A stretch of 64,000 bases of DNA from an uncultured Terracidiphilus sp. GTDB taxonomy: Bacteria > Acidobacteriota > Terriglobia > Terriglobales > Acidobacteriaceae. The DNA is taken from positions 2,328 to 66,327 of the forward strand of contig CAZMWL010000022.1 of NCBI GenBank assembly GCA_964569985.1, given 5' to 3'. Both the position numbers and the translations under genes were made by a program. Under the pieces are notes generated by a model that was not told the origin of the DNA, made no database searches, and saw nothing but the letters and a program-made list of their open reading frames with translations. Below are positions 1 through 64,000 of this stretch, piece by piece. Numbering within the stretch: the first letter of the stretch is position 1; each line of letters starts with the position of its first letter.

Positions 1-75
1 CCTGAAAAGGTCCCAGACTAGCCGGTTAGAGAGTAGAAAAAGGCACGAACACGAATATATCAAACTGTCGCTGTA

Positions 76-85
76 TTGTCGACAA
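76..85. promoter_or_regulatory. Palindrome TTGTCGACAA, candidate GntR operator
   Basis: Perfect 10-bp palindrome upstream of the regulator; the TGTCGACA core recurs at 2702-2709. Confidence 0.5.
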
Positions 86-207
86 CATGAATACATAGCG
101 CAAACGCGATGTTCCTTCCCGGCTTCCGGTGGAAATGCCGTGGTTATGCGAAGTGAAAAAAGCCGTTGACGCCCCAGCTGCGCGCCGAAGTGGTATATTT
201 TTCTTTC

Positions 208-987
208 ATGGAAAGACGACACAATAAACGGCGCGCTGGAAGCATTTCGGTTCGGGAGCGCGCCTACCGGCATATCAAGAAGCTGATCTCGGAGGGGATA
301 CTGGAGGCGGGCTCGTCCATCAGCGAGTTGCTCCTTGCCAAAGAGCTGGGCAGCAGCCGTACGCCGATTCGCGAGGCCATGAAGCAATTGGACGCCGAAG
401 GATTGCTGGAGCAGAGTCAGAGCGGAGGCATGACCGTAGCGCAACTCAAGCGCGAGGACATTGTTGAGCTCTACGAGCTGCGCGAAGCCCTTGAAGTCTA
501 TTCGGTTGGCCGAGTCGCAAGCCTTCCCCTGCATCCTGCGGATCGCGATCGCCTGCAGTTTGTGGTGAATCAGTTGCTGGTGCTGAAGAAGGAACTGGAA
601 GGCAGCGGAATTCAGACTTTGAGCGACGAGCAGAACAACCGCTTTGTCGAAAGCGATCTGGGCTTCCACGCCTTGTTGATGAGCATGGCGAACAATTCGC
701 GGATCCAGAGAATTATCCACGATACGCGGCTTCTGATTCGTGTGTTCGCAATTCGCCGCCGGGGTCACGATGCGGCGCAGTTGCAGAGCATTTATAACTA
801 CCACCAGCAAGTGCTCGATGCCGTTGCAGCGCAGGACCGCGGCCTGGCTGTGAAGGTGATGTCGGAACACATTCAGGCCAGCCAGCGCGAGCGCCTGAAC
901 GAATACGACTCTTGGCGCCGCGAAGCCACGCTGCGCCAGCACCTTCCGGGCATCTTCGCCTCCTATGCCGCGGCCAAAAAGCCATGA
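208..987 (+). CDS. GntR (FadR subfamily) transcriptional regulator
   Basis: N-terminal wHTH (ELLLAKELGSSRTPIREAMKQL) and C-terminal FCD domain (DLGFHALL...H...EHI). ATG 208 follows TATATT and is preferred over TTG 166. Confidence 0.92.
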   Translation: MERRHNKRRAGSISVRERAYRHIKKLISEGILEAGSSISELLLAKELGSSRTPIREAMKQLDAEGLLEQSQSGGMTVAQLKREDIVELYELREALEVYSVGRVASLPLHPADRDRLQFVVNQLLVLKKELEGSGIQTLSDEQNNRFVESDLGFHALLMSMANNSRIQRIIHDTRLLIRVFAIRRRGHDAAQLQSIYNYHQQVLDAVAAQDRGLAVKVMSEHIQASQRERLNEYDSWRREATLRQHLPGIFASYAAAKKP

Positions 988-2225
988 GCAGCGACGGAAT
1001 CTATAAGTGGTTGATGGTTGGGATGCTGTGGTGCGTCTGCTTCCTCAACTACGCGGACCGGCAACTCATCTTCACCGTGTTTCCACTATTGAGCACAGAG
1101 TTTCATCTGTCCAACGCCTCGCTCTCGGTCCTGAGCGCTTCATTCATGTGCACGTATGCGCTCTTTGGTCCGCTTGCCGGACTGGTCTGCGACCGCGTTC
1201 CGCGCCGGACCTTGGTCTTAGGCACGCTGATTTTCTGGTCGCTGACCGCGGCGGCTACAGCCTTCGTGCGCAACTACGCGCAGCTCGTAACCTGTATCGC
1301 CCTGGGCGGATTGGGCGAGGCTTTTTACTTCCCTGCGGCTATGTCGATGATCGCCGATTACCACGCTGTGGACACAAGATCGCGCGCCATGTCGGTGCAC
1401 CAGTCGAGCGTTTATATAGGCAGTATCGCGGGCGGGACCATCGCCGGCTACCTGGGTCAGTTCTACGGATGGCGCACGGGATTTCTCTGGTTTGGCGGCG
1501 TGGGAGTCGTGCTGGGATGCGGTCTGTGGCTGCTGCTGAAGGAGCCACGGCGCGGCCAGTCTGATCTGATGGCGGGAAAGCTGCCGCCTGGTGGGCAGCT
1601 TCTGAGCGGACTGCGCGAACTGGCCGGCAACCGTGCCGCCTGGCTGCTGGTGGCCGTCTTCATGGGCGCGAATTTTGTCGCCATGATCTTCACCGTGTGG
1701 CTGCCAACGTTTCTTTACCGCACGTTCCATATGAGCTTGACCATGTCGGGTTTGAACGGGACAGCTTATCTTCAGATCGCATCTGTGGTGGGTGTGCTTT
1801 GCGGTGGCGCGCTCGCCGATGGCTTGGTGCGGCGCCACAGAGGCGACAAAGGCGCACGCATGAGAGTCCAGGCCTTAGGTCTGTTTTGTGGAGTGCCGTT
1901 TTTATTTCTATCCGGATGGACTACCGTGGCGGCAACCGTGATGGGAGCCATGATCGGGTTCGGATTCTTCAAGGGAGTTTACGATTCCAATCTCTGGGCT
2001 GCGCTCTATGATGTGACGCCGATCGAACGGCGCGGCGCGGCGCTCGGCATCATGAATTCACTGGGTTGGCTGGGCGGCGCAATCGCGCAACTCTGCATCG
2101 GGCTGGCGTCAGACAGATTTGGCATGAACATCTGCTTGAGCGCAACCGCCCTGGTCTATCTCGGAATCGCCGTCGCGATGGTCCTCGGAGCGCGCCGGCT
2201 CATCCGGCAGACCGCATCCGCCTAG
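984..2225 (+). CDS. MFS transporter (sugar acid/ACS-like)
   Basis: LNYADR in helix 1, motif A GLVCDRVPRR, about 12 hydrophobic segments; ATGA overlap with the gntR stop. Confidence 0.9.
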   Translation: MSSDGIYKWLMVGMLWCVCFLNYADRQLIFTVFPLLSTEFHLSNASLSVLSASFMCTYALFGPLAGLVCDRVPRRTLVLGTLIFWSLTAAATAFVRNYAQLVTCIALGGLGEAFYFPAAMSMIADYHAVDTRSRAMSVHQSSVYIGSIAGGTIAGYLGQFYGWRTGFLWFGGVGVVLGCGLWLLLKEPRRGQSDLMAGKLPPGGQLLSGLRELAGNRAAWLLVAVFMGANFVAMIFTVWLPTFLYRTFHMSLTMSGLNGTAYLQIASVVGVLCGGALADGLVRRHRGDKGARMRVQALGLFCGVPFLFLSGWTTVAATVMGAMIGFGFFKGVYDSNLWAALYDVTPIERRGAALGIMNSLGWLGGAIAQLCIGLASDRFGMNICLSATALVYLGIAVAMVLGARRLIRQTASA

Positions 2226-2701
2226 GGAACTTCGCCCGGTGGCCGGAAGCGCCTGGTCTGTCCGCCCATTTTCGCTTGGCGCGCTTTCTGAAACATGGTT
2301 CGTCTTGCCTGGCAGATTCAATTCGCACCGACGCAGGACTGTGCCGCAATCCGGAATGGAGCGGCAGTAGCTAAATATATGAAAACAAATGCGAAGCGAA
2401 ACTTAGAATTAATACTTATGGATGCAAAATGGAAACCATTGACACTAAACGAAAACAAATGTTAAATTTTCGTCCCGAAATGAGAGAAGTGCGCGAACGC
2501 GATTTCAATTCTCTCGCGTTCATGTTGCGCGCCGTGCAATTTGGAGCGAAGCAACAACGGCTTGGCTCGTGCACTTGTGGTTTGTGCATGTTATGTAGTC
2601 ACTCCTGCACCGATTGAGGCCCCGCGCGCGACAGTGTCAAGCGCAGGCGAACCTTCGATTGCAGCAGGGAAAGGAGGCGCGGCGAGCCATGTTATACCGT
2701 A

Positions 2702-2747
2702 TGTCGACAGTATGTACTTGACAAGTGCGTGGAACTCCCGTTACAGT
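2702..2747 (+). promoter_or_regulatory. Sigma70 promoter of the TonB receptor gene with upstream TGTCGACA operator
   Basis: TTGACA 2718-2723, 18-nt spacer, TACAGT 2742-2747; TGTCGACA at 2702-2709. Confidence 0.55.
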
Positions 2748-2877
2748 TCTCTCGCTTTTCGAAGCCGCTCCGTGCCAAGTCTGCAATCTTCTTGTGTGGA
2801 AATGCGGAAATCTCGCGGAGATCAGACTACGGCAGACCTGAAGTGTCGCAGCAATCGAGATTACTTGGAGGCAAACC

Positions 2878-5800
2878 ATGAAGAGAATCATCCCGGCAAT
2901 AGCCTTTCTGTTGTTTCTGGGAGGCTGTTTCGTATCGGTCCATGCGCAGGTAACTACGGCCACAGTCACCGGCACTGTGATGGACACCACGGGAGCAGTC
3001 GTGCCCGGCGCGACAGTGGCCCTGAAAAATACAGACAACAACGTCGTGCGCCAGACGACGAGCGGCGCGGATGGCGAGTTTCACTTTGAGTACGTCGTGG
3101 TGGGCCGGTACCAATTGACGGTAACGCACGCCGGCTTCAAGACGGAGACGATGACGACGCTCACCTTGAACACCGAGCAGACTCTCGACGTGCCCATTCA
3201 CCTCTCGATCGCCCAGTTGAGCGAGACCGTGCAGGTGAACGGCAGCGACGTGGAGCTGTTGCAGACTGTTACTTCGGACCAGGAGCAGGTATTGCCGGCG
3301 GCGGACCTGAATACGCTTCCGGTGCAGCACCAGGATTGGACCACGACTCTGCCCCTGGATACGGCGACCATCAAGCCTCTCGCCACGACAACCGCCGCGT
3401 CCACGAGCCCGCAGGGCAGCGGTTTGAATGTGAACGGACTGGCCTCGGTGGGCTACAACCTTACGGTGGACGGAACCAATGCCACCTCGAACCCCGAGTT
3501 CACGGCATTTAACTTCTATCAGGGACCGAACATCGTCAACACGGTGAACAACGACGCCATCGCCGAGGTCTCCCTGACCAAGGGCATCGCACCCGCGACG
3601 ATCGGGAATACGCTTTCCAGCAACATCAATCTCATCACCAAGAGCGGCACCAACACGTATCACGGCTCGCTGTATGAGATTAACGAAACCGCTGACTACG
3701 ATGCCCGCACCCAATTCGCGACGGTCAAGCCCGGCAGGGTCTTCAATGAATACGGCGGCTCAGTGGGCGGCTACATTCTCAAAGACAAGCTTTTCGGATT
3801 CGGCAGTTACACCGGTGGCCGGCTCTCCCAGCGAGAGTCGGTTTCGGGCACCGTCTTGACGCCGTATTTTTTCTCGAGCTCGTGCACTGTGACCGACACC
3901 TACACCACGCCCAGCACGACGATTCCCTGCTATAACCCCGTATATGCGCCGCTGTTCGCGCTGGTCCCGACTATTCCGCAGCCTGCTTCAAGTTCCACCG
4001 CGCTGGTAGGAACGTACCAGGGCGTAGGCGCAAACGTGGAAAAAGACGGCAATGGTGTGGCTCGCTTCGATTATTACTTCAACCCTAAGAACCAGATGTA
4101 TGGGCGTTATATTCGCTCCCGCCCCTACGAGTTGATCCCCAACTATATTCCCACCGCCGGGGAAACCTACTCCGGTCACATGGATGCGTTCAACGCGAAT
4201 TACTCGCACTTTGGCAACCGGTGGACGGCGAACACGCGCTTCGGTTTTAACCACCTCAAACTAAGCCGCATTCAGGACGGCATCTACGAGAACCTGCCCG
4301 TGCTGACCTATGACGGCTTCAGTTCGCAGGGCGGCACGACGTTTCCGCAGCACGGCAGCATCATGTCGATCGAAGAGGGAGTGGACTACATTCTAGGCAA
4401 GCACACCATCCAGATCGGCGGCATCGCGCAGAAAACCTTCGCCTCGCGTTTCAAGTTCGCTACGGCAACACTCACTTACTCCGATGCCCTGGATTTCGCG
4501 GTCAACGAGCCGAACTCCGTGCTGGACTCGGTGGTCTCGATGCCGGCAGGCTATGTGGAATTTGGCTGGACCACGTGGGAGATGGGCGGCTATGTGCAGG
4601 ACGATTACCGCGTGAACAGCAACCTGACCTTGAATCTCGGCCTCCGGTATGACTACTACACGGTGCCGCAAGAGATTCAGGGACGAGTCTACAATCGCGG
4701 CATCGACCCGAATAATCCGCAGTACGGTTACGGTTTCGGGGCCTTCCGTCCGTCCAACTCGATGTACGACGCAACGTACTCAGATTTCCAGCCGCGCTTA
4801 GGCTTCGCGTATGTCGCTCCATTCGACCCGAAATTCGTGATTCGCGGCGGAGCCGGCCGTTACGCCGTCAACCACACGATTTATGGCGGCCCGGTAGATA
4901 CCTATGGCCTGCCCGCATCGGACGGCTCGGTCGAGCCGCTGAACTTTACCGTCAACCAGGCGCAGGCAGAGTCGGTGGGCTTGAATTATCCCGTGAACGG
5001 CGCACTGTACACCCAGGATCTGCAGGCGCTTCGCACCTCCGGTGCGCTGGGCACCAATATCGCATTCGAAAACGTGGCCGGATATTTCCCCGACCCCACC
5101 AGCCTTCAGTATTTTCTGGGCGCGGAGCGCCAACTGCCCTGGGGGTTGGTCGCCAAGGTGGAACTGATCGATACGCGCGGCACGCATCTCAATTTCTTTG
5201 AGACGCAGAATCTGCCCAACCGCACAACCAATGTCGCGCCTGAACCCACCTTCGGCACGTTCTATCAGTTCCAGGCCGGCGACCGGAGCAACTTCAATGG
5301 ACTGGAAACGCAGTTAACCAAGACCATGCAGCATGGATTTGAAATCGGCGGCACATACACCTGGAGCAAAGCCCTGTCCCGCGGCGACGCCGACATGCTC
5401 CAGCCGACCGAGGTCCAGGACAACGCCAATCCGCAGAACGACTACGGGCCGGCGCCGTTCGATAACCGGAGTCGCACGGCCATCAACGGAATTTGGCGGC
5501 TGCCGCTGACCCAATGGACGCACACCCAGGGATATGTGGCCCGTGAAATTCTCGGCGGCTGGGAACTGGGTGGAATCTTCACTGGGCAAACCGGCCTGCC
5601 CATCAACGTAACCAACTCGGGCTCGTCCTATCCCGCAGACCGGCCCAACTGGGCGCCCGGACCGAAGTACGTTCCCGGATACCGCAAGTTTGGCGCCGGG
5701 CTCGTCCATCAATATCTCAACCCATGCATTGGAAACGTGGCTTCGCTCTCCGCCGCTTGCACAAACTACGCGCCGCAAGACGAAACCAGCCCGGCTTATA

Positions 5801-6099
5801 ACTTCATTGCCAACGGCCCGGCAAAGGCGCAAACGGTTCCCGGCAACCTGCAGCGCTACAGCCAATACGCTCCCGGCTACCAGGACCTCGACCTGAGCCT
5901 GAAGAAGGTCTTTACGCTCGGCGAGCAACGGAGCTTCCAGTTGCGCATGGATACATTCGATTCATTCAACCACACCAACCTGACCGGCGTTGTGGCCACG
6001 GTCAATTCCAGCAACTTCGGCCAGTTGACCACGTCGACCCCAGGCGGACTTTCTTCAGGAGCACGGCAAATCCAAATTGGCGGGCGCCTGGAATTTTGA
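2878..6099 (+). CDS. TonB-dependent receptor (Oar-like, N-terminal carboxypeptidase-regulatory domain)
   Basis: Signal peptide, GTVMDTTGAVVPGATV, ITKSGTN.YHGS, YVQDDYRV..NLTLNLGLRYDY, C-terminal RQIQIGGRLEF; GGAGG RBS. Confidence 0.93.
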   Translation: MKRIIPAIAFLLFLGGCFVSVHAQVTTATVTGTVMDTTGAVVPGATVALKNTDNNVVRQTTSGADGEFHFEYVVVGRYQLTVTHAGFKTETMTTLTLNTEQTLDVPIHLSIAQLSETVQVNGSDVELLQTVTSDQEQVLPAADLNTLPVQHQDWTTTLPLDTATIKPLATTTAASTSPQGSGLNVNGLASVGYNLTVDGTNATSNPEFTAFNFYQGPNIVNTVNNDAIAEVSLTKGIAPATIGNTLSSNINLITKSGTNTYHGSLYEINETADYDARTQFATVKPGRVFNEYGGSVGGYILKDKLFGFGSYTGGRLSQRESVSGTVLTPYFFSSSCTVTDTYTTPSTTIPCYNPVYAPLFALVPTIPQPASSSTALVGTYQGVGANVEKDGNGVARFDYYFNPKNQMYGRYIRSRPYELIPNYIPTAGETYSGHMDAFNANYSHFGNRWTANTRFGFNHLKLSRIQDGIYENLPVLTYDGFSSQGGTTFPQHGSIMSIEEGVDYILGKHTIQIGGIAQKTFASRFKFATATLTYSDALDFAVNEPNSVLDSVVSMPAGYVEFGWTTWEMGGYVQDDYRVNSNLTLNLGLRYDYYTVPQEIQGRVYNRGIDPNNPQYGYGFGAFRPSNSMYDATYSDFQPRLGFAYVAPFDPKFVIRGGAGRYAVNHTIYGGPVDTYGLPASDGSVEPLNFTVNQAQAESVGLNYPVNGALYTQDLQALRTSGALGTNIAFENVAGYFPDPTSLQYFLGAERQLPWGLVAKVELIDTRGTHLNFFETQNLPNRTTNVAPEPTFGTFYQFQAGDRSNFNGLETQLTKTMQHGFEIGGTYTWSKALSRGDADMLQPTEVQDNANPQNDYGPAPFDNRSRTAINGIWRLPLTQWTHTQGYVAREILGGWELGGIFTGQTGLPINVTNSGSSYPADRPNWAPGPKYVPGYRKFGAGLVHQYLNPCIGNVASLSAACTNYAPQDETSPAYNFIANGPAKAQTVPGNLQRYSQYAPGYQDLDLSLKKVFTLGEQRSFQLRMDTFDSFNHTNLTGVVATVNSSNFGQLTTSTPGGLSSGARQIQIGGRLEF

Positions 6100-6118
6100 T
6101 TGGCAACTACCTCCCTTG

Positions 6119-6162
6119 CCGCCCGGTGAGCTCGCAATCAGGCTCACCGGGCGGTTTTGTTT
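6119..6162 (+). terminator. Rho-independent terminator
   Basis: 13-bp stem CCGCCCGGTGAGC/GCTCACCGGGCGG followed by TTTTGTTT. Confidence 0.75.
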
Positions 6163-6265
6163 GTGATGGAAGTTCGAAACCTGGAGCGGCCGCCTTCCTA
6201 TATGATCGGTGTGAATCCGGCCGGTCACCCTGCGACGAAACCGGCGAGCGATTTTGGATTTCATC

Positions 6266-8458
6266 ATGACCTGGACGCGACGCGAATTCTGCCAGGCAGG
6301 AGCCGCATCGGTTGCGGTTCTCGGCCTGCCTTCAGCTTACGGGGGCTCAGCTGGTGGGGACCGCGTACTCGATCCGGTCAAACAGCTCGAGCGTTTTGCC
6401 TTCTGGACCAACCGCGATTGGGACTGGTACTCCGCGAACATCCCCTTCTGGGAAAGTCCTCATCGCCAGATCGATGAGATCTACTATTACCGCGCCGAGG
6501 TGCTTACCAAGCACCTGCGCTATGCCTCTCCGGATACGGGATATATTTTCACCGAATTTTCCAACGCAGAGCGCCTGGACTGGGCGGGGCGCTACAACGC
6601 GATCGCTTCAGCCGCCGACTTGCACTTTGAAGAAATCCGTTGGCTGAAGACACGCCAATATGCGCGGGATTACGCGCGCTACTGGATGAAAACTCCAGGC
6701 GCGGAGCCTCGTAATTACGGCTTTCCGGCGGCATGGTCGGCATGGCAAATGGGATTGGTGCACGGTGATCAATCCGCCGCATCGGCCCTCCTGGAGGAGT
6801 ACGTTGCCAACTACGGGCAATGGGAGCGCGGGTTGGTTCAGTATCCGCACGACCACGGCTACGATCCTGAGCGCCAGCTATTTTGGAACACCGGCCGCGA
6901 CATGGGCGGAGAATTCAATCTTGCCTCCTGCCAGCTTTCCGAGCCGCTACGAGGCATTGAGGGTTACAAAATTCGCGGCGGCGCGGGCTACCGGCCCGAC
7001 ATCAACGCAGTCCTCTTCGCCGAGGCGCAGACGATTAGCCGATTGGCGAAAATGGCCGGGCAGGCTGAACTGGCCGGTCGATTCGCACAAAAGGCGGCGA
7101 CCTTGCGGCAAAATACCCAGCGCGATCTCTGGGACAACGCGCGGGAGTTTTTTGTTCACCGTTGGCGATACGACGAATACTCCGAAGGCGACACAGAGGG
7201 AAACAAGTCCATCCGAAGCTGGAGCAAAATCTGGGAGACAAACTCAGATCGTAACGGCGGCGTAGGATACAACCCGTCCTTGCAAGGAGCCGGCCACGGC
7301 CGCGAACTGATTGGCTACACACCCTGGCGCTATGGATTGCCAGCGGACGAAGAGCGCATCGCGGCGGCGTGGAAATTTCTCACGTCCCCTGACTATTTTG
7401 ACGCGCCCTACGGACCGGCGACTGCGGAGCGCAATGATCCGTGGTTTCATGTCATTTACCACGCCTGCCGGCACAATGGACAATCGTGGCCGTTCCATAC
7501 GGCGCGCGTCTTGTCGGCGGCAAGCAGGCTCCTCAACGACTACAGTCATCGCGGCGGATTCACGAGCAAGAACTTCTTCGATCTCTTCGAGCGCTACGCC
7601 AGAACACAGTACAGGAATGGCAAGCCTCATCTTGCCGAGGCCCATCATCCCGACAAAGACGAATGGGTGCAGGATGAATGGCCGGGGTTGGACTATTTCC
7701 ACTCCTCCTATATAGATCACGTGGTAACCGGCCTGGCCGGGCTGAGGCCCTCCGATGAAGCAACGGTAACGATCAACCCTCTCGCGCCCGCCGACTGGGA
7801 TTACTTTGCGCTCGATGGCGTCCCGTACCGCAACCATGCGCTTTCGATCGTATGGGACAGAACCGGCCAACGCTATGGCCTGGCGCGCGGACTTACGCTG
7901 CTGATCGATGGGAAGAGCGCCGCGTATTCCGCACAATTGGAGCGCCTGACTGCTCCGTTGCCCACAGTGCAGCCTGCCCACCAACCCTACGAGGTCATTG
8001 TCTCCGCAAACGCCGAGGGCGCAGCGTTTCCCAGGGCAGAAGCTTCGTTCACAGCCAAATACGACAGCCCCGCTGCGGCTCTGAACGGGCTCATCTGGTA
8101 CGACCCGCTCTATGGCGACAAGTGGACCTCGAGGGGAAGCTGGACCGGCGAGGAATGGTTTGACATCGATTTTGGTGCGCCCAGGCAAATCGCTGCTGTC
8201 CGTCTCTTCCTCTATGGGGACGAGCACGGCGTCGAAGCGCCGCAGAGCTACAGCGTTCTTTACGATCTGAATGGGGGATGGACGCCGTTGCGGCTTGATT
8301 CGGTAAAGCCGGAGAAACCTGAAGCAAATCGCGCAAACATCGTCAAATTTGATCCGGTGGAAACGCGAAAGATACGCATTCTCTTCCGCCATCGCCCGGG
8401 AATTGGCGTGGGACTCGCTCAGGTACAGGTGCTGGCGCCGCCTGTCGAGCGAACTTGA
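6266..8458 (+). CDS. Tat-exported six-hairpin glycoside hydrolase (GH63/MGH1-like) with C-terminal F5/8 (discoidin) domain
   Basis: TRREF Tat motif; RELIGYTPW, NGQSWPF, YFHSSYIDHVVTGLAGLRP; C-terminal W..IDFGAPRQI sandwich. Confidence 0.75.
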   Translation: MTWTRREFCQAGAASVAVLGLPSAYGGSAGGDRVLDPVKQLERFAFWTNRDWDWYSANIPFWESPHRQIDEIYYYRAEVLTKHLRYASPDTGYIFTEFSNAERLDWAGRYNAIASAADLHFEEIRWLKTRQYARDYARYWMKTPGAEPRNYGFPAAWSAWQMGLVHGDQSAASALLEEYVANYGQWERGLVQYPHDHGYDPERQLFWNTGRDMGGEFNLASCQLSEPLRGIEGYKIRGGAGYRPDINAVLFAEAQTISRLAKMAGQAELAGRFAQKAATLRQNTQRDLWDNAREFFVHRWRYDEYSEGDTEGNKSIRSWSKIWETNSDRNGGVGYNPSLQGAGHGRELIGYTPWRYGLPADEERIAAAWKFLTSPDYFDAPYGPATAERNDPWFHVIYHACRHNGQSWPFHTARVLSAASRLLNDYSHRGGFTSKNFFDLFERYARTQYRNGKPHLAEAHHPDKDEWVQDEWPGLDYFHSSYIDHVVTGLAGLRPSDEATVTINPLAPADWDYFALDGVPYRNHALSIVWDRTGQRYGLARGLTLLIDGKSAAYSAQLERLTAPLPTVQPAHQPYEVIVSANAEGAAFPRAEASFTAKYDSPAAALNGLIWYDPLYGDKWTSRGSWTGEEWFDIDFGAPRQIAAVRLFLYGDEHGVEAPQSYSVLYDLNGGWTPLRLDSVKPEKPEANRANIVKFDPVETRKIRILFRHRPGIGVGLAQVQVLAPPVERT

Positions 8459-8594
8459 GAAACGATGAGTTTGCTCTGCCCGATTTTGATGAGATGGAGT
8501 CTATCGTCAAGACTTCGTCTGAACGAAGACGCAACTGGTTTTTAAACGTCACACGGCGGGTGGGTCAACATGTCCCTAAACCATTGAAAAATAC

Positions 8595-8671
8595 TGGTCG
8601 GGGCGGAGGGATTCGAACCCCCGACCCTCTGCTCCCAAAGCAGATGCGCTACCAGACTGCGCTACGCCCCG
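8595..8671 (-). tRNA. tRNA-Pro(TGG)
   Basis: CGGGGCGTAGCGCAG...TCTGC-TTTGGGA-GCAGA...GGTTCGAATCC...CCCCGACCA. Confidence 0.97.
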
Positions 8672-8824
8672 ATTTCCTCTTTCGATTGTAACCCGGATCG
8701 ATTTCGTTCGACGCACCTCGCGAAGCCACTCGACTCGCCGCATCTGGATCATTCCGCGGCAGATTTGCCCCGCTCCGCCCACCCGCATCCAATTCGCTTC
8801 GATGCTACAATCGATAGGGTAGAC

Positions 8825-8900
8825 GGCGGCTATAGTTCAGCGGCAGAACGCCTGACTGTGGCTCAGGATGTCGTGGGTTCGATCCCCACTAGCCGCCCCA
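8825..8900 (+). tRNA. tRNA-His(GTG)
   Basis: Cloverleaf with CCTGA-CTGTGGC-TCAGG anticodon arm, G-1 and encoded CCA. Confidence 0.97.
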
Positions 8901-8918
8901 ACATACCCTCCTAAGTCG

Positions 8919-10043
8919 ATGGAACGCGAGGATTTAGCCATTTCATCCGCCGTGCCATCCAGCGGGCCGCCAAGCAGCTCCTCCCCGTACGAGCCCGCGG
9001 AAATTTCCGCCTGGTTCACCCCCTTTGAACCCCATCCCTGGCTCTCCAACGGCCATTTGCAAACCATCGTCGGCAACTTTCTTCCCCGACCCGCGTTTCG
9101 CCTGCCTTCGGTTGCAGAAACCGTTGAAGTCGATCCCACCGATGGCAGTCGCGTTCTCTGCCAGTGCCACTGGCAGCCTGAACCGGAGCGCGCTTCGCGG
9201 CTCACCGCGGTGCTGGTACACGGCCTCGAGGGCTCGTCCGATTCCCGCTACATCCGCGGCATCGCAGCGCGCGCCTTCGCCGCGGGCATGAACGTCATCC
9301 GCATGAACATGCGCAACTGCGGCGGCAGCGATGCGCTCACGCCCACGCTCTATCACTCCGGCCGCTCGGCTGACGTGGGCGCCGTGGTCCAAACCTTCAC
9401 CGCGCGCTTCGGCCTGGAGCGCGTCGCGCTGGTCGGCTACTCCATGGGCGGCAATCTCGTGCTCAAGCTCGCCGGTGAGTGGGGCGCCCGCAGAGGGCCG
9501 CTTGCCGCCGTCGCCACTGTCTGCCCGGCCATTGATCTCGCCGCCGGCGCCGACGCCCTGCATGAGCCGCTCAACCGCGGCTACGAGTGGCATTTTCTGC
9601 GCAATCTGAGGCGCCGGATCCGTCACAAAGCCGAGCTCTTTCCCGCCATCTATCAAATCGGCGGCATCGGCCCCATTCGTTCCATTCGCGAGTTCGACCA
9701 GAAGATCGTCGCGCGCTATTGCGGTTTTCGCGACGCCGACGATTACTACTACCGTGCCGCCAGCGCCCGCGTCGTGGACCGCATCGCCGTGCCCACGCTC
9801 ATCCTCACTGCGCAGGACGATCCTTTCATCCGCCTCTCGCCTGAAACCCGTGCGCGCGTCCTTGCCAACCCCAACATCCATTTTGTCGAGAGCCGCCATG
9901 GCGGCCACTGCGCTTTCCTGGCGCACCGTTCCGCCGGCGTTCATTGGGCCGAGGCCACCGTCGTCCGCTACCTTCAGGCTGTCGCCTCCGGTACGCCGCC
10001 CCTCGCTGCGTCGAGCGCTCGATTCACTTCGCAGCTACAATAA
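8919..10043 (+). CDS. YheT-family alpha/beta hydrolase
   Basis: NGHLQT, HGLEGSS, GYSMGG nucleophile motif, DDPF, GGHCAF. Start moved to the ATG after tRNA-His. Confidence 0.9.
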   Translation: MEREDLAISSAVPSSGPPSSSSPYEPAEISAWFTPFEPHPWLSNGHLQTIVGNFLPRPAFRLPSVAETVEVDPTDGSRVLCQCHWQPEPERASRLTAVLVHGLEGSSDSRYIRGIAARAFAAGMNVIRMNMRNCGGSDALTPTLYHSGRSADVGAVVQTFTARFGLERVALVGYSMGGNLVLKLAGEWGARRGPLAAVATVCPAIDLAAGADALHEPLNRGYEWHFLRNLRRRIRHKAELFPAIYQIGGIGPIRSIREFDQKIVARYCGFRDADDYYYRAASARVVDRIAVPTLILTAQDDPFIRLSPETRARVLANPNIHFVESRHGGHCAFLAHRSAGVHWAEATVVRYLQAVASGTPPLAASSARFTSQLQ

Positions 10044-10050
10044 AGAACGT

Positions 10051-10127
10051 GGGCGAGTAGCTCAATCGGATAGAGCACCGGCCTTCTAAGCCGGGGGTTG
10101 TGGGTTCGATTCCCGCCTCGCCTACCA
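10051..10127 (+). tRNA. tRNA-Arg(TCT)
   Basis: CCGGC-CTTCTAA-GCCGG anticodon arm, GGTTCGATTCC, CCA end. Confidence 0.96.
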
Positions 10128-10234
10128 TTTTCGAGTCAATAATTGATACACAATTTATTTCCATCATTTGCCTGTGATGATTTGGACTCATCCTGAACCG
10201 CTTGCCACTTTTGCGGGCATCCTGCCAGGCGGCA

Positions 10235-12091
10235 TCAACCACCGATCTTCTCGGTGAGCTCGACCCAGCGCTCGTACACGGCATGGTGATCGGCTCTTGC
10301 CTCTTCGAGTTCGGCGAGGGCGGCGGTGAGTGCCTGGGAATTGGTGGCGACTTCGAGAGTTAGGATGCGCTGCTCGGCGGCGCGAAGGCGGGCGTCGGCT
10401 TCATCGATGCGGGCTTCGATGGCGTCGTATTCGCGTTGCTCCATGTAGGAGAGCTTTCTGCGAACCGGTGTCGCGGCAGTCGCAGTCGTTGCGGAATTTC
10501 CGCCAGAGGTAGGTTGCTCCTCTTCCGCCGCGGCGGCGCCCAATGCAGCGCGGACTTGGCTTTCGCGCCAGGTTTCCCACTGCAGGTAGTCGGCGAAGAG
10601 AGCCGCATTGCCGAGTCCGTCGAGACCGAGTACGGCGTTGGTCACGCGATCGAGCAGATAGCGGTCGTGCGTCACGAGAACCAGCGCACCGGGGAATTCG
10701 AGCAGCGCTTCCTCGAGGATCTCAAGGGTGGGAATATCGAGGTCGTTTGTGGGCTCGTCGAGGATGAGAACATCGGCAGGCTGAAGCATCAGGCAGGCGA
10801 TAAGAACGCGGGCGCGTTCGCCGCCGCTCAGTCGCTCCACCGGCTGATTGAGCTGTTCGCTCGTGAAGAGGAAGCGCGCAGCATAGCTGGCGACGTGGAC
10901 GAGCCGGTCCTGATAGATGACCGAGTCAGAATCGGGCGCGAGCGTGCGGCGCAGGGTGAGGGCCGTGTCCAACTCGCGCCTTTGCGAAAAGTAAACAACG
11001 CGGAGCCCGGGAGCCCGGCGGATTTCGCCGGCGCTCACTCGGATTTCGCCCGTGATAGCGCGAATGAGCGTGGTTTTTCCGGAGCCGTTCGAGCCGGCAA
11101 GGCCGAGCTTGAGACCGTTGGTAAGGTTGACGCTGACGCCACGGAGAATTTCGCGATCGCCAAGAGTGACAGCGGCGTTAATCACTTCGATCAACCGCTT
11201 GGTCTGGCGGCCGGTCGCGTCAAAATCGATGGCCGCCGTGGCCGAGCGGCTGCGGGATTCTGAATCCCGCAGCTCGGCGATCAGAGAGTTGGCGTTGTCG
11301 ATGCGGGCTTTGGCCTTGGTGGCGCGGGCCTTGGGGCCGCGGCGGAGCCACTCCATCTCAATCTTCACGCGATTGCGCAGGCTTTCCTGGGCGCGCTGTT
11401 GCCATTCGACGTAGGCGCCACGGTCTTTAAGGAATCTGGAATAGTTGCCTTTCACGCGCAGCAAGCCGGCAGAGTAAATGCGGTCGAGCTCGACAACTTC
11501 GGAGGCGATTTTCTCCAGAAAATAGCGATCGTGCGTCACCACGACGAAGGCGAATTTCGCGGTGCGCAGCAGCTCCTCAAGCCATGCGATGCCTTCCAGG
11601 TCGAGATGATTCGTGGGCTCATCAAGGAGCAGGACGTCGGGCTCGGTGACCAGGGCTTCAGCAATCGCGAGGCGCTTGAGCCAGCCGCCGCTAAGGCTGG
11701 AGGCCTCTCTGCTCATGCCGGGAGCGCCGGGGGTATCGCCTTCCGTAAAGCCGCTGCGGCCCAATGTCTCGCGAAGCCGCTGCTCGCGAGCCTCGGCCGG
11801 TACGGCGCCGCGTTCGAGTGCGGCTTCAACGGCCTGACGAACCGTGATCCCCGGCGCGAAGCCGGAGATCTGATGCACATAGCCGATGCGTACGTTTTTG
11901 CGGAATGAAACTTCGCCGGAGTCAGGCTGCTGTTCGGCGCTGAGGATCGCGAGGAATGTGGATTTGCCTGCGCCGTTGGGGCCGATGAGGCCGATGCGGT
12001 CGCCGTCGTGGACCGCGAAGGAAATGTTGTCGAGCAGAGGATTCGCGCCGAAGCGTTTGGAGATGTTCTGCGCGATCAGGATGGGCGGCAT
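10235..12091 (-). CDS. uup: ABC-F family ATP-binding protein (Uup-like)
   Basis: Two ABC domains (GPNGAGKST, LSGG, LLLDEPTNHLD; GSNGSGKTT, LSGGER, DEPTNDLD) and C-terminal KLSYMEQRE coiled coil. Confidence 0.9.
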   Translation of the reverse strand: MPPILIAQNISKRFGANPLLDNISFAVHDGDRIGLIGPNGAGKSTFLAILSAEQQPDSGEVSFRKNVRIGYVHQISGFAPGITVRQAVEAALERGAVPAEAREQRLRETLGRSGFTEGDTPGAPGMSREASSLSGGWLKRLAIAEALVTEPDVLLLDEPTNHLDLEGIAWLEELLRTAKFAFVVVTHDRYFLEKIASEVVELDRIYSAGLLRVKGNYSRFLKDRGAYVEWQQRAQESLRNRVKIEMEWLRRGPKARATKAKARIDNANSLIAELRDSESRSRSATAAIDFDATGRQTKRLIEVINAAVTLGDREILRGVSVNLTNGLKLGLAGSNGSGKTTLIRAITGEIRVSAGEIRRAPGLRVVYFSQRRELDTALTLRRTLAPDSDSVIYQDRLVHVASYAARFLFTSEQLNQPVERLSGGERARVLIACLMLQPADVLILDEPTNDLDIPTLEILEEALLEFPGALVLVTHDRYLLDRVTNAVLGLDGLGNAALFADYLQWETWRESQVRAALGAAAAEEEQPTSGGNSATTATAATPVRRKLSYMEQREYDAIEARIDEADARLRAAEQRILTLEVATNSQALTAALAELEEARADHHAVYERWVELTEKIGG

Positions 12092-12206
12092 GTTCTTAGT
12101 GTACGGAGCAGGAGCGATTCCCGCCCCACCCATCACTTAAGATCAATAATCTGCTGTATGTTCGCCTCTTCGTGCGCTTTCTGCCGTTATATTTGGGACA
12201 AGGCCT

Positions 12207-12938
12207 ATGAATTCCCCGCGAAAGCTTCTCATTGTTCCATGTGCTTTCCTCCTTGCCTTGGCGCCCTTCGGCATCGGGCAACAGGTCAGCTTCCGTATCA
12301 CGCCGCTTCGTCCCGTTGAGGAACTGCGCGCGGAAGCGCTGAAAGCACAGCCCCCACGCGAGCAGGGAACCTTTCTCAAACCCGATCTTGTGGAGTTGAC
12401 GACGCTCGATCCCACAATCAAGCTCGACGTCCGCTACGCCACCACAAACAATTTCCTCGGGACGCCCGTCTACACCCAGGCGCGCGCCTTTCTTCAGCGG
12501 CCGGCGGCGGAAGCATTGCTGCGCGCTCATCGCGAGCTGAAGGCTTACGGGTACGGTTTGATCATTCACGACGGATATCGCCCTTGGTATGTCACAAAGA
12601 TTTTCTGGGAAGCCACGCCCATCGATAAAAGGATCTTTGTCGCCGATCCGGCGAGGGGCTCCAATCACAATCGCGGATGCGCCGTGGACCTGTCGTTATA
12701 CCTTCTCGCAACTGGAGAAGAAGTAACGATGCCCAGCGGTTACGACGAAATGTCGGAGCGCGCCTACGCAGATTTTCCCGGCGGCACGGCCGAGGAGCGC
12801 GCTCGCCGCGCCCTGCTGCGCCGGGTCATGGAGGAACAGGGATTCACGGTCAACCCGGAAGAATGGTGGCATTTTGACTATAAGGATTGGAAAAAATATC
12901 CCATCCTGAATGTCAGATTCGAGGATATTGGCAGGTAG
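12207..12938 (+). CDS. D-alanyl-D-alanine dipeptidase (M15D, VanX/DdpX-like), exported
   Basis: YATTNNF, DGYRP, SNHNRGCAVD, EWWHF; N-terminal signal peptide. Confidence 0.92.
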   Translation: MNSPRKLLIVPCAFLLALAPFGIGQQVSFRITPLRPVEELRAEALKAQPPREQGTFLKPDLVELTTLDPTIKLDVRYATTNNFLGTPVYTQARAFLQRPAAEALLRAHRELKAYGYGLIIHDGYRPWYVTKIFWEATPIDKRIFVADPARGSNHNRGCAVDLSLYLLATGEEVTMPSGYDEMSERAYADFPGGTAEERARRALLRRVMEEQGFTVNPEEWWHFDYKDWKKYPILNVRFEDIGR

Positions 12939-12953
12939 AGGAAACGCAGCTAC

Positions 12954-13766
12954 TCATTGGGCGGGAGCGTCGCTTAACTTCGGCAAGTTCCAGCGATGGG
13001 TCAACCGCTCATAGGCAGGCATCGGTAGCTGCAGCAGCAGCGGCCTGCGCTTGGGATCAAGCCAGGTGAGCAGCGTCTCCAGATTCGTTTGCGTCATCGC
13101 AGTGCATCCCGCGGTGCCTTGGCTCTGGTCGTGCCAGATGTGGAGAAAGATGCACGAGCCGCCTCCCGGCTCCGGCGCTTCCTGACTGCGCCTTGCAGTC
13201 GTCCCGTTGTGATCCACTACGATTCCCCATCGGTACGACTCGCCGGTGTCCCGCATATGCTCCGAACTGTTCCAGTCGGCAGTCACGGCGGAGCGATCCA
13301 CGATCCGGTTATAGTATTTTGAATGGACGTCGTCTACGCATTCGATGGATTCGGTCAGCGTTAGATACGGGACCTTCAGCCCCGGCAGAGGCCGATCGCT
13401 GTATCCAAACGCGGTGCCAAGATCGAAGATGCCGGCCGGCGACTTTCCGTCCCCCTCCTTTTTCACGGGATCGGTTGAGAGGCGGACATCGGGGTCGTTA
13501 GCCGCAACCAGGCCGATGCCCCACCCCAGGCCATTCCTGCCGACGACAATCGGAATCGGCTCGCCGAATGGGCGCCAGTGTTTTTGCACGCGCTCAAATC
13601 GCTGCAACTGCCCCGCGACCGCGCCCCAGTCCGGTGTGGTAACCACGATCAACTCAGTAGAACCCGCGAAGGGATCCCGATTCGCGGCGCCGGCTTGAGC
13701 TGCGGAAAATCCAACGCTGCCCCAGGGCAGCAACAGTAAACAGAGGATGCAAACAGATCTCATCAT
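12954..13766 (-). CDS. L,D-transpeptidase (YkuD-like) family protein
   Basis: KKEGDGKSPAG, IFLHIW, TAGCTAM catalytic His/Cys; signal peptide. Confidence 0.85.
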   Translation of the reverse strand: MMRSVCILCLLLLPWGSVGFSAAQAGAANRDPFAGSTELIVVTTPDWGAVAGQLQRFERVQKHWRPFGEPIPIVVGRNGLGWGIGLVAANDPDVRLSTDPVKKEGDGKSPAGIFDLGTAFGYSDRPLPGLKVPYLTLTESIECVDDVHSKYYNRIVDRSAVTADWNSSEHMRDTGESYRWGIVVDHNGTTARRSQEAPEPGGGSCIFLHIWHDQSQGTAGCTAMTQTNLETLLTWLDPKRRPLLLQLPMPAYERLTHRWNLPKLSDAPAQ

Positions 13767-13954
13767 AAGCAGTGTAGGCCATGTCGTTGAAGAAAAGGCA
13801 AAATCAAAGACAAGAACGCGGGCTCACGCGTTTCGCGCGGATCGGGCTTCGCCTGTCCCCACGATCCACTCTTTACGCTCACACCTCGAGCCGCCATTCC
13901 TTCCTCTGCCTGGCCCGATCCGTTACGTTTGGTTCGGCGCGCACTCAAAATAAA

Positions 13955-14010
13955 TCAGTCGCAAACCAGCGCCGCATCCGGAAACGCCTGTTCCGCGTCT
14001 TCGCTCTCCG
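13955..14010 (-). pseudogene. Displaced second copy of the dusB 3' end
   Basis: 13972-14010 matches 15758-15796 at 38/39 nt and reads ESEDAEQAFPDAALVCD*. Confidence 0.8.
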
Positions 14011-14058
14011 CGCTGCTGGCCGTGTCTAAATCCTCTTGACAGATGCGCCAATGCAGGC

Positions 14059-15564
14059 TTACTCAGCCACGCCGTCGTTCACTTGCGCGCAGTCCATGCG
14101 CAAGGTTCCGTTGTCGTTGAAGACCAATCCATAGAAACGGAAAAGGCCGCCCACGCCTATCGCGCTCGAATTGAGCATCTGCGTGCTGCTGTCGGCGTAG
14201 ACCAAAACGCTATGTGGACCCGTGAGGAGGGTGGTTTGGCCTTGCTGATCGGCCAGATCCGGGAACAGGTCATACGAAGCAAGCGAGACTGTATACGTTG
14301 TAAATCCTTCCTCGCTGGAGACCTCACTGACAGTGCCGTTGATGGTTTGCGGCTGAAGGGTAACCGAGGTCGCCGGACTATAGGTGGGATTAGCTCCGCC
14401 AAAGTTTGGTGAATTTGTGGTGACGGAAACGTTCTGGCCGGCAACGACATTTGTGGCAGTAAAAACCGCCGAAAAGGGAAGGCTTTGAGTGTTCGTGAGC
14501 TGCCCGGAGACTTGAAACACCGCGTTGCCAAAGCTGAAAGGCCCACCGCCAAGGACATAGGCTGAATTAAACAGGAAACCCTGTTCTTCAAGGGCGCCCG
14601 CAAACAGGTAAGGTTCAGAGGAGTCGACAAACTCCACCGGCCCTTTCCAGACGCTCAGATCGGTTGCGTCCGAGTTGTCCACTTCAACCCGCGTCGCCAG
14701 CAGCGAACTGTCCGGCTGAACGATCACGTCCATATCCATCGGCATGCCTGCGGTTAGCGCGGAAACTCCGCTGATGCCTTGATACACCGTGCTGCTGCTT
14801 GTACTGACATGCCAGCCTGGACCGTCGCCCTGAGTGGTCACGGTGAAGCTGCCTTCCGCAGTGTCGACCGAGGCGACGATACCATCTAAAGCGGTCAGCT
14901 TTCCATTCTCGATATTCGTTGGCTGCGACGAAAAGGCGATGGGCGTCAGATCGAACGTCGGCGTGATGGAAAATGTTCCGGATCCGTTATTGGGATCGCA
15001 GGACGCGAACGTCGCCGACTTCGATACCAGGAGATTGAGCACCAGACCCATGGTGTCGCCCGTGACCGTGATGGGAGCTGGCAGATTCACGGTCACCTGG
15101 GAGGACGGCGTAGCCCCGTAAGCGTATGTGCTGTTGTCAAGTTCGCCGCTTGAGGTGAGAGTTGCGCAGGAGAATTGAGCCTCTCCCATGGTGGCTGTCG
15201 CTGCGGTGTAAATGTCCTGCGGAATGCTTATCGTGAAGAGCGGCTCCGCTGTGCCGTTCACATGGATGAATTCTTCGCTGGCAGGCGTGGTCAGCAGGCT
15301 CACCGTTTTACCCGACTTGCTGGTTAGCGTGAGGCTCGTGAAACCGAAGCTGATTTGCACCAGCTGGTCGTTCGCGGTGCTTGTCGCGAGCACCGTAACG
15401 GCGGTGTTGCCGCTGGGGGTGCTTCCCGTCCCGCCGCTACCGCTTCCACCGCTACCGCCGCACCCCGCGGCGAACAACGCAGCCAGCGAAAGAACAAGCG
15501 GAGGCAACAAATGCGAAAAACGAGAACCAAGGCGATAAGAAAAAGAGCACGATCCGTCGTTCAT
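14059..15564 (-). CDS. Putative lipoprotein, DUF5666-like
   Basis: Lipobox FAAGC, Gly/Ser linker, GIVASVD...FTV...LLATRVEV repeats; Ser/Thr-rich. Confidence 0.7.
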   Translation of the reverse strand: MNDGSCSFSYRLGSRFSHLLPPLVLSLAALFAAGCGGSGGSGSGGTGSTPSGNTAVTVLATSTANDQLVQISFGFTSLTLTSKSGKTVSLLTTPASEEFIHVNGTAEPLFTISIPQDIYTAATATMGEAQFSCATLTSSGELDNSTYAYGATPSSQVTVNLPAPITVTGDTMGLVLNLLVSKSATFASCDPNNGSGTFSITPTFDLTPIAFSSQPTNIENGKLTALDGIVASVDTAEGSFTVTTQGDGPGWHVSTSSSTVYQGISGVSALTAGMPMDMDVIVQPDSSLLATRVEVDNSDATDLSVWKGPVEFVDSSEPYLFAGALEEQGFLFNSAYVLGGGPFSFGNAVFQVSGQLTNTQSLPFSAVFTATNVVAGQNVSVTTNSPNFGGANPTYSPATSVTLQPQTINGTVSEVSSEEGFTTYTVSLASYDLFPDLADQQGQTTLLTGPHSVLVYADSSTQMLNSSAIGVGGLFRFYGLVFNDNGTLRMDCAQVNDGVAE

Positions 15565-15640
15565 ATCAATCCTTTTAACTCGGCTAGATGCGGGAAGTGT
15601 AGCGCGGGGTGTCTGAGACCCAAAGAAATTTAACGAGCTG

Positions 15641-15656
15641 TGTGATATGGCTCACT
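15641..15656. promoter_or_regulatory. CRP/FNR-family-like site
   Basis: TGTGA-TATGGC-TCACT upstream of the lipoprotein gene. Confidence 0.4.
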
Positions 15657-15740
15657 CGACTCGATAGAATCATCGTGAACTGGCGTCGACTCTGACTCTC
15701 TCGCAGATCGCACCTGTTAAGCGGCTGGGAAACCGGATAA

Positions 15741-16988
15741 CTAACCGCAGATCATCTCCGCATCCGGAAACGCCTGTTCCGCGTCCTCGCTCTCCGGCTC
15801 CGCACTTTCGCCCGCTTCCATGCGCGCCACAAAGAACCGCTCGACCTCGCTCAGCACATCCGCGCCGTTGCGCGCGTGGTAAATGGCCGCGCGCAGCTTT
15901 GCGCCGCCCTGCACGCCGTGCGTGAACCACGTGGCGAACTGCTTCATCTTACCCGCCGGATCGCCCAGCCTCGCGTCGCGCGGCTGGTCCTTGGTCGCCT
16001 CGGTCTCAGCCATCAGCATCTCGAAGTACGCGCGGATCATCCGGTAGCGATCTTCCACCGTTGGCCGGTCATAGCCGCCCGTCGCCGTGTACTGCGCAAT
16101 TTGCCGGAAGATCCACGGATTCGCCGGCGCCGCGCGCCCGATCATTACCGCATCGCAGCCTGTCTCGGCCACCATCGCCGCCGCGTCCTCCGGCGTGCGC
16201 ACGTCGCCGTTGCCGATCACCGGCAGCCGCACTGCGTCTTTCACCGCGGCAATCCAGTTCCACTGCGCCTGGCCGCTGTAACCCTGCTCGCGCGTGCGCG
16301 CATGCAGCGCCAGCCCGTTCAGCCCTTCGGCCTCGGCCATGCGCGCCAGCTCCACGCACACAATCTGGCTCTCATTCCAGCCCATGCGGAACTTCACGGT
16401 GAAGGGAATCGTCACCGCCTTGCGAATGGCGTGAAAAATTTCGCCGATTTTCGGTAGATCGCGCAGCAGGCCCGACCCTCCATTGCACCCCACCACGCGT
16501 TTCGCCGGGCAGCCCAGGTTCAAGTCGACGGTGTCGAAGCCCGTCTCCTCCACGATCCGCGCCGCGTCGGCCAGAGTCTCGGGATTCGATCCGAACAATT
16601 GCGCTCCAATGGGATGTTCGTCTTCGTAGAACGTCAGGTAGCGCCGCCGCTTGGTCTCGCGCATCCGGCTCAGCCCATCCGCCGACGTGAACTCCGTCAT
16701 GATGAGCCCGCAGCCCGACTGCGCATTGGTCACCGGCGCATCAACAGACGCGATCTCTGAATCCTGATCTCTGTTCTCTGATCTCTGATCTCTCGAGAAA
16801 ACGCTCGCATGCCGGATAAATCTTCGGAACACCGTGTCCGTGACTCCGGCCATTGGCGCCAGCACCGTCGCCGGCCGCACCGCGACCGCGCCCAGCCGCA
16901 CCTCCGCCGGAACCCGCGCCTCTGCGGGCATGGCATGCTCCACCGGATTGTCCCAGTTCTTCTTGACGGTGAAACCTTTGCCGGACAT
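15741..16988 (-). CDS. dusB: tRNA dihydrouridine synthase B
   Basis: LAPMAGVTD, DLNLGCPA, VKFRMGW, LHARTR, VIGNGDV, VMIGRA. Confidence 0.92.
   Translation of the reverse strand: MSGKGFTVKKNWDNPVEHAMPAEARVPAEVRLGAVAVRPATVLAPMAGVTDTVFRRFIRHASVFSRDQRSENRDQDSEIASVDAPVTNAQSGCGLIMTEFTSADGLSRMRETKRRRYLTFYEDEHPIGAQLFGSNPETLADAARIVEETGFDTVDLNLGCPAKRVVGCNGGSGLLRDLPKIGEIFHAIRKAVTIPFTVKFRMGWNESQIVCVELARMAEAEGLNGLALHARTREQGYSGQAQWNWIAAVKDAVRLPVIGNGDVRTPEDAAAMVAETGCDAVMIGRAAPANPWIFRQIAQYTATGGYDRPTVEDRYRMIRAYFEMLMAETEATKDQPRDARLGDPAGKMKQFATWFTHGVQGGAKLRAAIYHARNGADVLSEVERFFVARMEAGESAEPESEDAEQAFPDAEMICG
16753..16794. repeat. Six degenerate heptamers (ATCTCTG) in frame inside dusB
   Basis: ATCTCTG AATCCTG ATCTCTG TTCTCTG ATCTCTG ATCTCTC, 42 nt. 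Confidence 0.85.
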
Positions 16989-17085
16989 GGTTCAGCTCCT
17001 GATCAATGTAGCAACAAACATTGTGGCCCAAACAAACGTGAGCCTCCGCCGCAGCGGAGGCCCACTCGTCCAACTCGCGCTCCGG

Positions 17086-17316
17086 CTACTTGGCCGCCGC
17101 GATCGCCTTGTCGCTCTTTGCGTACTTCCGCCGGAACCGCTCCACGCGTCCCGCCGTATCCACCAACCGCTGTTTGCCCGTAAAGAACGGGTGGCAAGCC
17201 GAGCAAATTTCCACGTGAATGTCGCCCTTGTGGGTCGACCGTGTCTCAAAGTTGTTTCCGCAGGCGCACATCACGCGCACCGCGGCGTAATTGGGATGAA
17301 TCTTTTCCTTCGGCAT
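17086..17316 (-). CDS. rpmE: 50S ribosomal protein L31 (Zn-binding type)
   Basis: [34 protein letters not shown]. Confidence 0.98.
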
Positions 17317-17408
17317 CGACAGACAGACCTTTCCTCTAATTCTTCGCTATTAATATTGTAGGGGGATTCGCCGGCTTGCGCAATCGCCGGGAAGGGAAGC
17401 CGAAAAAG

Positions 17409-17521
17409 CAGCTAATAGCTCCTAGCTGCCAGCTCCTTGCCGTTCCTGCCGTGCGAACTGCTTGATACACAACAAGATCCAACCCAGTATGGAGGAGCTA
17501 GCAGCTAGAGGCTAGAAGCTG
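17409..17521. repeat. Inverted heptamer arrays (TAGCT../..AGCTA)
   Basis: CAGCTAA TAGCTCC TAGCTGC CAGCTCC ... GGAGCTA GCAGCTA GAGGCTA GAAGCTG. Confidence 0.7.
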
Positions 17522-19080
17522 GGGCTGCGTTTCTTCCCGGCCAGCTCCGCCCGCGCCGCCAGCCCGATCGCCATGGCCATCACGCGGTCGTCGTGCGTTC
17601 CCGCCTGCGCCCCCGAGCTCCCATTCGGTTGCCGCACAAAGCTGCGGCACTCGCCCAGCAGCCGCCGGCTCTGGAAACACTCCGGCTCTTCCACCAGCGC
17701 CGCATCCAGCCGCGAGATCGCCCCTGGCCGGCTCACGCTGGTCGTCAGCCAACCTGCCTGCCCGCCCTGCCGGTAAATCCGTTCGTACTTGCACGCTGTC
17801 TCCGCCAGCGCCAGCACGCCGCTGCCGTGGTTGTTTCGCTCCACCACCAGCCACGCCCCGTTGTACTCGGCGGCCAGCCCGGTCACAAACCGCGCCAGCT
17901 CCAGTCCGCCCACGTGCCCGGCAAACTCCGCGCACTGCAAGCCCGTCTCCATCTCCAGCACCTGCGCAGCGGAGTAGTCGCCGTTGCTCCCGCCTCCCGC
18001 CGGATCCACCGCCACCACATATTCTTTTTCTCTCACCGGCGGCAGCCATATCTCGAGCTCTCCGTTCCTCCGCCGCTCCACCGGTTCCGGCGCCGTCTTC
18101 AGCCGCGCTTCAACCGCTGCCAGCTCAAATACGCTCTCGCCGCTCGCCAAAAAGCAGCTCTCTTCGTCTTCTGCATACTCCTGCGCCGTCAGCCCGCGAA
18201 AATCCGCCCGGATCCGCCGCCGGTACGCAATCTGCGAGAGATTCAGCCCGGCCCGCTTCATCAGCACGCGCTCTTCGTCCGTCAGGCTCGCCTCATCCGC
18301 TGCTTCCGACTGGTAGCGCTGCTCCATCCACCATGGGAAAAAGTGTCGCACCGCCCCCGTTTCATCGGCCTTGCGCCATTCCTCGTAGAAGCACCCGCCC
18401 ACGCCCTGCGGCGTCGACTCCAGAATCAGCTCTCCACCCGGCGCCATGGCCGCGCGCAAACCCGCCAGAATATCCGCCGCATCGCCAGGCCACCGCGCCA
18501 ACTCGCTGCAATGCAGGTTCTGCACCGTCAATCCCCGCCCCGCGTTCCGGTCCGCCGCGCTCACCACGCGGTATTCCGCGTCGATTTTCGGAAACACAAT
18601 CTGCCGCACGTTCGCCCGTCCCGTTTTAAGCGGACCCTCGCGCAGACCATCCGGCAGCCAATCCAGAAACCGGTGCACGATGCGGAAAATCTCCTCCGCC
18701 GCCTCCTGCGTGTGCGCCACTTCCAGCGTCAACGTACCTGGCTGCGTAATTGTCTTCAGAAAGAACCGCGCCGCCACCCACGTCGTCAACCCCATCTGCC
18801 GCGCCTTTAGCACAATGTTCCGTTGTCCGCGCTTGTTCTCGAAGGCCTCTTGCACCTTATTCGCTCTCAACTTGCCCGGTCGCCCCTCGCGCGTCCTCAC
18901 CACCAGCAATCGTTCCGCCAGCGCCAGGATCACGGTAAGCCCTTGCATGCCCGCGGGGCGATGGTCCAGAACCTTCCCCAGGAACTCCAGGTCGCTCCGA
19001 TCCGTCTCCTCGTTCCGCAATGCTTCCAGGCGCAGTCCCCACGCATCAATCTTCGGCTCGCAATCTCCTCTCGCTTCCAC
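17512..19080 (-). CDS. Phage terminase large subunit-like protein
   Basis: Walker A LKARQMGLTT, Walker B variant NLHCSE, motif III ESTPQG, RNase H-like nuclease VAVDPAGG...ERNNHG...HDDRVMA. Confidence 0.88.
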   Translation of the reverse strand: MEARGDCEPKIDAWGLRLEALRNEETDRSDLEFLGKVLDHRPAGMQGLTVILALAERLLVVRTREGRPGKLRANKVQEAFENKRGQRNIVLKARQMGLTTWVAARFFLKTITQPGTLTLEVAHTQEAAEEIFRIVHRFLDWLPDGLREGPLKTGRANVRQIVFPKIDAEYRVVSAADRNAGRGLTVQNLHCSELARWPGDAADILAGLRAAMAPGGELILESTPQGVGGCFYEEWRKADETGAVRHFFPWWMEQRYQSEAADEASLTDEERVLMKRAGLNLSQIAYRRRIRADFRGLTAQEYAEDEESCFLASGESVFELAAVEARLKTAPEPVERRRNGELEIWLPPVREKEYVVAVDPAGGGSNGDYSAAQVLEMETGLQCAEFAGHVGGLELARFVTGLAAEYNGAWLVVERNNHGSGVLALAETACKYERIYRQGGQAGWLTTSVSRPGAISRLDAALVEEPECFQSRRLLGECRSFVRQPNGSSGAQAGTHDDRVMAMAIGLAARAELAGKKRSPSF

Positions 19081-19133
19081 GAAACCCCCGCACTCACTCC
19101 GCCAACCGCGCTAGCCCCGCTAACTCCGCACGC

Positions 19134-19172
19134 TGCCCCATCCTTTTCGCGCTTTTTGCGGAAAGGATGGGA
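19134..19172 (+). repeat. REP-like palindrome, copy 1
   Basis: TGCCCCATCCTTTTCGC-GCTTTTT-GCGGAAAGGATGGGA. Confidence 0.85.
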
Positions 19173-19188
19173 CGCGACAATCAGGTCC

Positions 19189-20922
19189 CTAGTTCCCGCC
19201 GCACCAATACCTCACCGTGTACGCTGTTGAAGCCGTCAGCGCCGTATTCGCCGTGATCGTAATCGCGGTCGTGCTCTCCGCCCACGTGGTGGTCGTGAGC
19301 ACCGCGGTTGCGCTCTCTGTCGTTACCATGCAGTTGGCGTAGTTCGAATGTGTGTTGGGGAACGAGATCGTTGCCAGTGTCCCGGTCGTCGGGCTCGTTC
19401 CTGTCGTCAGCGTCACTGTGCCGCTCACGCCGTCGCACGCGTGGTTGGTCGCGCAGGCAATTGCCGGGCTCGTTCCCGCTGCCGCACCAGCCGTAAAGGT
19501 CATCGTGCCGCTGCCCATGAAAAACTTGCCCGACACAAATCCCGTCGCCGTCGTGTTGCCGCTTCCCGTCACGGTCAACACCGTCGCCGGGGACGACGCC
19601 CCGTTTTGTAACACCAGCCCTGAGGTGCCGCTGTTCGCCGCGCAGTTCAGGCACACCTCGTAGGCGCCGTTGCCGGCGTTGATGTTGGTATTTCCGCCGC
19701 CCTGGTAGATCGTTAAACGGTCGAGACTGCTGTGGGCGGCGTCTTGAATGTGGTACGTGTAACTCGTATCGACCGTGTTATCCCACTCCGCCGTCCCGCT
19801 GTAGTTCTGCCACTGCAGCTCCTCGGTCTGCGCCGCGCTGGTTCCCGCCTGGATCTCCACAATATTCGTCGCCGCCGACGCGTTATTGAAGAGATTCGCG
19901 CTGCCCTTCAGGGTCGATGACGCGGTAGTGGTTACGCTCGTCGCGCTGGCCACGCCCAAAGTCGGCGTGGTCAGTGCAGGGCTGGTCGCCAGCACCACGC
20001 TGCCGCTGCCCGTGGTTGCGCATGCCACAATCTGGCTGCTCGAATTCGTGCAATTCGCTGAAGACGAAACCGGCACGCTCGCCCCGTCCACCTGCGTTGC
20101 GTTGGCATTGCCTAATTGGCCCTCTAACTGCCAGTAAGTCCCGTCGTAAGTCGCGCTGATCCAATGCCCCGCCAGCACGTCGTTCGCCGCCAGCGTACTG
20201 CTTTTTCCCCATTTCATCAGCGTTGCCGCCGCCGCTCCGTTCACTGCCAGCGTCGCCGATCCCGTGTTCGCCGCATTGAAATTGATCGAGATTGTGTCGC
20301 CCGCCGCCGGCGTAAAACTTGGCGAAGTCGTGCATGTGTAAGCGTTCCCGCTGTTCGTCGTCACGCACGTGCGCGGCGCGGATTCGTTGTGCGCCGTTGC
20401 TGCCGCGGGCTGGCTACTCGCGTTGGTCGCAATCAGGTTCGCCGAAGTGGGCACCGCGCCGCCGTTAATCTTGCTCACAGTCGTCGCGCTCTGCGTCCCC
20501 GTCACGTCCCCGCTCAAGCTGCCCGTGAAGCTCGTCGCACTGGCCGCACTGGTCGCATTTGGCACCGCCGTCGACCCGATCGCGCTCACAATCTGCGCTC
20601 CCGTCGCAGCAGTCGGCGCCGACCCCGTCGAAAAATAGCCCAGGCCCGTGAAGGCCGCCGAGCAGCTCACCGCCGTCCCGCTTCCGGCGTAGTACGCCAC
20701 CGCATAAGCCGCAGCACAGTTGCTCACCGTGCCCGATCCGCTAGGCGTTTGAAATACAAAACTGTCCGTGCCGCTGTTGTAGTAAAGGTAGCCCGTGGCC
20801 AGTGTCGGAACCGGCACTCCGCCGATCCCGTTGGCGCTTGGCGCCGGCAATCCCGTCGACGCCTGGCCCCACGCGACTACTGGCGCTGCCGCTAAAATCC
20901 AAACCCACAACCAACGCTTCAT
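19189..20922 (-). CDS. Secreted tail-fibre-like protein (577 aa)
   Basis: MKRWLWVWILAAAPVVAWGQ signal peptide after GGAG; Thr/Ala/Ser/Gly-rich; NAYTCT...INFNAANTGSATLAVNG and LSGDVTG motifs resemble phage fibre proteins. Confidence 0.6.
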   Translation of the reverse strand: MKRWLWVWILAAAPVVAWGQASTGLPAPSANGIGGVPVPTLATGYLYYNSGTDSFVFQTPSGSGTVSNCAAAYAVAYYAGSGTAVSCSAAFTGLGYFSTGSAPTAATGAQIVSAIGSTAVPNATSAASATSFTGSLSGDVTGTQSATTVSKINGGAVPTSANLIATNASSQPAAATAHNESAPRTCVTTNSGNAYTCTTSPSFTPAAGDTISINFNAANTGSATLAVNGAAAATLMKWGKSSTLAANDVLAGHWISATYDGTYWQLEGQLGNANATQVDGASVPVSSSANCTNSSSQIVACATTGSGSVVLATSPALTTPTLGVASATSVTTTASSTLKGSANLFNNASAATNIVEIQAGTSAAQTEELQWQNYSGTAEWDNTVDTSYTYHIQDAAHSSLDRLTIYQGGGNTNINAGNGAYEVCLNCAANSGTSGLVLQNGASSPATVLTVTGSGNTTATGFVSGKFFMGSGTMTFTAGAAAGTSPAIACATNHACDGVSGTVTLTTGTSPTTGTLATISFPNTHSNYANCMVTTESATAVLTTTTWAESTTAITITANTALTASTAYTVRYWCGGN

Positions 20923-21021
20923 CTTTCTTCTCCTCGCTCCCTGTCCACACGACAGCGCGCGGCCGGCGACATGCGCGCCCTGCTGCGTTCCCGCTCCGGC
21001 CATCGTTCTGTTGTTCTCTGG

Positions 21022-21076
21022 ATCCCTCGGTCCTCGGCCCCTCGGTCCTTTAGCCCCGAAGTCCCGTAGCCCCTGC
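21022..21076. repeat. Degenerate octamer array (G.CCC..)
   Basis: GCCCCTCG GTCCTTTA GCCCCGAA GTCCCGTA GCCCCTGC; similar arrays near 28219-28240 and 31722-31746. Confidence 0.6.
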
Positions 21077-21079
21077 TTT

Positions 21080-24000
21080 TTATTGCGGCACGTTGGTCGA
21101 TCCGGCATCTCCATGCCAGTCGCCCAGTCCGGCGATATACGTTCCCGTCTGCTCGGAACAGGTGCTTGCTGTCGTGCCCACAGTCACGCCGCCCTTCCAG
21201 TGCGCAGGCCACGTCCACGTGTACGGTCCGCCGCTTGCTGGCTGACAAATGAAGATCGTCACCTTCCCGCCGCCGGCGCCCGAGCCGATCGACGCCGTCA
21301 CATTGCCGCTCAGCACGTAAGTCGCCTCCGCGCGGTCCGTCGCAGGCAGTGTGATCGATCCGCTCGCCGACGAGTTGTATGTCTCATTCGGAGCATTCAG
21401 CGCCACGCCATTCACCTGATAGCCGTTAGTGGACGTGCTTTCGCACGTCGCCACCGATCCCGCAGGCATTCCCGGAGGTACACATCCGTGGTACTGATCC
21501 CGCCGTGCCTCTTCAATCTGATCCGGAGTCAAATTGCAGGTCCCCGCCGCTGTACACGCGGGATTGTTTGGGCCGGGAATGAATGCCCAGAATGGCTCTG
21601 CCCACTGGTTGCCGACGCCCGCAACATTGCCTCCAAGTCCGAGATAGAAAATGGCCCCACCGCCGCTATCAATACTGCCCTTCAGAATCGTAGCGATGGC
21701 TACTTGGGGCGACCAGCCGTTATTCTGTAATCCCGTACCGAAAGCCTGCGGCCAGCTACCTTCAGTCGAGCACGGTCCAGAGCCGCAGTATGTGGTAGCG
21801 AATATCTCACCGTCTCCGCCAGCTAAGTGAAAACTATTGTTCTGTCCTGAGTTAGTATCGCCCGTAGTCTGCGGCTGATTTACGGGTCTGACCCACGCTC
21901 CGTAAATGTAGTGATCCCCCGCGTAGGTCTGGCGAGTATCTTGAGCGAGGAGGAATCTCGGATTAAAAGTAGAACTGGTGTTGCCAACAGCCTGTATCGA
22001 AGGCATCTGGCCGCCTGGCCCATCGGGACCGGGCACGGCCGTAGCCGTACAACCGCCTCCGCACGACGACTCCATCGCAGCCACCGTAAATCCTGTAACC
22101 GGAAGTGAACCAAACGGGAGAATCTGTGGTCCGAAGCCAGAACCTATGTTCTGGTACTCGCCCACGCTCTGATTGCCTTGGTTGTAGGTGCCGCTGGGAC
22201 CCGTCTCGTTCAATGGAATAGCGAAAGTGGCGCCCTCCGTCAGATTGTCGATAACTTGTCCGTTGAAATAGGCATTCGTAAATCCGTTGCCATAGAGAAC
22301 GTTGTTGTCGCTCTGCACGCAGCCGGTAGGGTCGATGTTCCCATCTGTGTAGCCCAGCAAATTCTGCGGCCATTCGGAAATGTTGTCTTGCAGAAACTGA
22401 TCTTTGAGGGAAAGGCAGTTTGGTGCCTGGATGCCGAAGCGATTGTCTACGGTGACAGCGTTCCCCCAGGACTCTTCGTAGGTAGAGCTCGTGATGCGTG
22501 GCATTCCCACAATAGCGCGAACGCCGCTGCCATCAATTTTGATACCACCACCCAGAAATGCGCTGCCCTGATCAATATCCGATTGGGCGCATCCAGACCC
22601 GTTAGAGGAGTAGTAGCTGCCCACAGGCGCATCGGAATCGCAGCGCAGAGAGTAGGGATAGGCAGGCTGCGAGCATCCGCCGCTCGGACAGGCAGACAGC
22701 TCCGGGACGGAAACAGTTATATCGTGGAACTGATTGAGGTAACACGCGGAGCACTCCATTGCACCCGAAGCTATGAACGGAGATGCCTGCGCACCTACGT
22801 GGTCCAACACAAGATTTGTGCTGCCTTCGGCCCAGAAAGCCATGCCGTAGGAATATTGGAAATTGAGGTCCTTCCACGTCTGGGGACCGTAGGTGTTGAA
22901 TGCAGGACCAGCCGCCACTTCACCCCATTCGTCGCTGGAAGAATGCGTGTGGCTGGTCATGATTGTGACCTGGTTCGCGCCGCACGCGTTGTAAGTCACA
23001 CCGTTGAATGTTCCCGCTGTACCGTTCGAGCACAGAATGCGTGCCGACTCATACGCATCTTCGTTGAACCCCGTCACCGTGCATCCAGTCGCCGTTGAGG
23101 GCGTGGTGTCGGCCTGGAAAATCGTAAGGGTCTGCGCCGTGTAGTCTGAATGATTCACCACTTGGTTTGTTGTGTTAAACGAAGCATCAGAGCAGCCAGA
23201 AACGGTCACGAGTTCACCCGGCGGGATGCGGGTGTAGCCAGCGAGTGTATAGGTCGTCTGCCCATTAGAGGTGCGGGTAGCCGTAGCCGTAGAGGTCGCC
23301 AAGCCAGTAGCCGTGATAGCCGACCCTACTGGCAGGTTTGCAACGCCGCATGGCGAACCGTTGACCGTCCCGCTAAAGTTTGGGGTGATGGTGGTTGCTG
23401 TGTTCGCGGTGAGGATCGCAGTGCCGAGAGTCCCGTAACATCCCGGACCAGAAATATATGCCGGAACGGTCCCCGTCTGGAACTGGTTGGGTCCGGGTCC
23501 ACCGTCCCCAAACCAATCTTCAAAACCCAATCCTACGAGAGTCGAACCTAAGTTGAGAGCACCTTGCAGCTTGAATATTACAGTGCCTGCCGAAGGGCCG
23601 GTGAGGATAGAGGAGTTTTGCAGGAAGCATCCCACGCCTCCGTTGCAGGGAAGAAACACAGTCCCCGTGCTTCCTGGAGTTGAATCCACGTTGTTGATGC
23701 ACGCCTGCACCGCGCTGTCGATGGGCGTGTGCCCGTCGATGATCGCGCCATATGCGCGAATGTCGCACACCGGTGAGAGGGCAGGAATCGACGCTGCCGC
23801 CTTCACGTTGCCCGTCACGATGATTCCGTTGTTCCCATCCGACGCCACGCCCGGCAGCAGGTTGGCAATGGCTCCGCTGGCGCTTGTCGCTCCCGTTCCG
23901 CCCGACGCCAATGGAACTGCATTCATGCCGCCGATCGTCGTGCCACTGGCGGTGTAATACGCAATCTGTCCCGAGTTTCCCGAATTAATGGTGCCGCTCG

Positions 24001-27000
24001 TTCCTCCCGATCCCGATCCGGATCCAGATCCAGATCCGCATGCCGCTCCCGTGTTGGTGAGATATCCAGATGTATCCACCTGCAGGCAGAAGTGCCCTGA
24101 AGACGCGGCCAGCCCCGGGAACTTGATACTCGTCGGACCCTGAAACGCCGCGACTAAGTTAGCGCTCGATCCCGAGTAGATGTCCGTCTCCGAGCCGGAT
24201 CCGCTTTCGTAATTCAGCCGGATATGTCCCGTCGCATTACTCGTATCAATATAGGTATCGCCGCTGTTCGAACTCTGGTACGCCTTCAAACTGTCCAGCC
24301 CGCCCAATGCCGAAATCAGCGCCCAGTTGTTGTACTGATCCTTCACCATGTACCACTGGCTGCTTCCGTTCCAGTCCTTATAGGTGTACGAACCCTTCTG
24401 GCTCGTCGTCAGTCCCGGCCACAGGTAGTAGTCCACCTCCGCGTCGGCGTTGTTACGCACCGTCATGGTCCCCGCCGATTGCGACGTCCCGCCCACCTGC
24501 AGGGTTCCCATGAATTGCGCGTTTCCGGCGTTGTCCACAGTCGCCACCGTCGTTGGCGTTGCCCCGCCGCTTGAGAAGCTCACGCCACCCGTTCCGGCAT
24601 TGCTCGAACAGTTGAAGCACACGTTTCCCGTGCCCGCCGCATTCAACGACGTCTGGTTGTTGGTGCTGCTCTGCCCGTGATTCCACTGCTCGATCTGCAG
24701 CCGGTACACGTTGTTCAGCAGGTCCTGCACCTGGTAAAGCTGCTGCCCGCTCGTGCCGTCGCTGAAGCCGTAGATCCAGCGGTATCCGTAATCCGTCTGA
24801 ATCTCGTTCAGTAGTCCGCGCTCATTCCCCGCGCCGATTCCCAGCCGGAAATGATTGGTCAGCGTCGCGTCCTGCTGGCTTCCATACCAGTCACCATTCA
24901 ATGCGTTGAAACTCCGGTGAAATGTATCGAGGAAGCTGTTGCGCGTGCCGTTGTCGGTTAGCTTTCCCGTGAACATCGTCCCGCCGGTCATCCAGTCGTT
25001 GTACTGGCTGCCCGCGTCCGCCACGATTTGGTTCGCCGAGTTCTCGTTGCGCAGTCCCACGATCGTGTTGTTCTGCGCATTCGCTCCCAGATGCAATGCT
25101 GTCGCGCATCCCTCCACATCTCCGCCCGTAAACGTGTTGCCGTCGCCCTGTTGCAGGTTGATCCCATACGTCCCGCTCATCGGACTTCCGCTCGCCGTCG
25201 GGCAATCGATGTGCAGCCGCACAAATGTGCTCGCATTCATCCAGTCCGTCGTCGCCGGATTCGCCACCTGATGCCCGATCGCATTCACTGCGGTCCCAAA
25301 CCCGCCAAACTCATCGTCCAAAAATGTGCCGCCCGTGTAATTTCCGGTTCCATCCAGCGTCATGCCCGTCTGATTTTGATTGCCCAGGAAGTACAAGCTT
25401 TCGAGATCCAACTCCTGCGTCCGGTAAGCCACCAGCCCCTGCGCCGTTGCGCTTGTCGCTGCGGTGGTATTGATGGCCACGTTATCCATGTGGAAGCCCG
25501 GCGTATCCACGGCATACGTCGGATCGCCCACTTGGACCATCGCGCTCGTGCCCGAGTAGGCAAACACCGTCCCGCCCTGGCTTCCGCTCGCCTGCGTTCC
25601 GCCGCGCAGTGCGCATCCCCGTAGCGACACGTTCCGCGTCCCCGCCGTCACCACAATCTGGTTCGCCGTCGCAATCGTTGCGCAGGGCAGCAGCACCGCG
25701 GTGTTCGATGTGGCAATCGTCAGGCTCGATGCCATCGACAAATTCCCCGCAAAATTCCGCGCGTCGCACGTGCCGCCATAACTCGCATTCAACGCGTTCA
25801 CGCACGCCTGGATTTTCGCGCCGATGTCCGCGCCCGGAAACTGATCCACCTGGAGCGCCGCTCCCACGTTGCTGTTCCCCACCAACGCGGCATAAGTGCC
25901 GCCGCCCGGCAGCGTGCCGCCTCCACCATCCACCTGCGTCCCGTAGCTCGCGGAACTTCCCGCGTTCCAAACCGTGTATCCGCCGTTGCCCTTCAGCAGA
26001 TTTCCGGCAAAGAACGTCATATCCTGCCCGCCAATCAGGTTCACCGCCGCTGCCGTATCCCATGTTCCCGGCTCGTTGACGCTCGCCGTCGTAGTCGACG
26101 AGCAGCCGACTCCGCCCTGCGTCACCGTCACGCCGGCAATCGATCCGTTCGCATTCACCGCCGCCGTGGCCTGCGCCGTGCAACTCCCGCTGAACGCCAC
26201 CGGCACGCTGGTCCCATACGGATCCCATCCCAGTCCGTGTTCGCTGCCCACCGTCACCGCAGTCACCGCGCCGCCTGCCGCCGTCACCGCCAATGCCGGC
26301 TGCACAGCGTTCCACGTGGGCATCACCACCGCGTTCCGCACTGTCCATCCCTGCGCGGTTCCGCTCAGGTCCAGCACCAGCCCCGTCGGCGGCTCGCCCG
26401 TGGCCGCGGAATTGCCCGCCATCGCCACCACGTTATCCAGCACGTTGTTCGATCCCGTTGCCGCCGTGAACGCGTGCGTCGCCTGTATCGTCACGTTCTG
26501 CCAGCGATTCGAATCGGCATTCAATCCCGCCGGCGCTGTCACCGGAAGCGCCGGAATCACCACGCCCGTGTTCACACCGCGAATGTCGATGTTCCGGAAA
26601 TCGCTCCACTGCGGCCACTGCGCCAGGTACAGTCCGCACGTGTGTGTCGAATGCGCTCCCGGATATTGCGCCGCCATCGGATCCACGCCCGTAGTCGCAA
26701 TTTCCACGTTCTCCACTTCCGCCACGCGCAGCCCATTTCCTCCCGCGCCCGTCGTCGCCTGCATGGCAATTGCGCAATTGCCCACCCACCACGCAGCGCC
26801 CGTGCCCGCCGTTCCCGTCAAGCCATTGCCGCCCGTCGAAAAAATCGAATTCTCCTCGATCGCCCGGCTTAGTTGGCAAGCGCCTGCCGCCGCGCGCCCC
26901 TCCGCAGGCGAGCACGATTCATCTACGCTCTGGTCTACATAAATCGTCAGGTCGTGCAGCCGCGTATAACTCAAGATGTTCAGCGCGTCAGGCCCGCTCA

Positions 27001-28150
27001 CCAGCACGTCTTCGCCCGGAAATCCCATCAACGCCGAAACCTGTTTCCCCAATCCTCCAATCGACTCCCCGCGCCAGCTCAGCGTCCGCGTCTTGCACGT
27101 GCCTTCGGGAAGCAGCAGCGCCACGCTGTGCACGTGGGCATAACTCAGCGCCGCCTGCAGAGCGCTCGTATCATCCGTCACGCCGTCGCACACCGCGCCG
27201 AACTCCTTCACGCTGCGCTCCGTCTGCTGCGATCCGCTCGTCCGCCAATCCACCACCTTCACGCCGTTCGCATTCGCGAACGTGTCCGTTCCCGCGTAAT
27301 TCGGCGGAATCTCCATTGCCCCAGTCGTTCCTGCCGCGTTCATTGCCGCCTGCAGTGTCGACTGTCCGCTCGCCGCCGTGGGCGCCTCCACGCCGTTTAC
27401 CGCCGGCGTCGTCAGTGCGCCCGTCATGTTTCCGCCCGCCAGTGGAACCGCCGTCGCCACCTGCGTGTCCACGTAGTGCTTGGTCGAGGCCTGCATCGGT
27501 TGCGTCGGGTCCGCGTTCAGATAGAGCGGTCCGCTCAGCGTTCCGCCCGACGCCGTCAGCAGGCTCTCCGTCAACTCCGTGATCGCCTGGTCCACGTACG
27601 CCTTGCTCACCGCCTGCACCGCCTGCGTCGCCGGCATAATCTGCACCTGCACCTGCGCCAGCGTCGCATTTGCCGCCGCCGGAACCACCCAGTACTGCGT
27701 GTTCACCGTCCCGTCGCTCATGTAGTAAACGGCCGTGTAGTACTCTCCCGCGGGCGTCGCTCCCTGGTTCGGCGCGAGGTTCACGCTTACAAATCCGTCC
27801 GGCGCAATCGTCACCGTCATCGAGTCCGCGGCAACGGCCTGGCCCGCCGCGGTCGTAAACCCCGGCCAGCTGATCACCAGAGTCCCTGCGCCTGGCTCAC
27901 CCGTTGCCAGATACACCGTCCCCTGTACGGTCGTCGTCGTCACACCCTGCGCCCACGCCGTCGCCGCCAGCCCCATCGCCAGCATTCCTGCGGCAATACG
28001 CATCCCCATCCGCACCAGCGATCCGTGCCCCATCCTTTTCGCGCCTTTTGCGAAAAGGGTGGGAGCGCAGCTAACTAGCTCGCTTGCGGACTTATTGACT
28101 CGCCGGCTCGGCGTCCGCAACCCTTCGTTCTTCATGAGCTTCATTCCCAT
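21080..28150 (-). CDS. Giant tailspike/beta-helix-like protein with signal peptide (up to 2356 aa; start uncertain)
   Basis: MRIAAGMLAMGLAATAWAQ; fibre repeat GGTLSGPL...ASTKHYVD; pectate-lyase-3-type caps SVKEFGAVCDGVTDDT, DQFPGADIGAKIQAC and DIRAYGAIIDG. Confidence 0.7.
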   Translation of the reverse strand: MGMKLMKNEGLRTPSRRVNKSASELVSCAPTLFAKGAKRMGHGSLVRMGMRIAAGMLAMGLAATAWAQGVTTTTVQGTVYLATGEPGAGTLVISWPGFTTAAGQAVAADSMTVTIAPDGFVSVNLAPNQGATPAGEYYTAVYYMSDGTVNTQYWVVPAAANATLAQVQVQIMPATQAVQAVSKAYVDQAITELTESLLTASGGTLSGPLYLNADPTQPMQASTKHYVDTQVATAVPLAGGNMTGALTTPAVNGVEAPTAASGQSTLQAAMNAAGTTGAMEIPPNYAGTDTFANANGVKVVDWRTSGSQQTERSVKEFGAVCDGVTDDTSALQAALSYAHVHSVALLLPEGTCKTRTLSWRGESIGGLGKQVSALMGFPGEDVLVSGPDALNILSYTRLHDLTIYVDQSVDESCSPAEGRAAAGACQLSRAIEENSIFSTGGNGLTGTAGTGAAWWVGNCAIAMQATTGAGGNGLRVAEVENVEIATTGVDPMAAQYPGAHSTHTCGLYLAQWPQWSDFRNIDIRGVNTGVVIPALPVTAPAGLNADSNRWQNVTIQATHAFTAATGSNNVLDNVVAMAGNSAATGEPPTGLVLDLSGTAQGWTVRNAVVMPTWNAVQPALAVTAAGGAVTAVTVGSEHGLGWDPYGTSVPVAFSGSCTAQATAAVNANGSIAGVTVTQGGVGCSSTTTASVNEPGTWDTAAAVNLIGGQDMTFFAGNLLKGNGGYTVWNAGSSASYGTQVDGGGGTLPGGGTYAALVGNSNVGAALQVDQFPGADIGAKIQACVNALNASYGGTCDARNFAGNLSMASSLTIATSNTAVLLPCATIATANQIVVTAGTRNVSLRGCALRGGTQASGSQGGTVFAYSGTSAMVQVGDPTYAVDTPGFHMDNVAINTTAATSATAQGLVAYRTQELDLESLYFLGNQNQTGMTLDGTGNYTGGTFLDDEFGGFGTAVNAIGHQVANPATTDWMNASTFVRLHIDCPTASGSPMSGTYGINLQQGDGNTFTGGDVEGCATALHLGANAQNNTIVGLRNENSANQIVADAGSQYNDWMTGGTMFTGKLTDNGTRNSFLDTFHRSFNALNGDWYGSQQDATLTNHFRLGIGAGNERGLLNEIQTDYGYRWIYGFSDGTSGQQLYQVQDLLNNVYRLQIEQWNHGQSSTNNQTSLNAAGTGNVCFNCSSNAGTGGVSFSSGGATPTTVATVDNAGNAQFMGTLQVGGTSQSAGTMTVRNNADAEVDYYLWPGLTTSQKGSYTYKDWNGSSQWYMVKDQYNNWALISALGGLDSLKAYQSSNSGDTYIDTSNATGHIRLNYESGSGSETDIYSGSSANLVAAFQGPTSIKFPGLAASSGHFCLQVDTSGYLTNTGAACGSGSGSGSGSGGTSGTINSGNSGQIAYYTASGTTIGGMNAVPLASGGTGATSASGAIANLLPGVASDGNNGIIVTGNVKAAASIPALSPVCDIRAYGAIIDGHTPIDSAVQACINNVDSTPGSTGTVFLPCNGGVGCFLQNSSILTGPSAGTVIFKLQGALNLGSTLVGLGFEDWFGDGGPGPNQFQTGTVPAYISGPGCYGTLGTAILTANTATTITPNFSGTVNGSPCGVANLPVGSAITATGLATSTATATRTSNGQTTYTLAGYTRIPPGELVTVSGCSDASFNTTNQVVNHSDYTAQTLTIFQADTTPSTATGCTVTGFNEDAYESARILCSNGTAGTFNGVTYNACGANQVTIMTSHTHSSSDEWGEVAAGPAFNTYGPQTWKDLNFQYSYGMAFWAEGSTNLVLDHVGAQASPFIASGAMECSACYLNQFHDITVSVPELSACPSGGCSQPAYPYSLRCDSDAPVGSYYSSNGSGCAQSDIDQGSAFLGGGIKIDGSGVRAIVGMPRITSSTYEESWGNAVTVDNRFGIQAPNCLSLKDQFLQDNISEWPQNLLGYTDGNIDPTGCVQSDNNVLYGNGFTNAYFNGQVIDNLTEGATFAIPLNETGPSGTYNQGNQSVGEYQNIGSGFGPQILPFGSLPVTGFTVAAMESSCGGGCTATAVPGPDGPGGQMPSIQAVGNTSSTFNPRFLLAQDTRQTYAGDHYIYGAWVRPVNQPQTTGDTNSGQNNSFHLAGGDGEIFATTYCGSGPCSTEGSWPQAFGTGLQNNGWSPQVAIATILKGSIDSGGGAIFYLGLGGNVAGVGNQWAEPFWAFIPGPNNPACTAAGTCNLTPDQIEEARRDQYHGCVPPGMPAGSVATCESTSTNGYQVNGVALNAPNETYNSSASGSITLPATDRAEATYVLSGNVTASIGSGAGGGKVTIFICQPASGGPYTWTWPAHWKGGVTVGTTASTCSEQTGTYIAGLGDWHGDAGSTNVPQ
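28026..28064 (+). repeat. REP-like palindrome, copy 2
   Basis: TGCCCCATCCTTTTCGC-GCCTTTT-GCGAAAAGGGTGGGA, at the 5' end of the giant ORF. Confidence 0.85.
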
Positions 28151-28305
28151 CGCGTCCTTCTTCCTGCCGCATCTCCCCGCACCGCGCGAGGCTTACAAAC
28201 CATCAATCTCCAGCCCTGGCCCTTAAGTCCCTAAGTCCATCCTCCAACACCCGATAAACCGGATAACTGCGATAACTAAGAGAACTGGTGAACTCGCTAA
28301 CTTCG

Positions 28306-28728
28306 CTAACTCGCCTTCTGGTCTCTGCCGTCTTCCATGCTTTCGTCCCACTCCGGCTCCGACGCCAGCAGCTCCGCCCAGTTCGGCCCACTCCGCTTCT
28401 TTTTCTTCTTCGTGTCCTTGTCCTGCTTCTTCTTCTCAATCAGCGACAGCATCATCTCCGTCCCGTGCATGTCGCCTTCTTGCGCTTTGGTCACCAGCTT
28501 CTTGGCAATCGCTTCGCTCTTCGCCTTCACCACCGCTTTCACCGCGTGACGCAGCTTTTTCCGTGCTCCCTTGTAGTCCTCAAGATCCACGGGAACACTC
28601 TCCCCATTCTTCTTACCGTTCGTCTTCTCTGGCTTCGCCGCGTTGCCGGACCCCGCCGCCCTTTTCGTCGTCGCGCCCTTCTTCTCTTGCTCCGTAGTGC
28701 ATTTCTGGTCCACGATGCTGTTGCTCAT
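28306..28728 (-). CDS. Small basic protein, possible terminase small subunit
   Basis: GAGGTG RBS before the ATG; Lys-rich; helical EAIAKKLVTKAQEGD segment; first gene of the terminase-containing run. Confidence 0.55.
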   Translation of the reverse strand: MSNSIVDQKCTTEQEKKGATTKRAAGSGNAAKPEKTNGKKNGESVPVDLEDYKGARKKLRHAVKAVVKAKSEAIAKKLVTKAQEGDMHGTEMMLSLIEKKKQDKDTKKKKKRSGPNWAELLASEPEWDESMEDGRDQKAS

Positions 28729-28777
28729 CTGCCCACCTCTCCGGTTCCCCATCCGCGCCTCCGCGCTCCTTCCGCGG

Positions 28778-28813
28778 AAAAGTAAAAGGGGCAACTCGCT
28801 TTGAGTTGCCCCT
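28778..28813 (-). terminator. Intrinsic terminator upstream of the phage-like module
   Basis: Minus strand: AGGGGCAACTC-AAAGC-GAGTTGCCCCT then TTTACTTTT. Confidence 0.7.
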
Positions 28814-28858
28814 GCGGTTCCTCTTCGTTTTTACGCCGTAGTCCTATCATTACGGCGT

Positions 28859-28897
28859 TGCCCCATCCTTTTCGCGTTCTTTGCGAAAAGGATGGGA
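28859..28897 (+). repeat. REP-like palindrome, copy 3
   Basis: TGCCCCATCCTTTTCGC-GTTCTTT-GCGAAAAGGATGGGA. Confidence 0.85.
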
Positions 28898-29535
28898 ATC
28901 CGCCGATTAGGGCTGGCTCCCGCCCCGCGGCCACAGACTCAGGAAAATCGGGAAAGCTCCTTGCGCTCTCCCGCCCGAAGTTCGATTTTGGTACGAATGC
29001 CCTTAGCTTACCCAATTTGGTAAGAATGATCTGCAAAAGATTTTGTCTTTGTAGTGATCTATTGTTTCAACCACTTACGCCTCATCCCGCCCTCGCCAAC
29101 CTTTGACAAGCGCCGCCCACCACCATCTCGCCGCCCCAGATTCATCGCCAAAACGCAAACCCTCCGGCGCGTCGTCGAGGACGGGAGGCTACTTGTAAGA
29201 ACGCGCACCCATCTCTTATGCTTCGGCACGAGCCCGACATGGCTCGTTCTATCAATGGCCGCAATGATGAAACTCCGGCGCACCACTGCGATCTTTGCTG
29301 TTGCGCGATCCTGCTGTGTTTTCGGCATCGCCTCCGCGGCACATTCACAGGCGGAGAAACAGCCCAATCCCACCCACCTCAATTTCGCTTGATGGCGCGA
29401 CCGTCACTACCCAGTAAAAAGTTCACTCCGCTAGCCACGCCGGCTCCGCTCGCGCCGCTGATCTGCCGCCAAACCCCTCCGTCCGCAGTCCCGCAGCCCC
29501 ACGTCCTTGCCTTCCTCCCTGCTAACATTCCTGCT

Positions 29536-31689
29536 ATGCAATTCTTGCCTCGCAGCCTTCGCTGCGCCGCCCTGGCGCTCATCCTGTGCGCAACCTCCCT
29601 CCTGCCCGTTTGCGCCCAAACCTTCGCGTCCGGCGCCCCAGGGCCCGGCCCAGCGCTCTCCAGTCAGCGGCGCGCCCAGACCTTCGGCCAGGTCGCCGTT
29701 TCGCCCGATGGCAAGCGCCTCGCCTGGATCGACCGCGGCGAAATTCGCGTTGCTCCTGTCGGAAGCCTCGGCCAGAGCCAGCGCATCACCGCCGCTTCCT
29801 CGCCCGACGGTTCCTGCACCGAGTCCGACCCCGTCTGGTCGCCCGACTCCGCCGCCCTCGCTTTTCTCTCCGATTGCGCGGACCTCGGCGGCCAATCCGA
29901 CCTCTATCTCGCGCATCTCGACGGCAACCCGTCCCGGCGTCTCTCCGGCCTCCATGGCGACGTCGATGCGCCCGCTTTCTCGCCCGACGGCAAACGCATC
30001 GCCTTCCTCTATGTCGAAGGCGCTACCCGCCCTGCCGGAGCCCTCGCCGCCATGGACGCGCCCTCCGGCGTCATCGGCGAAGACCAAATCGAGGTCCAGC
30101 GCGTCGCCGCCGTAGCCGCCGACGCGGCCCAGCCCACTGGCCCCACCTTTCTCTCGCCCGCCAATCTGCACGTGTACGAATTCGACTGGGCTCCCGATTC
30201 CAGGACCCTGGCCTACGTCGCTGCCGACCCGCCTGGCGAAAACAACTGGTGGGTCGCCAAGCTCTACACGCAATCCGCTGCGGAAGACTACAAACCCACC
30301 GCGATCCTCTCCCCCACTGACGTCCCCGGACCCCTCCACGGCCTGCAAATCGCCCTTCCGCGCTGGTCGCCCGACGGCAAAGCCATCGCTTTCATCGGCG
30401 GCCTCATGAGCGATCAGGGCGTCACCGGCGGCGACGTCTGGATCATTGACGCAGAAGGGGACCCAAAGGGGGATGCGGCAGGCAGCCAACCCCGCAATCT
30501 CACTCCCAACCGCCCCGCGTCCTCGCAATGGATTGTCTGGGGCGATAACGAGCACATCTTCACCAGCGAAGTTGCAGACGGCATCAGCCGCCTGGTGCGC
30601 TTCCGCCTGCAGGGCGACCGCATCAGTCCCAGCGTCGCCACCAGCTTTGCCGCGCCGGTCTTCACCTACCCCGGCACGGTCGGTCGCGGCAACTTCGATC
30701 GCAGCCTCGCCGTCACTGCCGATCGTTCTCTCTTCGTTTTTCAGGCAAGTTCGTTCAATCAGGCCCCGGAAATCTACGCTGCCGGCCCCGCTGCCGCAAC
30801 CGTTGCCCCACCCGTATCCACGTCCGCTCCCGCTTCTTCCGCCGGTGCCTCCGGCCTCACCCAGCTCTCGCATCTCAACGACGGCCTCAAACCCAACTGG
30901 GGAGACGCCGTCTCGCTCAACTGGACCAACGAAAATTTCCACATCCAGGGCTGGCTTCTCCTGCCCGCCAACTACGATTCCAGCAAGAAATATCCGCTCA
31001 TTGTCGAGGTCCACGGCGGTCCGGCCTCGGATATTGCCTCCCGCTGGGCTGGAGGCGGCGGCGGTTTCAGCGCCACCGCCTATTCCGCCCTCGGCTACTT
31101 CGTCCTCATGCCCAACCCCCGCGGCAGCTACGGCCAGGGCGAGGCCTTTACCCAGGCCAATCGCAAGGACTTCGGCTACGGCGACCTCCGCGACATCCTG
31201 GCCGGTGTCGACACGGTGCTGGCGAAATATCCCGTCGACCCCAACCGCGTGGGCATCACCGGCTGGAGCTATGGCGGTTTCATGACCATGTTCGCCGTCA
31301 CCCAGACCCATCGCTTCCGCGCCGCCGTGGCCGGGGCCGGCATTTCAGACTGGCTGTCGTATTACGGAGAAAACTCCATCGACCAGTGGATGATTCCTTA
31401 CTTCGGCGCCTCGGTGTACGACGACCCGCAGGTGTACGCAAAAAGCTCTGCCATCTCCTTCATCAAGAACGTCAACACTCCCACCCTGGCAGTCGTCGGC
31501 GACCGCGACGGCGAGTGTCCCGCGCCCCAATCCTTTGAGTTCTGGCACGCCCTGCGAGACCTGCACGTCCCCGCGCAGTTGGTCGTTTACCCCAATGAGG
31601 GCCACGGTTTCTCCGATCCGGCCCACCGCTGGGATGTCCAGCAACGCGCCATCGAGTGGTTTGCCCGGTATATGCCCCCCACCCCCTGA
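29536..31689 (+). CDS. S9 family prolyl oligopeptidase / acylaminoacyl peptidase
   Basis: PD40-type repeats (SPDGKR), VHGGP, PNPRGS.GQG, GWSYGG, D.ECP, EGHGF; signal peptide. Confidence 0.93.
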   Translation: MQFLPRSLRCAALALILCATSLLPVCAQTFASGAPGPGPALSSQRRAQTFGQVAVSPDGKRLAWIDRGEIRVAPVGSLGQSQRITAASSPDGSCTESDPVWSPDSAALAFLSDCADLGGQSDLYLAHLDGNPSRRLSGLHGDVDAPAFSPDGKRIAFLYVEGATRPAGALAAMDAPSGVIGEDQIEVQRVAAVAADAAQPTGPTFLSPANLHVYEFDWAPDSRTLAYVAADPPGENNWWVAKLYTQSAAEDYKPTAILSPTDVPGPLHGLQIALPRWSPDGKAIAFIGGLMSDQGVTGGDVWIIDAEGDPKGDAAGSQPRNLTPNRPASSQWIVWGDNEHIFTSEVADGISRLVRFRLQGDRISPSVATSFAAPVFTYPGTVGRGNFDRSLAVTADRSLFVFQASSFNQAPEIYAAGPAAATVAPPVSTSAPASSAGASGLTQLSHLNDGLKPNWGDAVSLNWTNENFHIQGWLLLPANYDSSKKYPLIVEVHGGPASDIASRWAGGGGGFSATAYSALGYFVLMPNPRGSYGQGEAFTQANRKDFGYGDLRDILAGVDTVLAKYPVDPNRVGITGWSYGGFMTMFAVTQTHRFRAAVAGAGISDWLSYYGENSIDQWMIPYFGASVYDDPQVYAKSSAISFIKNVNTPTLAVVGDRDGECPAPQSFEFWHALRDLHVPAQLVVYPNEGHGFSDPAHRWDVQQRAIEWFARYMPPTP

Positions 31690-32038
31690 TCCTGCGCTTG
31701 CTTCCTTACTCGGAGGTCACGCAGTCCCTGAGTCCCTTAGTCCCTGCCTTTCTGCTCCCCATCTGGCCCCGACACAGTCTATTCAGCAGAGCTGCGTTGC
31801 CGACTGGTTCTGTGCCAGAGGTAGGCTCGTCCTGATACACTTTTTTCTTGGAGTATTCAGTGTGCGTCTCGCCTCTTCGGCCGCCTGCGGCAGTGTGCCG
31901 CCGGGGATCTCGAGCTTGGGTGCGATCCACCTGTTGCGGGCCGACCCTGAGCATTAAAAGGGAAGGCAATAACTCAATTTTCTTTACGTGTTCGTAGCGA
32001 CCGTTCCGCGGTTCGACGGCGCGGAGCGGGGAGGATTC

Positions 32039-34570
32039 ATGCGGCGGTTCTTGACGCTTGTTTGTTTGCTTGGCCTGGCCCTTCCGGCTGGGATTTCCAT
32101 CTCCGGTTGCGTGCGCAACCCGGCAGGAAACTACTGCAACGGCGAGGGCTACGGCCCGAAGGACACCGACGTTACTCAACTCATCCTGCAGCCGCAGGTT
32201 GCCGGCATCTCGCTGGCCTACGGGCAGACCACCCAGATACAGAGCCCTTCTGCTTACACCTGCAAGGGCGTTGCGGCCTCGGTTGGCACCAACCAGATTA
32301 ACTACGGCACCTCCAACAATCAGTTGGTCGACATCTCTCCCTCCGGCCAGCTCTGCGCCGGCACCTGGAACCGCAATACCGGCGGCGGCATTGCCGACTA
32401 CACCTACTGCAACTACCCCAATCCCTTGCCGTCCTCCCAGGGCCTGCCCTACGCCGTTGCCTATCTCACGGCCACTGCCGATTCCGTCACCTCCAACCCT
32501 GTCGCCGTATACATTCACGCGCCGGTCACCGCCATCAGTTTGGTCACCACCTCGCTTTCCAGCTCTTCGCCCCAGCAATGCTTCTCCCAGAACCAGCAGG
32601 CTCAGCTCGACGCCCAGGCCTGCTACGTCAACAACGGCACGCAATACGAGTTCTGCGCTCCGCCTACGGTATCCTCGGCAAACTATGTTTGCGCGGGTGG
32701 CCTGGCTCCGGGCGTCACTTCGGTCCCCAGTTGCGGATCCTCCATCGGCACCCTCAACTTCTCGGTCAGCAATTCATCCGTCGCCACCTTCAACTCGACC
32801 ACCGACGTTCTTACCGCCCAGCAGCCCGGCACCACCTCCATCACCGCCACCATTGCACAATCGGCATCGTCGGCTGGCTACTTCTCCACCTGCCCGCCGA
32901 AGTCCATTAGCGTTTCGCTGGCCAACGGATCCACCAATGGCGTCGTCGCCCAGGGTGTCACGCAGAACCTCACCACCACGGTCATCGACACCAACAACAA
33001 CCCCATCACCGGCTTGAGCCTCCAATACGAGTCCACCAACATCGTTGACGTCGGGGCCACCAGTTCGGGCACCATCACCGCCGCCTTCCCCGGTGTCGGA
33101 TCGGTCTATGCGGTCTGTGAGCCGGGAGCCTGCAATCCTGCCCCCATCAATGAGTTCGGCCTCAATGGCACCGGCCTGCCGCTCTCTTCCAATCCGGTCA
33201 GCATCATCGTCCCCGGCACCACCAGCGACTACGTCTGGTTCGCCGCGCCCGGACAGTCGCAGTATTTCGCTTCCATGGAACTGCTTACCGGAAACCCCGG
33301 TTCCTCCGCGCGCCTGCCCTTCGTGCCCAACTCCATGGTCATGGACCCGGGCGGCAACAACCTCTATTTCGGTTCGCCCCGCGAGTTGATGGTCTTCTCG
33401 ACGGTAAGCAACTCCCTCACCAACCAGAACACCGCGGTGCCCGGCGTCGTGCTAGCCGTCTCGCCCAGCAACAGTGAGCTGGTCATCAACGATCAGATCC
33501 GCGGAGTGTTTTACATTTACAACACCGCCTCCGGCTTGGGATCTTCCTACGGGGGATTGGGAGTCGCTGCCGAATGGACGCCCGATTCTAATACGGCCTA
33601 CATCGTCGATAGCGCCGCGGCGGGTGCGGGCCACACCAACACGCTCTACGTCTACAACGTCAACCTCGGCTGGAGCACCTACCCTCTTACCGCTTCCGGC
33701 GGTTCTCAGAACGTAGCCGTTACGGTTCCCGGCATCGGCGCGTATCTCGCCGGCTTTCCAACCGTCGCCCACACCTGGTGCCCCTCCGGCACGGTCGGCA
33801 ACAACGCCAGCATTCAGTTCTTTCCGCAAAGCGATACCGTCAATCAGCCCACCAACGTCCTGGGGGCCACAAGCAATGGGGAGCACATGCTCGGCGCTTC
33901 GCTCAGCAGCAACAGCATCACGCTTGTCGACATCGGGCTCGACATTTCGGCCACTCCGCTGTGCCCTGAAGCCACCACCGGCACACCGCCCAATCAGGTG
34001 GAGACCATGAAGCCTCTCTCCACCAACCCCACGCTCGATGGCACGGTGAATCTCATCCAAGTCACCAATGCGACTGCCGTCAACCAGATCGTCACTGGCA
34101 CGGCGCCCACCACCAATTCCACCACCACGGCCGCGCCCATCGCCTTCGTCACCTACTCGACACCCAGCACGGCCACCACGGCAGCCGAGCTCCCGTTCTA
34201 CCTGCCACAGCCCCTGTCGAACGGAGTCGGCCCCGTCGGCCCCGTGAGCTACGTCAAGTTTGCCGACGCTTCCTCGGCCACGCCGCCCATCGCTCCCCTC
34301 ACCGGCGCGTTTTCGCCCGATAACTCCATCTTCTTTGTCTCCACCGCCGGCGACAACGAGATCCACTTCATCAGCATTCCCACCAGCGTCAGCATTGCCA
34401 ATCCGCCCACCGATTCCCAACAGTACAGTCCCGCTCTGCCCGCCTGTACGCCGGTTGTGGAGGGCGGCAACGACGCCGGCTGTCTCTATCCGACGACTTT
34501 GCCGGCGCCAACTCCCAGCACTGTGGTTCCCGCAACCGTCATCACTGTCAAGCCGCGCTCGGTCACATAG
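32039..34570 (+). CDS. Cys-rich lipoprotein with Ig-like and propeller-like regions
   Basis: GGAGG RBS; lipobox ISGC; SVSNSSVATF...QPGTTSITAT Ig-like segment; FSPDNSIFFV. Confidence 0.7.
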   Translation: MRRFLTLVCLLGLALPAGISISGCVRNPAGNYCNGEGYGPKDTDVTQLILQPQVAGISLAYGQTTQIQSPSAYTCKGVAASVGTNQINYGTSNNQLVDISPSGQLCAGTWNRNTGGGIADYTYCNYPNPLPSSQGLPYAVAYLTATADSVTSNPVAVYIHAPVTAISLVTTSLSSSSPQQCFSQNQQAQLDAQACYVNNGTQYEFCAPPTVSSANYVCAGGLAPGVTSVPSCGSSIGTLNFSVSNSSVATFNSTTDVLTAQQPGTTSITATIAQSASSAGYFSTCPPKSISVSLANGSTNGVVAQGVTQNLTTTVIDTNNNPITGLSLQYESTNIVDVGATSSGTITAAFPGVGSVYAVCEPGACNPAPINEFGLNGTGLPLSSNPVSIIVPGTTSDYVWFAAPGQSQYFASMELLTGNPGSSARLPFVPNSMVMDPGGNNLYFGSPRELMVFSTVSNSLTNQNTAVPGVVLAVSPSNSELVINDQIRGVFYIYNTASGLGSSYGGLGVAAEWTPDSNTAYIVDSAAAGAGHTNTLYVYNVNLGWSTYPLTASGGSQNVAVTVPGIGAYLAGFPTVAHTWCPSGTVGNNASIQFFPQSDTVNQPTNVLGATSNGEHMLGASLSSNSITLVDIGLDISATPLCPEATTGTPPNQVETMKPLSTNPTLDGTVNLIQVTNATAVNQIVTGTAPTTNSTTTAAPIAFVTYSTPSTATTAAELPFYLPQPLSNGVGPVGPVSYVKFADASSATPPIAPLTGAFSPDNSIFFVSTAGDNEIHFISIPTSVSIANPPTDSQQYSPALPACTPVVEGGNDAGCLYPTTLPAPTPSTVVPATVITVKPRSVT

Positions 34571-34650
34571 TCCCAGCGCCGGTCGTGCACCCCGTCCTTG
34601 GGCGGGGTGTGTGCGTCGTCTGTCCCGCTCCCGCACGCTAAAATCAACTC

Positions 34651-35520
34651 ATGATCAAGGGCATCTCAATTCTGCGTCCCGCCGGAAACGCTGCGGCCTA
34701 TGAACGGCTGAGCGGCTTTTTCCGGGCGCTCGGTTTTGCCCCTGGCAAAGGATGGCAGGAAGAGGGATCGCGCGGCGCTTCGTTCCTGGCCCCGCTGGGC
34801 AATCTGGAATTTGTCGACGGCCGTTTTCCCTCCACCGCCGATCTCCTCATTGAAGTCACATCCCTCGACTCTATCCATCAGGTGGCGGAGGCGTGGCTGC
34901 GCGCCCAGGGTGGCGACGCGGCGGTGGCACGTCTCTCGGCCATCGCGGAGACCCACTGGAAATCCCGCATCTTTCACGTCGAGCCCGAGCCCGGCTTCCG
35001 CTTCAGCTTCTGGGCCTGGGCAGACCCGGTAAAAGGCAAGCCCGTCGCGCTCGAGGGCGATCTTTCTGCCGCGGGAATGAAGTTCGCTGTCATCGTCTCG
35101 CGCTGGAACGCCGTAGTCACCGACCGGCTGCTGGAAGCCGCGCTTGACGCGCTCCTGCGCAGCGGCGCCGACCGCAGCGATATTCATGTCATCCGCGTTC
35201 CCGGCGCGTGGGAGATTCCCGCCGCAGCCCGCACCTTGGCCAACACAGGCGGAGTGGACGCTATCGTGACGCTGGGCTGCCTCCTGCGCGGCGAAACTGC
35301 CCACTACGAGGCCATCTACAACGAAGTGGCCCGCGGTATCGGTCAGTCGCAGCAGGAGACAGGCATTCCCCACAGCTTTGGCGTGCTCACCTGCGAAACC
35401 CTGGAGCAGGCGCTGAACCGCGCCGGCATCAAGGCCGGCAACAAGGGCTTCGAGGCCGCCGCGGCCGCGATTGAAATGGTGAGCCTGCGCCGCAAGGTGC
35501 AGCAAGGCGGTCCCGCTTGA
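34651..35520 (+). CDS. ribH: 6,7-dimethyl-8-ribityllumazine synthase with N-terminal VOC-like extension
   Basis: IVSRWN, VPGAWEIP, GCLLRGETAHY, GNKGFEAA; followed by nusB. Confidence 0.93.
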   Translation: MIKGISILRPAGNAAAYERLSGFFRALGFAPGKGWQEEGSRGASFLAPLGNLEFVDGRFPSTADLLIEVTSLDSIHQVAEAWLRAQGGDAAVARLSAIAETHWKSRIFHVEPEPGFRFSFWAWADPVKGKPVALEGDLSAAGMKFAVIVSRWNAVVTDRLLEAALDALLRSGADRSDIHVIRVPGAWEIPAAARTLANTGGVDAIVTLGCLLRGETAHYEAIYNEVARGIGQSQQETGIPHSFGVLTCETLEQALNRAGIKAGNKGFEAAAAAIEMVSLRRKVQQGGPA

Positions 35521-35936
35521 CCAGCCGCCATCGCCGCAAGTCCCGCGAACTCGCCATGCAAATGCTCTTTCAGGCCGACGTCGGCCACCAGACGGGTGAC
35601 CAGGTGCGCGCCACGTTCTGGAAGGCCGGCGATCCCGTCGAGCCCGAAGTTCAAGGATTCGCAGAAGACCTTTTCCGCGTTGCCCAGGAGCGCCAGGAAG
35701 AGATTGACGCGCTCATTGCCAGCCATTCCACGCACTGGCGTCTCGATCGCATGCCCGCCGTCGACCGCAATCTGCTGCGCATGGCCGTCGCCGAATTGGT
35801 CGGCTTCAAGTCCACACCATTTCCCGTGGTCATCAACGAGGCGCTCGAGATCGGTCGCCGCTACTGCGCGCTCGAGTCCAGCAACTTCCTCAACGGCGTC
35901 CTCGACTCCATTGCCCGCGACCTGATTCCAAAATAA
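35517..35936 (+). CDS. nusB: Transcription antitermination factor NusB
   Basis: RRKSRELAMQMLFQ, WRLDRMPAVDRNLLR, VVINEALE, FLNGVLD. Confidence 0.96.
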   Translation: MTSRHRRKSRELAMQMLFQADVGHQTGDQVRATFWKAGDPVEPEVQGFAEDLFRVAQERQEEIDALIASHSTHWRLDRMPAVDRNLLRMAVAELVGFKSTPFPVVINEALEIGRRYCALESSNFLNGVLDSIARDLIPK

Positions 35937-36250
35937 CGACGGCGACAAATCGCGGGCCGTTAACCGTCTCCCCCGGCGAGCTCAAGGCCCGACCTCCGCG
36001 TACCTGAACCGGGAGCGTTGACCGCTGCCCGTACGCCGCCGGGAGAACGCCTTGACCGAGCCCTTACCGCCCGATATATTTCCTGACATCGAGATTTTTT
36101 CCTGGGCCAGTCTCCGATTTTCGCGCGTTGCTCCGCGAATCGATCGTGAGGAACTGCAATGCCCGATCGAAAGAGTCAAGAGAATGGCCGTAACATCACG
36201 CTGCTTCCACTCTGAAACCATCATGGATATTGATGCCATCCGCTAACCCC

Positions 36251-37450
36251 ATGCAAAATCCTGCGGGGAGCTACTACCGCCCCGGATTAGACGTGGTGCG
36301 GTTCATCGCATTCCTGACGGTCTTTCTTTGGCATGCGCTTCCTGTGCCGCCTGACTCGCGAATCGTCGATCATCTGGGCGCAGGCGTGGCCAGCCTCTAC
36401 GAATTGTTCTATTACTGCCTGCGCTTCGGCCTTTCCCTGTTCTTCACGCTGAGCGCATTTCTCATCTTCGAGCTCCTGCTGCGTGAACGGCACTCAACCG
36501 GAACGGTTGCGATCAAGCAGTTTTATGTTCGACGCATCCTGCGTATCTGGCCTCTTTACTATCTGGGACTCGCCTTTGCCGTAGGTGTGGCTCTTCACGA
36601 CGGCAATAGCGCACAAAACCTGGCGGCGCTCGGCTGGTTCGCGGTGTTTCTTGGCTCCTGGTATTTGACTGCACATGGCTTGATGACCATCCCTGCGAAC
36701 CACCTGTGGAGCATTTCGGTCGAAGAGCAGTTCTACCTTTTCGCGCCGTGGCTTGCGAAGCACTGTAGCCGCAGGCTTTTGTTCGGCTTTTGCGCGCTTG
36801 TCGTAGTCGTTGCCAATGGCACTGTGTACCTCGTGGCAGGAGCCATGCCCGGCGATCTCAAGACATGGGCCAATTCCCTGGTCCAGTTTGAATGTTTTGC
36901 GGCCGGCATCCTCCTGGGCTTGTTTCTGCGCGGCAGGATTCTGAAAATGCACGCCTTGGCCCGCGTCCTTGCGTTTACGGGAGCGGCCGGTTTCTGGCTG
37001 GTTGCGGGGAACTTGTACAAAACTTTCTATTCGTCAAGCCCACGCTCCGGGAGCTGGCAACTCATGATTGCCTATGCGTTGGCAGCGGCGGGTTCGAGCC
37101 TGATCATCCTGGCCATGCTCGATTTCCGTGGGCAACGTCATTCCCGCTGGGCCATTCATCTGGGACGAATCTCCTACGGTCTTTACGTTTCACATTATTT
37201 CGTCGTCGGTCTCGTTGGAAGGATCGCATGGGACGAAATGGGATTGCACGGACTGCACTCTCATGTGCTCAGAGGCGCATTCGATTTCGCCGTGCAGATT
37301 GTATTGCCGTTTCTCATCACCTGGGTTCTTGCCGAGCTCTCCTACCGTTTTTTCGAGCGCCCTTTTCTGCGCTTGAAGCAGCGCTATACGGTGATCGCCA
37401 GTCAGCCGCAGGGAGACAGCAAAGCATTGCCCTCGCCCACCGCGACGTGA
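36251..37450 (+). CDS. Acyltransferase-3 (OafA-like) O-acyltransferase
   Basis: LDVVRFIA, FFTLSAFLI, RRILRIWPLYY, HLWSISVEEQFY, LGRISYGLY, SYRFFERPF. Confidence 0.9.
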   Translation: MQNPAGSYYRPGLDVVRFIAFLTVFLWHALPVPPDSRIVDHLGAGVASLYELFYYCLRFGLSLFFTLSAFLIFELLLRERHSTGTVAIKQFYVRRILRIWPLYYLGLAFAVGVALHDGNSAQNLAALGWFAVFLGSWYLTAHGLMTIPANHLWSISVEEQFYLFAPWLAKHCSRRLLFGFCALVVVVANGTVYLVAGAMPGDLKTWANSLVQFECFAAGILLGLFLRGRILKMHALARVLAFTGAAGFWLVAGNLYKTFYSSSPRSGSWQLMIAYALAAAGSSLIILAMLDFRGQRHSRWAIHLGRISYGLYVSHYFVVGLVGRIAWDEMGLHGLHSHVLRGAFDFAVQIVLPFLITWVLAELSYRFFERPFLRLKQRYTVIASQPQGDSKALPSPTAT

Positions 37451-37527
37451 TGCGGCGCGCACCGTCCCACACTACAGGCGTTCCACTCCGCAGCGCCCGC
37501 ATCGACCCTGATATTCTTGATCTCGTG

Positions 37528-38085
37528 ATGGTGCGTTCGCGTCTCAGGGGAATCTTCGTCATGGCCGCGCTGCTGGCCTTTGCGCTCGCTGCCTGCCACA
37601 GGGAAGAGCAGGCCGTGGAGGGCGTAGCCCACAAAGCCGAGACGGCCGAGAAAAAGGTGCAGGCCAACCAGACCGAGCTCGACCAGGAGCGCGCCCAGTT
37701 GGAGCAGATACCCCTGCCCACCAAGAGCCTTTACATCGATATTCACGACCCCGCTGCGTGGGACAATCCGTTTCTCTCCGTCGGCCCCGATGACATTGAT
37801 CTCCGCATCCTGTTGCCGGACGCCAATCCCAGCCCGGCAGGGCAGGGAAGCCTGCTTCGTCCCGTGGCCGCCCGCCGCCAGGAGCTTCAGTTGCGGCCCT
37901 CCGAACTCGATGAGGCTGTCGCCGCCATCCCGGCCGGCGCATGGCACTACGGCCGCGTGATCGCGATTGCGGAATCGCCTTCCGCCTCGCCCAAGGACCG
38001 TCCCAAGGTCCGCCGCAACGTCGAAGCCGCCATCAAGCAGCTCAACGATCTGGGTGTGGTCGTGGAAGAGTGGCCCGGGCGCTGA
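37528..38085 (+). CDS. Hypothetical lipoprotein
   Basis: Lipobox ALAAC, coiled-coil segment, host-like codon usage. Confidence 0.7.
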   Translation: MVRSRLRGIFVMAALLAFALAACHREEQAVEGVAHKAETAEKKVQANQTELDQERAQLEQIPLPTKSLYIDIHDPAAWDNPFLSVGPDDIDLRILLPDANPSPAGQGSLLRPVAARRQELQLRPSELDEAVAAIPAGAWHYGRVIAIAESPSASPKDRPKVRRNVEAAIKQLNDLGVVVEEWPGR

Positions 38086-38121
38086 ATTCGGCGCGTTCCT
38101 TGCAGCCAGTGATCCGATGTC

Positions 38122-39900
38122 TCAGTGGGAAAACGCCGGCGGCAGCCGCACCGGATAAATCCAATTCGCGTGCGGCGCAATCCACGTGCGATACATCACC
38201 GGCGGAAATGCAATCTGCCCTCCGCATGCTCCTCGATCCAGAAAAGTGGCATAAACAGGTTGGATGACTGGCGTCCGGTCCAGAAACCCGACCGACCACA
38301 CATCCATAAAATCGGCAGACGGCGGCTGGCAATCTTCCACGAATGAGCCCGCGGCGTTCGGCACATAGGCCCCTGCGGGAATACGAATCCTGTCGTCGTT
38401 GATGGTTCCGGCTTTTTCAATTTGCGTCCAGCCTTCGAATTCCCACGGTCCCACAATGGCTGTCGCAGGCACGCCATGGGACTCGATCTCGTCGACTGTT
38501 GTCACATAGCCGCGATGCAAGGCAAACGCGTCGTGCGTTGCCGCAATGCTGAAACCGCCGAATAGAGCGATCAAAAAAACGCAAACCCAGGGCAATTTTG
38601 CTCTCACGCGCTCTTGGTAATAGCGGGCCAGCACGAGAAGAAGAACGACGAGCAACGGCAAAAGATATCGATCGTTGAATCCGAACGACAGCATGAGCAC
38701 CGTCAAGAGGGCAGTCATAGCTGCGCTAAACGGTCCGGCGACGGTCCACAATTCCTGCCACGATATCGCAGCCACCGCTGGTTTCGGTGCGAGGTGCCCA
38801 CGCGCACCCGCGAAATGGCACGCGACAAGGCTCAAAATGCCGAGCATGATCGCAACTGTAAGCAACAAGCCAAGGCTGTCACGTGCAATCGCAAGGCCAC
38901 TTCCCTGCGCCGCAAGGTTGCTCAGCCTTTCCCATGCAGAATCGGTCATGAAGTCGCTAAGAAACGGAGCCAGCCAATAATGCAATTTGCCCGTGCGAAT
39001 CAGTGCGGTGGCGGGAACGACGAAGCAGAGAATGCCGGCCGCGAAGGCGACCCCCGCCCGACGATTCCATAAGCGAAAAGATCCCACAAACATCACCAGC
39101 ACTGGTAATGCCAATAGCGGCAGCTGTGCAGCGGCTTGCAAGCAGGATCTTGCGAAAACTCTCAGAGCTGCCGAATTCACGCCGCCGGAAGGCAAAGATA
39201 CCAGGATGGAATATGGCTGCCTGGCATACCAATGCATCGCAACCACAATCAAGGCGACTCCGACGACCCAGGAGATGCACCCGGCAATGAGCACTCGCCG
39301 CTTGCGCCGGAGCAGCCAGAGTGTGCAGGGAACCATCACTAACACGCCAAGCCAGGCGATCTGCCGCGCCGTACCACCAAGCGCATTCACGAGCGCTGCA
39401 AGGCTGATCCAGACCATCGCAGAGCGTTCGCTCTCTGCCTGCATCGCGCGCAAGCACATATAAAGGCAGACCACGATGCACAAGACACCCGAAATATCGG
39501 ACATAAATGTAAATGCGTATGGAAAGTAGAGCGGCGAAAGCACAAAGGTCAGCGTCGCCAGAGTTGCATTCCAGGGGTTCAAGCCGGCGCGGACAAAAGT
39601 GCGCTGCAGCAAGAACGCCGTCGCCATGGCCTCGACCATCGTGGCGAAGCGGACCACGGTAAAGGAAAAGCCGAAAAGCTTGACGAACAACGCTCCGACA
39701 TAGAGCTGCCATCCGAGCATGGGGGTTGCCCACCCGTTATAAACGATGTGGCCGGTTTGGGCGAGCACCTGGGCCGTCTTGATAAAGGACCAGTCGTCCT
39801 CCATGCCGATCTCCGCGTACGGGCGGATCGCGAAATAACAGGCGAGCAGAGTCAACGGGCAAACAATCGCCGGCAGGTAGTTCTTTACCGCTACTCGCAA
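38122..39900 (-). CDS. GT-C fold (ArnT/PMT-like) membrane glycosyltransferase, paralog A
   Basis: EDDWSF after the first helix, MSDISG, RQ, DRYLLPL, multiple TM helices; TTG start after GGAGGAG. Confidence 0.75.
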   Translation of the reverse strand: MRVAVKNYLPAIVCPLTLLACYFAIRPYAEIGMEDDWSFIKTAQVLAQTGHIVYNGWATPMLGWQLYVGALFVKLFGFSFTVVRFATMVEAMATAFLLQRTFVRAGLNPWNATLATLTFVLSPLYFPYAFTFMSDISGVLCIVVCLYMCLRAMQAESERSAMVWISLAALVNALGGTARQIAWLGVLVMVPCTLWLLRRKRRVLIAGCISWVVGVALIVVAMHWYARQPYSILVSLPSGGVNSAALRVFARSCLQAAAQLPLLALPVLVMFVGSFRLWNRRAGVAFAAGILCFVVPATALIRTGKLHYWLAPFLSDFMTDSAWERLSNLAAQGSGLAIARDSLGLLLTVAIMLGILSLVACHFAGARGHLAPKPAVAAISWQELWTVAGPFSAAMTALLTVLMLSFGFNDRYLLPLLVVLLLVLARYYQERVRAKLPWVCVFLIALFGGFSIAATHDAFALHRGYVTTVDEIESHGVPATAIVGPWEFEGWTQIEKAGTINDDRIRIPAGAYVPNAAGSFVEDCQPPSADFMDVWSVGFLDRTPVIQPVYATFLDRGACGGQIAFPPVMYRTWIAPHANWIYPVRLPPAFSH

Positions 39901-40055
39901 CCTGAGGCTCCTCCCTGAAACCCATGCACTGGCCACTATCGTAACGGATTCAACGAGTCTTACGAGACAATTCCCTGTGGGTACGGCCCCACATCGGGCC
40001 ACGGTCACTGGCGCAATGATTTGGTCCACGATGCACCGTCGGCTGGCCGGGCATT

Positions 40056-41840
40056 TCAGTGGGGAAGGAACGGCGGCAGCCGCACCGGATAAATCCAATT
40101 CGTGTGCGGCGCGATCCACGTGCGATACATCACCGGCGGGAATGCAACCTGACCGCCGCATACGCCCGGTTCGAGGAAAGTGGCATAAACGGGTTTGATG
40201 ACTGGCGTCAACCACAGAAACTTGACCGACCACACATCCATAAAATCGGCAGACGGCGGCTCGCAATCCTCCAGGAGTGAGCTCGCGGCCGGCGGCACGT
40301 AAGCCCCTGCAGGAACCCGAGTCCCTGGGGCGTTGATGTACCCGGCTTTTTCAATTTGCGTCCAGCTTTCGAATTCCCACGGTCCCGCAATGGCTGTCGC
40401 AGGCACGCCATGGGACTCGATCTCGCCGGCTGCCGTCGCAAAGCCGCGATACAAAGCAAACTTGTCGTGCGTGGCAGCGATGCTGAACCCACCGAAAATG
40501 GCAATCAGCAGAACGCAGGCCAGCGGCAGCTTCGCTTTCACCCGGTCCTGGTAATAGCGGGCCAGTATGAGAAGCAGAACGACAAGCAACGGCAATAGAT
40601 ATCGATCGTTGAATGCGAACGACACCATGATCAGCATCAAAAGGGCGATGGTAGCCGCGCTAAAGGGTCCGGCGACGATCCATGTTTCCTGCCATGAGCT
40701 CGCGGTTGCCGCTGATTTCCGTCGGAGCTGCCCACGCGCACCCGTGAAAAGGCACGCGACAAGGCTCAGAATGCCGAGTAGGGTCGCAAGCGTAAGCAAC
40801 TCGCCAAGGCTGTCACGCGCAATCGCAATGTGACTTCCCCGGGCTGTAATGGTGCTTAGTCTTCCGAATGCAGTATCGGTTATGTAGTCGCTAAGAATAG
40901 GAAAAGAGGCCAGCCAATAATGCAGTTTGTCGGCGCCAACCAGCGCGATTCCGGGAACGGCGAAACACAGAATTCCGGCCGCGAAGGCGACCCCCGCCCG
41001 GCGATTCCATGAGCGAAAAGATCCCGCAAACATCAGCAGCACCGGCAATGCCAACAGTGCCAAATATTCGATGGTTCGCAAGCAGGTTCTCCCGAGAATT
41101 CTCAGAGCTTCCGCATGCATACCGCCGGAAGGCAGAGATACAGGAATGGTGTACGGTTGCCGCGAGAACCAGCACATTGCGGCGGCCACAATGCCCACTC
41201 CTACCACCCAGGAGATGCACCCGGCCACGAGCACCCGCCGGCTTTTCCTGAGCAGCCAGAGCGTACAGGGAACCATCACCAGCAAGCCAAGCCAGGCGAT
41301 CTGCCGCGTGGTTCCACCAAGCGCATTCACGAGCGCAGCCAGGACGACCCAGAGCGTGGCGGCGTGCTCGCTCCTCGCTTGTAAAGCGCGCAGACACATG
41401 TAAAGGCAGACCACGATGCATAAGACGCCCGAAACGTCGTTCATGAACGTGAAAACCAATGGGAAGTAAAGCGGAGAAAAAACGAAGGTCAGCGTCGCCA
41501 GGGTAGCGTTCCAGGAGTTCAGTCCGGCCCGAACAAAAGTGCGCTGCAGCAGGGATGTGCTCGCCATCGCTTCGATTACGGTGCAGAATCGGACTGCGGT
41601 GAACGAGAACCCGAAGAGCTTGATGAACAATGCTCCGAAATAGATCTGCCAGCCCAGCATCGGGCTGCCCCATCCGTTATAGGCGATGTGGCCGGTTTGG
41701 GCGAGCACCTGCGCCGTCTTGATATACGACCAGTCGTCAATGATGCCGATCTCTGCGTACGGCTGGATCACGAAATAGCAGGCAAGCAAAGTCAACGGGC
41801 ATACAATCGCCGGTAGGAAGTTCTTCACCGCTGCTCGCAA
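40056..41840 (-). CDS. GT-C fold membrane glycosyltransferase, paralog B
   Basis: IDDWSY, MNDVSG, DRYLLPL; colinear with paralog A; TTG start after GGAGGA. Confidence 0.75.
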   Translation of the reverse strand: MRAAVKNFLPAIVCPLTLLACYFVIQPYAEIGIIDDWSYIKTAQVLAQTGHIAYNGWGSPMLGWQIYFGALFIKLFGFSFTAVRFCTVIEAMASTSLLQRTFVRAGLNSWNATLATLTFVFSPLYFPLVFTFMNDVSGVLCIVVCLYMCLRALQARSEHAATLWVVLAALVNALGGTTRQIAWLGLLVMVPCTLWLLRKSRRVLVAGCISWVVGVGIVAAAMCWFSRQPYTIPVSLPSGGMHAEALRILGRTCLRTIEYLALLALPVLLMFAGSFRSWNRRAGVAFAAGILCFAVPGIALVGADKLHYWLASFPILSDYITDTAFGRLSTITARGSHIAIARDSLGELLTLATLLGILSLVACLFTGARGQLRRKSAATASSWQETWIVAGPFSAATIALLMLIMVSFAFNDRYLLPLLVVLLLILARYYQDRVKAKLPLACVLLIAIFGGFSIAATHDKFALYRGFATAAGEIESHGVPATAIAGPWEFESWTQIEKAGYINAPGTRVPAGAYVPPAASSLLEDCEPPSADFMDVWSVKFLWLTPVIKPVYATFLEPGVCGGQVAFPPVMYRTWIAPHTNWIYPVRLPPFLPH

Positions 41841-42038
41841 AGGTTGGTTCCTCCCTGGAAATGAGATCCTGACTCTCATGGTCGCAGATTCGGTGCTTTC
41901 CGATACCCCGATCTTTCCACAAGGCGCGGGCGCTCCGGAGCTTCGAAACTGCAAGTGCAGCGCAGAGTGCGGGCTGGGCCGGCGGTTACTCCCTCCCGTC
42001 CCAAGCGGAAAGCCTCGTCGACGCGCTACCATTCCATC

Positions 42039-45000
42039 GTGAGCACTTCTTCATTTTCCATCCTTTCCAATCCCGCTCCGCTCGACCATGAGCGTTTCTC
42101 GGCGCATCGCGAACTGGAGAGTCTTCTTAAAAAATCTCTGCGCGGCCCAGATTCCTCCAGTCTTGTCCGCTTCGATCTCGGCTCGCGCGCCCTCTACGCC
42201 GCCGATGCTTCGAATTACCGCCAGTTGCCCATCGGTGTAGTTTTCCCGCGCGATGCCGCCGACGTGGAGGCCGCGCTGGCGGCTTGCCGCGCCACCGGCG
42301 CTGCCGTGCTTCCCCGCGGCGCAGGCACCAGTCTCGCTGGCCAGTGCGTCAACGTGGCCGTGGTCTTCGACTTTTCCCGCTTCATGAATTCACTTGAGGA
42401 GTTGGACCCCGCGAAGCGGATTGCACGCGTCCAGCCCGGCATTGTGCTCGACCGCCTGCGCGACGCCGCCGAACTTCATCACCTCACCTACGCGCCCGAT
42501 CCCGCCACGCATTCGCGCTGCACGCTCGGCGGCATCGTCGGCAACAACAGTTGCGGCGTCCACGGCCTGCTGGGCGGCAAAGCCGTCGACAATGTGGAAT
42601 CGCTCGACATCGTTCTCTACGACGGCACGAAGATGACGGTGGGCTCGACGTCTCCTGCCGAGCTCGACGCGCTCGTCCGCTCCGGTGGCCGCGTGAGCCA
42701 AATCTACACCGGCCTGGCGCGCATCCGCGACCGCTACGCTGCCTTGGTGCGCGAAAAATTCCCGCGCATTCCCCGCCGCGTCTCCGGCTATAACCTCGAC
42801 GAGTTGTTGCCGGAAAACAACTTCCACGTGGCCCGCGCGCTCGTGGGTTCTGAAGGCACCTGCGTCAACATCGTCTCGGCGACGTTAAACCTCACCGCCA
42901 GCCCGCCCTTCCGCGTGCTCACCGTGCTTGGCTTCAGCGATGCCTTTCTCGCCGCCGATGCCGTCCCTCTCGCCCTCGAACACAAGCCTATCGGCCTCGA
43001 AGGTTTCGATTACCTGCTCGTCGATTTCATGCGCCGCAAAGGGCTTGCGCTGCGCGATCTTGATAGGCTGCCTGACGGAGTTGGTTTTCTGCTTGTCGAA
43101 ATGGGCGCGTGGTCCCAGGAAGAAGCGCTGGCCAAGGCCGAATCCATTGCCCGCGCCTCGCAAGCCTGGCCCTCCCCGCCGGTGGCGCACATCTGTACGC
43201 CGGAGGAAGCTGCCTCTGTCTGGCACGTGCGCGAGTCCGCTCTCGGCGCCATGGTTTTTGTGCCCGGCGAGCCTGATCGCTTCGAGGGCTGGGAAGATGC
43301 TGCCGTGCCGCCTGCGCAGCTCGGCAACTATTTGCGCGCTATCAGCAAGCTCATGGCCGAATACGGCTTCCGCAGTCCGCTCTACGGCCATTACGGACAG
43401 GGCTGCGTGCACACCCGTATTAATTTCGACTTCTCGACTCCAAAAGGAATAAAAATATTCCGGGAGTTCATCGATCGCGCCGCAGATGTCGTGCTTTCTT
43501 TTGGCGGCTCGCTTTCCGGCGAGCACGGCGACGGCCAGGCGCGCGCGGCCCTGCTGCCCAAGATGTTCGGCCCCGAGCTCGTGGAGGCCTTCCGCGAGTT
43601 CAAAAGGCTCTGGGATCCGGACAACCGCATGAATCCCGGCAAGCTCTCTGACGCGGTACGTGTCTACGACCCCACAGAAAACCTGCGGCATGCCCCGCAC
43701 CTCGACCGTGCCCCATCCAATTTGTCCGGCGTGGGAAACCACGACGGACAGATTGGGTGGGAAACCAACCTCACCGGGGAAACTCACTTCGCCTTCGCCA
43801 AAGACAACGGCTCCCTGGCGCGCGCCACCGAACGCTGCGTCGGTGTCGGCTCCTGCCGCAACACCGTGGGCGGCGTCATGTGCCCCAGTTACCGCGCCAC
43901 GGGCGAGGAGCAGCACTCTACCCGCGGCCGCGCGCACCTGCTGTGGGAGATGCTCTCCGGCGCCCTCCGTGACGAAGGCTTCCAGAGCCGTGCCGTCCAC
44001 GAAGCTCTCGATCTCTGCCTCAGTTGCAAGGCCTGCAAATCCGAGTGCCCGGTGCAGGTCGACATGGCCGCCTACAAGTCCGAGTTTCTCGCGCAGCGTT
44101 ACAAGGGCCGCCTGCACCCGCTCCACCACTACATCTTTGGCTTTGCCGACCAACTCGCCCGCTACGGCTCGCTCGTGCCGGCGCTCACGAATGCGATCCT
44201 CACCGGCCCTCTGACCAGCCCGCTCATCAAGCGCATCGCCGGTGTGGCCCGAGAGCGGCAATTGCCGCGCCTCGCGTCGAAAACCTTCCAGCAATCGCGC
44301 AACTCTTCCACAGATCTCCTCCAAAAGTCTGCCCCACCGCAGGTGGTCCTCCTCTGGCCCGACACCTGGAACAACTACTACCATCCGCAGTCTCTCCATG
44401 CCGCGGAATCCGTTCTCAACCTTGCCGGCTTCCGCGTGGAAACGCCCCGCGGACACATTTGCTGCGGCCGTCCGCTCTACGATTTCGGCCTGCTTCCCGC
44501 GGCCCGGTCCTATCTCGCACAGGTTCTCCGCCGCATGGCTCCGCAGATCGATGCCGGCCTGCCCTTTGTCTTTCTCGAGCCCAGTTGCGCCAGCGTCTTC
44601 AAAGACGAGCTTCTCGAACTCTTCCCCAAGGATGCCCGCGCGCAGCGCCTCAGCGAGCAAGTCTGGCTTTTTGCCGACTTTCTCGCCGCCCGCGCGCCCG
44701 GCTTCGTTTTTGGCCGACTTGACGGCGCGCATATTCTCGTCCACGGCCACTGCCATCACAAAGCGGTTTTCGGCGGCCCGGGCAACGAAATCGCGCTTCT
44801 TCGCGAGGCCGGCGCCGCGGTCGAGCTGATCCAGGCGGGTTGCTGCGGCATGGCCGGCCCGTTTGGCTTTGAAGCCGATAAATTCGAGGTGTCGAAGACC
44901 ATCGCCAACCAGGGCCTGCTCCCGGCCGTTCAATCCGCAGGGCCAACCGCGATTGTGGTTGCCGACGGCTTCAGTTGCCGCGAGCAGATCGACCAGTTGG

Positions 45001-45062
45001 CTCACACCAAGGCGCTCCATTTTGCCGAGGTTCTGGCGCACTCTTGCCGCTGCGGCGGGTGA
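42039..45062 (+). CDS. FAD-binding and Fe-S-binding oxidoreductase (YdiJ/GlcD-GlcF fusion type)
   Basis: PRGAGTSLAGQ, GSEGT, SGEHGDG, CVGVGSC, CLSCKACKSECP, CCG domains. Confidence 0.92.
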   Translation: MSTSSFSILSNPAPLDHERFSAHRELESLLKKSLRGPDSSSLVRFDLGSRALYAADASNYRQLPIGVVFPRDAADVEAALAACRATGAAVLPRGAGTSLAGQCVNVAVVFDFSRFMNSLEELDPAKRIARVQPGIVLDRLRDAAELHHLTYAPDPATHSRCTLGGIVGNNSCGVHGLLGGKAVDNVESLDIVLYDGTKMTVGSTSPAELDALVRSGGRVSQIYTGLARIRDRYAALVREKFPRIPRRVSGYNLDELLPENNFHVARALVGSEGTCVNIVSATLNLTASPPFRVLTVLGFSDAFLAADAVPLALEHKPIGLEGFDYLLVDFMRRKGLALRDLDRLPDGVGFLLVEMGAWSQEEALAKAESIARASQAWPSPPVAHICTPEEAASVWHVRESALGAMVFVPGEPDRFEGWEDAAVPPAQLGNYLRAISKLMAEYGFRSPLYGHYGQGCVHTRINFDFSTPKGIKIFREFIDRAADVVLSFGGSLSGEHGDGQARAALLPKMFGPELVEAFREFKRLWDPDNRMNPGKLSDAVRVYDPTENLRHAPHLDRAPSNLSGVGNHDGQIGWETNLTGETHFAFAKDNGSLARATERCVGVGSCRNTVGGVMCPSYRATGEEQHSTRGRAHLLWEMLSGALRDEGFQSRAVHEALDLCLSCKACKSECPVQVDMAAYKSEFLAQRYKGRLHPLHHYIFGFADQLARYGSLVPALTNAILTGPLTSPLIKRIAGVARERQLPRLASKTFQQSRNSSTDLLQKSAPPQVVLLWPDTWNNYYHPQSLHAAESVLNLAGFRVETPRGHICCGRPLYDFGLLPAARSYLAQVLRRMAPQIDAGLPFVFLEPSCASVFKDELLELFPKDARAQRLSEQVWLFADFLAARAPGFVFGRLDGAHILVHGHCHHKAVFGGPGNEIALLREAGAAVELIQAGCCGMAGPFGFEADKFEVSKTIANQGLLPAVQSAGPTAIVVADGFSCREQIDQLAHTKALHFAEVLAHSCRCGG
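43709..43762 (+). repeat. REP-like palindrome within the oxidoreductase reading frame
   Basis: TGCCCCATCCAATTTGTCCG...CGGACAGATTGGGTGGGA; same ends as the intergenic copies. Confidence 0.75.
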
Positions 45063-45265
45063 ATCGCGCGCCCTTGACCTGCGCGCGGTCGGTCGGCCAT
45101 CGCTTGCCTCACTTCCCGCATCCAATGCGGGGAGGTTCACGTGCAGGTACTTCCTGCGCCTGCCCTCAATGCCCAACCTGCGGGATGCCGGTCACTTGCG
45201 GTAGACTTGGACTGATTGGTACCCTCAGGCATCCTTTGTACGGTAGCGAAAGGAGAAATCCCCTC

Positions 45266-45694
45266 ATGGCAGACGAAAATAAATCCTATGGAGTAGCGTG
45301 GTTCCTGGCCGGATTGGGCGTTGGCGCGCTGGTTGGCATTCTTTACGCCCCCAAGAGCGGCCGCGAAACCCGCGAGGGCATCGCGCAAGGCGCTCGCGAG
45401 GGCACCGAATATTTACGTGTCCGCACGCGCGAGGCCGCGGAGAATGTCACCGCATTGGTCGACAAGGGCAGGGAACATGTGAGCGCCTTCGTCGACAAGG
45501 GCAAGGAGCAGGTGGGCGAATACGTCGATCGCGGCCGTGATGCCGTCGATCGCGGACGCGCCCAATGGGAAGAGTTTGTGGAGCGGGGCAAGAATCTCGT
45601 CACCGACCAGACCTCACGGGTCAGCGCCGCTGTTGAAGCGGGCCGTGAAGCCTACCACGCGTCGGCCAGCGAGCCCGAGAGCCACGAGGGCTGA
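45266..45694 (+). CDS. YtxH-domain protein
   Basis: FLAGLGVGALVGILYAPKSGRETR; AAGGAG RBS. Confidence 0.9.
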   Translation: MADENKSYGVAWFLAGLGVGALVGILYAPKSGRETREGIAQGAREGTEYLRVRTREAAENVTALVDKGREHVSAFVDKGKEQVGEYVDRGRDAVDRGRAQWEEFVERGKNLVTDQTSRVSAAVEAGREAYHASASEPESHEG

Positions 45695-45883
45695 GAGCGG
45701 GCAGTTTCGGGTTCAGGTCCTTCCCCGCCTCGTGTGGCCGCATCATTTCTTCCCGCGCCGGGCGCGAGAGCAGGGTTAACAAGCTCCTGCGCCGGCTCTG
45801 GGTACACCGCCGCTTTTCCCCCCGGAAGCGAGCGAGACCGGTACTGACATAAAGTCGCAGAACCCTTGCGCGAGGGCAACGCC

Positions 45884-46411
45884 ATGCCAAAACTCGATAA
45901 TCAGACCATTCAGCTCGCCCTGGTTGCCGCGGTGGCGCTGGCCATGCTGATTCAGGCCATCGTTCTTCTTGCCGCACTCGTCGCCCTGCGCAAACTGGCC
46001 AGGAACATCACCGAACAGGTCGAAGACATGCGCTCCTCGGTGATGCCTGTCATCGAAAGCACGCGTGATCTTTTCGCGCGTCTCGCGCCGAAACTTGAAG
46101 AAACCACGACCGACCTCGCCTTTCTCACGCGCGCCCTGCGCGATCAGACCGCCGACGTACAAGCCGCGGCCGATGAGATCATTGCGCGCGCGCGGCGTCA
46201 GGCCAGCCGCCTCGACACCATGCTTTCCAGCGTTCTCGACGCCGTGGACCGCGCCAGCGTCTTTATGGCCGACACCGTGGCCAAGCCCATGCGCCAGCTC
46301 TCCGCGTTTCTCGCTTCCGCAAAGGCTGTCGTGGAGTCGCTGCGAAGCACGGACGGCGCGTCGCGCGCAGAGGCGAATCGCGGCTCCGGCGATAACGACA
46401 TGTTTGTGTAG
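45884..46411 (+). CDS. Membrane-anchored helical protein (DUF948-like)
   Basis: N-terminal TM helix plus long amphipathic helices; follows ytxH. Confidence 0.7.
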   Translation: MPKLDNQTIQLALVAAVALAMLIQAIVLLAALVALRKLARNITEQVEDMRSSVMPVIESTRDLFARLAPKLEETTTDLAFLTRALRDQTADVQAAADEIIARARRQASRLDTMLSSVLDAVDRASVFMADTVAKPMRQLSAFLASAKAVVESLRSTDGASRAEANRGSGDNDMFV

Positions 46412-46417
46412 CATCGA

Positions 46418-46509
46418 GTAGCGCCGATCTCCAGGCCGGGGTCCCCAAGAAACGGTCTTTGTTTCTTGGGGTGGTAGACCGGCTGTCGTGCGGGCGTCTA
46501 CGCCCGCAC
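46418..46509 (+). repeat. Composite GTAG-type palindromic repeat with a nested hairpin
   Basis: CCCCAAGAAAC/GTTTCTTGGGG hairpin flanked by CCGG; GTGCGGGCGT/ACGCCCGCAC hairpin. Confidence 0.6.
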
Positions 46510-46531
46510 AGTTTCAGCAAAGAGACTCAGC

Positions 46532-47143
46532 ATGCGCACCCTCGATCCCGCCCAAATCGCGCCCAACGACACGTACAAGCTCATGATCGGCATGATCGTG
46601 CCGCGCCCCATCGCCTTCGTCTCTACCATCGATGCTGCCGGCATCCGGAACCTCGCGCCCTTCAGCTACTTCACCGCGTGCAGCTCCAACCCTCCTGTGG
46701 TCTGCTTCTGCACCTCCGTCCGCACCGGCCCGCGCCCTTACAAGGACACGTTGTTGAACGTCGAAGCCACGGGTGAGTTCGTCGTCAACATTGTTTCAGA
46801 GGAATTTGCCGGGCAGATGAACCTGTGCTCTGCCGACGTACCGCCCGAAGTCGACGAGTTCGAACTTTCAGGCCTGACCGCGCTGGCGAGCGACCTGGTG
46901 AAGGCGCCGCGTGTGGCCGAAAGCAAGGTGCAGATGGAGTGCCGCCTGCATCAGATCATCCGTGTCAGCGACCAGCCCGGCGGAGGCATCCTGGTGCTGG
47001 GCGAGGTCTTGCGCTTCCACGTGCAGGAGTCGCTGCTTGACGGCTACAAAATCGACCCCGACCGGCTCAACGCCATCGGCCGCATGGGTGGCCCGACCTA
47101 CGTCCGCACGCGCGACCGCTTCGAAATGCAGCGGCCGAAGTAG
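46532..47143 (+). CDS. Flavin reductase family protein
   Basis: VPRPIAFVST, NLAPFSYF, KDT..N..ATGEFVVN, IGRMGGPTY. Confidence 0.92.
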   Translation: MRTLDPAQIAPNDTYKLMIGMIVPRPIAFVSTIDAAGIRNLAPFSYFTACSSNPPVVCFCTSVRTGPRPYKDTLLNVEATGEFVVNIVSEEFAGQMNLCSADVPPEVDEFELSGLTALASDLVKAPRVAESKVQMECRLHQIIRVSDQPGGGILVLGEVLRFHVQESLLDGYKIDPDRLNAIGRMGGPTYVRTRDRFEMQRPK

Positions 47144-47173
47144 CAGCGGTCCTCTCGAATATTCGCGAAGTTT

Positions 47174-48289
47174 TCAGACGATCCAGCCGCCGCCCACCAC
47201 TTCGTCGCCGTCGTAGAACACGGCCGACTGCCCCGGCGTCACCGCACGCTGCGGCTCATCGAAGGTGGCCAGCACCTCGTCCGGCCCCGCAGGCTCGAGC
47301 GTGGCCCACGCCGGCTCGTGCCGGTGCCGGATCTTGGCCCGCACCCGCATCGGCTCCGTCAACTCGGCAATGCTGATCCAGTTCAGCCGCCGTGCGCGCA
47401 TTGTCTGCGTAGCAAGTTCCGCATCCGCGCCCACCGTCACGCGATGGCTCGCGGGATCAATGTTCAGCACATAAAGCGGTGACGTGGACGCCACGCCCAG
47501 CCCCTTGCGCTGGCCCACGGTGAAGTTCGAGATTCCCTCGTGCTTCCCGATCACCTCGCCGTTCGCAGCCACCAGTTCGCCCGCCGTCTCCGGCATTCGC
47601 TCGCCCTGCTCCTCGAGATACGCCGTCAAAAACTGCTTGTAATCGCCGCCGGGAATGAAGCAGATCTCCTGCGAGTCGGGCTTCTCGGCCAGCCGCAATC
47701 CGTGTTGCCGCGCCGCCTCGCGCACCTCCGGCTTGGTCATGTGGCCCAGCGGAAACAGCGTCCGCGACAACTGCTCCTGCGTCAGCCCGAAAAGAAAATA
47801 CGTCTGATCCTTCGCCAAATCCGCCGGCCGCTTCAAAATCCAGCGCCCGCGCTTCTCGTCGAATTCGTTCACCGCGTAGTGACCTGTCGCAATGTACTCC
47901 GCGCCAATGCTCCGCGCCGTCTTCAGAAGCTGATCGAACTTGATGTGGTTGTTGCAGAGAGAGCAGGGAATCGGCGTGCGTCCGGCGAGATACTCATCGA
48001 CAAACGGCCGCACAACGTCGCGCTCGAACCGCTCCTCCTGGTTCACCACGTAATACGGAATCCCCAGGTCCTCGGCCACGCGCCGCGCGTCATACACATC
48101 GTCGATGGAGCAGCAACGGCCTGCCTTCGGCGCGTCCGGAATCCCATGCTTGCCCGCCAGCCGCGTCTGATCCCAAAGGTGCAGCGTCAGCCCAACGACG
48201 CTCACACCCGAATGCGCAAGCATCGCCGCCGCCGCCGAGGAGTCAACCCCTCCGGACATAGCCACCGCGATCGTCGTATCAGAGTTCAT
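47174..48289 (-). CDS. mnmA: tRNA 2-thiouridine synthase MnmA
   Basis: AMSGGVDSS, ATGHY, KDQTYFL, DSQEICF, TVGQRKGL, VTPGQSAVFY. Confidence 0.97.
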   Translation of the reverse strand: MNSDTTIAVAMSGGVDSSAAAAMLAHSGVSVVGLTLHLWDQTRLAGKHGIPDAPKAGRCCSIDDVYDARRVAEDLGIPYYVVNQEERFERDVVRPFVDEYLAGRTPIPCSLCNNHIKFDQLLKTARSIGAEYIATGHYAVNEFDEKRGRWILKRPADLAKDQTYFLFGLTQEQLSRTLFPLGHMTKPEVREAARQHGLRLAEKPDSQEICFIPGGDYKQFLTAYLEEQGERMPETAGELVAANGEVIGKHEGISNFTVGQRKGLGVASTSPLYVLNIDPASHRVTVGADAELATQTMRARRLNWISIAELTEPMRVRAKIRHRHEPAWATLEPAGPDEVLATFDEPQRAVTPGQSAVFYDGDEVVGGGWIV

Positions 48290-48295
48290 AATTCT

Positions 48296-48408
48296 TAGTT
48301 CATAGTTCTCAGCTATTGGTTATCAGTTGCTCAGCGAACCAGCCGTTCCTCTTTGCCGCAGCTCTTGCCCAGCCACGAAAAACTGACCACTGATCACTGA
48401 CCACTGAC
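48296..48408. repeat. Inverted heptamer arrays between iscS and mnmA
   Basis: TAGTTCA TAGTTCT CAGCTAT TGGTTAT CAGTTGC ... AACTGAC CACTGAT CACTGAC CACTGAC. Confidence 0.7.
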
Positions 48409-49572
48409 AATTGCTTCCGGCGCCAGCGCCCTTAAATGTTCCACAGCCTGCGGCACCACGCGCAACACTTGATCCACATCCTCTTCCGTCGCCGTCCTCA
48501 ACAAACTGAATCGCAAACTCGCACGCGCCGCATGTTTGTTGAGTCCCATCGCCATCAGCACGTGGCTGGGCTCGGTCGAGCCGGAATGGCACGCCGATCC
48601 GCCGCTCACGGCCACGCCCTTCAAATCGAGCGCAATCACCAGCGCCTCGCCTTCCACCTGCTCAAAGCGGATGTTCGTGGTATTCGCCACGCGCGGCGCG
48701 CCGGCGCCGTTCACGCCCGTGCCCGCAATCCGCAAAACTCCTGCCTCAAGCCGGTCGCGCAATCCTGCAATGCGTTCGACGGTTCCATCCGCCAGGCTTT
48801 CCATGGCCAGTTCCGCGGCTTTGCCCAGTCCCACGATGCCGGGCACATTCTCCGTGCCCGCGCGCTGCCGGCGCTCGTGGCTCCCGCCCACAATCAGCGG
48901 CTCCAGCGGCGTCCCGCGCCGCACATACATCGCGCCCACGCCCTTCGGCCCGTGCATCTTGTGCGCGCTGATCGAGCACAGATGGCACCCGAATCGCCGC
49001 ACGTCGAAATCGACCTTCCCCGCGCCCTGCACGGCATCGATATGGAAAAACGCACCCGCCTCTGCGGCCACCTTGCCGATCACTTCCACCGGCTGCAATA
49101 CGCCCGTCTCGTTGTTGGCCAGCATCACACTGACTAGGGTCCTTCGAGAATCGCCTAGCCGCGTCTGTGGCCGCACCGCGCGCCGAATCTCTTCAGGATC
49201 GATCAATCCATTCGCGCGAGGCGCAACAAACGTCACCTCCGCGCCGCGCTCCGCCGCACGCTCCGCCGCACGCAGCACAGCGGAGTGCTCAATCGCCGTC
49301 GTAATCAGGTGGTCGCCCGCGCGCACCAGCCCGAAGATCGCCGTGTTGTCCCCCTCGGTCCCACCAGAGTTGAACACCACCTCCGCCTCGCGGCAATGGA
49401 AAAACGCGGCCAGCGTTTCGCGCGCCGCGTCCACCGCCTTCCGCGCCCGTTGCCCCTGCAGATGAATCGACGACGCATTCCCAAAATCCTCCATCAAATA
49501 CGGGCGCATCGCCTCCATCACCTCTGGCGCGAGAGGCGTGGTGGCATTGGCATCGCAATAAACGCGTCGCAT
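48394..49572 (-). CDS. iscS: Cysteine desulfurase (IscS/NifS group I)
   Basis: DANATTP, SGGTE, ANNETG, DAVQ, SAHKMHGPKG, SGGSAC; alternative GTG start at 49587. Confidence 0.93.
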   Translation of the reverse strand: MRRVYCDANATTPLAPEVMEAMRPYLMEDFGNASSIHLQGQRARKAVDAARETLAAFFHCREAEVVFNSGGTEGDNTAIFGLVRAGDHLITTAIEHSAVLRAAERAAERGAEVTFVAPRANGLIDPEEIRRAVRPQTRLGDSRRTLVSVMLANNETGVLQPVEVIGKVAAEAGAFFHIDAVQGAGKVDFDVRRFGCHLCSISAHKMHGPKGVGAMYVRRGTPLEPLIVGGSHERRQRAGTENVPGIVGLGKAAELAMESLADGTVERIAGLRDRLEAGVLRIAGTGVNGAGAPRVANTTNIRFEQVEGEALVIALDLKGVAVSGGSACHSGSTEPSHVLMAMGLNKHAARASLRFSLLRTATEEDVDQVLRVVPQAVEHLRALAPEAIVSGQ

Positions 49573-49691
49573 CGGGGAAGACTCCACATATAAATTGTAC
49601 GGGGAATCGCGATTCCAGGCGAACTCGCCTCGCCGCTGCTGCCATTTAGAATGCCAGAAGCACACTTCCACGATTTCCGGAGCTCGCCCGC

Positions 49692-50615
49692 ATGACCGAA
49701 TCGCCCACCACGGCCACGAATCCCCGCATCCTCATCGTTGGCAATGCAGGACAGCTCGGCCGCGAGCTCGAAAAAATCTTCTTGGGTGTCGGCCCCATCG
49801 TCGGTGTCGATCGCGAATCGGTTGATCTTGCCGATGCCGGGCAAACCCGTGAGCTGGTGCGCCGCGCCGCGCCTCATATCATTCTCAACGCCGCCGCCTA
49901 CACCGCCGTCGACCGCGCCGAGACCGAGCGCGATCTTGCCTACGCCATTAACGAGCAGGCGCCGCGCATCCTCGCCGAAGAAGCCCTCCGGCGCAACGCC
50001 CTTTTCGTCCACTACTCCACGGATTACGTTTTCGACGGCGGCAAATCCTCGCCGTGGGTCGAAACCGATGCGCCGAATCCGCTCAATGCCTACGGCGCAA
50101 GCAAGCTTGCGGGCGAGCGGGCCGTCGAAAACACCGGTGGCAAATTCCTCATCTTCCGCACCAGCTGGGTCTACGGCCCTCACGGCAACAATTTTCTCCT
50201 CACCATGCTTCGCCTTGCGCGTGAGCGCGACCGCCTCTCCATCGTCGATGACCAGGTCGGCGGGCCCACAACTTCCATCGAGCTTGCCCGCGCCACGCAC
50301 TCGATCGTCACCGGCATTCTCGCCGGCCGTTTTGGCACTCCCGAGGACTGGACCGGCCTCTACCATATGACCTGCGGCGGTTCCGTCTCCTGGTTCGGCT
50401 TTGCCCAGGCCATCTTCGCCCGCGCAGCCCGGCTTTTCGATCTCAAGCCGCCCGCTCTCACCCCCATCACCACCAAGGACTATCCCACCCCTGCTGCGCG
50501 CCCCCGCAATTCCGTGCTCTCCAACGCCAAACTGCAGGCCCGCTTCGACCTCGAGCTTTCGCCCTGGGAATCGGCCCTGAAAGAAACTCTCCAGGTGCTT
50601 CGCAACACTGAATGA
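49692..50615 (+). CDS. rfbD: dTDP-4-dehydrorhamnose reductase
   Basis: GNAGQLG, NAAAYTAVD.AE, STDYVFDG, YGASKLAGE, DDQVGGPT. Confidence 0.95.
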   Translation: MTESPTTATNPRILIVGNAGQLGRELEKIFLGVGPIVGVDRESVDLADAGQTRELVRRAAPHIILNAAAYTAVDRAETERDLAYAINEQAPRILAEEALRRNALFVHYSTDYVFDGGKSSPWVETDAPNPLNAYGASKLAGERAVENTGGKFLIFRTSWVYGPHGNNFLLTMLRLARERDRLSIVDDQVGGPTTSIELARATHSIVTGILAGRFGTPEDWTGLYHMTCGGSVSWFGFAQAIFARAARLFDLKPPALTPITTKDYPTPAARPRNSVLSNAKLQARFDLELSPWESALKETLQVLRNTE

Positions 50616-50633
50616 TTTGCCGAGGCGCCCCCA

Positions 50634-50668
50634 AACTGACCACTGACAACTGATCACTGACCACTGTT
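50634..50668. repeat. Heptamer array (ACTGACC family)
   Basis: AACTGAC CACTGAC AACTGAT CACTGAC CACTGTT; same unit as 48381-48408. Confidence 0.85.
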
Positions 50669-50743
50669 CTGTGACGCCCGTCCTATGCACCCGCCCGAGG
50701 CGCTTTCTACACTATGGGCGCTCTATTGAGTCGAGGTGTCCTC

Positions 50744-51919
50744 ATGCCTTCCAAAACCTCCCGCCGCGATTTCCTTGCCGCCGGTGTTTCCGCCGGGTTG
50801 CTCGCTCCGTTGGCCAGCGCAACTCCCGCCTTCGGCGTCCTCACGCCGCAATCCGGCGAAGCGCGCTCCGCATCCGCCGTCAAGCTCAGCTACAAGATGC
50901 TCGGCCGCACCGGCCTCCGCGTTACCACCGTCGGCTTCGGTTGCATGATCACCTCCGACCCCAGCGTGATTGAGCGCGCCGCCGACCTCGGCATCAACTA
51001 CTTCGACACCGCGCGCAGCTATTCGCGTGGCAACAACGAGCGCATGGTCGGCGCGGCGCTCGGCGGCAAGCGCAAGCAGATCGTTCTCTCCACCAAAACC
51101 CACGCGCCCGACAAAGCCGGCATGATGCAGCATCTCGATCAGAGCCTGCGCGAGCTCAATACCGATTACATTGACATCTGGTATCTGCACGCTCGCAGCG
51201 ATCCCGCCGATATTTCCGACGAACACATTGAAGCTCAGCAACTTGCCAAACAGCAGGGCAAGGTCCGCTTCATCGGCGTCAGCACCCACAGCGGCCAGCC
51301 GCTGCTCATTCCCTGGATGATCCAGAAAAAAGTTTTCGACGTCGTGCTTTCGGCCTACAACTTCACCATGGATCCCGCCATGGATCAAGCCGTGGAACTG
51401 GCAGCCAAAGCCGGTCTCGGCGTAGTCGCCATGAAGGTCATGGCCGGCGGCTCGCGCAGCCACAAGCCTGGCGATCCCATCGGCGGCAGGCTTGCCCAAC
51501 CCGGCGCGATGCTCTCGGCGCTCAAGTGGGTGGTCAAAAACCCCAACATCGCCACCACCGTTCCCAGCATTACTGACATGGATCAGCTCGACGAAAACCT
51601 CAAGGCGATGCAGTACGCCTTTTCATCCAACGACGCCAGCATTCTCACCGCGCACCTGGAGCGGATTCGCCCGTTCTATTGCCGCATGTGTGGCGCGTGC
51701 GATGGCGCGTGCCGCCAAGGGCTGCCTGTGGCCGACGTGCTGCGCTGTCTCACTTATGCAGAGGGCTACGGCCAGTTCGCGCTGGGCCGCGAGCGTTATC
51801 TCGAGCTCGCCCAGCCGCCCGCCATTCGCTGCGCCGATTGCGCCGGCTGCACTGTGAATTGCCCGCACGGCGTCCACGTCGCCCGCCGCATGGCCCGCGC
51901 ACAGGAGCTTTTTGCATGA
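50744..51919 (+). CDS. Tat-signal aldo/keto reductase with C-terminal 4Fe-4S domain
   Basis: SRRDFL; GINYFDTARSY, LSTK, TDYIDIWYLH; CRMCGAC and CADCAGC...CP. Confidence 0.88.
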   Translation: MPSKTSRRDFLAAGVSAGLLAPLASATPAFGVLTPQSGEARSASAVKLSYKMLGRTGLRVTTVGFGCMITSDPSVIERAADLGINYFDTARSYSRGNNERMVGAALGGKRKQIVLSTKTHAPDKAGMMQHLDQSLRELNTDYIDIWYLHARSDPADISDEHIEAQQLAKQQGKVRFIGVSTHSGQPLLIPWMIQKKVFDVVLSAYNFTMDPAMDQAVELAAKAGLGVVAMKVMAGGSRSHKPGDPIGGRLAQPGAMLSALKWVVKNPNIATTVPSITDMDQLDENLKAMQYAFSSNDASILTAHLERIRPFYCRMCGACDGACRQGLPVADVLRCLTYAEGYGQFALGRERYLELAQPPAIRCADCAGCTVNCPHGVHVARRMARAQELFA

Positions 51920-52755
51920 AGTTTTCCGCGCTGCTGCTCTCAGTCCTTCTCACCTCCGGCTCCGCCGCCGCGCAAAGCGTTCTCGACTGCCACATCGCTC
52001 CCGGCTGGGAGCAGTCCGGCGTCATCCGCCAATACGACTCAGGCAATCTCTTCGATTACAAGGATGGCGGCGCGGAGGGCTACCTCATCTTCGGCTTCGT
52101 GCGTATGAGCACGATCGACTGCAAGTCCGCCGAAAGCACGCTCACCATCGATCTCTCTGAGATGACCGATCCCGATGCTGCCTATGGACTCTTCGCTGCC
52201 AACCTCGATCCCACTTCGCCCATCTCGCAGATCGGCATGGGCGGCCAGGTCGAGGCGCAGAGCGCAACCTTCGCCAAGGGAAATTTCTACGTGGAGATTG
52301 TCGAAGTTTCCGCCGATGCCAACGCCGACGACTCTTCCGCGCTGCGCAGCATGGCCTCCACGCTCGAAGTGCGACTGCCCGGCCGCGTCACGCCGCCCGC
52401 GCAGTTGCGCTGGTTTCCGCCTGACAACATTGCGCCAATCCGCATGGTTCCGCAGAGCGTCTTAGGCCTGCGCGAGCTCAAGCGCGGCTACGTGGCCAAG
52501 TACCAGGCCGGCCAGGCCTTCATCGTCCTTGAAGCCACGCCCGAATCCGCGTCTCTCGTACTAAAGGCTCTTCACGAGCACTTCCCCGGCGCGGTCCCGG
52601 CGCTGGTGGGCGACGAGGCGTGGATCGCCAGCGCGCCATACCTTGGCGGTATCTGCATCTTGCGCAAGGGCCGCGTCCTGGCCGGCTACGTCAATCTGCC
52701 CACGCCGCAGCAGGCCGCAACGCTGGCCGCGGTGCTCGCCGGCCGCATTCCGTAG
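51916..52755 (+). CDS. Secreted DUF6599-like protein
   Basis: Signal peptide; NLFDYKDGGAEGYL..GF, AAYGLF, KGNFYVEI; ATGA overlap with the upstream gene. Confidence 0.7.
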   Translation: MKFSALLLSVLLTSGSAAAQSVLDCHIAPGWEQSGVIRQYDSGNLFDYKDGGAEGYLIFGFVRMSTIDCKSAESTLTIDLSEMTDPDAAYGLFAANLDPTSPISQIGMGGQVEAQSATFAKGNFYVEIVEVSADANADDSSALRSMASTLEVRLPGRVTPPAQLRWFPPDNIAPIRMVPQSVLGLRELKRGYVAKYQAGQAFIVLEATPESASLVLKALHEHFPGAVPALVGDEAWIASAPYLGGICILRKGRVLAGYVNLPTPQQAATLAAVLAGRIP

Positions 52756-52847
52756 AGTATTTTCAACGATTGGATGAAGGGCAGAATTCCTGGGCGCCCA
52801 CCCTCGGCGTGCATTCGTTTTTGCGGGCTAGCAACCATTGCTTCCGC

Positions 52848-52886
52848 GCCCCCATCCTTTTCGCGCTCTATGCGAAAAGGGTGGGA
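52848..52886 (+). repeat. REP-like palindrome, copy 4
   Basis: CCCCATCCTTTTCGC-GCTCTAT-GCGAAAAGGGTGGGA between convergent genes. Confidence 0.85.
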
Positions 52887-52941
52887 AAGCTAGAAGGCTG
52901 GGTACACCATCCAAGAACCGGTGTAGGGTGGGATAACCGCG

Positions 52942-53997
52942 TCACGATCCCCGCGTATACGCATCCAGCAGCATCCGCGCCGCGCGAAACGACGTCCTGC
53001 GGCCCTCTGCCACGTCCCGCTCCAGCGCCTCCACGCGGCTGCGCACCGCATCATGCGAATCGAACCGCTGTCGCAGCGCCTGATCGATCATCTCGTGCAT
53101 CCATCGCCGCTGCTGCTCGCGCCGCGCACTGCCGAACCAACCATTCGCCCGCGTCCGTGCCGCGTACTCCAGCGCGCACTCCCACAGTTCGCGAATCCCC
53201 GCGCCCGTCCGCGCCGAGCACGTCATCGCGCGCGGTGTCCATCCCGATTCCGCCGCCGGAAAATAGTGCAGCGCGTTCTGTGCCTCGGCCCGCGCCCGCT
53301 CTGCCGCGGGCCCATTCGCGCCATCGGCCTTGTTCACGGCCACCAGGTCCGCCAGCTCCATCACCCCGCGCTTGATCCCCTGCAACTCATCGCCCGCACC
53401 GGCCAGCGTGATCAAAAGGAAAAAGTCCACCATCTCGTGCACGGCAGTCTCTGACTGACCCACGCCGACGGTTTCCACCAGAATGTTCCGGTATCCCGCT
53501 GCTTCGCACAGCAGCATCGCCTCGCGCGTCCGCTGCGCTACGCCGCCCGCCATGCCGCGCGAAGGCGACGGCCTCACGAAGGCCATCTCGCTCGCGGCCA
53601 GCGTCGTCATGCGTGTCTTGTCGCCCAGAATGCTGCCGCCGGAAATCTGGCTGCTGGGGTCGATCGCCAGCACTGCCACTTTCTGCTTCTGTTCCGCGAT
53701 CAAGTACCCGCCCAGCGCTTCAATCAAGCTGCTTTTGCCCGCGCCCGGCACGCCGGTAATGCCCACGCGGATTGAGTTGCCGCTGTGCGGCAGGCAATCC
53801 TCCACAATCTGTTCTGCCAGTGCGCGGTCCGCTTCGCGCGCACTCTCAATAAGCGTGACCGCGCGCGCCAGCACCGTCCTGTCGCCGCGCAAAATGCCTG
53901 CGACATACTCCTCGCGCGAAAGCGGCTTGCGCTTTTGTGCGACGCGTGGGGTTGGCGGCGTCTCACACCCGGCAATTTCGCGCATTGAGCTCTTCAT
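52942..53997 (-). CDS. meaB: Methylmalonyl-CoA mutase-associated GTPase MeaB
   Basis: GITGVPGAGKS, DPSS..SGGSILGDKTRM, ETVGVGQSE, NKAD. Confidence 0.96.
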   Translation of the reverse strand: MKSSMREIAGCETPPTPRVAQKRKPLSREEYVAGILRGDRTVLARAVTLIESAREADRALAEQIVEDCLPHSGNSIRVGITGVPGAGKSSLIEALGGYLIAEQKQKVAVLAIDPSSQISGGSILGDKTRMTTLAASEMAFVRPSPSRGMAGGVAQRTREAMLLCEAAGYRNILVETVGVGQSETAVHEMVDFFLLITLAGAGDELQGIKRGVMELADLVAVNKADGANGPAAERARAEAQNALHYFPAAESGWTPRAMTCSARTGAGIRELWECALEYAARTRANGWFGSARREQQRRWMHEMIDQALRQRFDSHDAVRSRVEALERDVAEGRRTSFRAARMLLDAYTRGS

Positions 53998-54018
53998 GGC
54001 ATTCGCCGATCCGTTTCG

Positions 54019-56151
54019 CTACATGGTCACGCTGGCGCTTAGCATCTCTACAATCTTTTGCGCCGCCACGGGAATCACCGTTCCCGGCCCATAAATCCCT
54101 GCCACACCGGCCTTGTACAGAAAATCGTAATCCTGCGGCGGAATTACGCCGCCCACCACTACCAGAATGTCGTCGCGGCCCAGCGCGCGCAACTCGGCGA
54201 TCAGTTGAGGAACCAGCGTCTTGTGTCCCGCGGCCAGGCTCGACACGCCCACCACATGCACGTCGCTGTCGAGTGCGAAGCGCGCCACTTCGTGCGGCGT
54301 CTGGAACAGCGGCCCGATGTCCACGTCGAATCCGATGTCGGCGAATGCCGTCGCAATCACCTTGGCGCCGCGGTCGTGCCCGTCTTGGCCCATCTTCGCC
54401 ACCAGAATCCGCGGCCGCCGTCCCTCCTCGCGCTCAAACTCCTCCACCATCCGCCGCGCCTTGCGAAATTCCTCGCCGCCCGCACTGGCCGCCGAATACA
54501 CGCCGGCGATGGTCCGCGTCGTAGCTGCATACCGTCCCCACACGTTTTCCAGCGCCTGCGAAATCTCGCCCAGCGTGGCGCGCTTCCGCGCGGCTTCTAC
54601 AGCGCACTCGAGCAAGTTGCCCTCGCCCGCCGCCGCGCACTTCTCCAGTTTTGCAAGCGCCTCGTGCACCGCGCTGCCATCGCGTTCGCGCTTCAACTGC
54701 TCCAGCCGCTTCACCTGCGCCTGCCGCACCGCGTCGTTATCGATATCGAGCACAGGAATTTCCGGCTCTTCGGACGCAGCATAGGCATTCACGCCCACAA
54801 TCACGTCGCTTCCCGCATCAATCCCCGCCTGCCTCCGTGCCGCCGCCTCTTCAATCCGCATCTTGGGCAAGCCGGTCTCGATCGCCTTCGCCATGCCGCC
54901 CAGTTTTTCAATCTCCGCGATCCGTTCCCACGCCGCGTGCATCAATTCGTGTGTCAGCCGCTCCACGTAATACGATCCCGCCCAGGGATCGACCATGCGC
55001 GTGATGCCTGTTTCTTCCTGCAGATAAATCTGCGTATTGCGCGCGATACGCGCGGAGAAATCGGTGGGCAGCGCCAGCGCTTCGTCCAGCGCATTGGTGT
55101 GCAACGACTGCGTGCCGCCGAAAGCCGCGGCCAGAGCTTCAACGCACGTGCGCACCACGTTGTTATACGGGTCCTGCGCCGTCAGGCTCCATCCCGAAGT
55201 CTGCGAATGCGCCCGCAGCGCCAGCGATTTGGGATTCTTCGCGCCGAAGCTCTTCACAATCTTTGCCCACAGCATGCGCGCGGCGCGCATTTTGGCAATC
55301 TCCATAAAATGGTTCATGCCCACGCCCCAGAAGAACGAAATCCGCGGCGCAAAGTCGTCCACATCGAGGCCCGCCTTCACGCCCGTGCGCAGATACTCCA
55401 GTCCATCGGCCAGCGTGTAGGCCAATTCCAAATCTGCCGTTGCGCCCGCTTCCTGCATGTGGTATCCGCTCACGCTGATGCAGTTAAACCTCGGCATCTT
55501 TTCCGCGCAATAGCGAAAAATGTCGCCGACAATGCGCATCGATCCCTCAGGCGGATAGATGTACGTGTTGCGGACCATGAACTCTTTCAGAATGTCGTTC
55601 TGGATGGTCCCGCTCAGCTGCTCCGGCGGCACGCCCTGCTCCTCGGCAGCCACAATATAGAACGCCATGATCGGCAGCACTGCGCCGTTCATCGTCATCG
55701 ACACCGACATCTGCTCCAGCGGAATGCGGTGGAAGAGAATCTTCATGTCGAGAATCGAGTCGATGGCCACGCCCGCTTTGCCCACGTCGCCCGTCACGCG
55801 TTCGTGGTCGGAGTCGTAACCGCGGTGCGTCGCGAGGTCGAACGCCACTGAAAGTCCGCGCTGCCCCGCGGCCAGGTTGCGCCGGTAAAACGCATTCGAT
55901 TCTTCCGCTGTCGAAAACCCCGCATATTGCCGGATGGTCCATGGCCGCGTGGCATACATCGTGGAGTGCGGCCCGCGCAGATACGGCGGTATTCCCGCTG
56001 CGTAATCCAGATGTTCGAGTCCCTCGAGATCCGCCCGCGCGTAAGAACTCTTCAGCGCGATATGCTCGGGCGAAAGCCATTCATTGGCTTCGCGCGCAGC
56101 GCTCTTGGCCGCTGCGGGTTTCCAATCGATCTTTGCAAAGTCTGGACGCAT
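54019..56151 (-). CDS. scpA: Methylmalonyl-CoA mutase, large (B12-binding) subunit
   Basis: [38 protein letters not shown]. Confidence 0.97.
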
Positions 56152-56196
56152 TTGTTGCTCTCAACTTACCTAACCTAAACAACCCTGAGTAACGAG

Positions 56197-56625
56197 TTAC
56201 TGTACCGGCTTGATAAAATACCCCGACACGCGCCACTTCCCGTCCTTGTCGAGCATGGGCGTAATCGTCTCAATGAACTGATTCTTGCCCGCAAACTCGG
56301 TCTTGTATTGAATGACGACGTACTCCCCTTTCGGCGCATCGGGAAGATCGGTCTCATACATCGATCCCATCAACGAACGATTGCCGGCGGCTCCCAACGG
56401 CAGGCGCACCTGCTGCAGCGCATGTTGCCAGTCTGCCTTCGTCACCTTCGATTGAAAGAACGACGCAGCCTCCTCCCAGCTTTGGCCATAGTTGCCATGG
56501 TCGACTAGCGCCAACCAGTCCTGTGCGCTTTGCTCCGCGGCCTTTCGTTTCTCCGCTTCATTCTGCGCAAACGCCGCCGAGCACAGCAGCAGTCCCAATA
56601 GGGCAGTCGATAGGATTCGTTTCAT
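56197..56625 (-). CDS. DUF4019-like secreted protein
   Basis: Signal peptide; WLALVD.G.Y..SW, GEYVVIQYKTEF, WRVSGYF; AAGGAG RBS. Confidence 0.8.
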   Translation of the reverse strand: MKRILSTALLGLLLCSAAFAQNEAEKRKAAEQSAQDWLALVDHGNYGQSWEEAASFFQSKVTKADWQHALQQVRLPLGAAGNRSLMGSMYETDLPDAPKGEYVVIQYKTEFAGKNQFIETITPMLDKDGKWRVSGYFIKPVQ

Positions 56626-56670
56626 GATTGTCTCCTTTCCATGAAGACATGCTTCTGACTTGTTGAAACG

Positions 56671-56704
56671 GGGTGCCCCGGGTCTCGATTCTGACACCCG
56701 GAAA
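56671..56704 (+). repeat. REP-like palindrome (GGGTGCCCC type)
   Basis: GGGTGCCCCGGGTCTC-GATTCT-GACACCCGG. Confidence 0.55.
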
Positions 56705-56728
56705 ACCGCGAACTTCATCCTTCCTTAT

Positions 56729-58480
56729 TCAAACCAACAGCCTTTCTTGCCACTTCGTCAACAACTCCACCGGATGGCTGCGCACGTGCACAAAATCCGC
56801 AATCCCCGTCGCCTTCAACTCTTCCGCGTTCTCGGGATTTCCCGCGACAATCACCGGCGTCTCGCGTCTCAGCGCCGCAAGCTTCGGCAGCAAAGCCGAC
56901 GCCAACGCCGCATACTCCGCATCCGCGCTGCACAGCACAATCAAATCCACATCCGCCGCGGCAATCTCCTCGGCTTTTTTGAAGCGCCGAGTCTGTATCT
57001 CGAATCCCGCGCAGGCAAAGAAATTCGCCGCAAAATTCGAACGTGCTGCGCGCATCTTCACGTCGCCGATCTCCGCCAACAGCACACGCGGCGTTTTGCC
57101 TCCCGCGGCCGCATGGCGCTCCGTGCGCAGCCGCAACTCCTCGTACATACGCGCTCCGCGCAAATCAGCATGCACTCGCTGCTCGTCTATGCGGCCCAGC
57201 GCACGCTCTGCCGGATTTGCATACTGATTCGTGCCCACCAGTACCCGCTTTCGCGATGCAACCGCATGCTCGCGCGCTGCCAAGCTCCGTTCCAGCGTCT
57301 GCGCAATCGTTCCTTCGGCCTGCGCCTTGCGGAACCCGCCGCGCGCTTCAACGTCTTGCATGACTCTCCAGCCCTCGCGCGCCAGAAAATCCGTGATCGT
57401 CTCAAGGGCGTACGAACCCCCGCCGGCGTCGGCCACGCGTCCCAGCCACGCCTCGTGCTTCAGCAGCAGTTGCGTGTTCCGCGCCAGCCGGCGGCTTGCC
57501 TCGTCCGGAGTTCCATAGCACGCATCGAAGGGCGTTACCATCACTGCATCCGCTCCACCCAGCACCGCGGCCATCGCCTCGGTGGTGGCGCGCAAAGTAT
57601 TCACGTGGGGATCGTAGACGGTTTTATTCCATTTCGACGTGTGCACCGCGATCCGTCCCCGCGCCGCCTCATGCGTGCCGCCAAAGCTCTCCACCGCCCG
57701 CGCCCACAGCATGCGGAATGCGCGGAACTTGGCAATCTCGAAGAAATAATTGGAGCCAACGGCGAAGCTGAACTCAAGCGCAGCCGCCGCGCGGTTCGCA
57801 TCCACTCCGCGCTCTGCAAGCGCTGCCAGAAAATCCACTCCAGCGGCCAGGGCGAGACCGGCTTCTTCAACGGCCGTCGCTCCCGCATCGGCAAACGCCG
57901 CACCGTGAATGGTAAACGGTATCAGCCATGCCGGTGCGGCCCAAATCGTCTCCGCCGCAAACCCCACGCTGGCCAGCGCTTCGCATCCGGTCGAAATTTC
58001 CGCGGCTCGCGGCGTTCCATTCCGCCGCTTGATCAGCATCTGAAGCAGCGGCTCGCCGGCACGTTCAAAATGTACTGGAATCTCATCGAGATTTCTCAGC
58101 AGTACTTCCAATTCACCTGTACTCTCAACCAGGAGTCTGCTGCATGCAATGCCCTCGGCGCCCGCCGCCACCGCCGCACACGCCATGCGATTCGCTTCTT
58201 CCGCATCCGTGGCGTCAATCTCCTCGCGAATCCGCCAGCCGCCGGTGCTGCGCACGCCGCGCCGGTAGGGGAAACTCCCCGGCGTCGTATCCACGCATGC
58301 CAGTCCCGCTAAATCCTCGGCACGATAGAAGGGCTTCACTCCCAGCCCCTCGTTTGTCCGCCAAACAAGTCTCTTTTCGGGATCGGCGCCCTTCAGGTCC
58401 CGCGCAATCGCCGCCTGCCACTCCGTTGTGCTGACCGGCGGAAAATCCTCAAGCAGTTTTTCAGTCTCCATGGTTTTCAT
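56729..58480 (-). CDS. mutA: Methylmalonyl-CoA mutase, small subunit
   Basis: YFFEIAKFRAFR, DPHVNTLRATTE, RRLARNTQLLL, GGGSY; lacks the DxHxxG B12 motif. Confidence 0.9.
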   Translation of the reverse strand: MKTMETEKLLEDFPPVSTTEWQAAIARDLKGADPEKRLVWRTNEGLGVKPFYRAEDLAGLACVDTTPGSFPYRRGVRSTGGWRIREEIDATDAEEANRMACAAVAAGAEGIACSRLLVESTGELEVLLRNLDEIPVHFERAGEPLLQMLIKRRNGTPRAAEISTGCEALASVGFAAETIWAAPAWLIPFTIHGAAFADAGATAVEEAGLALAAGVDFLAALAERGVDANRAAAALEFSFAVGSNYFFEIAKFRAFRMLWARAVESFGGTHEAARGRIAVHTSKWNKTVYDPHVNTLRATTEAMAAVLGGADAVMVTPFDACYGTPDEASRRLARNTQLLLKHEAWLGRVADAGGGSYALETITDFLAREGWRVMQDVEARGGFRKAQAEGTIAQTLERSLAAREHAVASRKRVLVGTNQYANPAERALGRIDEQRVHADLRGARMYEELRLRTERHAAAGGKTPRVLLAEIGDVKMRAARSNFAANFFACAGFEIQTRRFKKAEEIAAADVDLIVLCSADAEYAALASALLPKLAALRRETPVIVAGNPENAEELKATGIADFVHVRSHPVELLTKWQERLLV

Positions 58481-58944
58481 TTACCCGCGGGGTCTTCCAC
58501 CATTTCGATCAAGATTCCGAATGCGCTCTCGGCCTTCGACTTGGGATGCACAAAAAACACCGTCGTTCCCCGCGAGCCTTTGCGCGGAGCCTCGTCAATG
58601 AGCTGAAATCCTTCGGCGCGCATCGCCGTGAACGCGTGCTGGGCACTCTCCACGCGGAATGCCACATGCGCCAATCCGCCGCGCCCGCCGTTCTTGTCGA
58701 TCAGCTTCTGCACCGGCGAATCCACCGTCAACGGCTCGAGCAGTTGGATCAGGTTCGGGCCGTTTCCGATCTGCAACAGCGCCTCGCGCACCTGGTCCCG
58801 TCCGTGCACCTCTTCGCGATGAATCTCCTTAAATCCCAAGGCCTCGTACGCCTTCACCTGGCCCTCAAGCTCGCCCTGCTTGACTGCGATCGCTACGTGA
58901 TCCACGAACTGAATCCCGGGAACATTCTTGAGCTCTGCTTGCAC
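58477..58944 (-). CDS. mce: Methylmalonyl-CoA epimerase (VOC family)
   Basis: DHVAIAV, IQLLEP, GLAHVAF, FFVHPKS...GILIEMVE; GTG start after AAAGGA. Confidence 0.9.
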   Translation of the reverse strand: MQAELKNVPGIQFVDHVAIAVKQGELEGQVKAYEALGFKEIHREEVHGRDQVREALLQIGNGPNLIQLLEPLTVDSPVQKLIDKNGGRGGLAHVAFRVESAQHAFTAMRAEGFQLIDEAPRKGSRGTTVFFVHPKSKAESAFGILIEMVEDPAGK

Positions 58945-58984
58945 GCCGTTCCTTTCAATCTCTGGGGCCGAACTCCCGCCCGGC

Positions 58985-59359
58985 CTACTCAAGCTCCACC
59001 AGCAATTGATTCACTTTCACTGGATCGCCCTGCTTCGCATGCACGCTCTTCACTGTTGCCGCGCGCGGCGCCGTCACTTTGGTCTCCATCTTCATTGCTT
59101 CCAGAACGAGCAGCGGCGCGCCCGCCTCCACAACCTGTCCCGGCTCGACGTAGACCTTGATCACCAGCCCCATCACCGGGCTGGTGCAAAGCTTTTCCTC
59201 CGCATCCCACGTGCCGCCCGGGTTCTGTGTGTGGCCACTCGCCGCGTCATGCGCCGCGTGGTGGGGCAGGTAGTCCGGCGTCTGCTGGCTCTCGTCATCC
59301 TCCAGAAGCTCTACGTCCACTGCGTACGCTTTGCCATCAATCGTGATCTGAAGCTTCAA
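58985..59359 (-). CDS. Biotin carboxyl carrier protein (transcarboxylase 1.3S-like)
   Basis: KLQITIDGKAYAVDVE and EAMKME; TTG start after AAAGGA. Confidence 0.9.
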   Translation of the reverse strand: MKLQITIDGKAYAVDVELLEDDESQQTPDYLPHHAAHDAASGHTQNPGGTWDAEEKLCTSPVMGLVIKVYVEPGQVVEAGAPLLVLEAMKMETKVTAPRAATVKSVHAKQGDPVKVNQLLVELE

Positions 59360-59396
59360 CCTGCTGCTTCCTTTCTCGCAAAATCGCTCTGCGCGC

Positions 59397-59846
59397 TCAT
59401 CCTCGTTGCCGCAGGTTGTGCGAGGTCTGCACAATCACCCGTCCCTGCTGCGCCCACGCACCCGCTTGATCCTGTGGAGCGGGCAGCAATTGTGCCGAGC
59501 GCACCTTCGCCTTCTTGCCCAGGAATGCCGTCGCCGCGGCAGTCAGCGCGGCCACGATCTCCGGCTTGGTCTGCGCCTGCTTCGGCTGACTTGCGGTTTC
59601 CGCCGACGCGGTAATTACGGCCACTTCGCCCACCACCGCCCGCGCTGCCTGCTGCCGGCCCAGTTCCGCCACGCGCGCCTGCAAGGCCTTCACCGTGGTT
59701 GCCATGGCATTCATCTGCCGCTCCATGTCGCGCTGCTGTTCTCGCACGGCACGCCGCAGAACGCGCTCCAGTCCGGCATAAATCGCCGCGCAGCCCACGC
59801 CGGCAATCACCGTCATCAATGCCCAATCTGTCCCATGCAGCTTCAT
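59397..59846 (-). CDS. Membrane-anchored accessory subunit (OadG/MmdD-like)
   Basis: N-terminal TM helix, EIVAALTAA, AWAQQGR; lies between the carboxyltransferase and the biotin carrier. Confidence 0.6.
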   Translation of the reverse strand: MKLHGTDWALMTVIAGVGCAAIYAGLERVLRRAVREQQRDMERQMNAMATTVKALQARVAELGRQQAARAVVGEVAVITASAETASQPKQAQTKPEIVAALTAAATAFLGKKAKVRSAQLLPAPQDQAGAWAQQGRVIVQTSHNLRQRG

Positions 59847-59895
59847 GCGCGTCCTTTCATGTGGCGGCGCGAAACTTTGCCGCCGGGCCTCCAGC

Positions 59896-61470
59896 CTAAA
59901 GTGGAATCAATCCATGCTTCTTTTGCGGACGCAGTTCGCGCTTCCCGTGCAGCGACTCCAGTGCCCGCGCCACCACTCTCCGCGTCTCCGCAGGCTCGAT
60001 AATGTCGTCCACCAACCTTCGTCCCGCCGCAACATACGGATTCGCGAAGGTTTCGCGGTACTCGTCCACCAGTTCCTTGCGCCGAATCGTCTCGTCTGCG
60101 GCCCCGTCAATCTCTCTGCGAAATACGATCTCGGCCGCGCCCTCGGCTCCCATCACCGCAATCTCTGCCGTGGGCCACGCCAGCACGCGATCCGCGCCCA
60201 GCCCCCGCGAGCACATGGCGATGTACGCGCCGCCGTAGGCCTTGCGCAGCACCACCGTAATCTTCGGCACCGTCGCCGCCGAATACGCAAAAAGCAGCTT
60301 GGCCCCGTGACGGATAATCCCGCCGCGCTCCTGCTCCACGCCCGGCAAAAATCCCGGCACATCCACAAACGTGAGCAGGGGAATGTTGAAGGCGTTGCAA
60401 AAGCGCACGAACCGCGCCGACTTGTCTGAAGCATCGATATCCAGCGCTCCCGCCATAACGCACGGTTGGTTGGCCACAATTCCTACGGTTCGCCCTTGCA
60501 CTCGTCCAAAACCAATAAAAATATTCGCGGCGAATCCCGGCTGAATCTCCAGAAAATCCTCGTTGTCCACCACGCGCACAATCACGTCGCGCACATCGTA
60601 GGCTACCTTCGGATCCACGGGAACAATCTTGTTCAGCTCCGCGTCGGATTTCAGCCGCCCGCTAAAGGTTTGGTGCGGCGGATCTTCCAGATTATTCGAG
60701 GGCAGAAAGCTCAACAGCCGCTTGCAAAGTTCAACGGCCTCCTGGTCGTCGCGCGCAATCAAATGCACCACGCCGGAGTAGTTCATTTGCGAATGCGGTC
60801 CGCCCAACTCCTCGGCGCTCACCTCTTCGCCCGTCACCTGCTTGATCACCTGCGGGCCGGTGATGAACATGCGCGCCTGTTCGGTCTGGATCACGAAGTC
60901 CGTCAGCGCCGGGCTGTAGGCCGCGCCGCCGGCGCACGGTCCGCAAATCAGCGCAATCTGCGGCACCGTTCCTGAAAGCATCACGTTGTTGTAGAAAACA
61001 CGCGCGTATCCGGCCAGGCTGTCGATCCCCTCCTGCACGCGCGCTCCGCCCGAGTCGTTGATAAAGACAAACGGGCTGCCCGTCTTCAAGCTCATGGACA
61101 TCATGTCGGCCACTTTTTGGCAATGCGTTTCGCCGGCCGCGCCGCCGGCCACCGTGAAGTCCTGGCTCGCCAGGTGCACCAGCCGTCCGTCGACGGTTGC
61201 GCATCCTGTCACCACGCCGTCGGCGGGCAGTTCCTTGTCCGCCATGCCGAAGTACGTGGCCCTGTGCCGCGAAAACAGCCCGATCTCTTCAAAGCTGCCC
61301 TTGTCCACAAGCCGGTCCACACGCTCGCGCGCGGTCAGCTTGCCCGATTTATGCTGCCGGCCGATGCGCTCCTGGCCGCCGCCCAACTCCAGCTCCGCGC
61401 GTTTCGTCTCCAGCTCCGCAATCTTGTCGTCCATGCTTTTCTTTGGCGTCGTTTCTTCCTGAGTCAGCAT
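59896..61470 (-). CDS. Methylmalonyl/propionyl-CoA carboxyltransferase (transcarboxylase 12S-like)
   Basis: GKLTARER, ADGVVTG, QDFTV.GG, DSGGARVQEG, DVPGFLPG, KAYGGAY, KKHGLIPL. Confidence 0.93.
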   Translation of the reverse strand: MLTQEETTPKKSMDDKIAELETKRAELELGGGQERIGRQHKSGKLTARERVDRLVDKGSFEEIGLFSRHRATYFGMADKELPADGVVTGCATVDGRLVHLASQDFTVAGGAAGETHCQKVADMMSMSLKTGSPFVFINDSGGARVQEGIDSLAGYARVFYNNVMLSGTVPQIALICGPCAGGAAYSPALTDFVIQTEQARMFITGPQVIKQVTGEEVSAEELGGPHSQMNYSGVVHLIARDDQEAVELCKRLLSFLPSNNLEDPPHQTFSGRLKSDAELNKIVPVDPKVAYDVRDVIVRVVDNEDFLEIQPGFAANIFIGFGRVQGRTVGIVANQPCVMAGALDIDASDKSARFVRFCNAFNIPLLTFVDVPGFLPGVEQERGGIIRHGAKLLFAYSAATVPKITVVLRKAYGGAYIAMCSRGLGADRVLAWPTAEIAVMGAEGAAEIVFRREIDGAADETIRRKELVDEYRETFANPYVAAGRRLVDDIIEPAETRRVVARALESLHGKRELRPQKKHGLIPL

Positions 61471-61549
61471 CTCTTCACCTGGGGAAAATTGCGCAAACTC
61501 CCACTTTCTGCGCACGAAAGGCGCACTTTACCCTTGTCACACCGCCGTC

Positions 61550-61593
61550 ATTCTATGCCCCGGGATGAAAGCCGGGATGTGACCCCGTTCACG
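61550..61593 (-). promoter_or_regulatory. Putative class II CRP/FNR-type promoter of the methylmalonyl-CoA operon
   Basis: TGTGA-CCCCGT-TCACG at 61578-61593; TAGAAT on the minus strand at 61555-61550. Confidence 0.5.
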
Positions 61594-61821
61594 TTCCACA
61601 AGCCCAAGGAAGCAGGAGGGTTACCCGCCAATGCAAGTGCCGAAGGCTGGCCTTTCCTGAGGCCGCAAATGCCCGGCTTGAGGGTGACGGCGGACGCACG
61701 GCTGAGCGGGGCAGCATCGGCGGCCGAGTTGAGCTCAGAACCTTCGCTTTTTCAGTTGCATACAGAAAGGGCGCGACACGGCTCATAAAAGCCGGTCACG
61801 CCCATCGCAAGAGTCTTCCCG

Positions 61822-61860
61822 GGCCCCATCCTTGCGACGTTTTCTGTCGCAAGAGTGGGA
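61822..61860 (+). repeat. REP-like palindrome variant
   Basis: GCCCCATCCTTGCGAC-GTTTTCT-GTCGCAAGAGTGGGA. Confidence 0.75.
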
Positions 61861-61896
61861 GAACATGATCGCTGGTTACACCATCTCTGGTTCTGC

Positions 61897-63186
61897 TCAG
61901 GAAAACCGCGTCCTTCTCCACAGCAACGTTCCGCACAACCCCAGCGGAATGATCGTGCCCACAATCAGCACCACCATCCACGGGAAGTTTAGCTGCAGGT
62001 GTTGCGTGCGCGTGCCCACCGCCAGCCACACAAAAATCCCCGTGGCAACAACCATGATGAGCACTTCCCACCAGCGCCGCGGATGCTTGTGGTCGGCCAA
62101 TGGATCGTTGCCGCCCACCACCGCGGCCACATTTTCCCTGTCGAGGCCATAACGATCGCATTCGCGATGCATCGCCGCGTTCCAGTTCTCCATTTCGGAG
62201 GGTGGCGGCTCGGCCATGCTGATCGACAACGCGCCCGCAATCATAATGGTCGACCCGGTGAGAATCAGCAGCCGTCCGCCCATGGCCAATCCCGCGAACT
62301 CGCCAAACACCAGCGCGCCCCACGCCAATCCCCAAAGCTGGTTGGTGTTGGAGAGCGGAATGCCCCGCCCGATGCCGATGTACTTGGCCGCGTATTGCTG
62401 GAACAAGTCGCCGATCACCCAGCAGAAGCCGCCCACAAACGGCCAGAACAGCATGGTTCGCGCCAGGTGGAGTTGCACCAGCACCTGAGACGCGCCACCG
62501 CAGTTGATGGCTGTAAGCAGACTCACAGTTCCCAGTTCGCCAAATGTGAAAATGGTCACGAATGACAGCGGGTTCATGCCGCTGATGTAGGCCTTGCGGT
62601 AGGGGATGTACATCGTGCCCAACAGCACACCCGCGCCCAGTGCGGCGATGATGCCGGTGGCCGCCTTGCCCGGCGTGCCCGCATTTTGCTGCGCAGTGGC
62701 CAAGGCCAGCACCGCGGCGCCAAACACAATCGCCGCCGCGCCGCCCACCACCTTGGCCCAGTTCTTCGCCTTGGATCCGCGCAGTTCCTTGAACAGCAGG
62801 CAGCCCCAGAAGAGTCCCACCAAACTGTTCGTGTTCCACAGCGGAAACGCAATGGCCAGGCCCACGTTGCGCACGCCGAAAATGGTGAGCGTATTGGCGA
62901 CGGCCCATAGCATTCCAGCCAGCAGCGCCCACACAATCAGGTGCGGCTTTTCGCGCAGGTCGTTGAACAGAAATCCCGTGCCCTTCAGCATCGTGGGAAC
63001 CGTCCAGCGCGCAACAAACGCGCCCATCACCATCCCCATGGAGATGATGAAGGGAGAGAATCCCGCGTTCACCAGCTTGGTGGGCGCTTCCGCGCTGCCC
63101 AGCCACACCGCGGCTGACAGTCCGCAGAACACGCCCAGTTTGTGCAACGAGATTGTCGACCGCGCCGCAACGACGCCCTGGCTCAT
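61897..63186 (-). CDS. DMT/GRP-family sugar transporter
   Basis: Two EamA-like halves (VGLAIAFPLWNTN; IGIGRGIPLSNTN; WG.L.F.E). Confidence 0.8.
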   Translation of the reverse strand: MSQGVVAARSTISLHKLGVFCGLSAAVWLGSAEAPTKLVNAGFSPFIISMGMVMGAFVARWTVPTMLKGTGFLFNDLREKPHLIVWALLAGMLWAVANTLTIFGVRNVGLAIAFPLWNTNSLVGLFWGCLLFKELRGSKAKNWAKVVGGAAAIVFGAAVLALATAQQNAGTPGKAATGIIAALGAGVLLGTMYIPYRKAYISGMNPLSFVTIFTFGELGTVSLLTAINCGGASQVLVQLHLARTMLFWPFVGGFCWVIGDLFQQYAAKYIGIGRGIPLSNTNQLWGLAWGALVFGEFAGLAMGGRLLILTGSTIMIAGALSISMAEPPPSEMENWNAAMHRECDRYGLDRENVAAVVGGNDPLADHKHPRRWWEVLIMVVATGIFVWLAVGTRTQHLQLNFPWMVVLIVGTIIPLGLCGTLLWRRTRFS

Positions 63187-63190
63187 CCCG

Positions 63191-63292
63191 TCACCTCAGC
63201 GTCATCAACAGCGCGGTTCCCAGAATCAGCACGACCACGGGCACCCACAGATGCACGTCGGTCAGGATGGCCATCAGGCGCGATTGTTTCAA
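63191..63292 (-). CDS. Small single-TM protein (33 aa), absent from the ORF track
   Basis: MKQSRLMAILTDVHLWVPVVVLILGTALLMTLR*; TTG overlaps the iolG stop, GGAGG upstream; alternative ATG at 63274. Confidence 0.7.
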   Translation of the reverse strand: MKQSRLMAILTDVHLWVPVVVLILGTALLMTLR

Positions 63293-64000
63293 GCTTCCAC
63301 CTCCGTCAATTTCACCGGCCGGTTCTCGTCGAAAGACTTGCGCGCCGCCATCGCCATGATCACCGGCACGCGGCTATCGGCGCCCGTCACTGGCACAGGC
63401 TTGCCATCCAGCACCGCATGCGTGAACTGCCTTAGCTCTTCCGCAAAACTGTCCGTGTAACGATCCATGAAAAAATTCAACGGCAGATCGCTGTAGACGG
63501 CCTTTCCCGTGCTCACCACAACCTGGTTGGGGAAGCGGTTCTCCGAAGCGATCTTGCCTTCGGTGCCCAGGATCTCCACGCGTTGGTCGTAACCGAACAC
63601 CGCCTTGCGACTGTTGTCAATCGTCCCAATTGCCCCGCTGCGGTAGCGCAGCGTGACCACGGCGGTGTCCACGTCGCCCAGTTCGCCGATGGCCGGATCT
63701 GCCATCACGCCGGCTGCCGCGTACACCTCTTCCACTTCGTCGCCGGTCAAAAAACGCGCCATATCGAAATCGTGAATCATCATGTCCAGGAACATTCCTC
63801 CCGACAAGCGCACAAACTCGATGGGCGGAGGCAGGGGATCGCGGCTGGTGATGTGCACCAGGCACGGCTTGCCGATCTCGCCGCTGATCACGGCCTTCCG
63901 CACCCGCGCGTAATTCGTATCGAAGCGCCGGTTGAAGCCGATCTGCAGCTTCACGCCGGCTTTCTCCACTGCTGCCAGCGCTGCATCGATCTGCTTGAGA
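63289..64000 (-). CDS. iolG: Inositol 2-dehydrogenase (Gfo/Idh/MocA), 5' end outside the window
   Basis: QIGFNRRFD, ITSRDP, SGGMFLDMMIHDFDMARF, GYDQRVE. Confidence 0.88.
   Translation of the reverse strand, partial: LKQIDAALAAVEKAGVKLQIGFNRRFDTNYARVRKAVISGEIGKPCLVHITSRDPLPPPIEFVRLSGGMFLDMMIHDFDMARFLTGDEVEEVYAAAGVMADPAIGELGDVDTAVVTLRYRSGAIGTIDNSRKAVFGYDQRVEILGTEGKIASENRFPNQVVVSTGKAVYSDLPLNFFMDRYTDSFAEELRQFTHAVLDGKPVPVTGADSRVPVIMAMAARKSFDENRPVKLTEVEA

Follow-up and report, generated by a model that had tools for sequence, protein, structure and literature searches.

The window analysed here is a stretch of 64,000 nucleotides from an uncultured Terracidiphilus sp. (G000:C22:2328-66327; the G000 assembly comprises 4.79 Mb in 149 contigs). 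On its minus strand, between rpmE (17086-17316) and a gene for an S9 peptidase (PF00326), lie four co-oriented open reading frames free of stops, and the ORF calls agree in this with an earlier note on the same DNA, which had described four uninterrupted genes between these neighbours. None of the genes called in the window encodes an integrase, a portal or a capsid, again as that note had it. The module contains the following features.

17512..19080, minus strand: terminase large subunit (TerL), 522 aa; phrog_2 match, E 1.1e-26; single copy in G000
about 19137-19171 and about 28862-28896, no strand assigned: further REP hairpins, within the module or at its border, of the same 70-match family as the hairpin at 28029
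19189..20922, minus strand: second fibre-like protein, 577 aa counted from the second-block Met; 12 Cys
about 20866-20922, minus strand: signal-peptide-like N-terminus of the 577-aa protein
21080..28009 (ORF open from 28150), minus strand: giant tail-fibre/tailspike-like protein, 2356 aa from the first ATG, probably 2309 aa
27950..28009, minus strand: Sec-type signal peptide predicted for the giant protein (basic, hydrophobic, A-x-A; from hydropathy and by eye)
28029..28063, no strand assigned: host REP-type hairpin, a pattern with 70 matches in the genome
28306..28728, minus strand: basic protein of 140 aa; candidate small terminase, lacking a conserved DNA-binding domain at its N-terminus
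28778..28812, minus strand: intrinsic-terminator-like hairpin and T tract in the module leader, -21 kcal/mol, about 58 nt before the start codon

The terminase had been credited with intact ATPase and nuclease motifs, and the residues of both motifs are indeed present, without variation in 37-38 of 38 orthologues. The giant protein combines a conserved N-terminal domain, fibre 'knuckle' repeats and a pectate-lyase-like beta-helix start, and contains 46 Cys. Its earlier description as a 2356-aa beta-helix protein stands in part: a single PF12708 match (E 1.4e-7, about aa 312-351) agrees with the fold, but the whole protein has no match in Pfam, and the start is probably at 28009 because the first 47 codons of the longer frame traverse a REP hairpin. 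Since the 577-aa protein has no Pfam, PHROG or PDB match, its designation as a fibre is a suggestion drawn from local similarity to the giant protein and from position, a homologue immediately preceding TerL in intact clusters (e.g. L125, L126, L264 and L291). At 14 other loci a homologue occupies the position of the 140-aa protein; the core of two helices is conserved among them and the N-terminus is not. Family searches with the protein returned weak matches to DUF5681 and to an unnamed PHROG, none of them significant; small terminase is a candidate role. The leader terminator has a counterpart in 11 of 14 intact clusters (9 of the 14 score on the opposite strand as well).

Most of the module is host-like in composition, as had been claimed: GC3 (0.72-0.80) and codon scores are close to those of dusB and the S9 peptidase gene (0.77-0.81), with a lower GC3 of 0.64 in the C-terminal part of the giant gene. 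The host REP repeats reported for the module are its three hairpins of the 70-match family; octamer repeat words were covered by a spot check only. Among the variants listed for three module ORFs, a partial and mixed set, 16 of 25 are synonymous. Compared with related genomes, dN/dS is 0.52 for the 577-aa gene (G323) and 0.16 over 1111 codons for the giant gene (G062). Contigs from four runs span all 30 bins and bridge the fibre and TerL genes; no listed piece bridges TerL and rpmE.

Head and tail genes on other contigs

Where are the portal, head and tail? The earlier note spoke of an orphan module, which is true of the window but not of the genome: portal, capsid, tube and hub genes sit elsewhere in it, and the search of the remaining contigs that the note had proposed found them on contigs C37 and C17. 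The portal gene (PF04860) is broken across the ends of these two contigs, which share an exact 55-nt overlap. Close to it are genes for a HipA-like kinase, a DUF3037 protein, protease-like and scaffold-like proteins, the capsid, an adaptor and two neck-sized proteins; further along come genes for a 324-aa tube-like, a 770-aa and a 77-aa protein, and then purE/purK. Protease, scaffold, closure, terminator and holin are names given, here and below, by position and size, not by family matches. The capsid (329 aa) groups at 0.99 with HK97-type SU10_MCP major capsid clusters and the adaptor matches phrog_442 (E 6e-17); the tube call for the 324-aa protein is a lead only (0.85). A model of the 770-aa protein (pLDDT 87.8) has a baseplate hub fold with a lectin-like insert and resembles Mu gp44, T5 pb3-type hubs and the hubs of injection systems. 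A third locus, on contig C69, holds a Cro/CI-type HTH repressor gene and a divergent sigma70-region-4 gene surrounded by host genes. The cluster lies in three unlinked pieces in G000, and the hub, tube, capsid and fibre profiles each find one locus there.

The single-sequence capsid fold was uninformative (pLDDT 31), PDB sequence searches with the capsid, the tube and both fibres returned nothing significant, and the capsid profile had no match at E up to 1 in the PDB, which presumably includes the RcGTA capsid structure. Cultured phages gave no capsid match, and TerL matches there reach at most 32%. No conserved endolysin was found; the lone lysozyme of G000 (contig C88) was not found in three of four other cluster-bearing genomes. 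A signal-bearing ORF on the prophage contig C55 was considered as a fibre and discarded, as it did not match the fibre profile.

Distribution, gene order and inheritance

Is the cluster a peculiarity of one genome? Among 201 genomes of the Acidobacteriaceae (the only tallies that include the unpublished G002 and G025), TerL occurs in 128 and the capsid in 126, nearly always in single copy; 118 genomes have both and 65 neither, and those with one of the two are mostly fragmented assemblies. In some genomes the capsid gene is in pieces. The module is thus present and intact in relatives, as had been anticipated. In a sample of the phylum the capsid was found in 22 of 25 genomes of the family, with one marginal match (E 8e-4) among 275 others, and a profile detects 130 of 177 family genomes versus none of 23 from the sister family. 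At least 553 GTDB species genomes carry the capsid, and its nearest named relatives among the matches listed are Terracidiphilus and other Acidobacteriaceae.

Maps of 60 kb from ten genomes give the order repressor, activator, small gene, fibre(s), TerL, HipA, DUF3037, portal to hub, and small genes, with a dual-specificity phosphatase gene before the fibre(s) in one clade. The cluster occupies a fixed locus: common host flanks in these ten are a gene of 70-76 aa upstream (seven genomes) and, downstream, purE (five) and a dihydrolipoamide acyltransferase-like gene (nine). Of 20 hand-picked loci (16 high-scoring ones and four from closed, lower-scoring genomes), 19 have TerL no more than a few kb from the portal, and in 18 HipA-DUF3037 separates the two. 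The cultured Telmatobacter bradus DSM 23630 has a cluster without stops from TerL through the holin-like gene, and gene order is reshuffled in one genus. Of the 80 closest capsid loci, 37 are linked to TerL, 24 are split and another 19 are too short; most of the split loci are among those with at least 85% identity. All 37 linked and all 24 split loci retain the head-tail genes. The terminase-rpmE-dusB synteny that the earlier note had wished to see compared was found in none of 29 other loci and recurs only in G323; G062 has another junction, and in G186, of the same genus, the cluster is intact. A misassembly of the TerL-rpmE junction was considered and rejected, as G323, an independent assembly, shows the same junction. 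Since the cluster of the relatives is contiguous and the split is confined to one subclade, the window is the left half of a cluster that is broken there. By this comparison of gene orders, the split is a rearrangement in one Terracidiphilus-like subclade and the contiguous cluster is the ancestral state. The idea of a dispersed system therefore describes the separated pieces of G000, but dispersal is derived.

Trees were built for 38 genomes (G044 was excluded for its split rpoB, and nine cluster-less genomes are not in them). TerL shares 19 of 35 splits with rpoB/rpoC, with no conflicts among splits with support of at least 0.95, so the proposed comparison of terminase and species trees revealed no strong disagreement; as controls, two halves of rpoB agree at 15 of 35 splits and shuffled labels at two at most, or three at most with the head genes included. 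The head genes have 18 splits in common with the host tree and two strong conflicts. When TerL is constrained to the strong host splits, its tree is not rejected (p-AU 0.75); imposing the host topology with every node resolved leads to rejection (p-AU 0.002, 2000 replicates), and the head-gene concatenate gives a marginal rejection of the strong host splits (p 0.04). The dN/dS of TerL (NG86) is 0.10-0.22 in seven pairs, one more pair being saturated, which answers the call for this ratio with purifying selection; it is 0.02-0.17 for the capsid and 0.02-0.25 for head and neck genes (dS of the structural genes 0.4-1.9), against 0.02-0.10 for rpoB. In four of four closed single-contig genomes, no match to the tyrosine integrase family (PF00589) was found at up to 350 kb from the cluster, and a scan of 39 flanking and accessory proteins found no integrase, replication or lysin family. 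By gene content and phylogeny, the four genes of the module are the half, for packaging and fibres, of a head-tail cluster of phage origin that is inherited vertically and in which no integrase was found.

How did the other genomes come to be without it? The capsid gene is absent from about a third of the family, with several independent losses scattered on the host tree. Five genomes without TerL or capsid were inspected: the activator is kept in four and hub sequence remains at the site in three. In G070 and G016 the two cluster ends are joined at the same site, so that the regulators abut the 3' third of the hub gene, and G429, which has no TerL or capsid, retains portal and hub at the site. 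At the level of sequence these remnants demonstrate loss by in-place deletion, and an ancestral, dispensable host trait, not a mobile phage, is what fits the pattern of inheritance and loss. The cluster is very probably a maintained host trait. The earlier view of a long-resident, maintained module and not a decaying prophage is upheld by its intactness in relatives, the largely host-congruent tree and purifying selection. Might it nevertheless be an old, defective prophage that toxin-antitoxin addiction or its defence cargo has preserved, with structural genes in slow decay? The toxin-antitoxin pair in mid-cluster, the patchy losses, the in-place deletions and the broken copies in some genomes would all suit such an origin. 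The dN/dS of the structural genes (0.02-0.25 at the dS given above) would not, nor would the head-tail genes kept in every linked and split locus, nor the fact that in G000, G062 and G323 TerL is intact without being linked to the pair. Host-like tree and purifying selection largely refute this reading, which is very improbable.

A predicted defence pair, fibres and phage relatives

What are a HipA-like kinase and a DUF3037 protein doing between TerL and portal? The pair corresponds to PADLOC PDC-M66A/B and is under purifying selection alongside the cluster; it is absent from the cluster in G056, G062 and 8 of the 24 split loci, where the structural genes are still conserved. In the parts of two publications covered here (PMC13092281, PMC12548924), HipAD / DS-6 / PDC-M66 is a kinase-dependent anti-phage toxin-antitoxin pair. 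The cluster also has a conserved repressor/activator pair, with a Cro/CI-type gene set against divergent Zn-finger and sigma-region-4-like genes. On the sense strand, terminator-like hairpins occur ahead of the portal in 55 of 92 loci, against 3 on the antisense strand and 0 in shuffled sequence; behind the protease the figures are 50 of 110, 7 and 1.

Of 22 capsid matches in IMG/VR, 17 contain the cassette of the host cluster, on contigs that are fragments of 6.5-22 kb, and the capsids of free uncultured phages are only 43-52% identical to that of the host cluster. Do the cassette contigs betray an active temperate phage family that integrates repeatedly at one site? They could be taken that way, and acidobacterial prophage clusters have been rated likely active in the part of PMC5900883 covered. 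The small size of these contigs and the distance of the free relatives argue against it, as do the lack of integrase and replication genes, the three unlinked pieces in G000 and the host-like tree, which makes an active phage extremely unlikely. By the same 17 of 22 matches, many Acidobacteria 'prophages' and IMG/VR 'viral contigs' would be host chromosome.

The IMG/VR phages L344, L347 and L357 have homologous protease, capsid (46-52% identity), adaptor and tube genes, and L347 and L357 a homologous portal. They have a fused protease-scaffold of 480-580 aa where the host cluster has two short genes, and after the tube an ORF of more than 850 aa and chaperone-sized genes where the host cluster has the hub. 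These post-tube ORFs are rich in helix-forming residues, a tape-measure-like composition, and received no PHROG tape-measure label. In the host clusters the hub starts 6-319 nt behind the tube in 71 of 71 loci, the tape-measure family PF10145 was not found in any of five genomes, and one free-phage post-tube ORF, searched against five genomes without a positive control, gave no match. Since free phages with a homologous tube carry the large tape-measure-like ORF, a label that comes from composition, loss of the tape measure in the host cluster appears to be derived. How a siphovirus-type tail would form a DNA channel when it lacks a tape measure is not obvious.

The fibres are another distinctive part. 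In 35 of 36 homologues, hydropathy and inspection by eye place a basic-hydrophobic-AxA start immediately ahead of the conserved domain, and the number of Cys is even in 35 of 36. After the signal the fibres measure 603 to 3046 aa and change fast. PHROG tail-fibre matches were obtained for 19 of 30 aligned N-termini; in the PDB the N-terminal profile found only weak hyaluronidase repeat matches, and the IMG/VR matches listed for the N-terminus almost all concern the generic knuckle repeat. Very large, fast-changing fibres with a pectate-lyase-like start, a missing tape measure and a lectin-like insert in the hub would also suit DNA-filled particles that transfer no genes, in which DNA would only mature the head and the particle would deliver tailspikes against polysaccharide, or kill or block close competitors. 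Known tailocins have dropped head and terminase. In the present cluster, unlike tailocins, all motor residues are invariant, and no sheath gene was seen; particles of this kind are improbable.

A lone copy of the capsid gene, with 63-67% identity and amid nucleotide-metabolism genes, occurs in two types of phage in IMG/VR that are unrelated to each other (L141; L143/L144/L340). These copies, known from metagenomic contigs, nest within the host capsid tree and have a deletion or replacement at about residues 70-92. Why would a phage keep an altered capsid of its host? A captured dominant-negative decoy is expected to look like this if the cluster is a domesticated anti-phage machine, in which infection would induce the cluster, capsid and terminase would mis-package or divert phage DNA and parts, HipA would abort the cell, and fibre-bearing particles would serve as decoys or receptor blockers. 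The altered copies fit such a defence role at least as well as a gene transfer agent (GTA), and the matching of HipA-DUF3037 to PDC-M66A/B, a pair with phage defence (PMC13092281, PMC12548924, in the parts covered), points the same way. However, the structural genes are conserved where the pair is missing, a full neck, tube, hub and variable fibres exceed the needs of head-size interference, the copies come from two phage types only, and a phage could equally profit from blocking a GTA that competes for its DNA. An anti-phage machine is rather unlikely.

A proposed particle and its comparison with known systems

What, then, does the cluster make? DNA-filled particles are strongly implied because the motor residues are invariant and the head set is complete. 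That the packaged DNA is random host DNA, and that it is transferred, we infer from the lack of excision and replication genes, the candidate small terminase without a conserved N-terminal domain, and analogy. A host-owned GTA-like particle of independent origin is, judging from the genes alone, the probable product. A Cro/CI-type repressor would hold the divergent Zn-finger and sigma-region-4-like pair off, and internal operon terminators would silence the cluster until the activator reads through in a few cells. Portal, protease, scaffold and HK97-type capsid would form the head, to be filled by the 140-aa protein and TerL without sequence choice; because the element has no excision or replication genes, the packaged DNA would be chromosomal. 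Adaptor, closure, terminator, tube and hub would make a tail, proposed to be a stub because the tape-measure gene is absent. The fibres would be exported by Sec, fold with disulfides outside the cytoplasm and join the particle when the envelope opens, and may provide lineage-specific polysaccharide recognition. HipA-DUF3037 may guard the locus or help to kill the producer. Delivered DNA would enter the recipient via the recipient's own uptake machinery; the ComEC family is present in five of five genomes, and also in 10 of 14 controls. A bolder version, offered tentatively, is a new host-owned particle with a DNA-packaging head, a tape-measure-less stub tail, giant receptor fibres that are secreted, disulfide-bonded and attached externally, a HipA-DUF3037 switch, and a capsid that unrelated phages have captured and crippled as a counter-measure.

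Acidobacteriaceae are abundant in acid soils and peat. If the GTA-like reading is true, the cluster would represent an independent, family-scale phage domestication and a route of gene flow in soil, kept by about two thirds of the sampled genomes, and a test case for why bacteria retain such particles; the bolder version would make it an independently evolved gene-transfer or defence organelle in a very abundant soil family. Has it been seen before? Eichorst et al. (2018, PMC5900883) described a 'prophage cluster 153', common to Terriglobus, Terracidiphilus, Koribacter and strain KBS 89 and considered likely active, and their Table 1 lists one or more portal genes for 14 of 15 subdivision-1 genomes, two of them without a detected prophage. 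From the genera and the portal counts in the parts covered, cluster 153 is probably the same element; it is read there as active prophages, and vertical inheritance, selection and domestication do not feature in those parts. A peat study connects a shared phage-like contig with a genome of the Acidobacteriaceae, and refers in general terms to GTAs and cryptic phage (PMC12142844, in the part covered). The string 'Acidobacteri' does not occur in PMC7947584, and a literature search, with most subscription journals outside its coverage, returned no account of the cluster as a GTA or domesticated system.

How does it compare with known systems? An active prophage has an integrase, a replication module and one contiguous genome, and phage satellites (PICI, cf-PICI) are mobile, with their own integrase and primase; the cluster differs from both in these respects. 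With tailocins and eCIS it has domesticated phage parts and the hub fold in common; unlike them it keeps head, portal and terminase. Adjacent HipA-like kinase and DUF3037 genes are shared with HipAD / DS-6 / PDC-M66, and unlike those found elsewhere the pair, a predicted defence, is fixed within a head-tail operon. The cluster agrees with GTAs in that its head and tail genes come from a phage and lie on the host chromosome, that no integrase, excision or replication gene of its own was found, and that it is inherited vertically under purifying selection. No sequence link to RcGTA and CcGTA of the Alphaproteobacteria was found, the nearest capsid relatives being uncultured phages, and the design differs from that of the GTAs studied so far: a tape-measure protein is part of RcGTA (PMC7947584, in the part covered) and the Acidobacteriaceae cluster has none, and unlike RcGTA and CcGTA the cluster has signal-peptide-like fibre starts, predicted to make the fibres secreted, and the built-in HipA-DUF3037 pair between TerL and portal. 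Two further parallels are tentative. RcGTA gp1 lacks a conserved N-terminal domain (PMC6854486, in the part covered), as does the 140-aa protein, a candidate small terminase, and the internal terminators of the cluster recall the antitermination control of the Caulobacter GTA (PMC11150451, in the part covered).

Rearranged, duplicated and deleted clusters

A reshuffled order of the phage-derived head-tail cluster, seen in one genus, is found at four loci (L084, L134, L138 and L335), where the genes from protease to tube are followed by fibre, TerL, HipA, DUF3037, portal and hub. At L133:729-5453 the cluster's scaffold and capsid genes (77%) lead directly into the packaging genes of another phage, which can be read either as an insertion into the cluster or as a capture. 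TerL and capsid occur in two copies in a single genome seen, G178 (contigs C7 and C12), and its second capsid copy is in pieces.

Almost the entire cluster is deleted in the relative G070 (L252, G070:C1:724836-725700). What remains is a single open frame in which the predicted signal peptide of the fibre is fused to the hub's final third. The relative G016 has the same layout (L253), with a matching hub stub in the same position, even though the two genomes are non-sisters on the host tree.

Capsid copies on phage contigs

Lone, altered copies of the host capsid gene are carried by IMG/VR phage contigs of 74-214 kb, at L141:1495-2385 and, in a second phage type, at L143/L144/L340:10001-10966. 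The two phage types are unrelated to each other. Both copies have nucleotide-metabolism genes as neighbours and fall within the host capsid tree, and L141 carries the protease as well. Why would phages carry a host capsid gene? Possibly, the copies serve as decoys against the GTA-like particle that the cluster is proposed to build.

Small genes beside the cluster and other phage-type genes

In the source genome, G000, a small Zn-finger gene (CxxC...CxxC) immediately precedes the activator (L094:5484-5700 region, G000:C69). It is found there in many loci, L247-L250 among them, including loci that have lost the structural genes. One of the cluster's major clades carries a dual-specificity phosphatase (PF00782; L048:891-1343 and homologues) ahead of the fibre, possibly as the counterpart of the HipA kinase.

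Elsewhere in G000, a second copy of the 140-aa gene, the candidate small terminase (48% over 58 aa; C20:27379-27870), adjoins a small HTH gene in host surroundings. A phage-type lysozyme (PF00959, E 1e-37; C88:3189-3773) lies isolated amid host genes; it was not found in three of four other genomes carrying the cluster. Contig C55 (20.9 kb, GC 0.58) belongs to an ordinary, unrelated phage with its own terminase, and its final ORF, like the fibre, begins with a signal-peptide-like stretch. Finally, G000 has an insertion of a small gene and a Fic/Doc pair that separates the last gene of the cluster from the downstream host gene purE (L053:9031-9833).

What the first reader, a model, noticed from the sequence alone, without database searches (positions are those of the whole stretch)
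19189..28150. Tailspike/fibre-like proteins that carry Sec-type signal peptides
Seen: both large proteins begin with n-h-c signal sequences ending AWAQ and AWGQ, yet contain fibre repeats (TKHYVD, LSGDVTG, NAANTGSATLAVNG) and many paired cysteines. Established: tailed-phage structural proteins assemble in the cytoplasm and normally lack signal peptides. Inference: either the particle is finished in the periplasm or at the membrane (disulfide-bonded spikes), or the spikes were co-opted as host adhesins/depolymerases while still linked to a terminase gene.
Basis: partly seen in the sequence, partly recalled or inferred. Interest (0 to 1): 0.75.

Follow-up and report, generated by a model that had tools for sequence, protein, structure and literature searches.

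The report
Exported spikes of domesticated phage particle
Two phage-type spike genes beside a DNA-packaging gene start with predicted secretion signals and belong to a virus-derived particle gene set that most sampled members of one soil-bacterial family inherit intact, so these spikes, like those of some free phages of the same bacteria, likely fold outside the cytoplasm and would join the particle only late, a route I did not find described for tailed phages.

Summary
Observation largely confirmed. Both ORFs have n-h-c leaders. In homologues the leader diverges (16% identity) while the mature start is conserved (78%), and 95 of 106 pass a signal-peptide heuristic (SignalP not available). Cysteines are not abundant, but mature counts are even in 78 of 87 full-length homologues. 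The large protein has a phage fibre anchor domain and a tailspike-type beta-helix.

This is not a decayed prophage. Spike and terminase are one of three pieces of a single-copy, syntenic head/short-tail cluster (terminase in 102, capsid in 100, spike in 126 of 150 family genomes, inferred Acidobacteriaceae). Its tree follows rpoB, dN/dS is 0.04-0.29, and no integrase, replication, lysin or tape-measure gene was found: GTA-like. The exported-fibre trait also occurs in cultured lytic phages Tunturi 1, 2 and 5 (not 3 or 4), which favours real virion parts over host adhesins.

Export, docking on a particle and DNA transfer are all untested. Papers treat what is probably this cluster as prophage. 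This scan reported both the element and the signal-peptide fibres before on other DNA.

The parts
28306..28728 (-). Small ORF (140 aa from ATG 28728), candidate small terminase
   Evidence: Weak DUF5681 hit, E 0.0077, below cut-off; similar small helical-looking ORFs precede the spike in relatives; role inferred
21080..28150 (-). Large spike/fibre protein, 2356 aa, mosaic; mature chain from Gln68 has 46 Cys
27950..28150 (-). Predicted Sec leader of the large spike (67 aa from the first ATG; later in-frame ATGs give shorter ones), ending AWA|Q
28022..28065 (.). Palindromic genomic repeat (114 BLAST hits in the genome) lying in frame inside the leader's n-region
27638..27949 (-). Conserved N-terminal beta-sandwich (residues 68-171), predicted particle-anchoring domain
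   Evidence: pLDDT about 80; Foldseek to Bxb1 tail tip 9d93_La, A-1(L) neck fibre 8keg_a, XM1 neck 7kjk_A3 and Streptomyces phage BRock tail fibre, rmsd 3.6 over 107 columns; present in 39 of 39 copies
27440..27631 (-). Fibre repeat unit(s) holding TKHYVD
24890..25861 (-). Right-handed beta-helix (residues about 764-1087), tailspike/polysaccharide-lyase fold
   Evidence: VIA Z 23.9 best; phage tailspikes CBA120 TSP2 Z 21.8 and phi29 gp12 Z 21.4
19189..20922 (-). Second fibre protein, 577 aa with its own leader and 12 mature Cys, no anchor domain; equals the C-terminal module of single long spikes in relatives
   Evidence: 82% identity over 468 aa to the C-terminus of P0050
20866..20922 (-). 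Predicted Sec leader of the second protein, ending AWG|Q
   Evidence: similar leader in G017
17512..19080 (-). Terminase large subunit, intact, single copy
   Evidence: phrog_2 E 1e-26; conserved ATPase and nuclease-type motifs across 36 homologues (motif names recalled)

Best explanation
The two proteins are likely the host-recognition spikes of a domesticated, gene-transfer-agent-like phage particle, predicted to be exported through Sec, cleaved at the AxA|Q site and folded with disulfides in the periplasm, and they would dock onto cytoplasm-built particles through the conserved N-terminal anchor when the producing cell's inner membrane breaks. Shown: the leaders, their conservation pattern, cysteine parity, the folds, and membership in a vertically inherited, purifying-selected head/short-tail cluster with no mobility genes found. 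Inferred: a CI-like repressor and a sigma-4-like activator switch the cluster on; portal, protease, scaffold, capsid, adaptor, closure, terminator, tube and hub build a head with a stub tail (no tape measure found); the terminase fills it with host DNA; small membrane-type proteins help lyse the cell; the variable beta-helix and knob modules bind or cut recipient polysaccharide. My odds by step: leaders are functional 0.9; spikes end up on a particle 0.7; the particle carries random host DNA as a GTA 0.5.
For: Leaders: anchored at the conserved mature start, 95 of 106 library homologues pass an n-h-c heuristic (95 of 99 with 20 or more residues before the domain); leader identity 16% against 78% just downstream. 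A stricter version from the annotated start passes 81 of 106, against 0 of 44 proteins sharing only the fibre repeat and 52 of 399 ordinary genes of this genome. Cysteine parity. Folds. Element: terminase in 22 of 24 genus and 102 of 150 family genomes, capsid in 100 of 150, spike domain in 126 of 150, nearly always single copy; outside the family 1 weak capsid hit and 2 spike-domain hits in 230 genomes. One contiguous cluster in 20 of 20 family genomes examined, same order in 19, with purE-purK or pyruvate dehydrogenase E2 on the right in 16. The rest of the set is present in this genome on C37/C17 and C69. The hub is a gp27/Tal-like fold. All 9 rpoB splits with support 0.95 or more recur in the element tree, 12 of 25 splits overall, 28 genomes; dN/dS 0.04-0.29. 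No integrase, replication, lysin or tape-measure family among 60 unassigned genes in or beside the 20 clusters, and no tape-measure family in this genome. True phages share the trait: Tunturi 1 gp12, 13, 14, 16, 17 (5 of 24 genes tested) and Tunturi 5 gp337-342 (plus a doubtful gp345; 7 of 18) pass, and no capsid, portal or terminase tested does; Tunturi 2 has the same leaders by eye; all 8 large ones have even mature Cys counts. Two viral contigs with siphophage-type tail modules carry the same anchor domain behind a leader (L152, L153).
Against: No export, cleavage, disulfide, particle or DNA transfer was observed; SignalP was not run. The AlphaFold model is poor overall (mean pLDDT 44; only residues 1-104 and about 697-984 are usable), and the anchor-domain Foldseek E-values are modest (2e-3 to 2e-2 in PDB). 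The second protein has no anchor domain, so how it would attach is unknown. Tunturi 3 (0 of 24) and Tunturi 4 (0 of 20) have no such leaders, and Tunturi 1 also has leader-less candidates (gp30, gp33). About a third of family genomes lack the core, about nine show split terminase matches, and 3 keep a full-length spike after the core is deleted while 3 hold a stand-alone copy. In distant pairs the element's dS exceeds that of rpoB (1.23 against 0.40 for G088-G183). No lysin was found, so the release route is open. The capsid call rests on position and a weak PHROG hit (E 0.021), with no PDB sequence match; the tube call rests on an Atlas lead of 0.85.
Confidence: 0.6

Rival explanations
1. The proteins are exported but work free of the particle, as depolymerases or adhesins that help particles leave through the capsule or remodel the matrix; the particle uses the hub's lectin-like insert as its receptor binder.
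For: The beta-helix matches secreted lyases as well as tailspikes. The second protein lacks the anchor. The hub model has lectin-fold matches. Three genomes keep a full spike without the core.
Against: The most conserved part is the fibre-anchor-like domain (39 of 39 copies, dN/dS 0.04-0.29), while distal modules are swapped as in receptor-binding proteins. In Tunturi 1 and 5 the leader-bearing genes fill the fibre/spike positions of the structural module.
Confidence: 0.17
2. The spikes were co-opted as host surface adhesins in the manner of Bdellovibrio MAT fibres, and the link to the terminase is a relic.
For: The spike domain is in more genomes (126) than terminase (102) or capsid (100). 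Three stand-alone copies exist, two beside polysaccharide-export-like genes (neighbours read by eye). MAT fibres show the precedent (PMC10769870, passages).
Against: Of 19 spike-only family genomes examined, 14 are internal deletions at the same site, 11 of them with the spike truncated or fused to right-end genes, and 2 end at a contig edge. The gene is single copy and directly upstream of the terminase, not an expanded family. Lytic phages carry the trait.
Confidence: 0.1
3. The spikes do mature outside the cytoplasm and join a particle, but the particle is not a GTA: it serves in defence, competition or as a decoy.
For: A HipA-like kinase and DUF3037 sit inside the cluster. Unrelated large phages carry captured copies of its capsid gene (L096, L116, L117/L118). 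No tape measure was found.
Against: An intact terminase and portal under purifying selection imply DNA packaging. Tailocin-type killers lack head genes (recalled).
Confidence: 0.1
4. An ordinary or decaying prophage whose fibre genes have hydrophobic N-termini by chance.
For: Two papers treat what is probably this cluster as prophage. Losses and split genes occur.
Against: Single copy, fixed site, tree congruence with rpoB, purifying selection, no integrase found, leaders in 95 of 106 homologues against 0 of 44 controls.
Confidence: 0.03

Closest known systems
'Cluster 153' acidobacterial prophages (Eichorst et al. 2018, PMC5900883) and 'group (ii)' Terriglobales proviruses (Demina et al. 2025, PMC11924767); passages read, supplements and figures not seen
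   Same: Syntenic phage-like regions shared by many Terriglobales genomes; probably this element, by host range and description (sequence identity with those regions not tested)
   Different: Both papers read them as (pro)viruses; 'signal peptide' and 'gene transfer agent' occur 0 times in the main text of PMC11924767
Tunturiibacter phages Tunturi 1, 2 (podoviruses) and 5 (myovirus), PMC11924767
   Same: Fibre/spike genes with n-h-c leaders, mostly ending at Gln, and even Cys counts; Tunturi 5 gp337 and gp341 share the fibre repeat unit with the large spike (E about 1e-10 to 1e-9)
   Different: Free lytic phages with replication and lysis genes; they did not match the anchor domain or the capsid; Tunturi 3 and 4 lack the trait
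RcGTA-type gene transfer agents of Alphaproteobacteria (PMC6854486 passages; PMC5026251, PMC7296036, PMC10218006 search listing only)
   Same: Chromosomal, conserved head-tail gene set without replication genes, split over several loci in some genomes, with a small ORF upstream as candidate small terminase
   Different: No close homology shown; RcGTA has a tape measure and cytoplasmic fibres (recalled); this element has no tape measure found, exported spikes, its own CI-like regulator and a HipA-like/DUF3037 pair; particle and transfer untested
Bdellovibrio MAT fibres (Caulton et al. 2024, PMC10769870, passages)
   Same: Phage-derived mosaic fibres with a signal peptide followed by a conserved beta-rich domain and variable tips
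   Different: MATs are a 21-member host surface family; this spike is single copy and tied to a full particle gene set
Phage tailspikes and neck/tail-tip fibres (CBA120 TSP2, phi29 gp12, HK620 TSP, Bxb1 tail tip, A-1(L) neck fibre, XM1 neck)
   Same: Anchor domain plus beta-helix architecture
   Different: Those fold in the cytoplasm without leaders (established knowledge, recalled); identity 10-21%

Membership tests
Sec/SPase I substrate | basic n-region, hydrophobic h-region, small residues at -3 and -1 | tested here: met
   heuristic only: 95 of 106 homologues, 0 of 44 controls
Sec/SPase I substrate | export and cleavage in vivo | not testable with these tools
   needs N-terminal proteomics or reporter fusions
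Phage tailspike/fibre | particle-anchor domain plus beta-helix or fibre repeats | tested here: met
   (large protein); for the second protein only Atlas leads under 0.9 and homology to spike C-termini
Phage tailspike/fibre | trimer bound to the virion | not tested
Gene transfer agent | chromosomal head-tail genes with terminase and portal, no integrase or replication genes | tested here: met
   capsid and tube assignments are weak by sequence
Gene transfer agent | vertical inheritance and purifying selection | tested here: met
Gene transfer agent | short small terminase without DNA-binding domain directly upstream of terL (PMC6854486) | tested here: inconclusive
   candidate of about 70-160 aa lies upstream of the spike, not of terL; weak DUF5681 hit
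Gene transfer agent | particles package random host DNA and transfer it to recipients | not testable with these tools
   no particle or virome data for this element were obtained
Inducible prophage | integrase, replication and lysis modules; patchy distribution | tested here: not met
   a CI-like HTH gene is present
Bdellovibrio MAT adhesins | expanded host family unlinked to particle genes | tested here: not met
   single copy upstream of terL in most genomes

The most novel reading that the evidence does not exclude
Several lineages of tailed phages of Acidobacteriota, and a family-wide gene transfer agent domesticated from one of them, build their virion in two compartments: heads and tails in the cytoplasm, receptor-binding spikes in the periplasm by Sec export and disulfide folding, joined at lysis or at the membrane. 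This would be a new assembly route for tailed dsDNA particles and an unrecognised GTA in a dominant soil and peat family.
Probability: 0.5. Interest if true: 0.9.

Novelty: new variant of a known kind. Interest (0 to 1): 0.8.

Why it matters
Tailed phage particles are taken to assemble wholly in the cytoplasm. Exported, disulfide-folded spikes would break that rule, and the claim can be tested now because cultured phages (Tunturi 1, 2, 5) and hosts exist. The carrier here is a conserved GTA-like element in about two thirds of a major soil family. If it packages host DNA, it is a candidate source of the cellular DNA seen in purified peat viromes (PMC6172770 raises GTAs as an explanation without naming this element; passages), and it means many acidobacterial 'proviruses' in virus catalogues are host genes (22 of 26 IMG/VR capsid hits were this cluster). 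The swapped beta-helix modules are also a large pool of candidate polysaccharide-active proteins.

Tried and rejected
Pfam and PHROG scans of the two proteins were uninformative. PDB sequence searches with capsid, tube and hub profiles found nothing meaningful. The capsid family PF05065 was not found in this genome. The second protein and the capsid had no match among GenBank phages. Expression: one metatranscriptome (X20, contigs only) has short low-depth contigs over protease, capsid and hub and equally over purK and typA, and almost none over the spikes; this cannot separate RNA from DNA and is not used. The complex prediction of anchor trimer with adaptor, closure and terminator was not available, so docking is untested. 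A VIA search for the hub was not run. Cysteine abundance as a sign of secretion was rejected; only parity holds. Literature searches for exported tail fibres and for an acidobacterial GTA listed no paper whose title or abstract describes either. The library covers open-licence PMC and bioRxiv only, I read passages of six papers, and the supplements of PMC5900883 and PMC11924767 were not opened and may bear on prior description. DsbA/DsbB in this genome were not searched. G427 (other family) gave no BLAST hit and was left out of those counts.
Full report
OBSERVATION. The window lies on contig C22 of the host genome G000. On the minus strand it holds a small ORF (28306-28728), a 2356-aa ORF (21080-28150), a second ORF (likely 19189-20922, 577 aa) and a terminase large subunit (17512-19080; phrog_2 E 1e-26), followed by rpmE and a dihydrouridine synthase gene. 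The large protein's leader is lengthened by an in-frame palindromic genomic repeat. I infer Acidobacteriaceae from Atlas taxa (Acidobacteriota), earlier scan notes and gene content.

ARE THE LEADERS REAL? I aligned the first 190 mature residues of 39 copies from 37 related genomes plus the window and searched 1.84 billion representatives. Of the best 150 hits, 106 hold the whole N-terminal domain, mostly after about 30 residues. With the cleavage site anchored at the conserved mature start, 95 of 106 pass an n-h-c heuristic. Seven of the 11 failures have under 20 residues before the domain. Leader identity is 16%, against 78% just downstream. A stricter test from the annotated start passes 81 of 106, 0 of the 44 hits sharing only the fibre repeat, and 52 of 399 ordinary genes of this genome. 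Cysteines are not enriched, but mature counts are even in 78 of 87 full-length homologues and 33 of 39 locus copies, while cytoplasmic element proteins show no such bias. That pattern is what disulfide pairing in an oxidising compartment predicts (inference). SignalP was not available.

WHAT ARE THE PROTEINS? AlphaFold on residues 68-1267 is confident only for an N-terminal beta-sandwich and a beta-helix. The sandwich matches phage neck, collar and tail-tip fibre domains at modest E-values. The helix matches tailspikes and polysaccharide lyases at Z 18-24. Across relatives the anchor is constant and distal modules are swapped. The second protein is the C-terminal module of longer one-piece spikes (82% over 468 aa to P0050), here a separate gene with its own leader and no anchor.

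WHAT DO THEY BELONG TO? The terminase is single copy in 22 of 24 genus and 102 of 150 family genomes, and in 0 of 16 genomes of a sister family. This genome has a portal split over contigs C37/C17, followed by protease-, scaffold-, capsid-, adaptor-, closure-, terminator-, tube- and hub-like genes. A CI-like HTH gene and a sigma-4-like gene lie on C69. The hub folds as a gp27/Tal-type baseplate hub; protease, scaffold, closure and terminator are named by position only. The capsid is in 100 of 150 family genomes at 64-92% identity for full-length matches, usually about 5 kb downstream of the terminase; the spike domain is in 126 of 150. Two unpublished genomes (G042, G061) are in these three tallies; without them the counts are 100, 98 and 124 of 148. 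In a phylum sample, matches outside the family were 1 weak capsid hit and 2 spike-domain hits in 230 genomes. In 20 well-assembled family genomes the set is one cluster of about 20 kb: regulator, activator, [phosphatase], spike(s), terminase, HipA-like kinase, DUF3037, portal to hub, and small membrane-type proteins. The order is the same in 19, and 16 have purE-purK or pyruvate dehydrogenase E2 on the right. No integrase, replication, lysin or tape-measure family was found among 60 unassigned genes in or beside the clusters, and no tape-measure family in G000. For 28 of 30 genomes, all 9 rpoB splits with support 0.95 or more recur in the element tree (12 of 25 splits overall), and distance correlations with rpoB are 0.72-0.83. 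dN/dS is 0.04-0.29 over 11 chosen pairs. dS matches rpoB in the closest pairs but exceeds it in some distant ones. This is a domesticated, GTA-like element, and the window holds one of its three pieces in this genome.

PARTICLE PART OR HOST ADHESIN? Twenty-six family genomes had the spike domain without capsid or full terminase; I examined 19. Fourteen are internal deletions at the usual site (11 with the spike truncated or fused, 3 full length), 2 end at a contig edge, and 3 are stand-alone copies elsewhere. Co-option therefore happens but is the exception. The stronger test came from true phages. Two viral contigs with siphophage-type tail modules (tape measure read by eye) carry the anchor domain behind a leader. 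Among cultured lytic Acidobacteriota phages (PMC11924767), Tunturi 1 (5 of 24 genes tested), Tunturi 2 (same genes, by eye) and Tunturi 5 (7 of 18, one doubtful) have leaders on the genes in the fibre/spike positions and on no capsid, portal or terminase tested; all 8 large ones have even mature Cys counts. Tunturi 3 (0 of 24) and 4 (0 of 20) have none. The paper's main text has no occurrence of 'signal peptide' or 'mass spectrometry', so the virion location of these proteins is annotation only.

MECHANISM. Most likely the spikes are exported by Sec, cleaved, disulfide-folded and trimerised in the periplasm, while heads with a stub tail are built and filled in the cytoplasm. The two meet when the inner membrane fails at lysis, and the anchor docks on the neck or tail tip. 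Every step after the leader and the fold is inferred. Rivals are free exported depolymerases (0.17), host adhesins (0.10), a non-GTA particle (0.10) and an ordinary prophage (0.03).

PRIOR KNOWLEDGE. Eichorst 2018 (PMC5900883, passages) and Demina 2025 (passages) describe shared Terriglobales 'prophage' groups that are probably this element; I did not compare sequences. Bdellovibrio MAT fibres are the known case of signal-peptide phage fibres used by a host (PMC10769870, passages). Searches listed nothing describing an acidobacterial GTA or exported virion fibres, within an open-access library. Earlier reports of this scan reached the same two readings on other DNA. One of them pointed me to the 'group (ii)' paper. 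The Tunturi test was run before I saw the notes on it. These notes are not independent support.

VERDICT. A real and surprising feature: a new variant of known kinds (GTA-like element, phage tailspike) with a predicted two-compartment assembly route that is untested but directly testable. Interest 0.8.

Noticed in passing
L116:1495-2388, L117/L118:10001-10969, L096:729-1718: Unrelated phage contigs (19-214 kb) carry a near full-length copy of this element's capsid gene (63-79% identity), away from its other genes (L096 also has the scaffold). The copies nest inside the element's tree, so they look captured; possibly decoys or hijacked capsids.
   Followed up: partly
L042:778-2651 (G000 C37); same position in most family clusters: A HipA_2 kinase and DUF3037 pair sits between terminase and portal, co-inherited and under purifying selection; one clade also has a dual-specificity phosphatase upstream of the spike. 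Possibly a kinase-phosphatase switch for particle production.
   Followed up: partly
L190-L208: Deletions of the structural core with differing endpoints, seen in 14 genomes, keep the CI-like, sigma-4-like and phosphatase genes and often fuse the spike's N-terminus in frame to right-end genes.
   Followed up: partly
window 28022-28065; similar copies near 19134-19172, 28859-28897, 52850-52886: A 44-bp palindromic repeat with 114 BLAST hits in the genome; one copy is translated in frame inside the spike leader, also in some homologues (P0069, P0070).
   Followed up: partly
L041:8991-9197 (G000 C17): A 207-nt metatranscriptome contig at depth 56, far above its neighbours, just downstream of the element's last gene; small RNA or 55-aa ORF.
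   Followed up: no
L211 (G000 C55:13054-13671): A second, weak terminase-like match (phrog_2, E 4e-9) elsewhere in the genome.
   Followed up: no
window 8595-10127: Three tRNA genes (Pro, His, Arg) about 7 kb from the terminase; no integrase seen beside them.
   Followed up: no
window 14059-15564 and 31988-34570: Two large lipoprotein-like ORFs (DUF5666; no family) flank the locus.
   Followed up: no
L062/L082, L097, L099, L114: A rearranged form of the cluster, with head-tail genes placed before spike and terminase, in G185 and three IMG/VR contigs.
   Followed up: no
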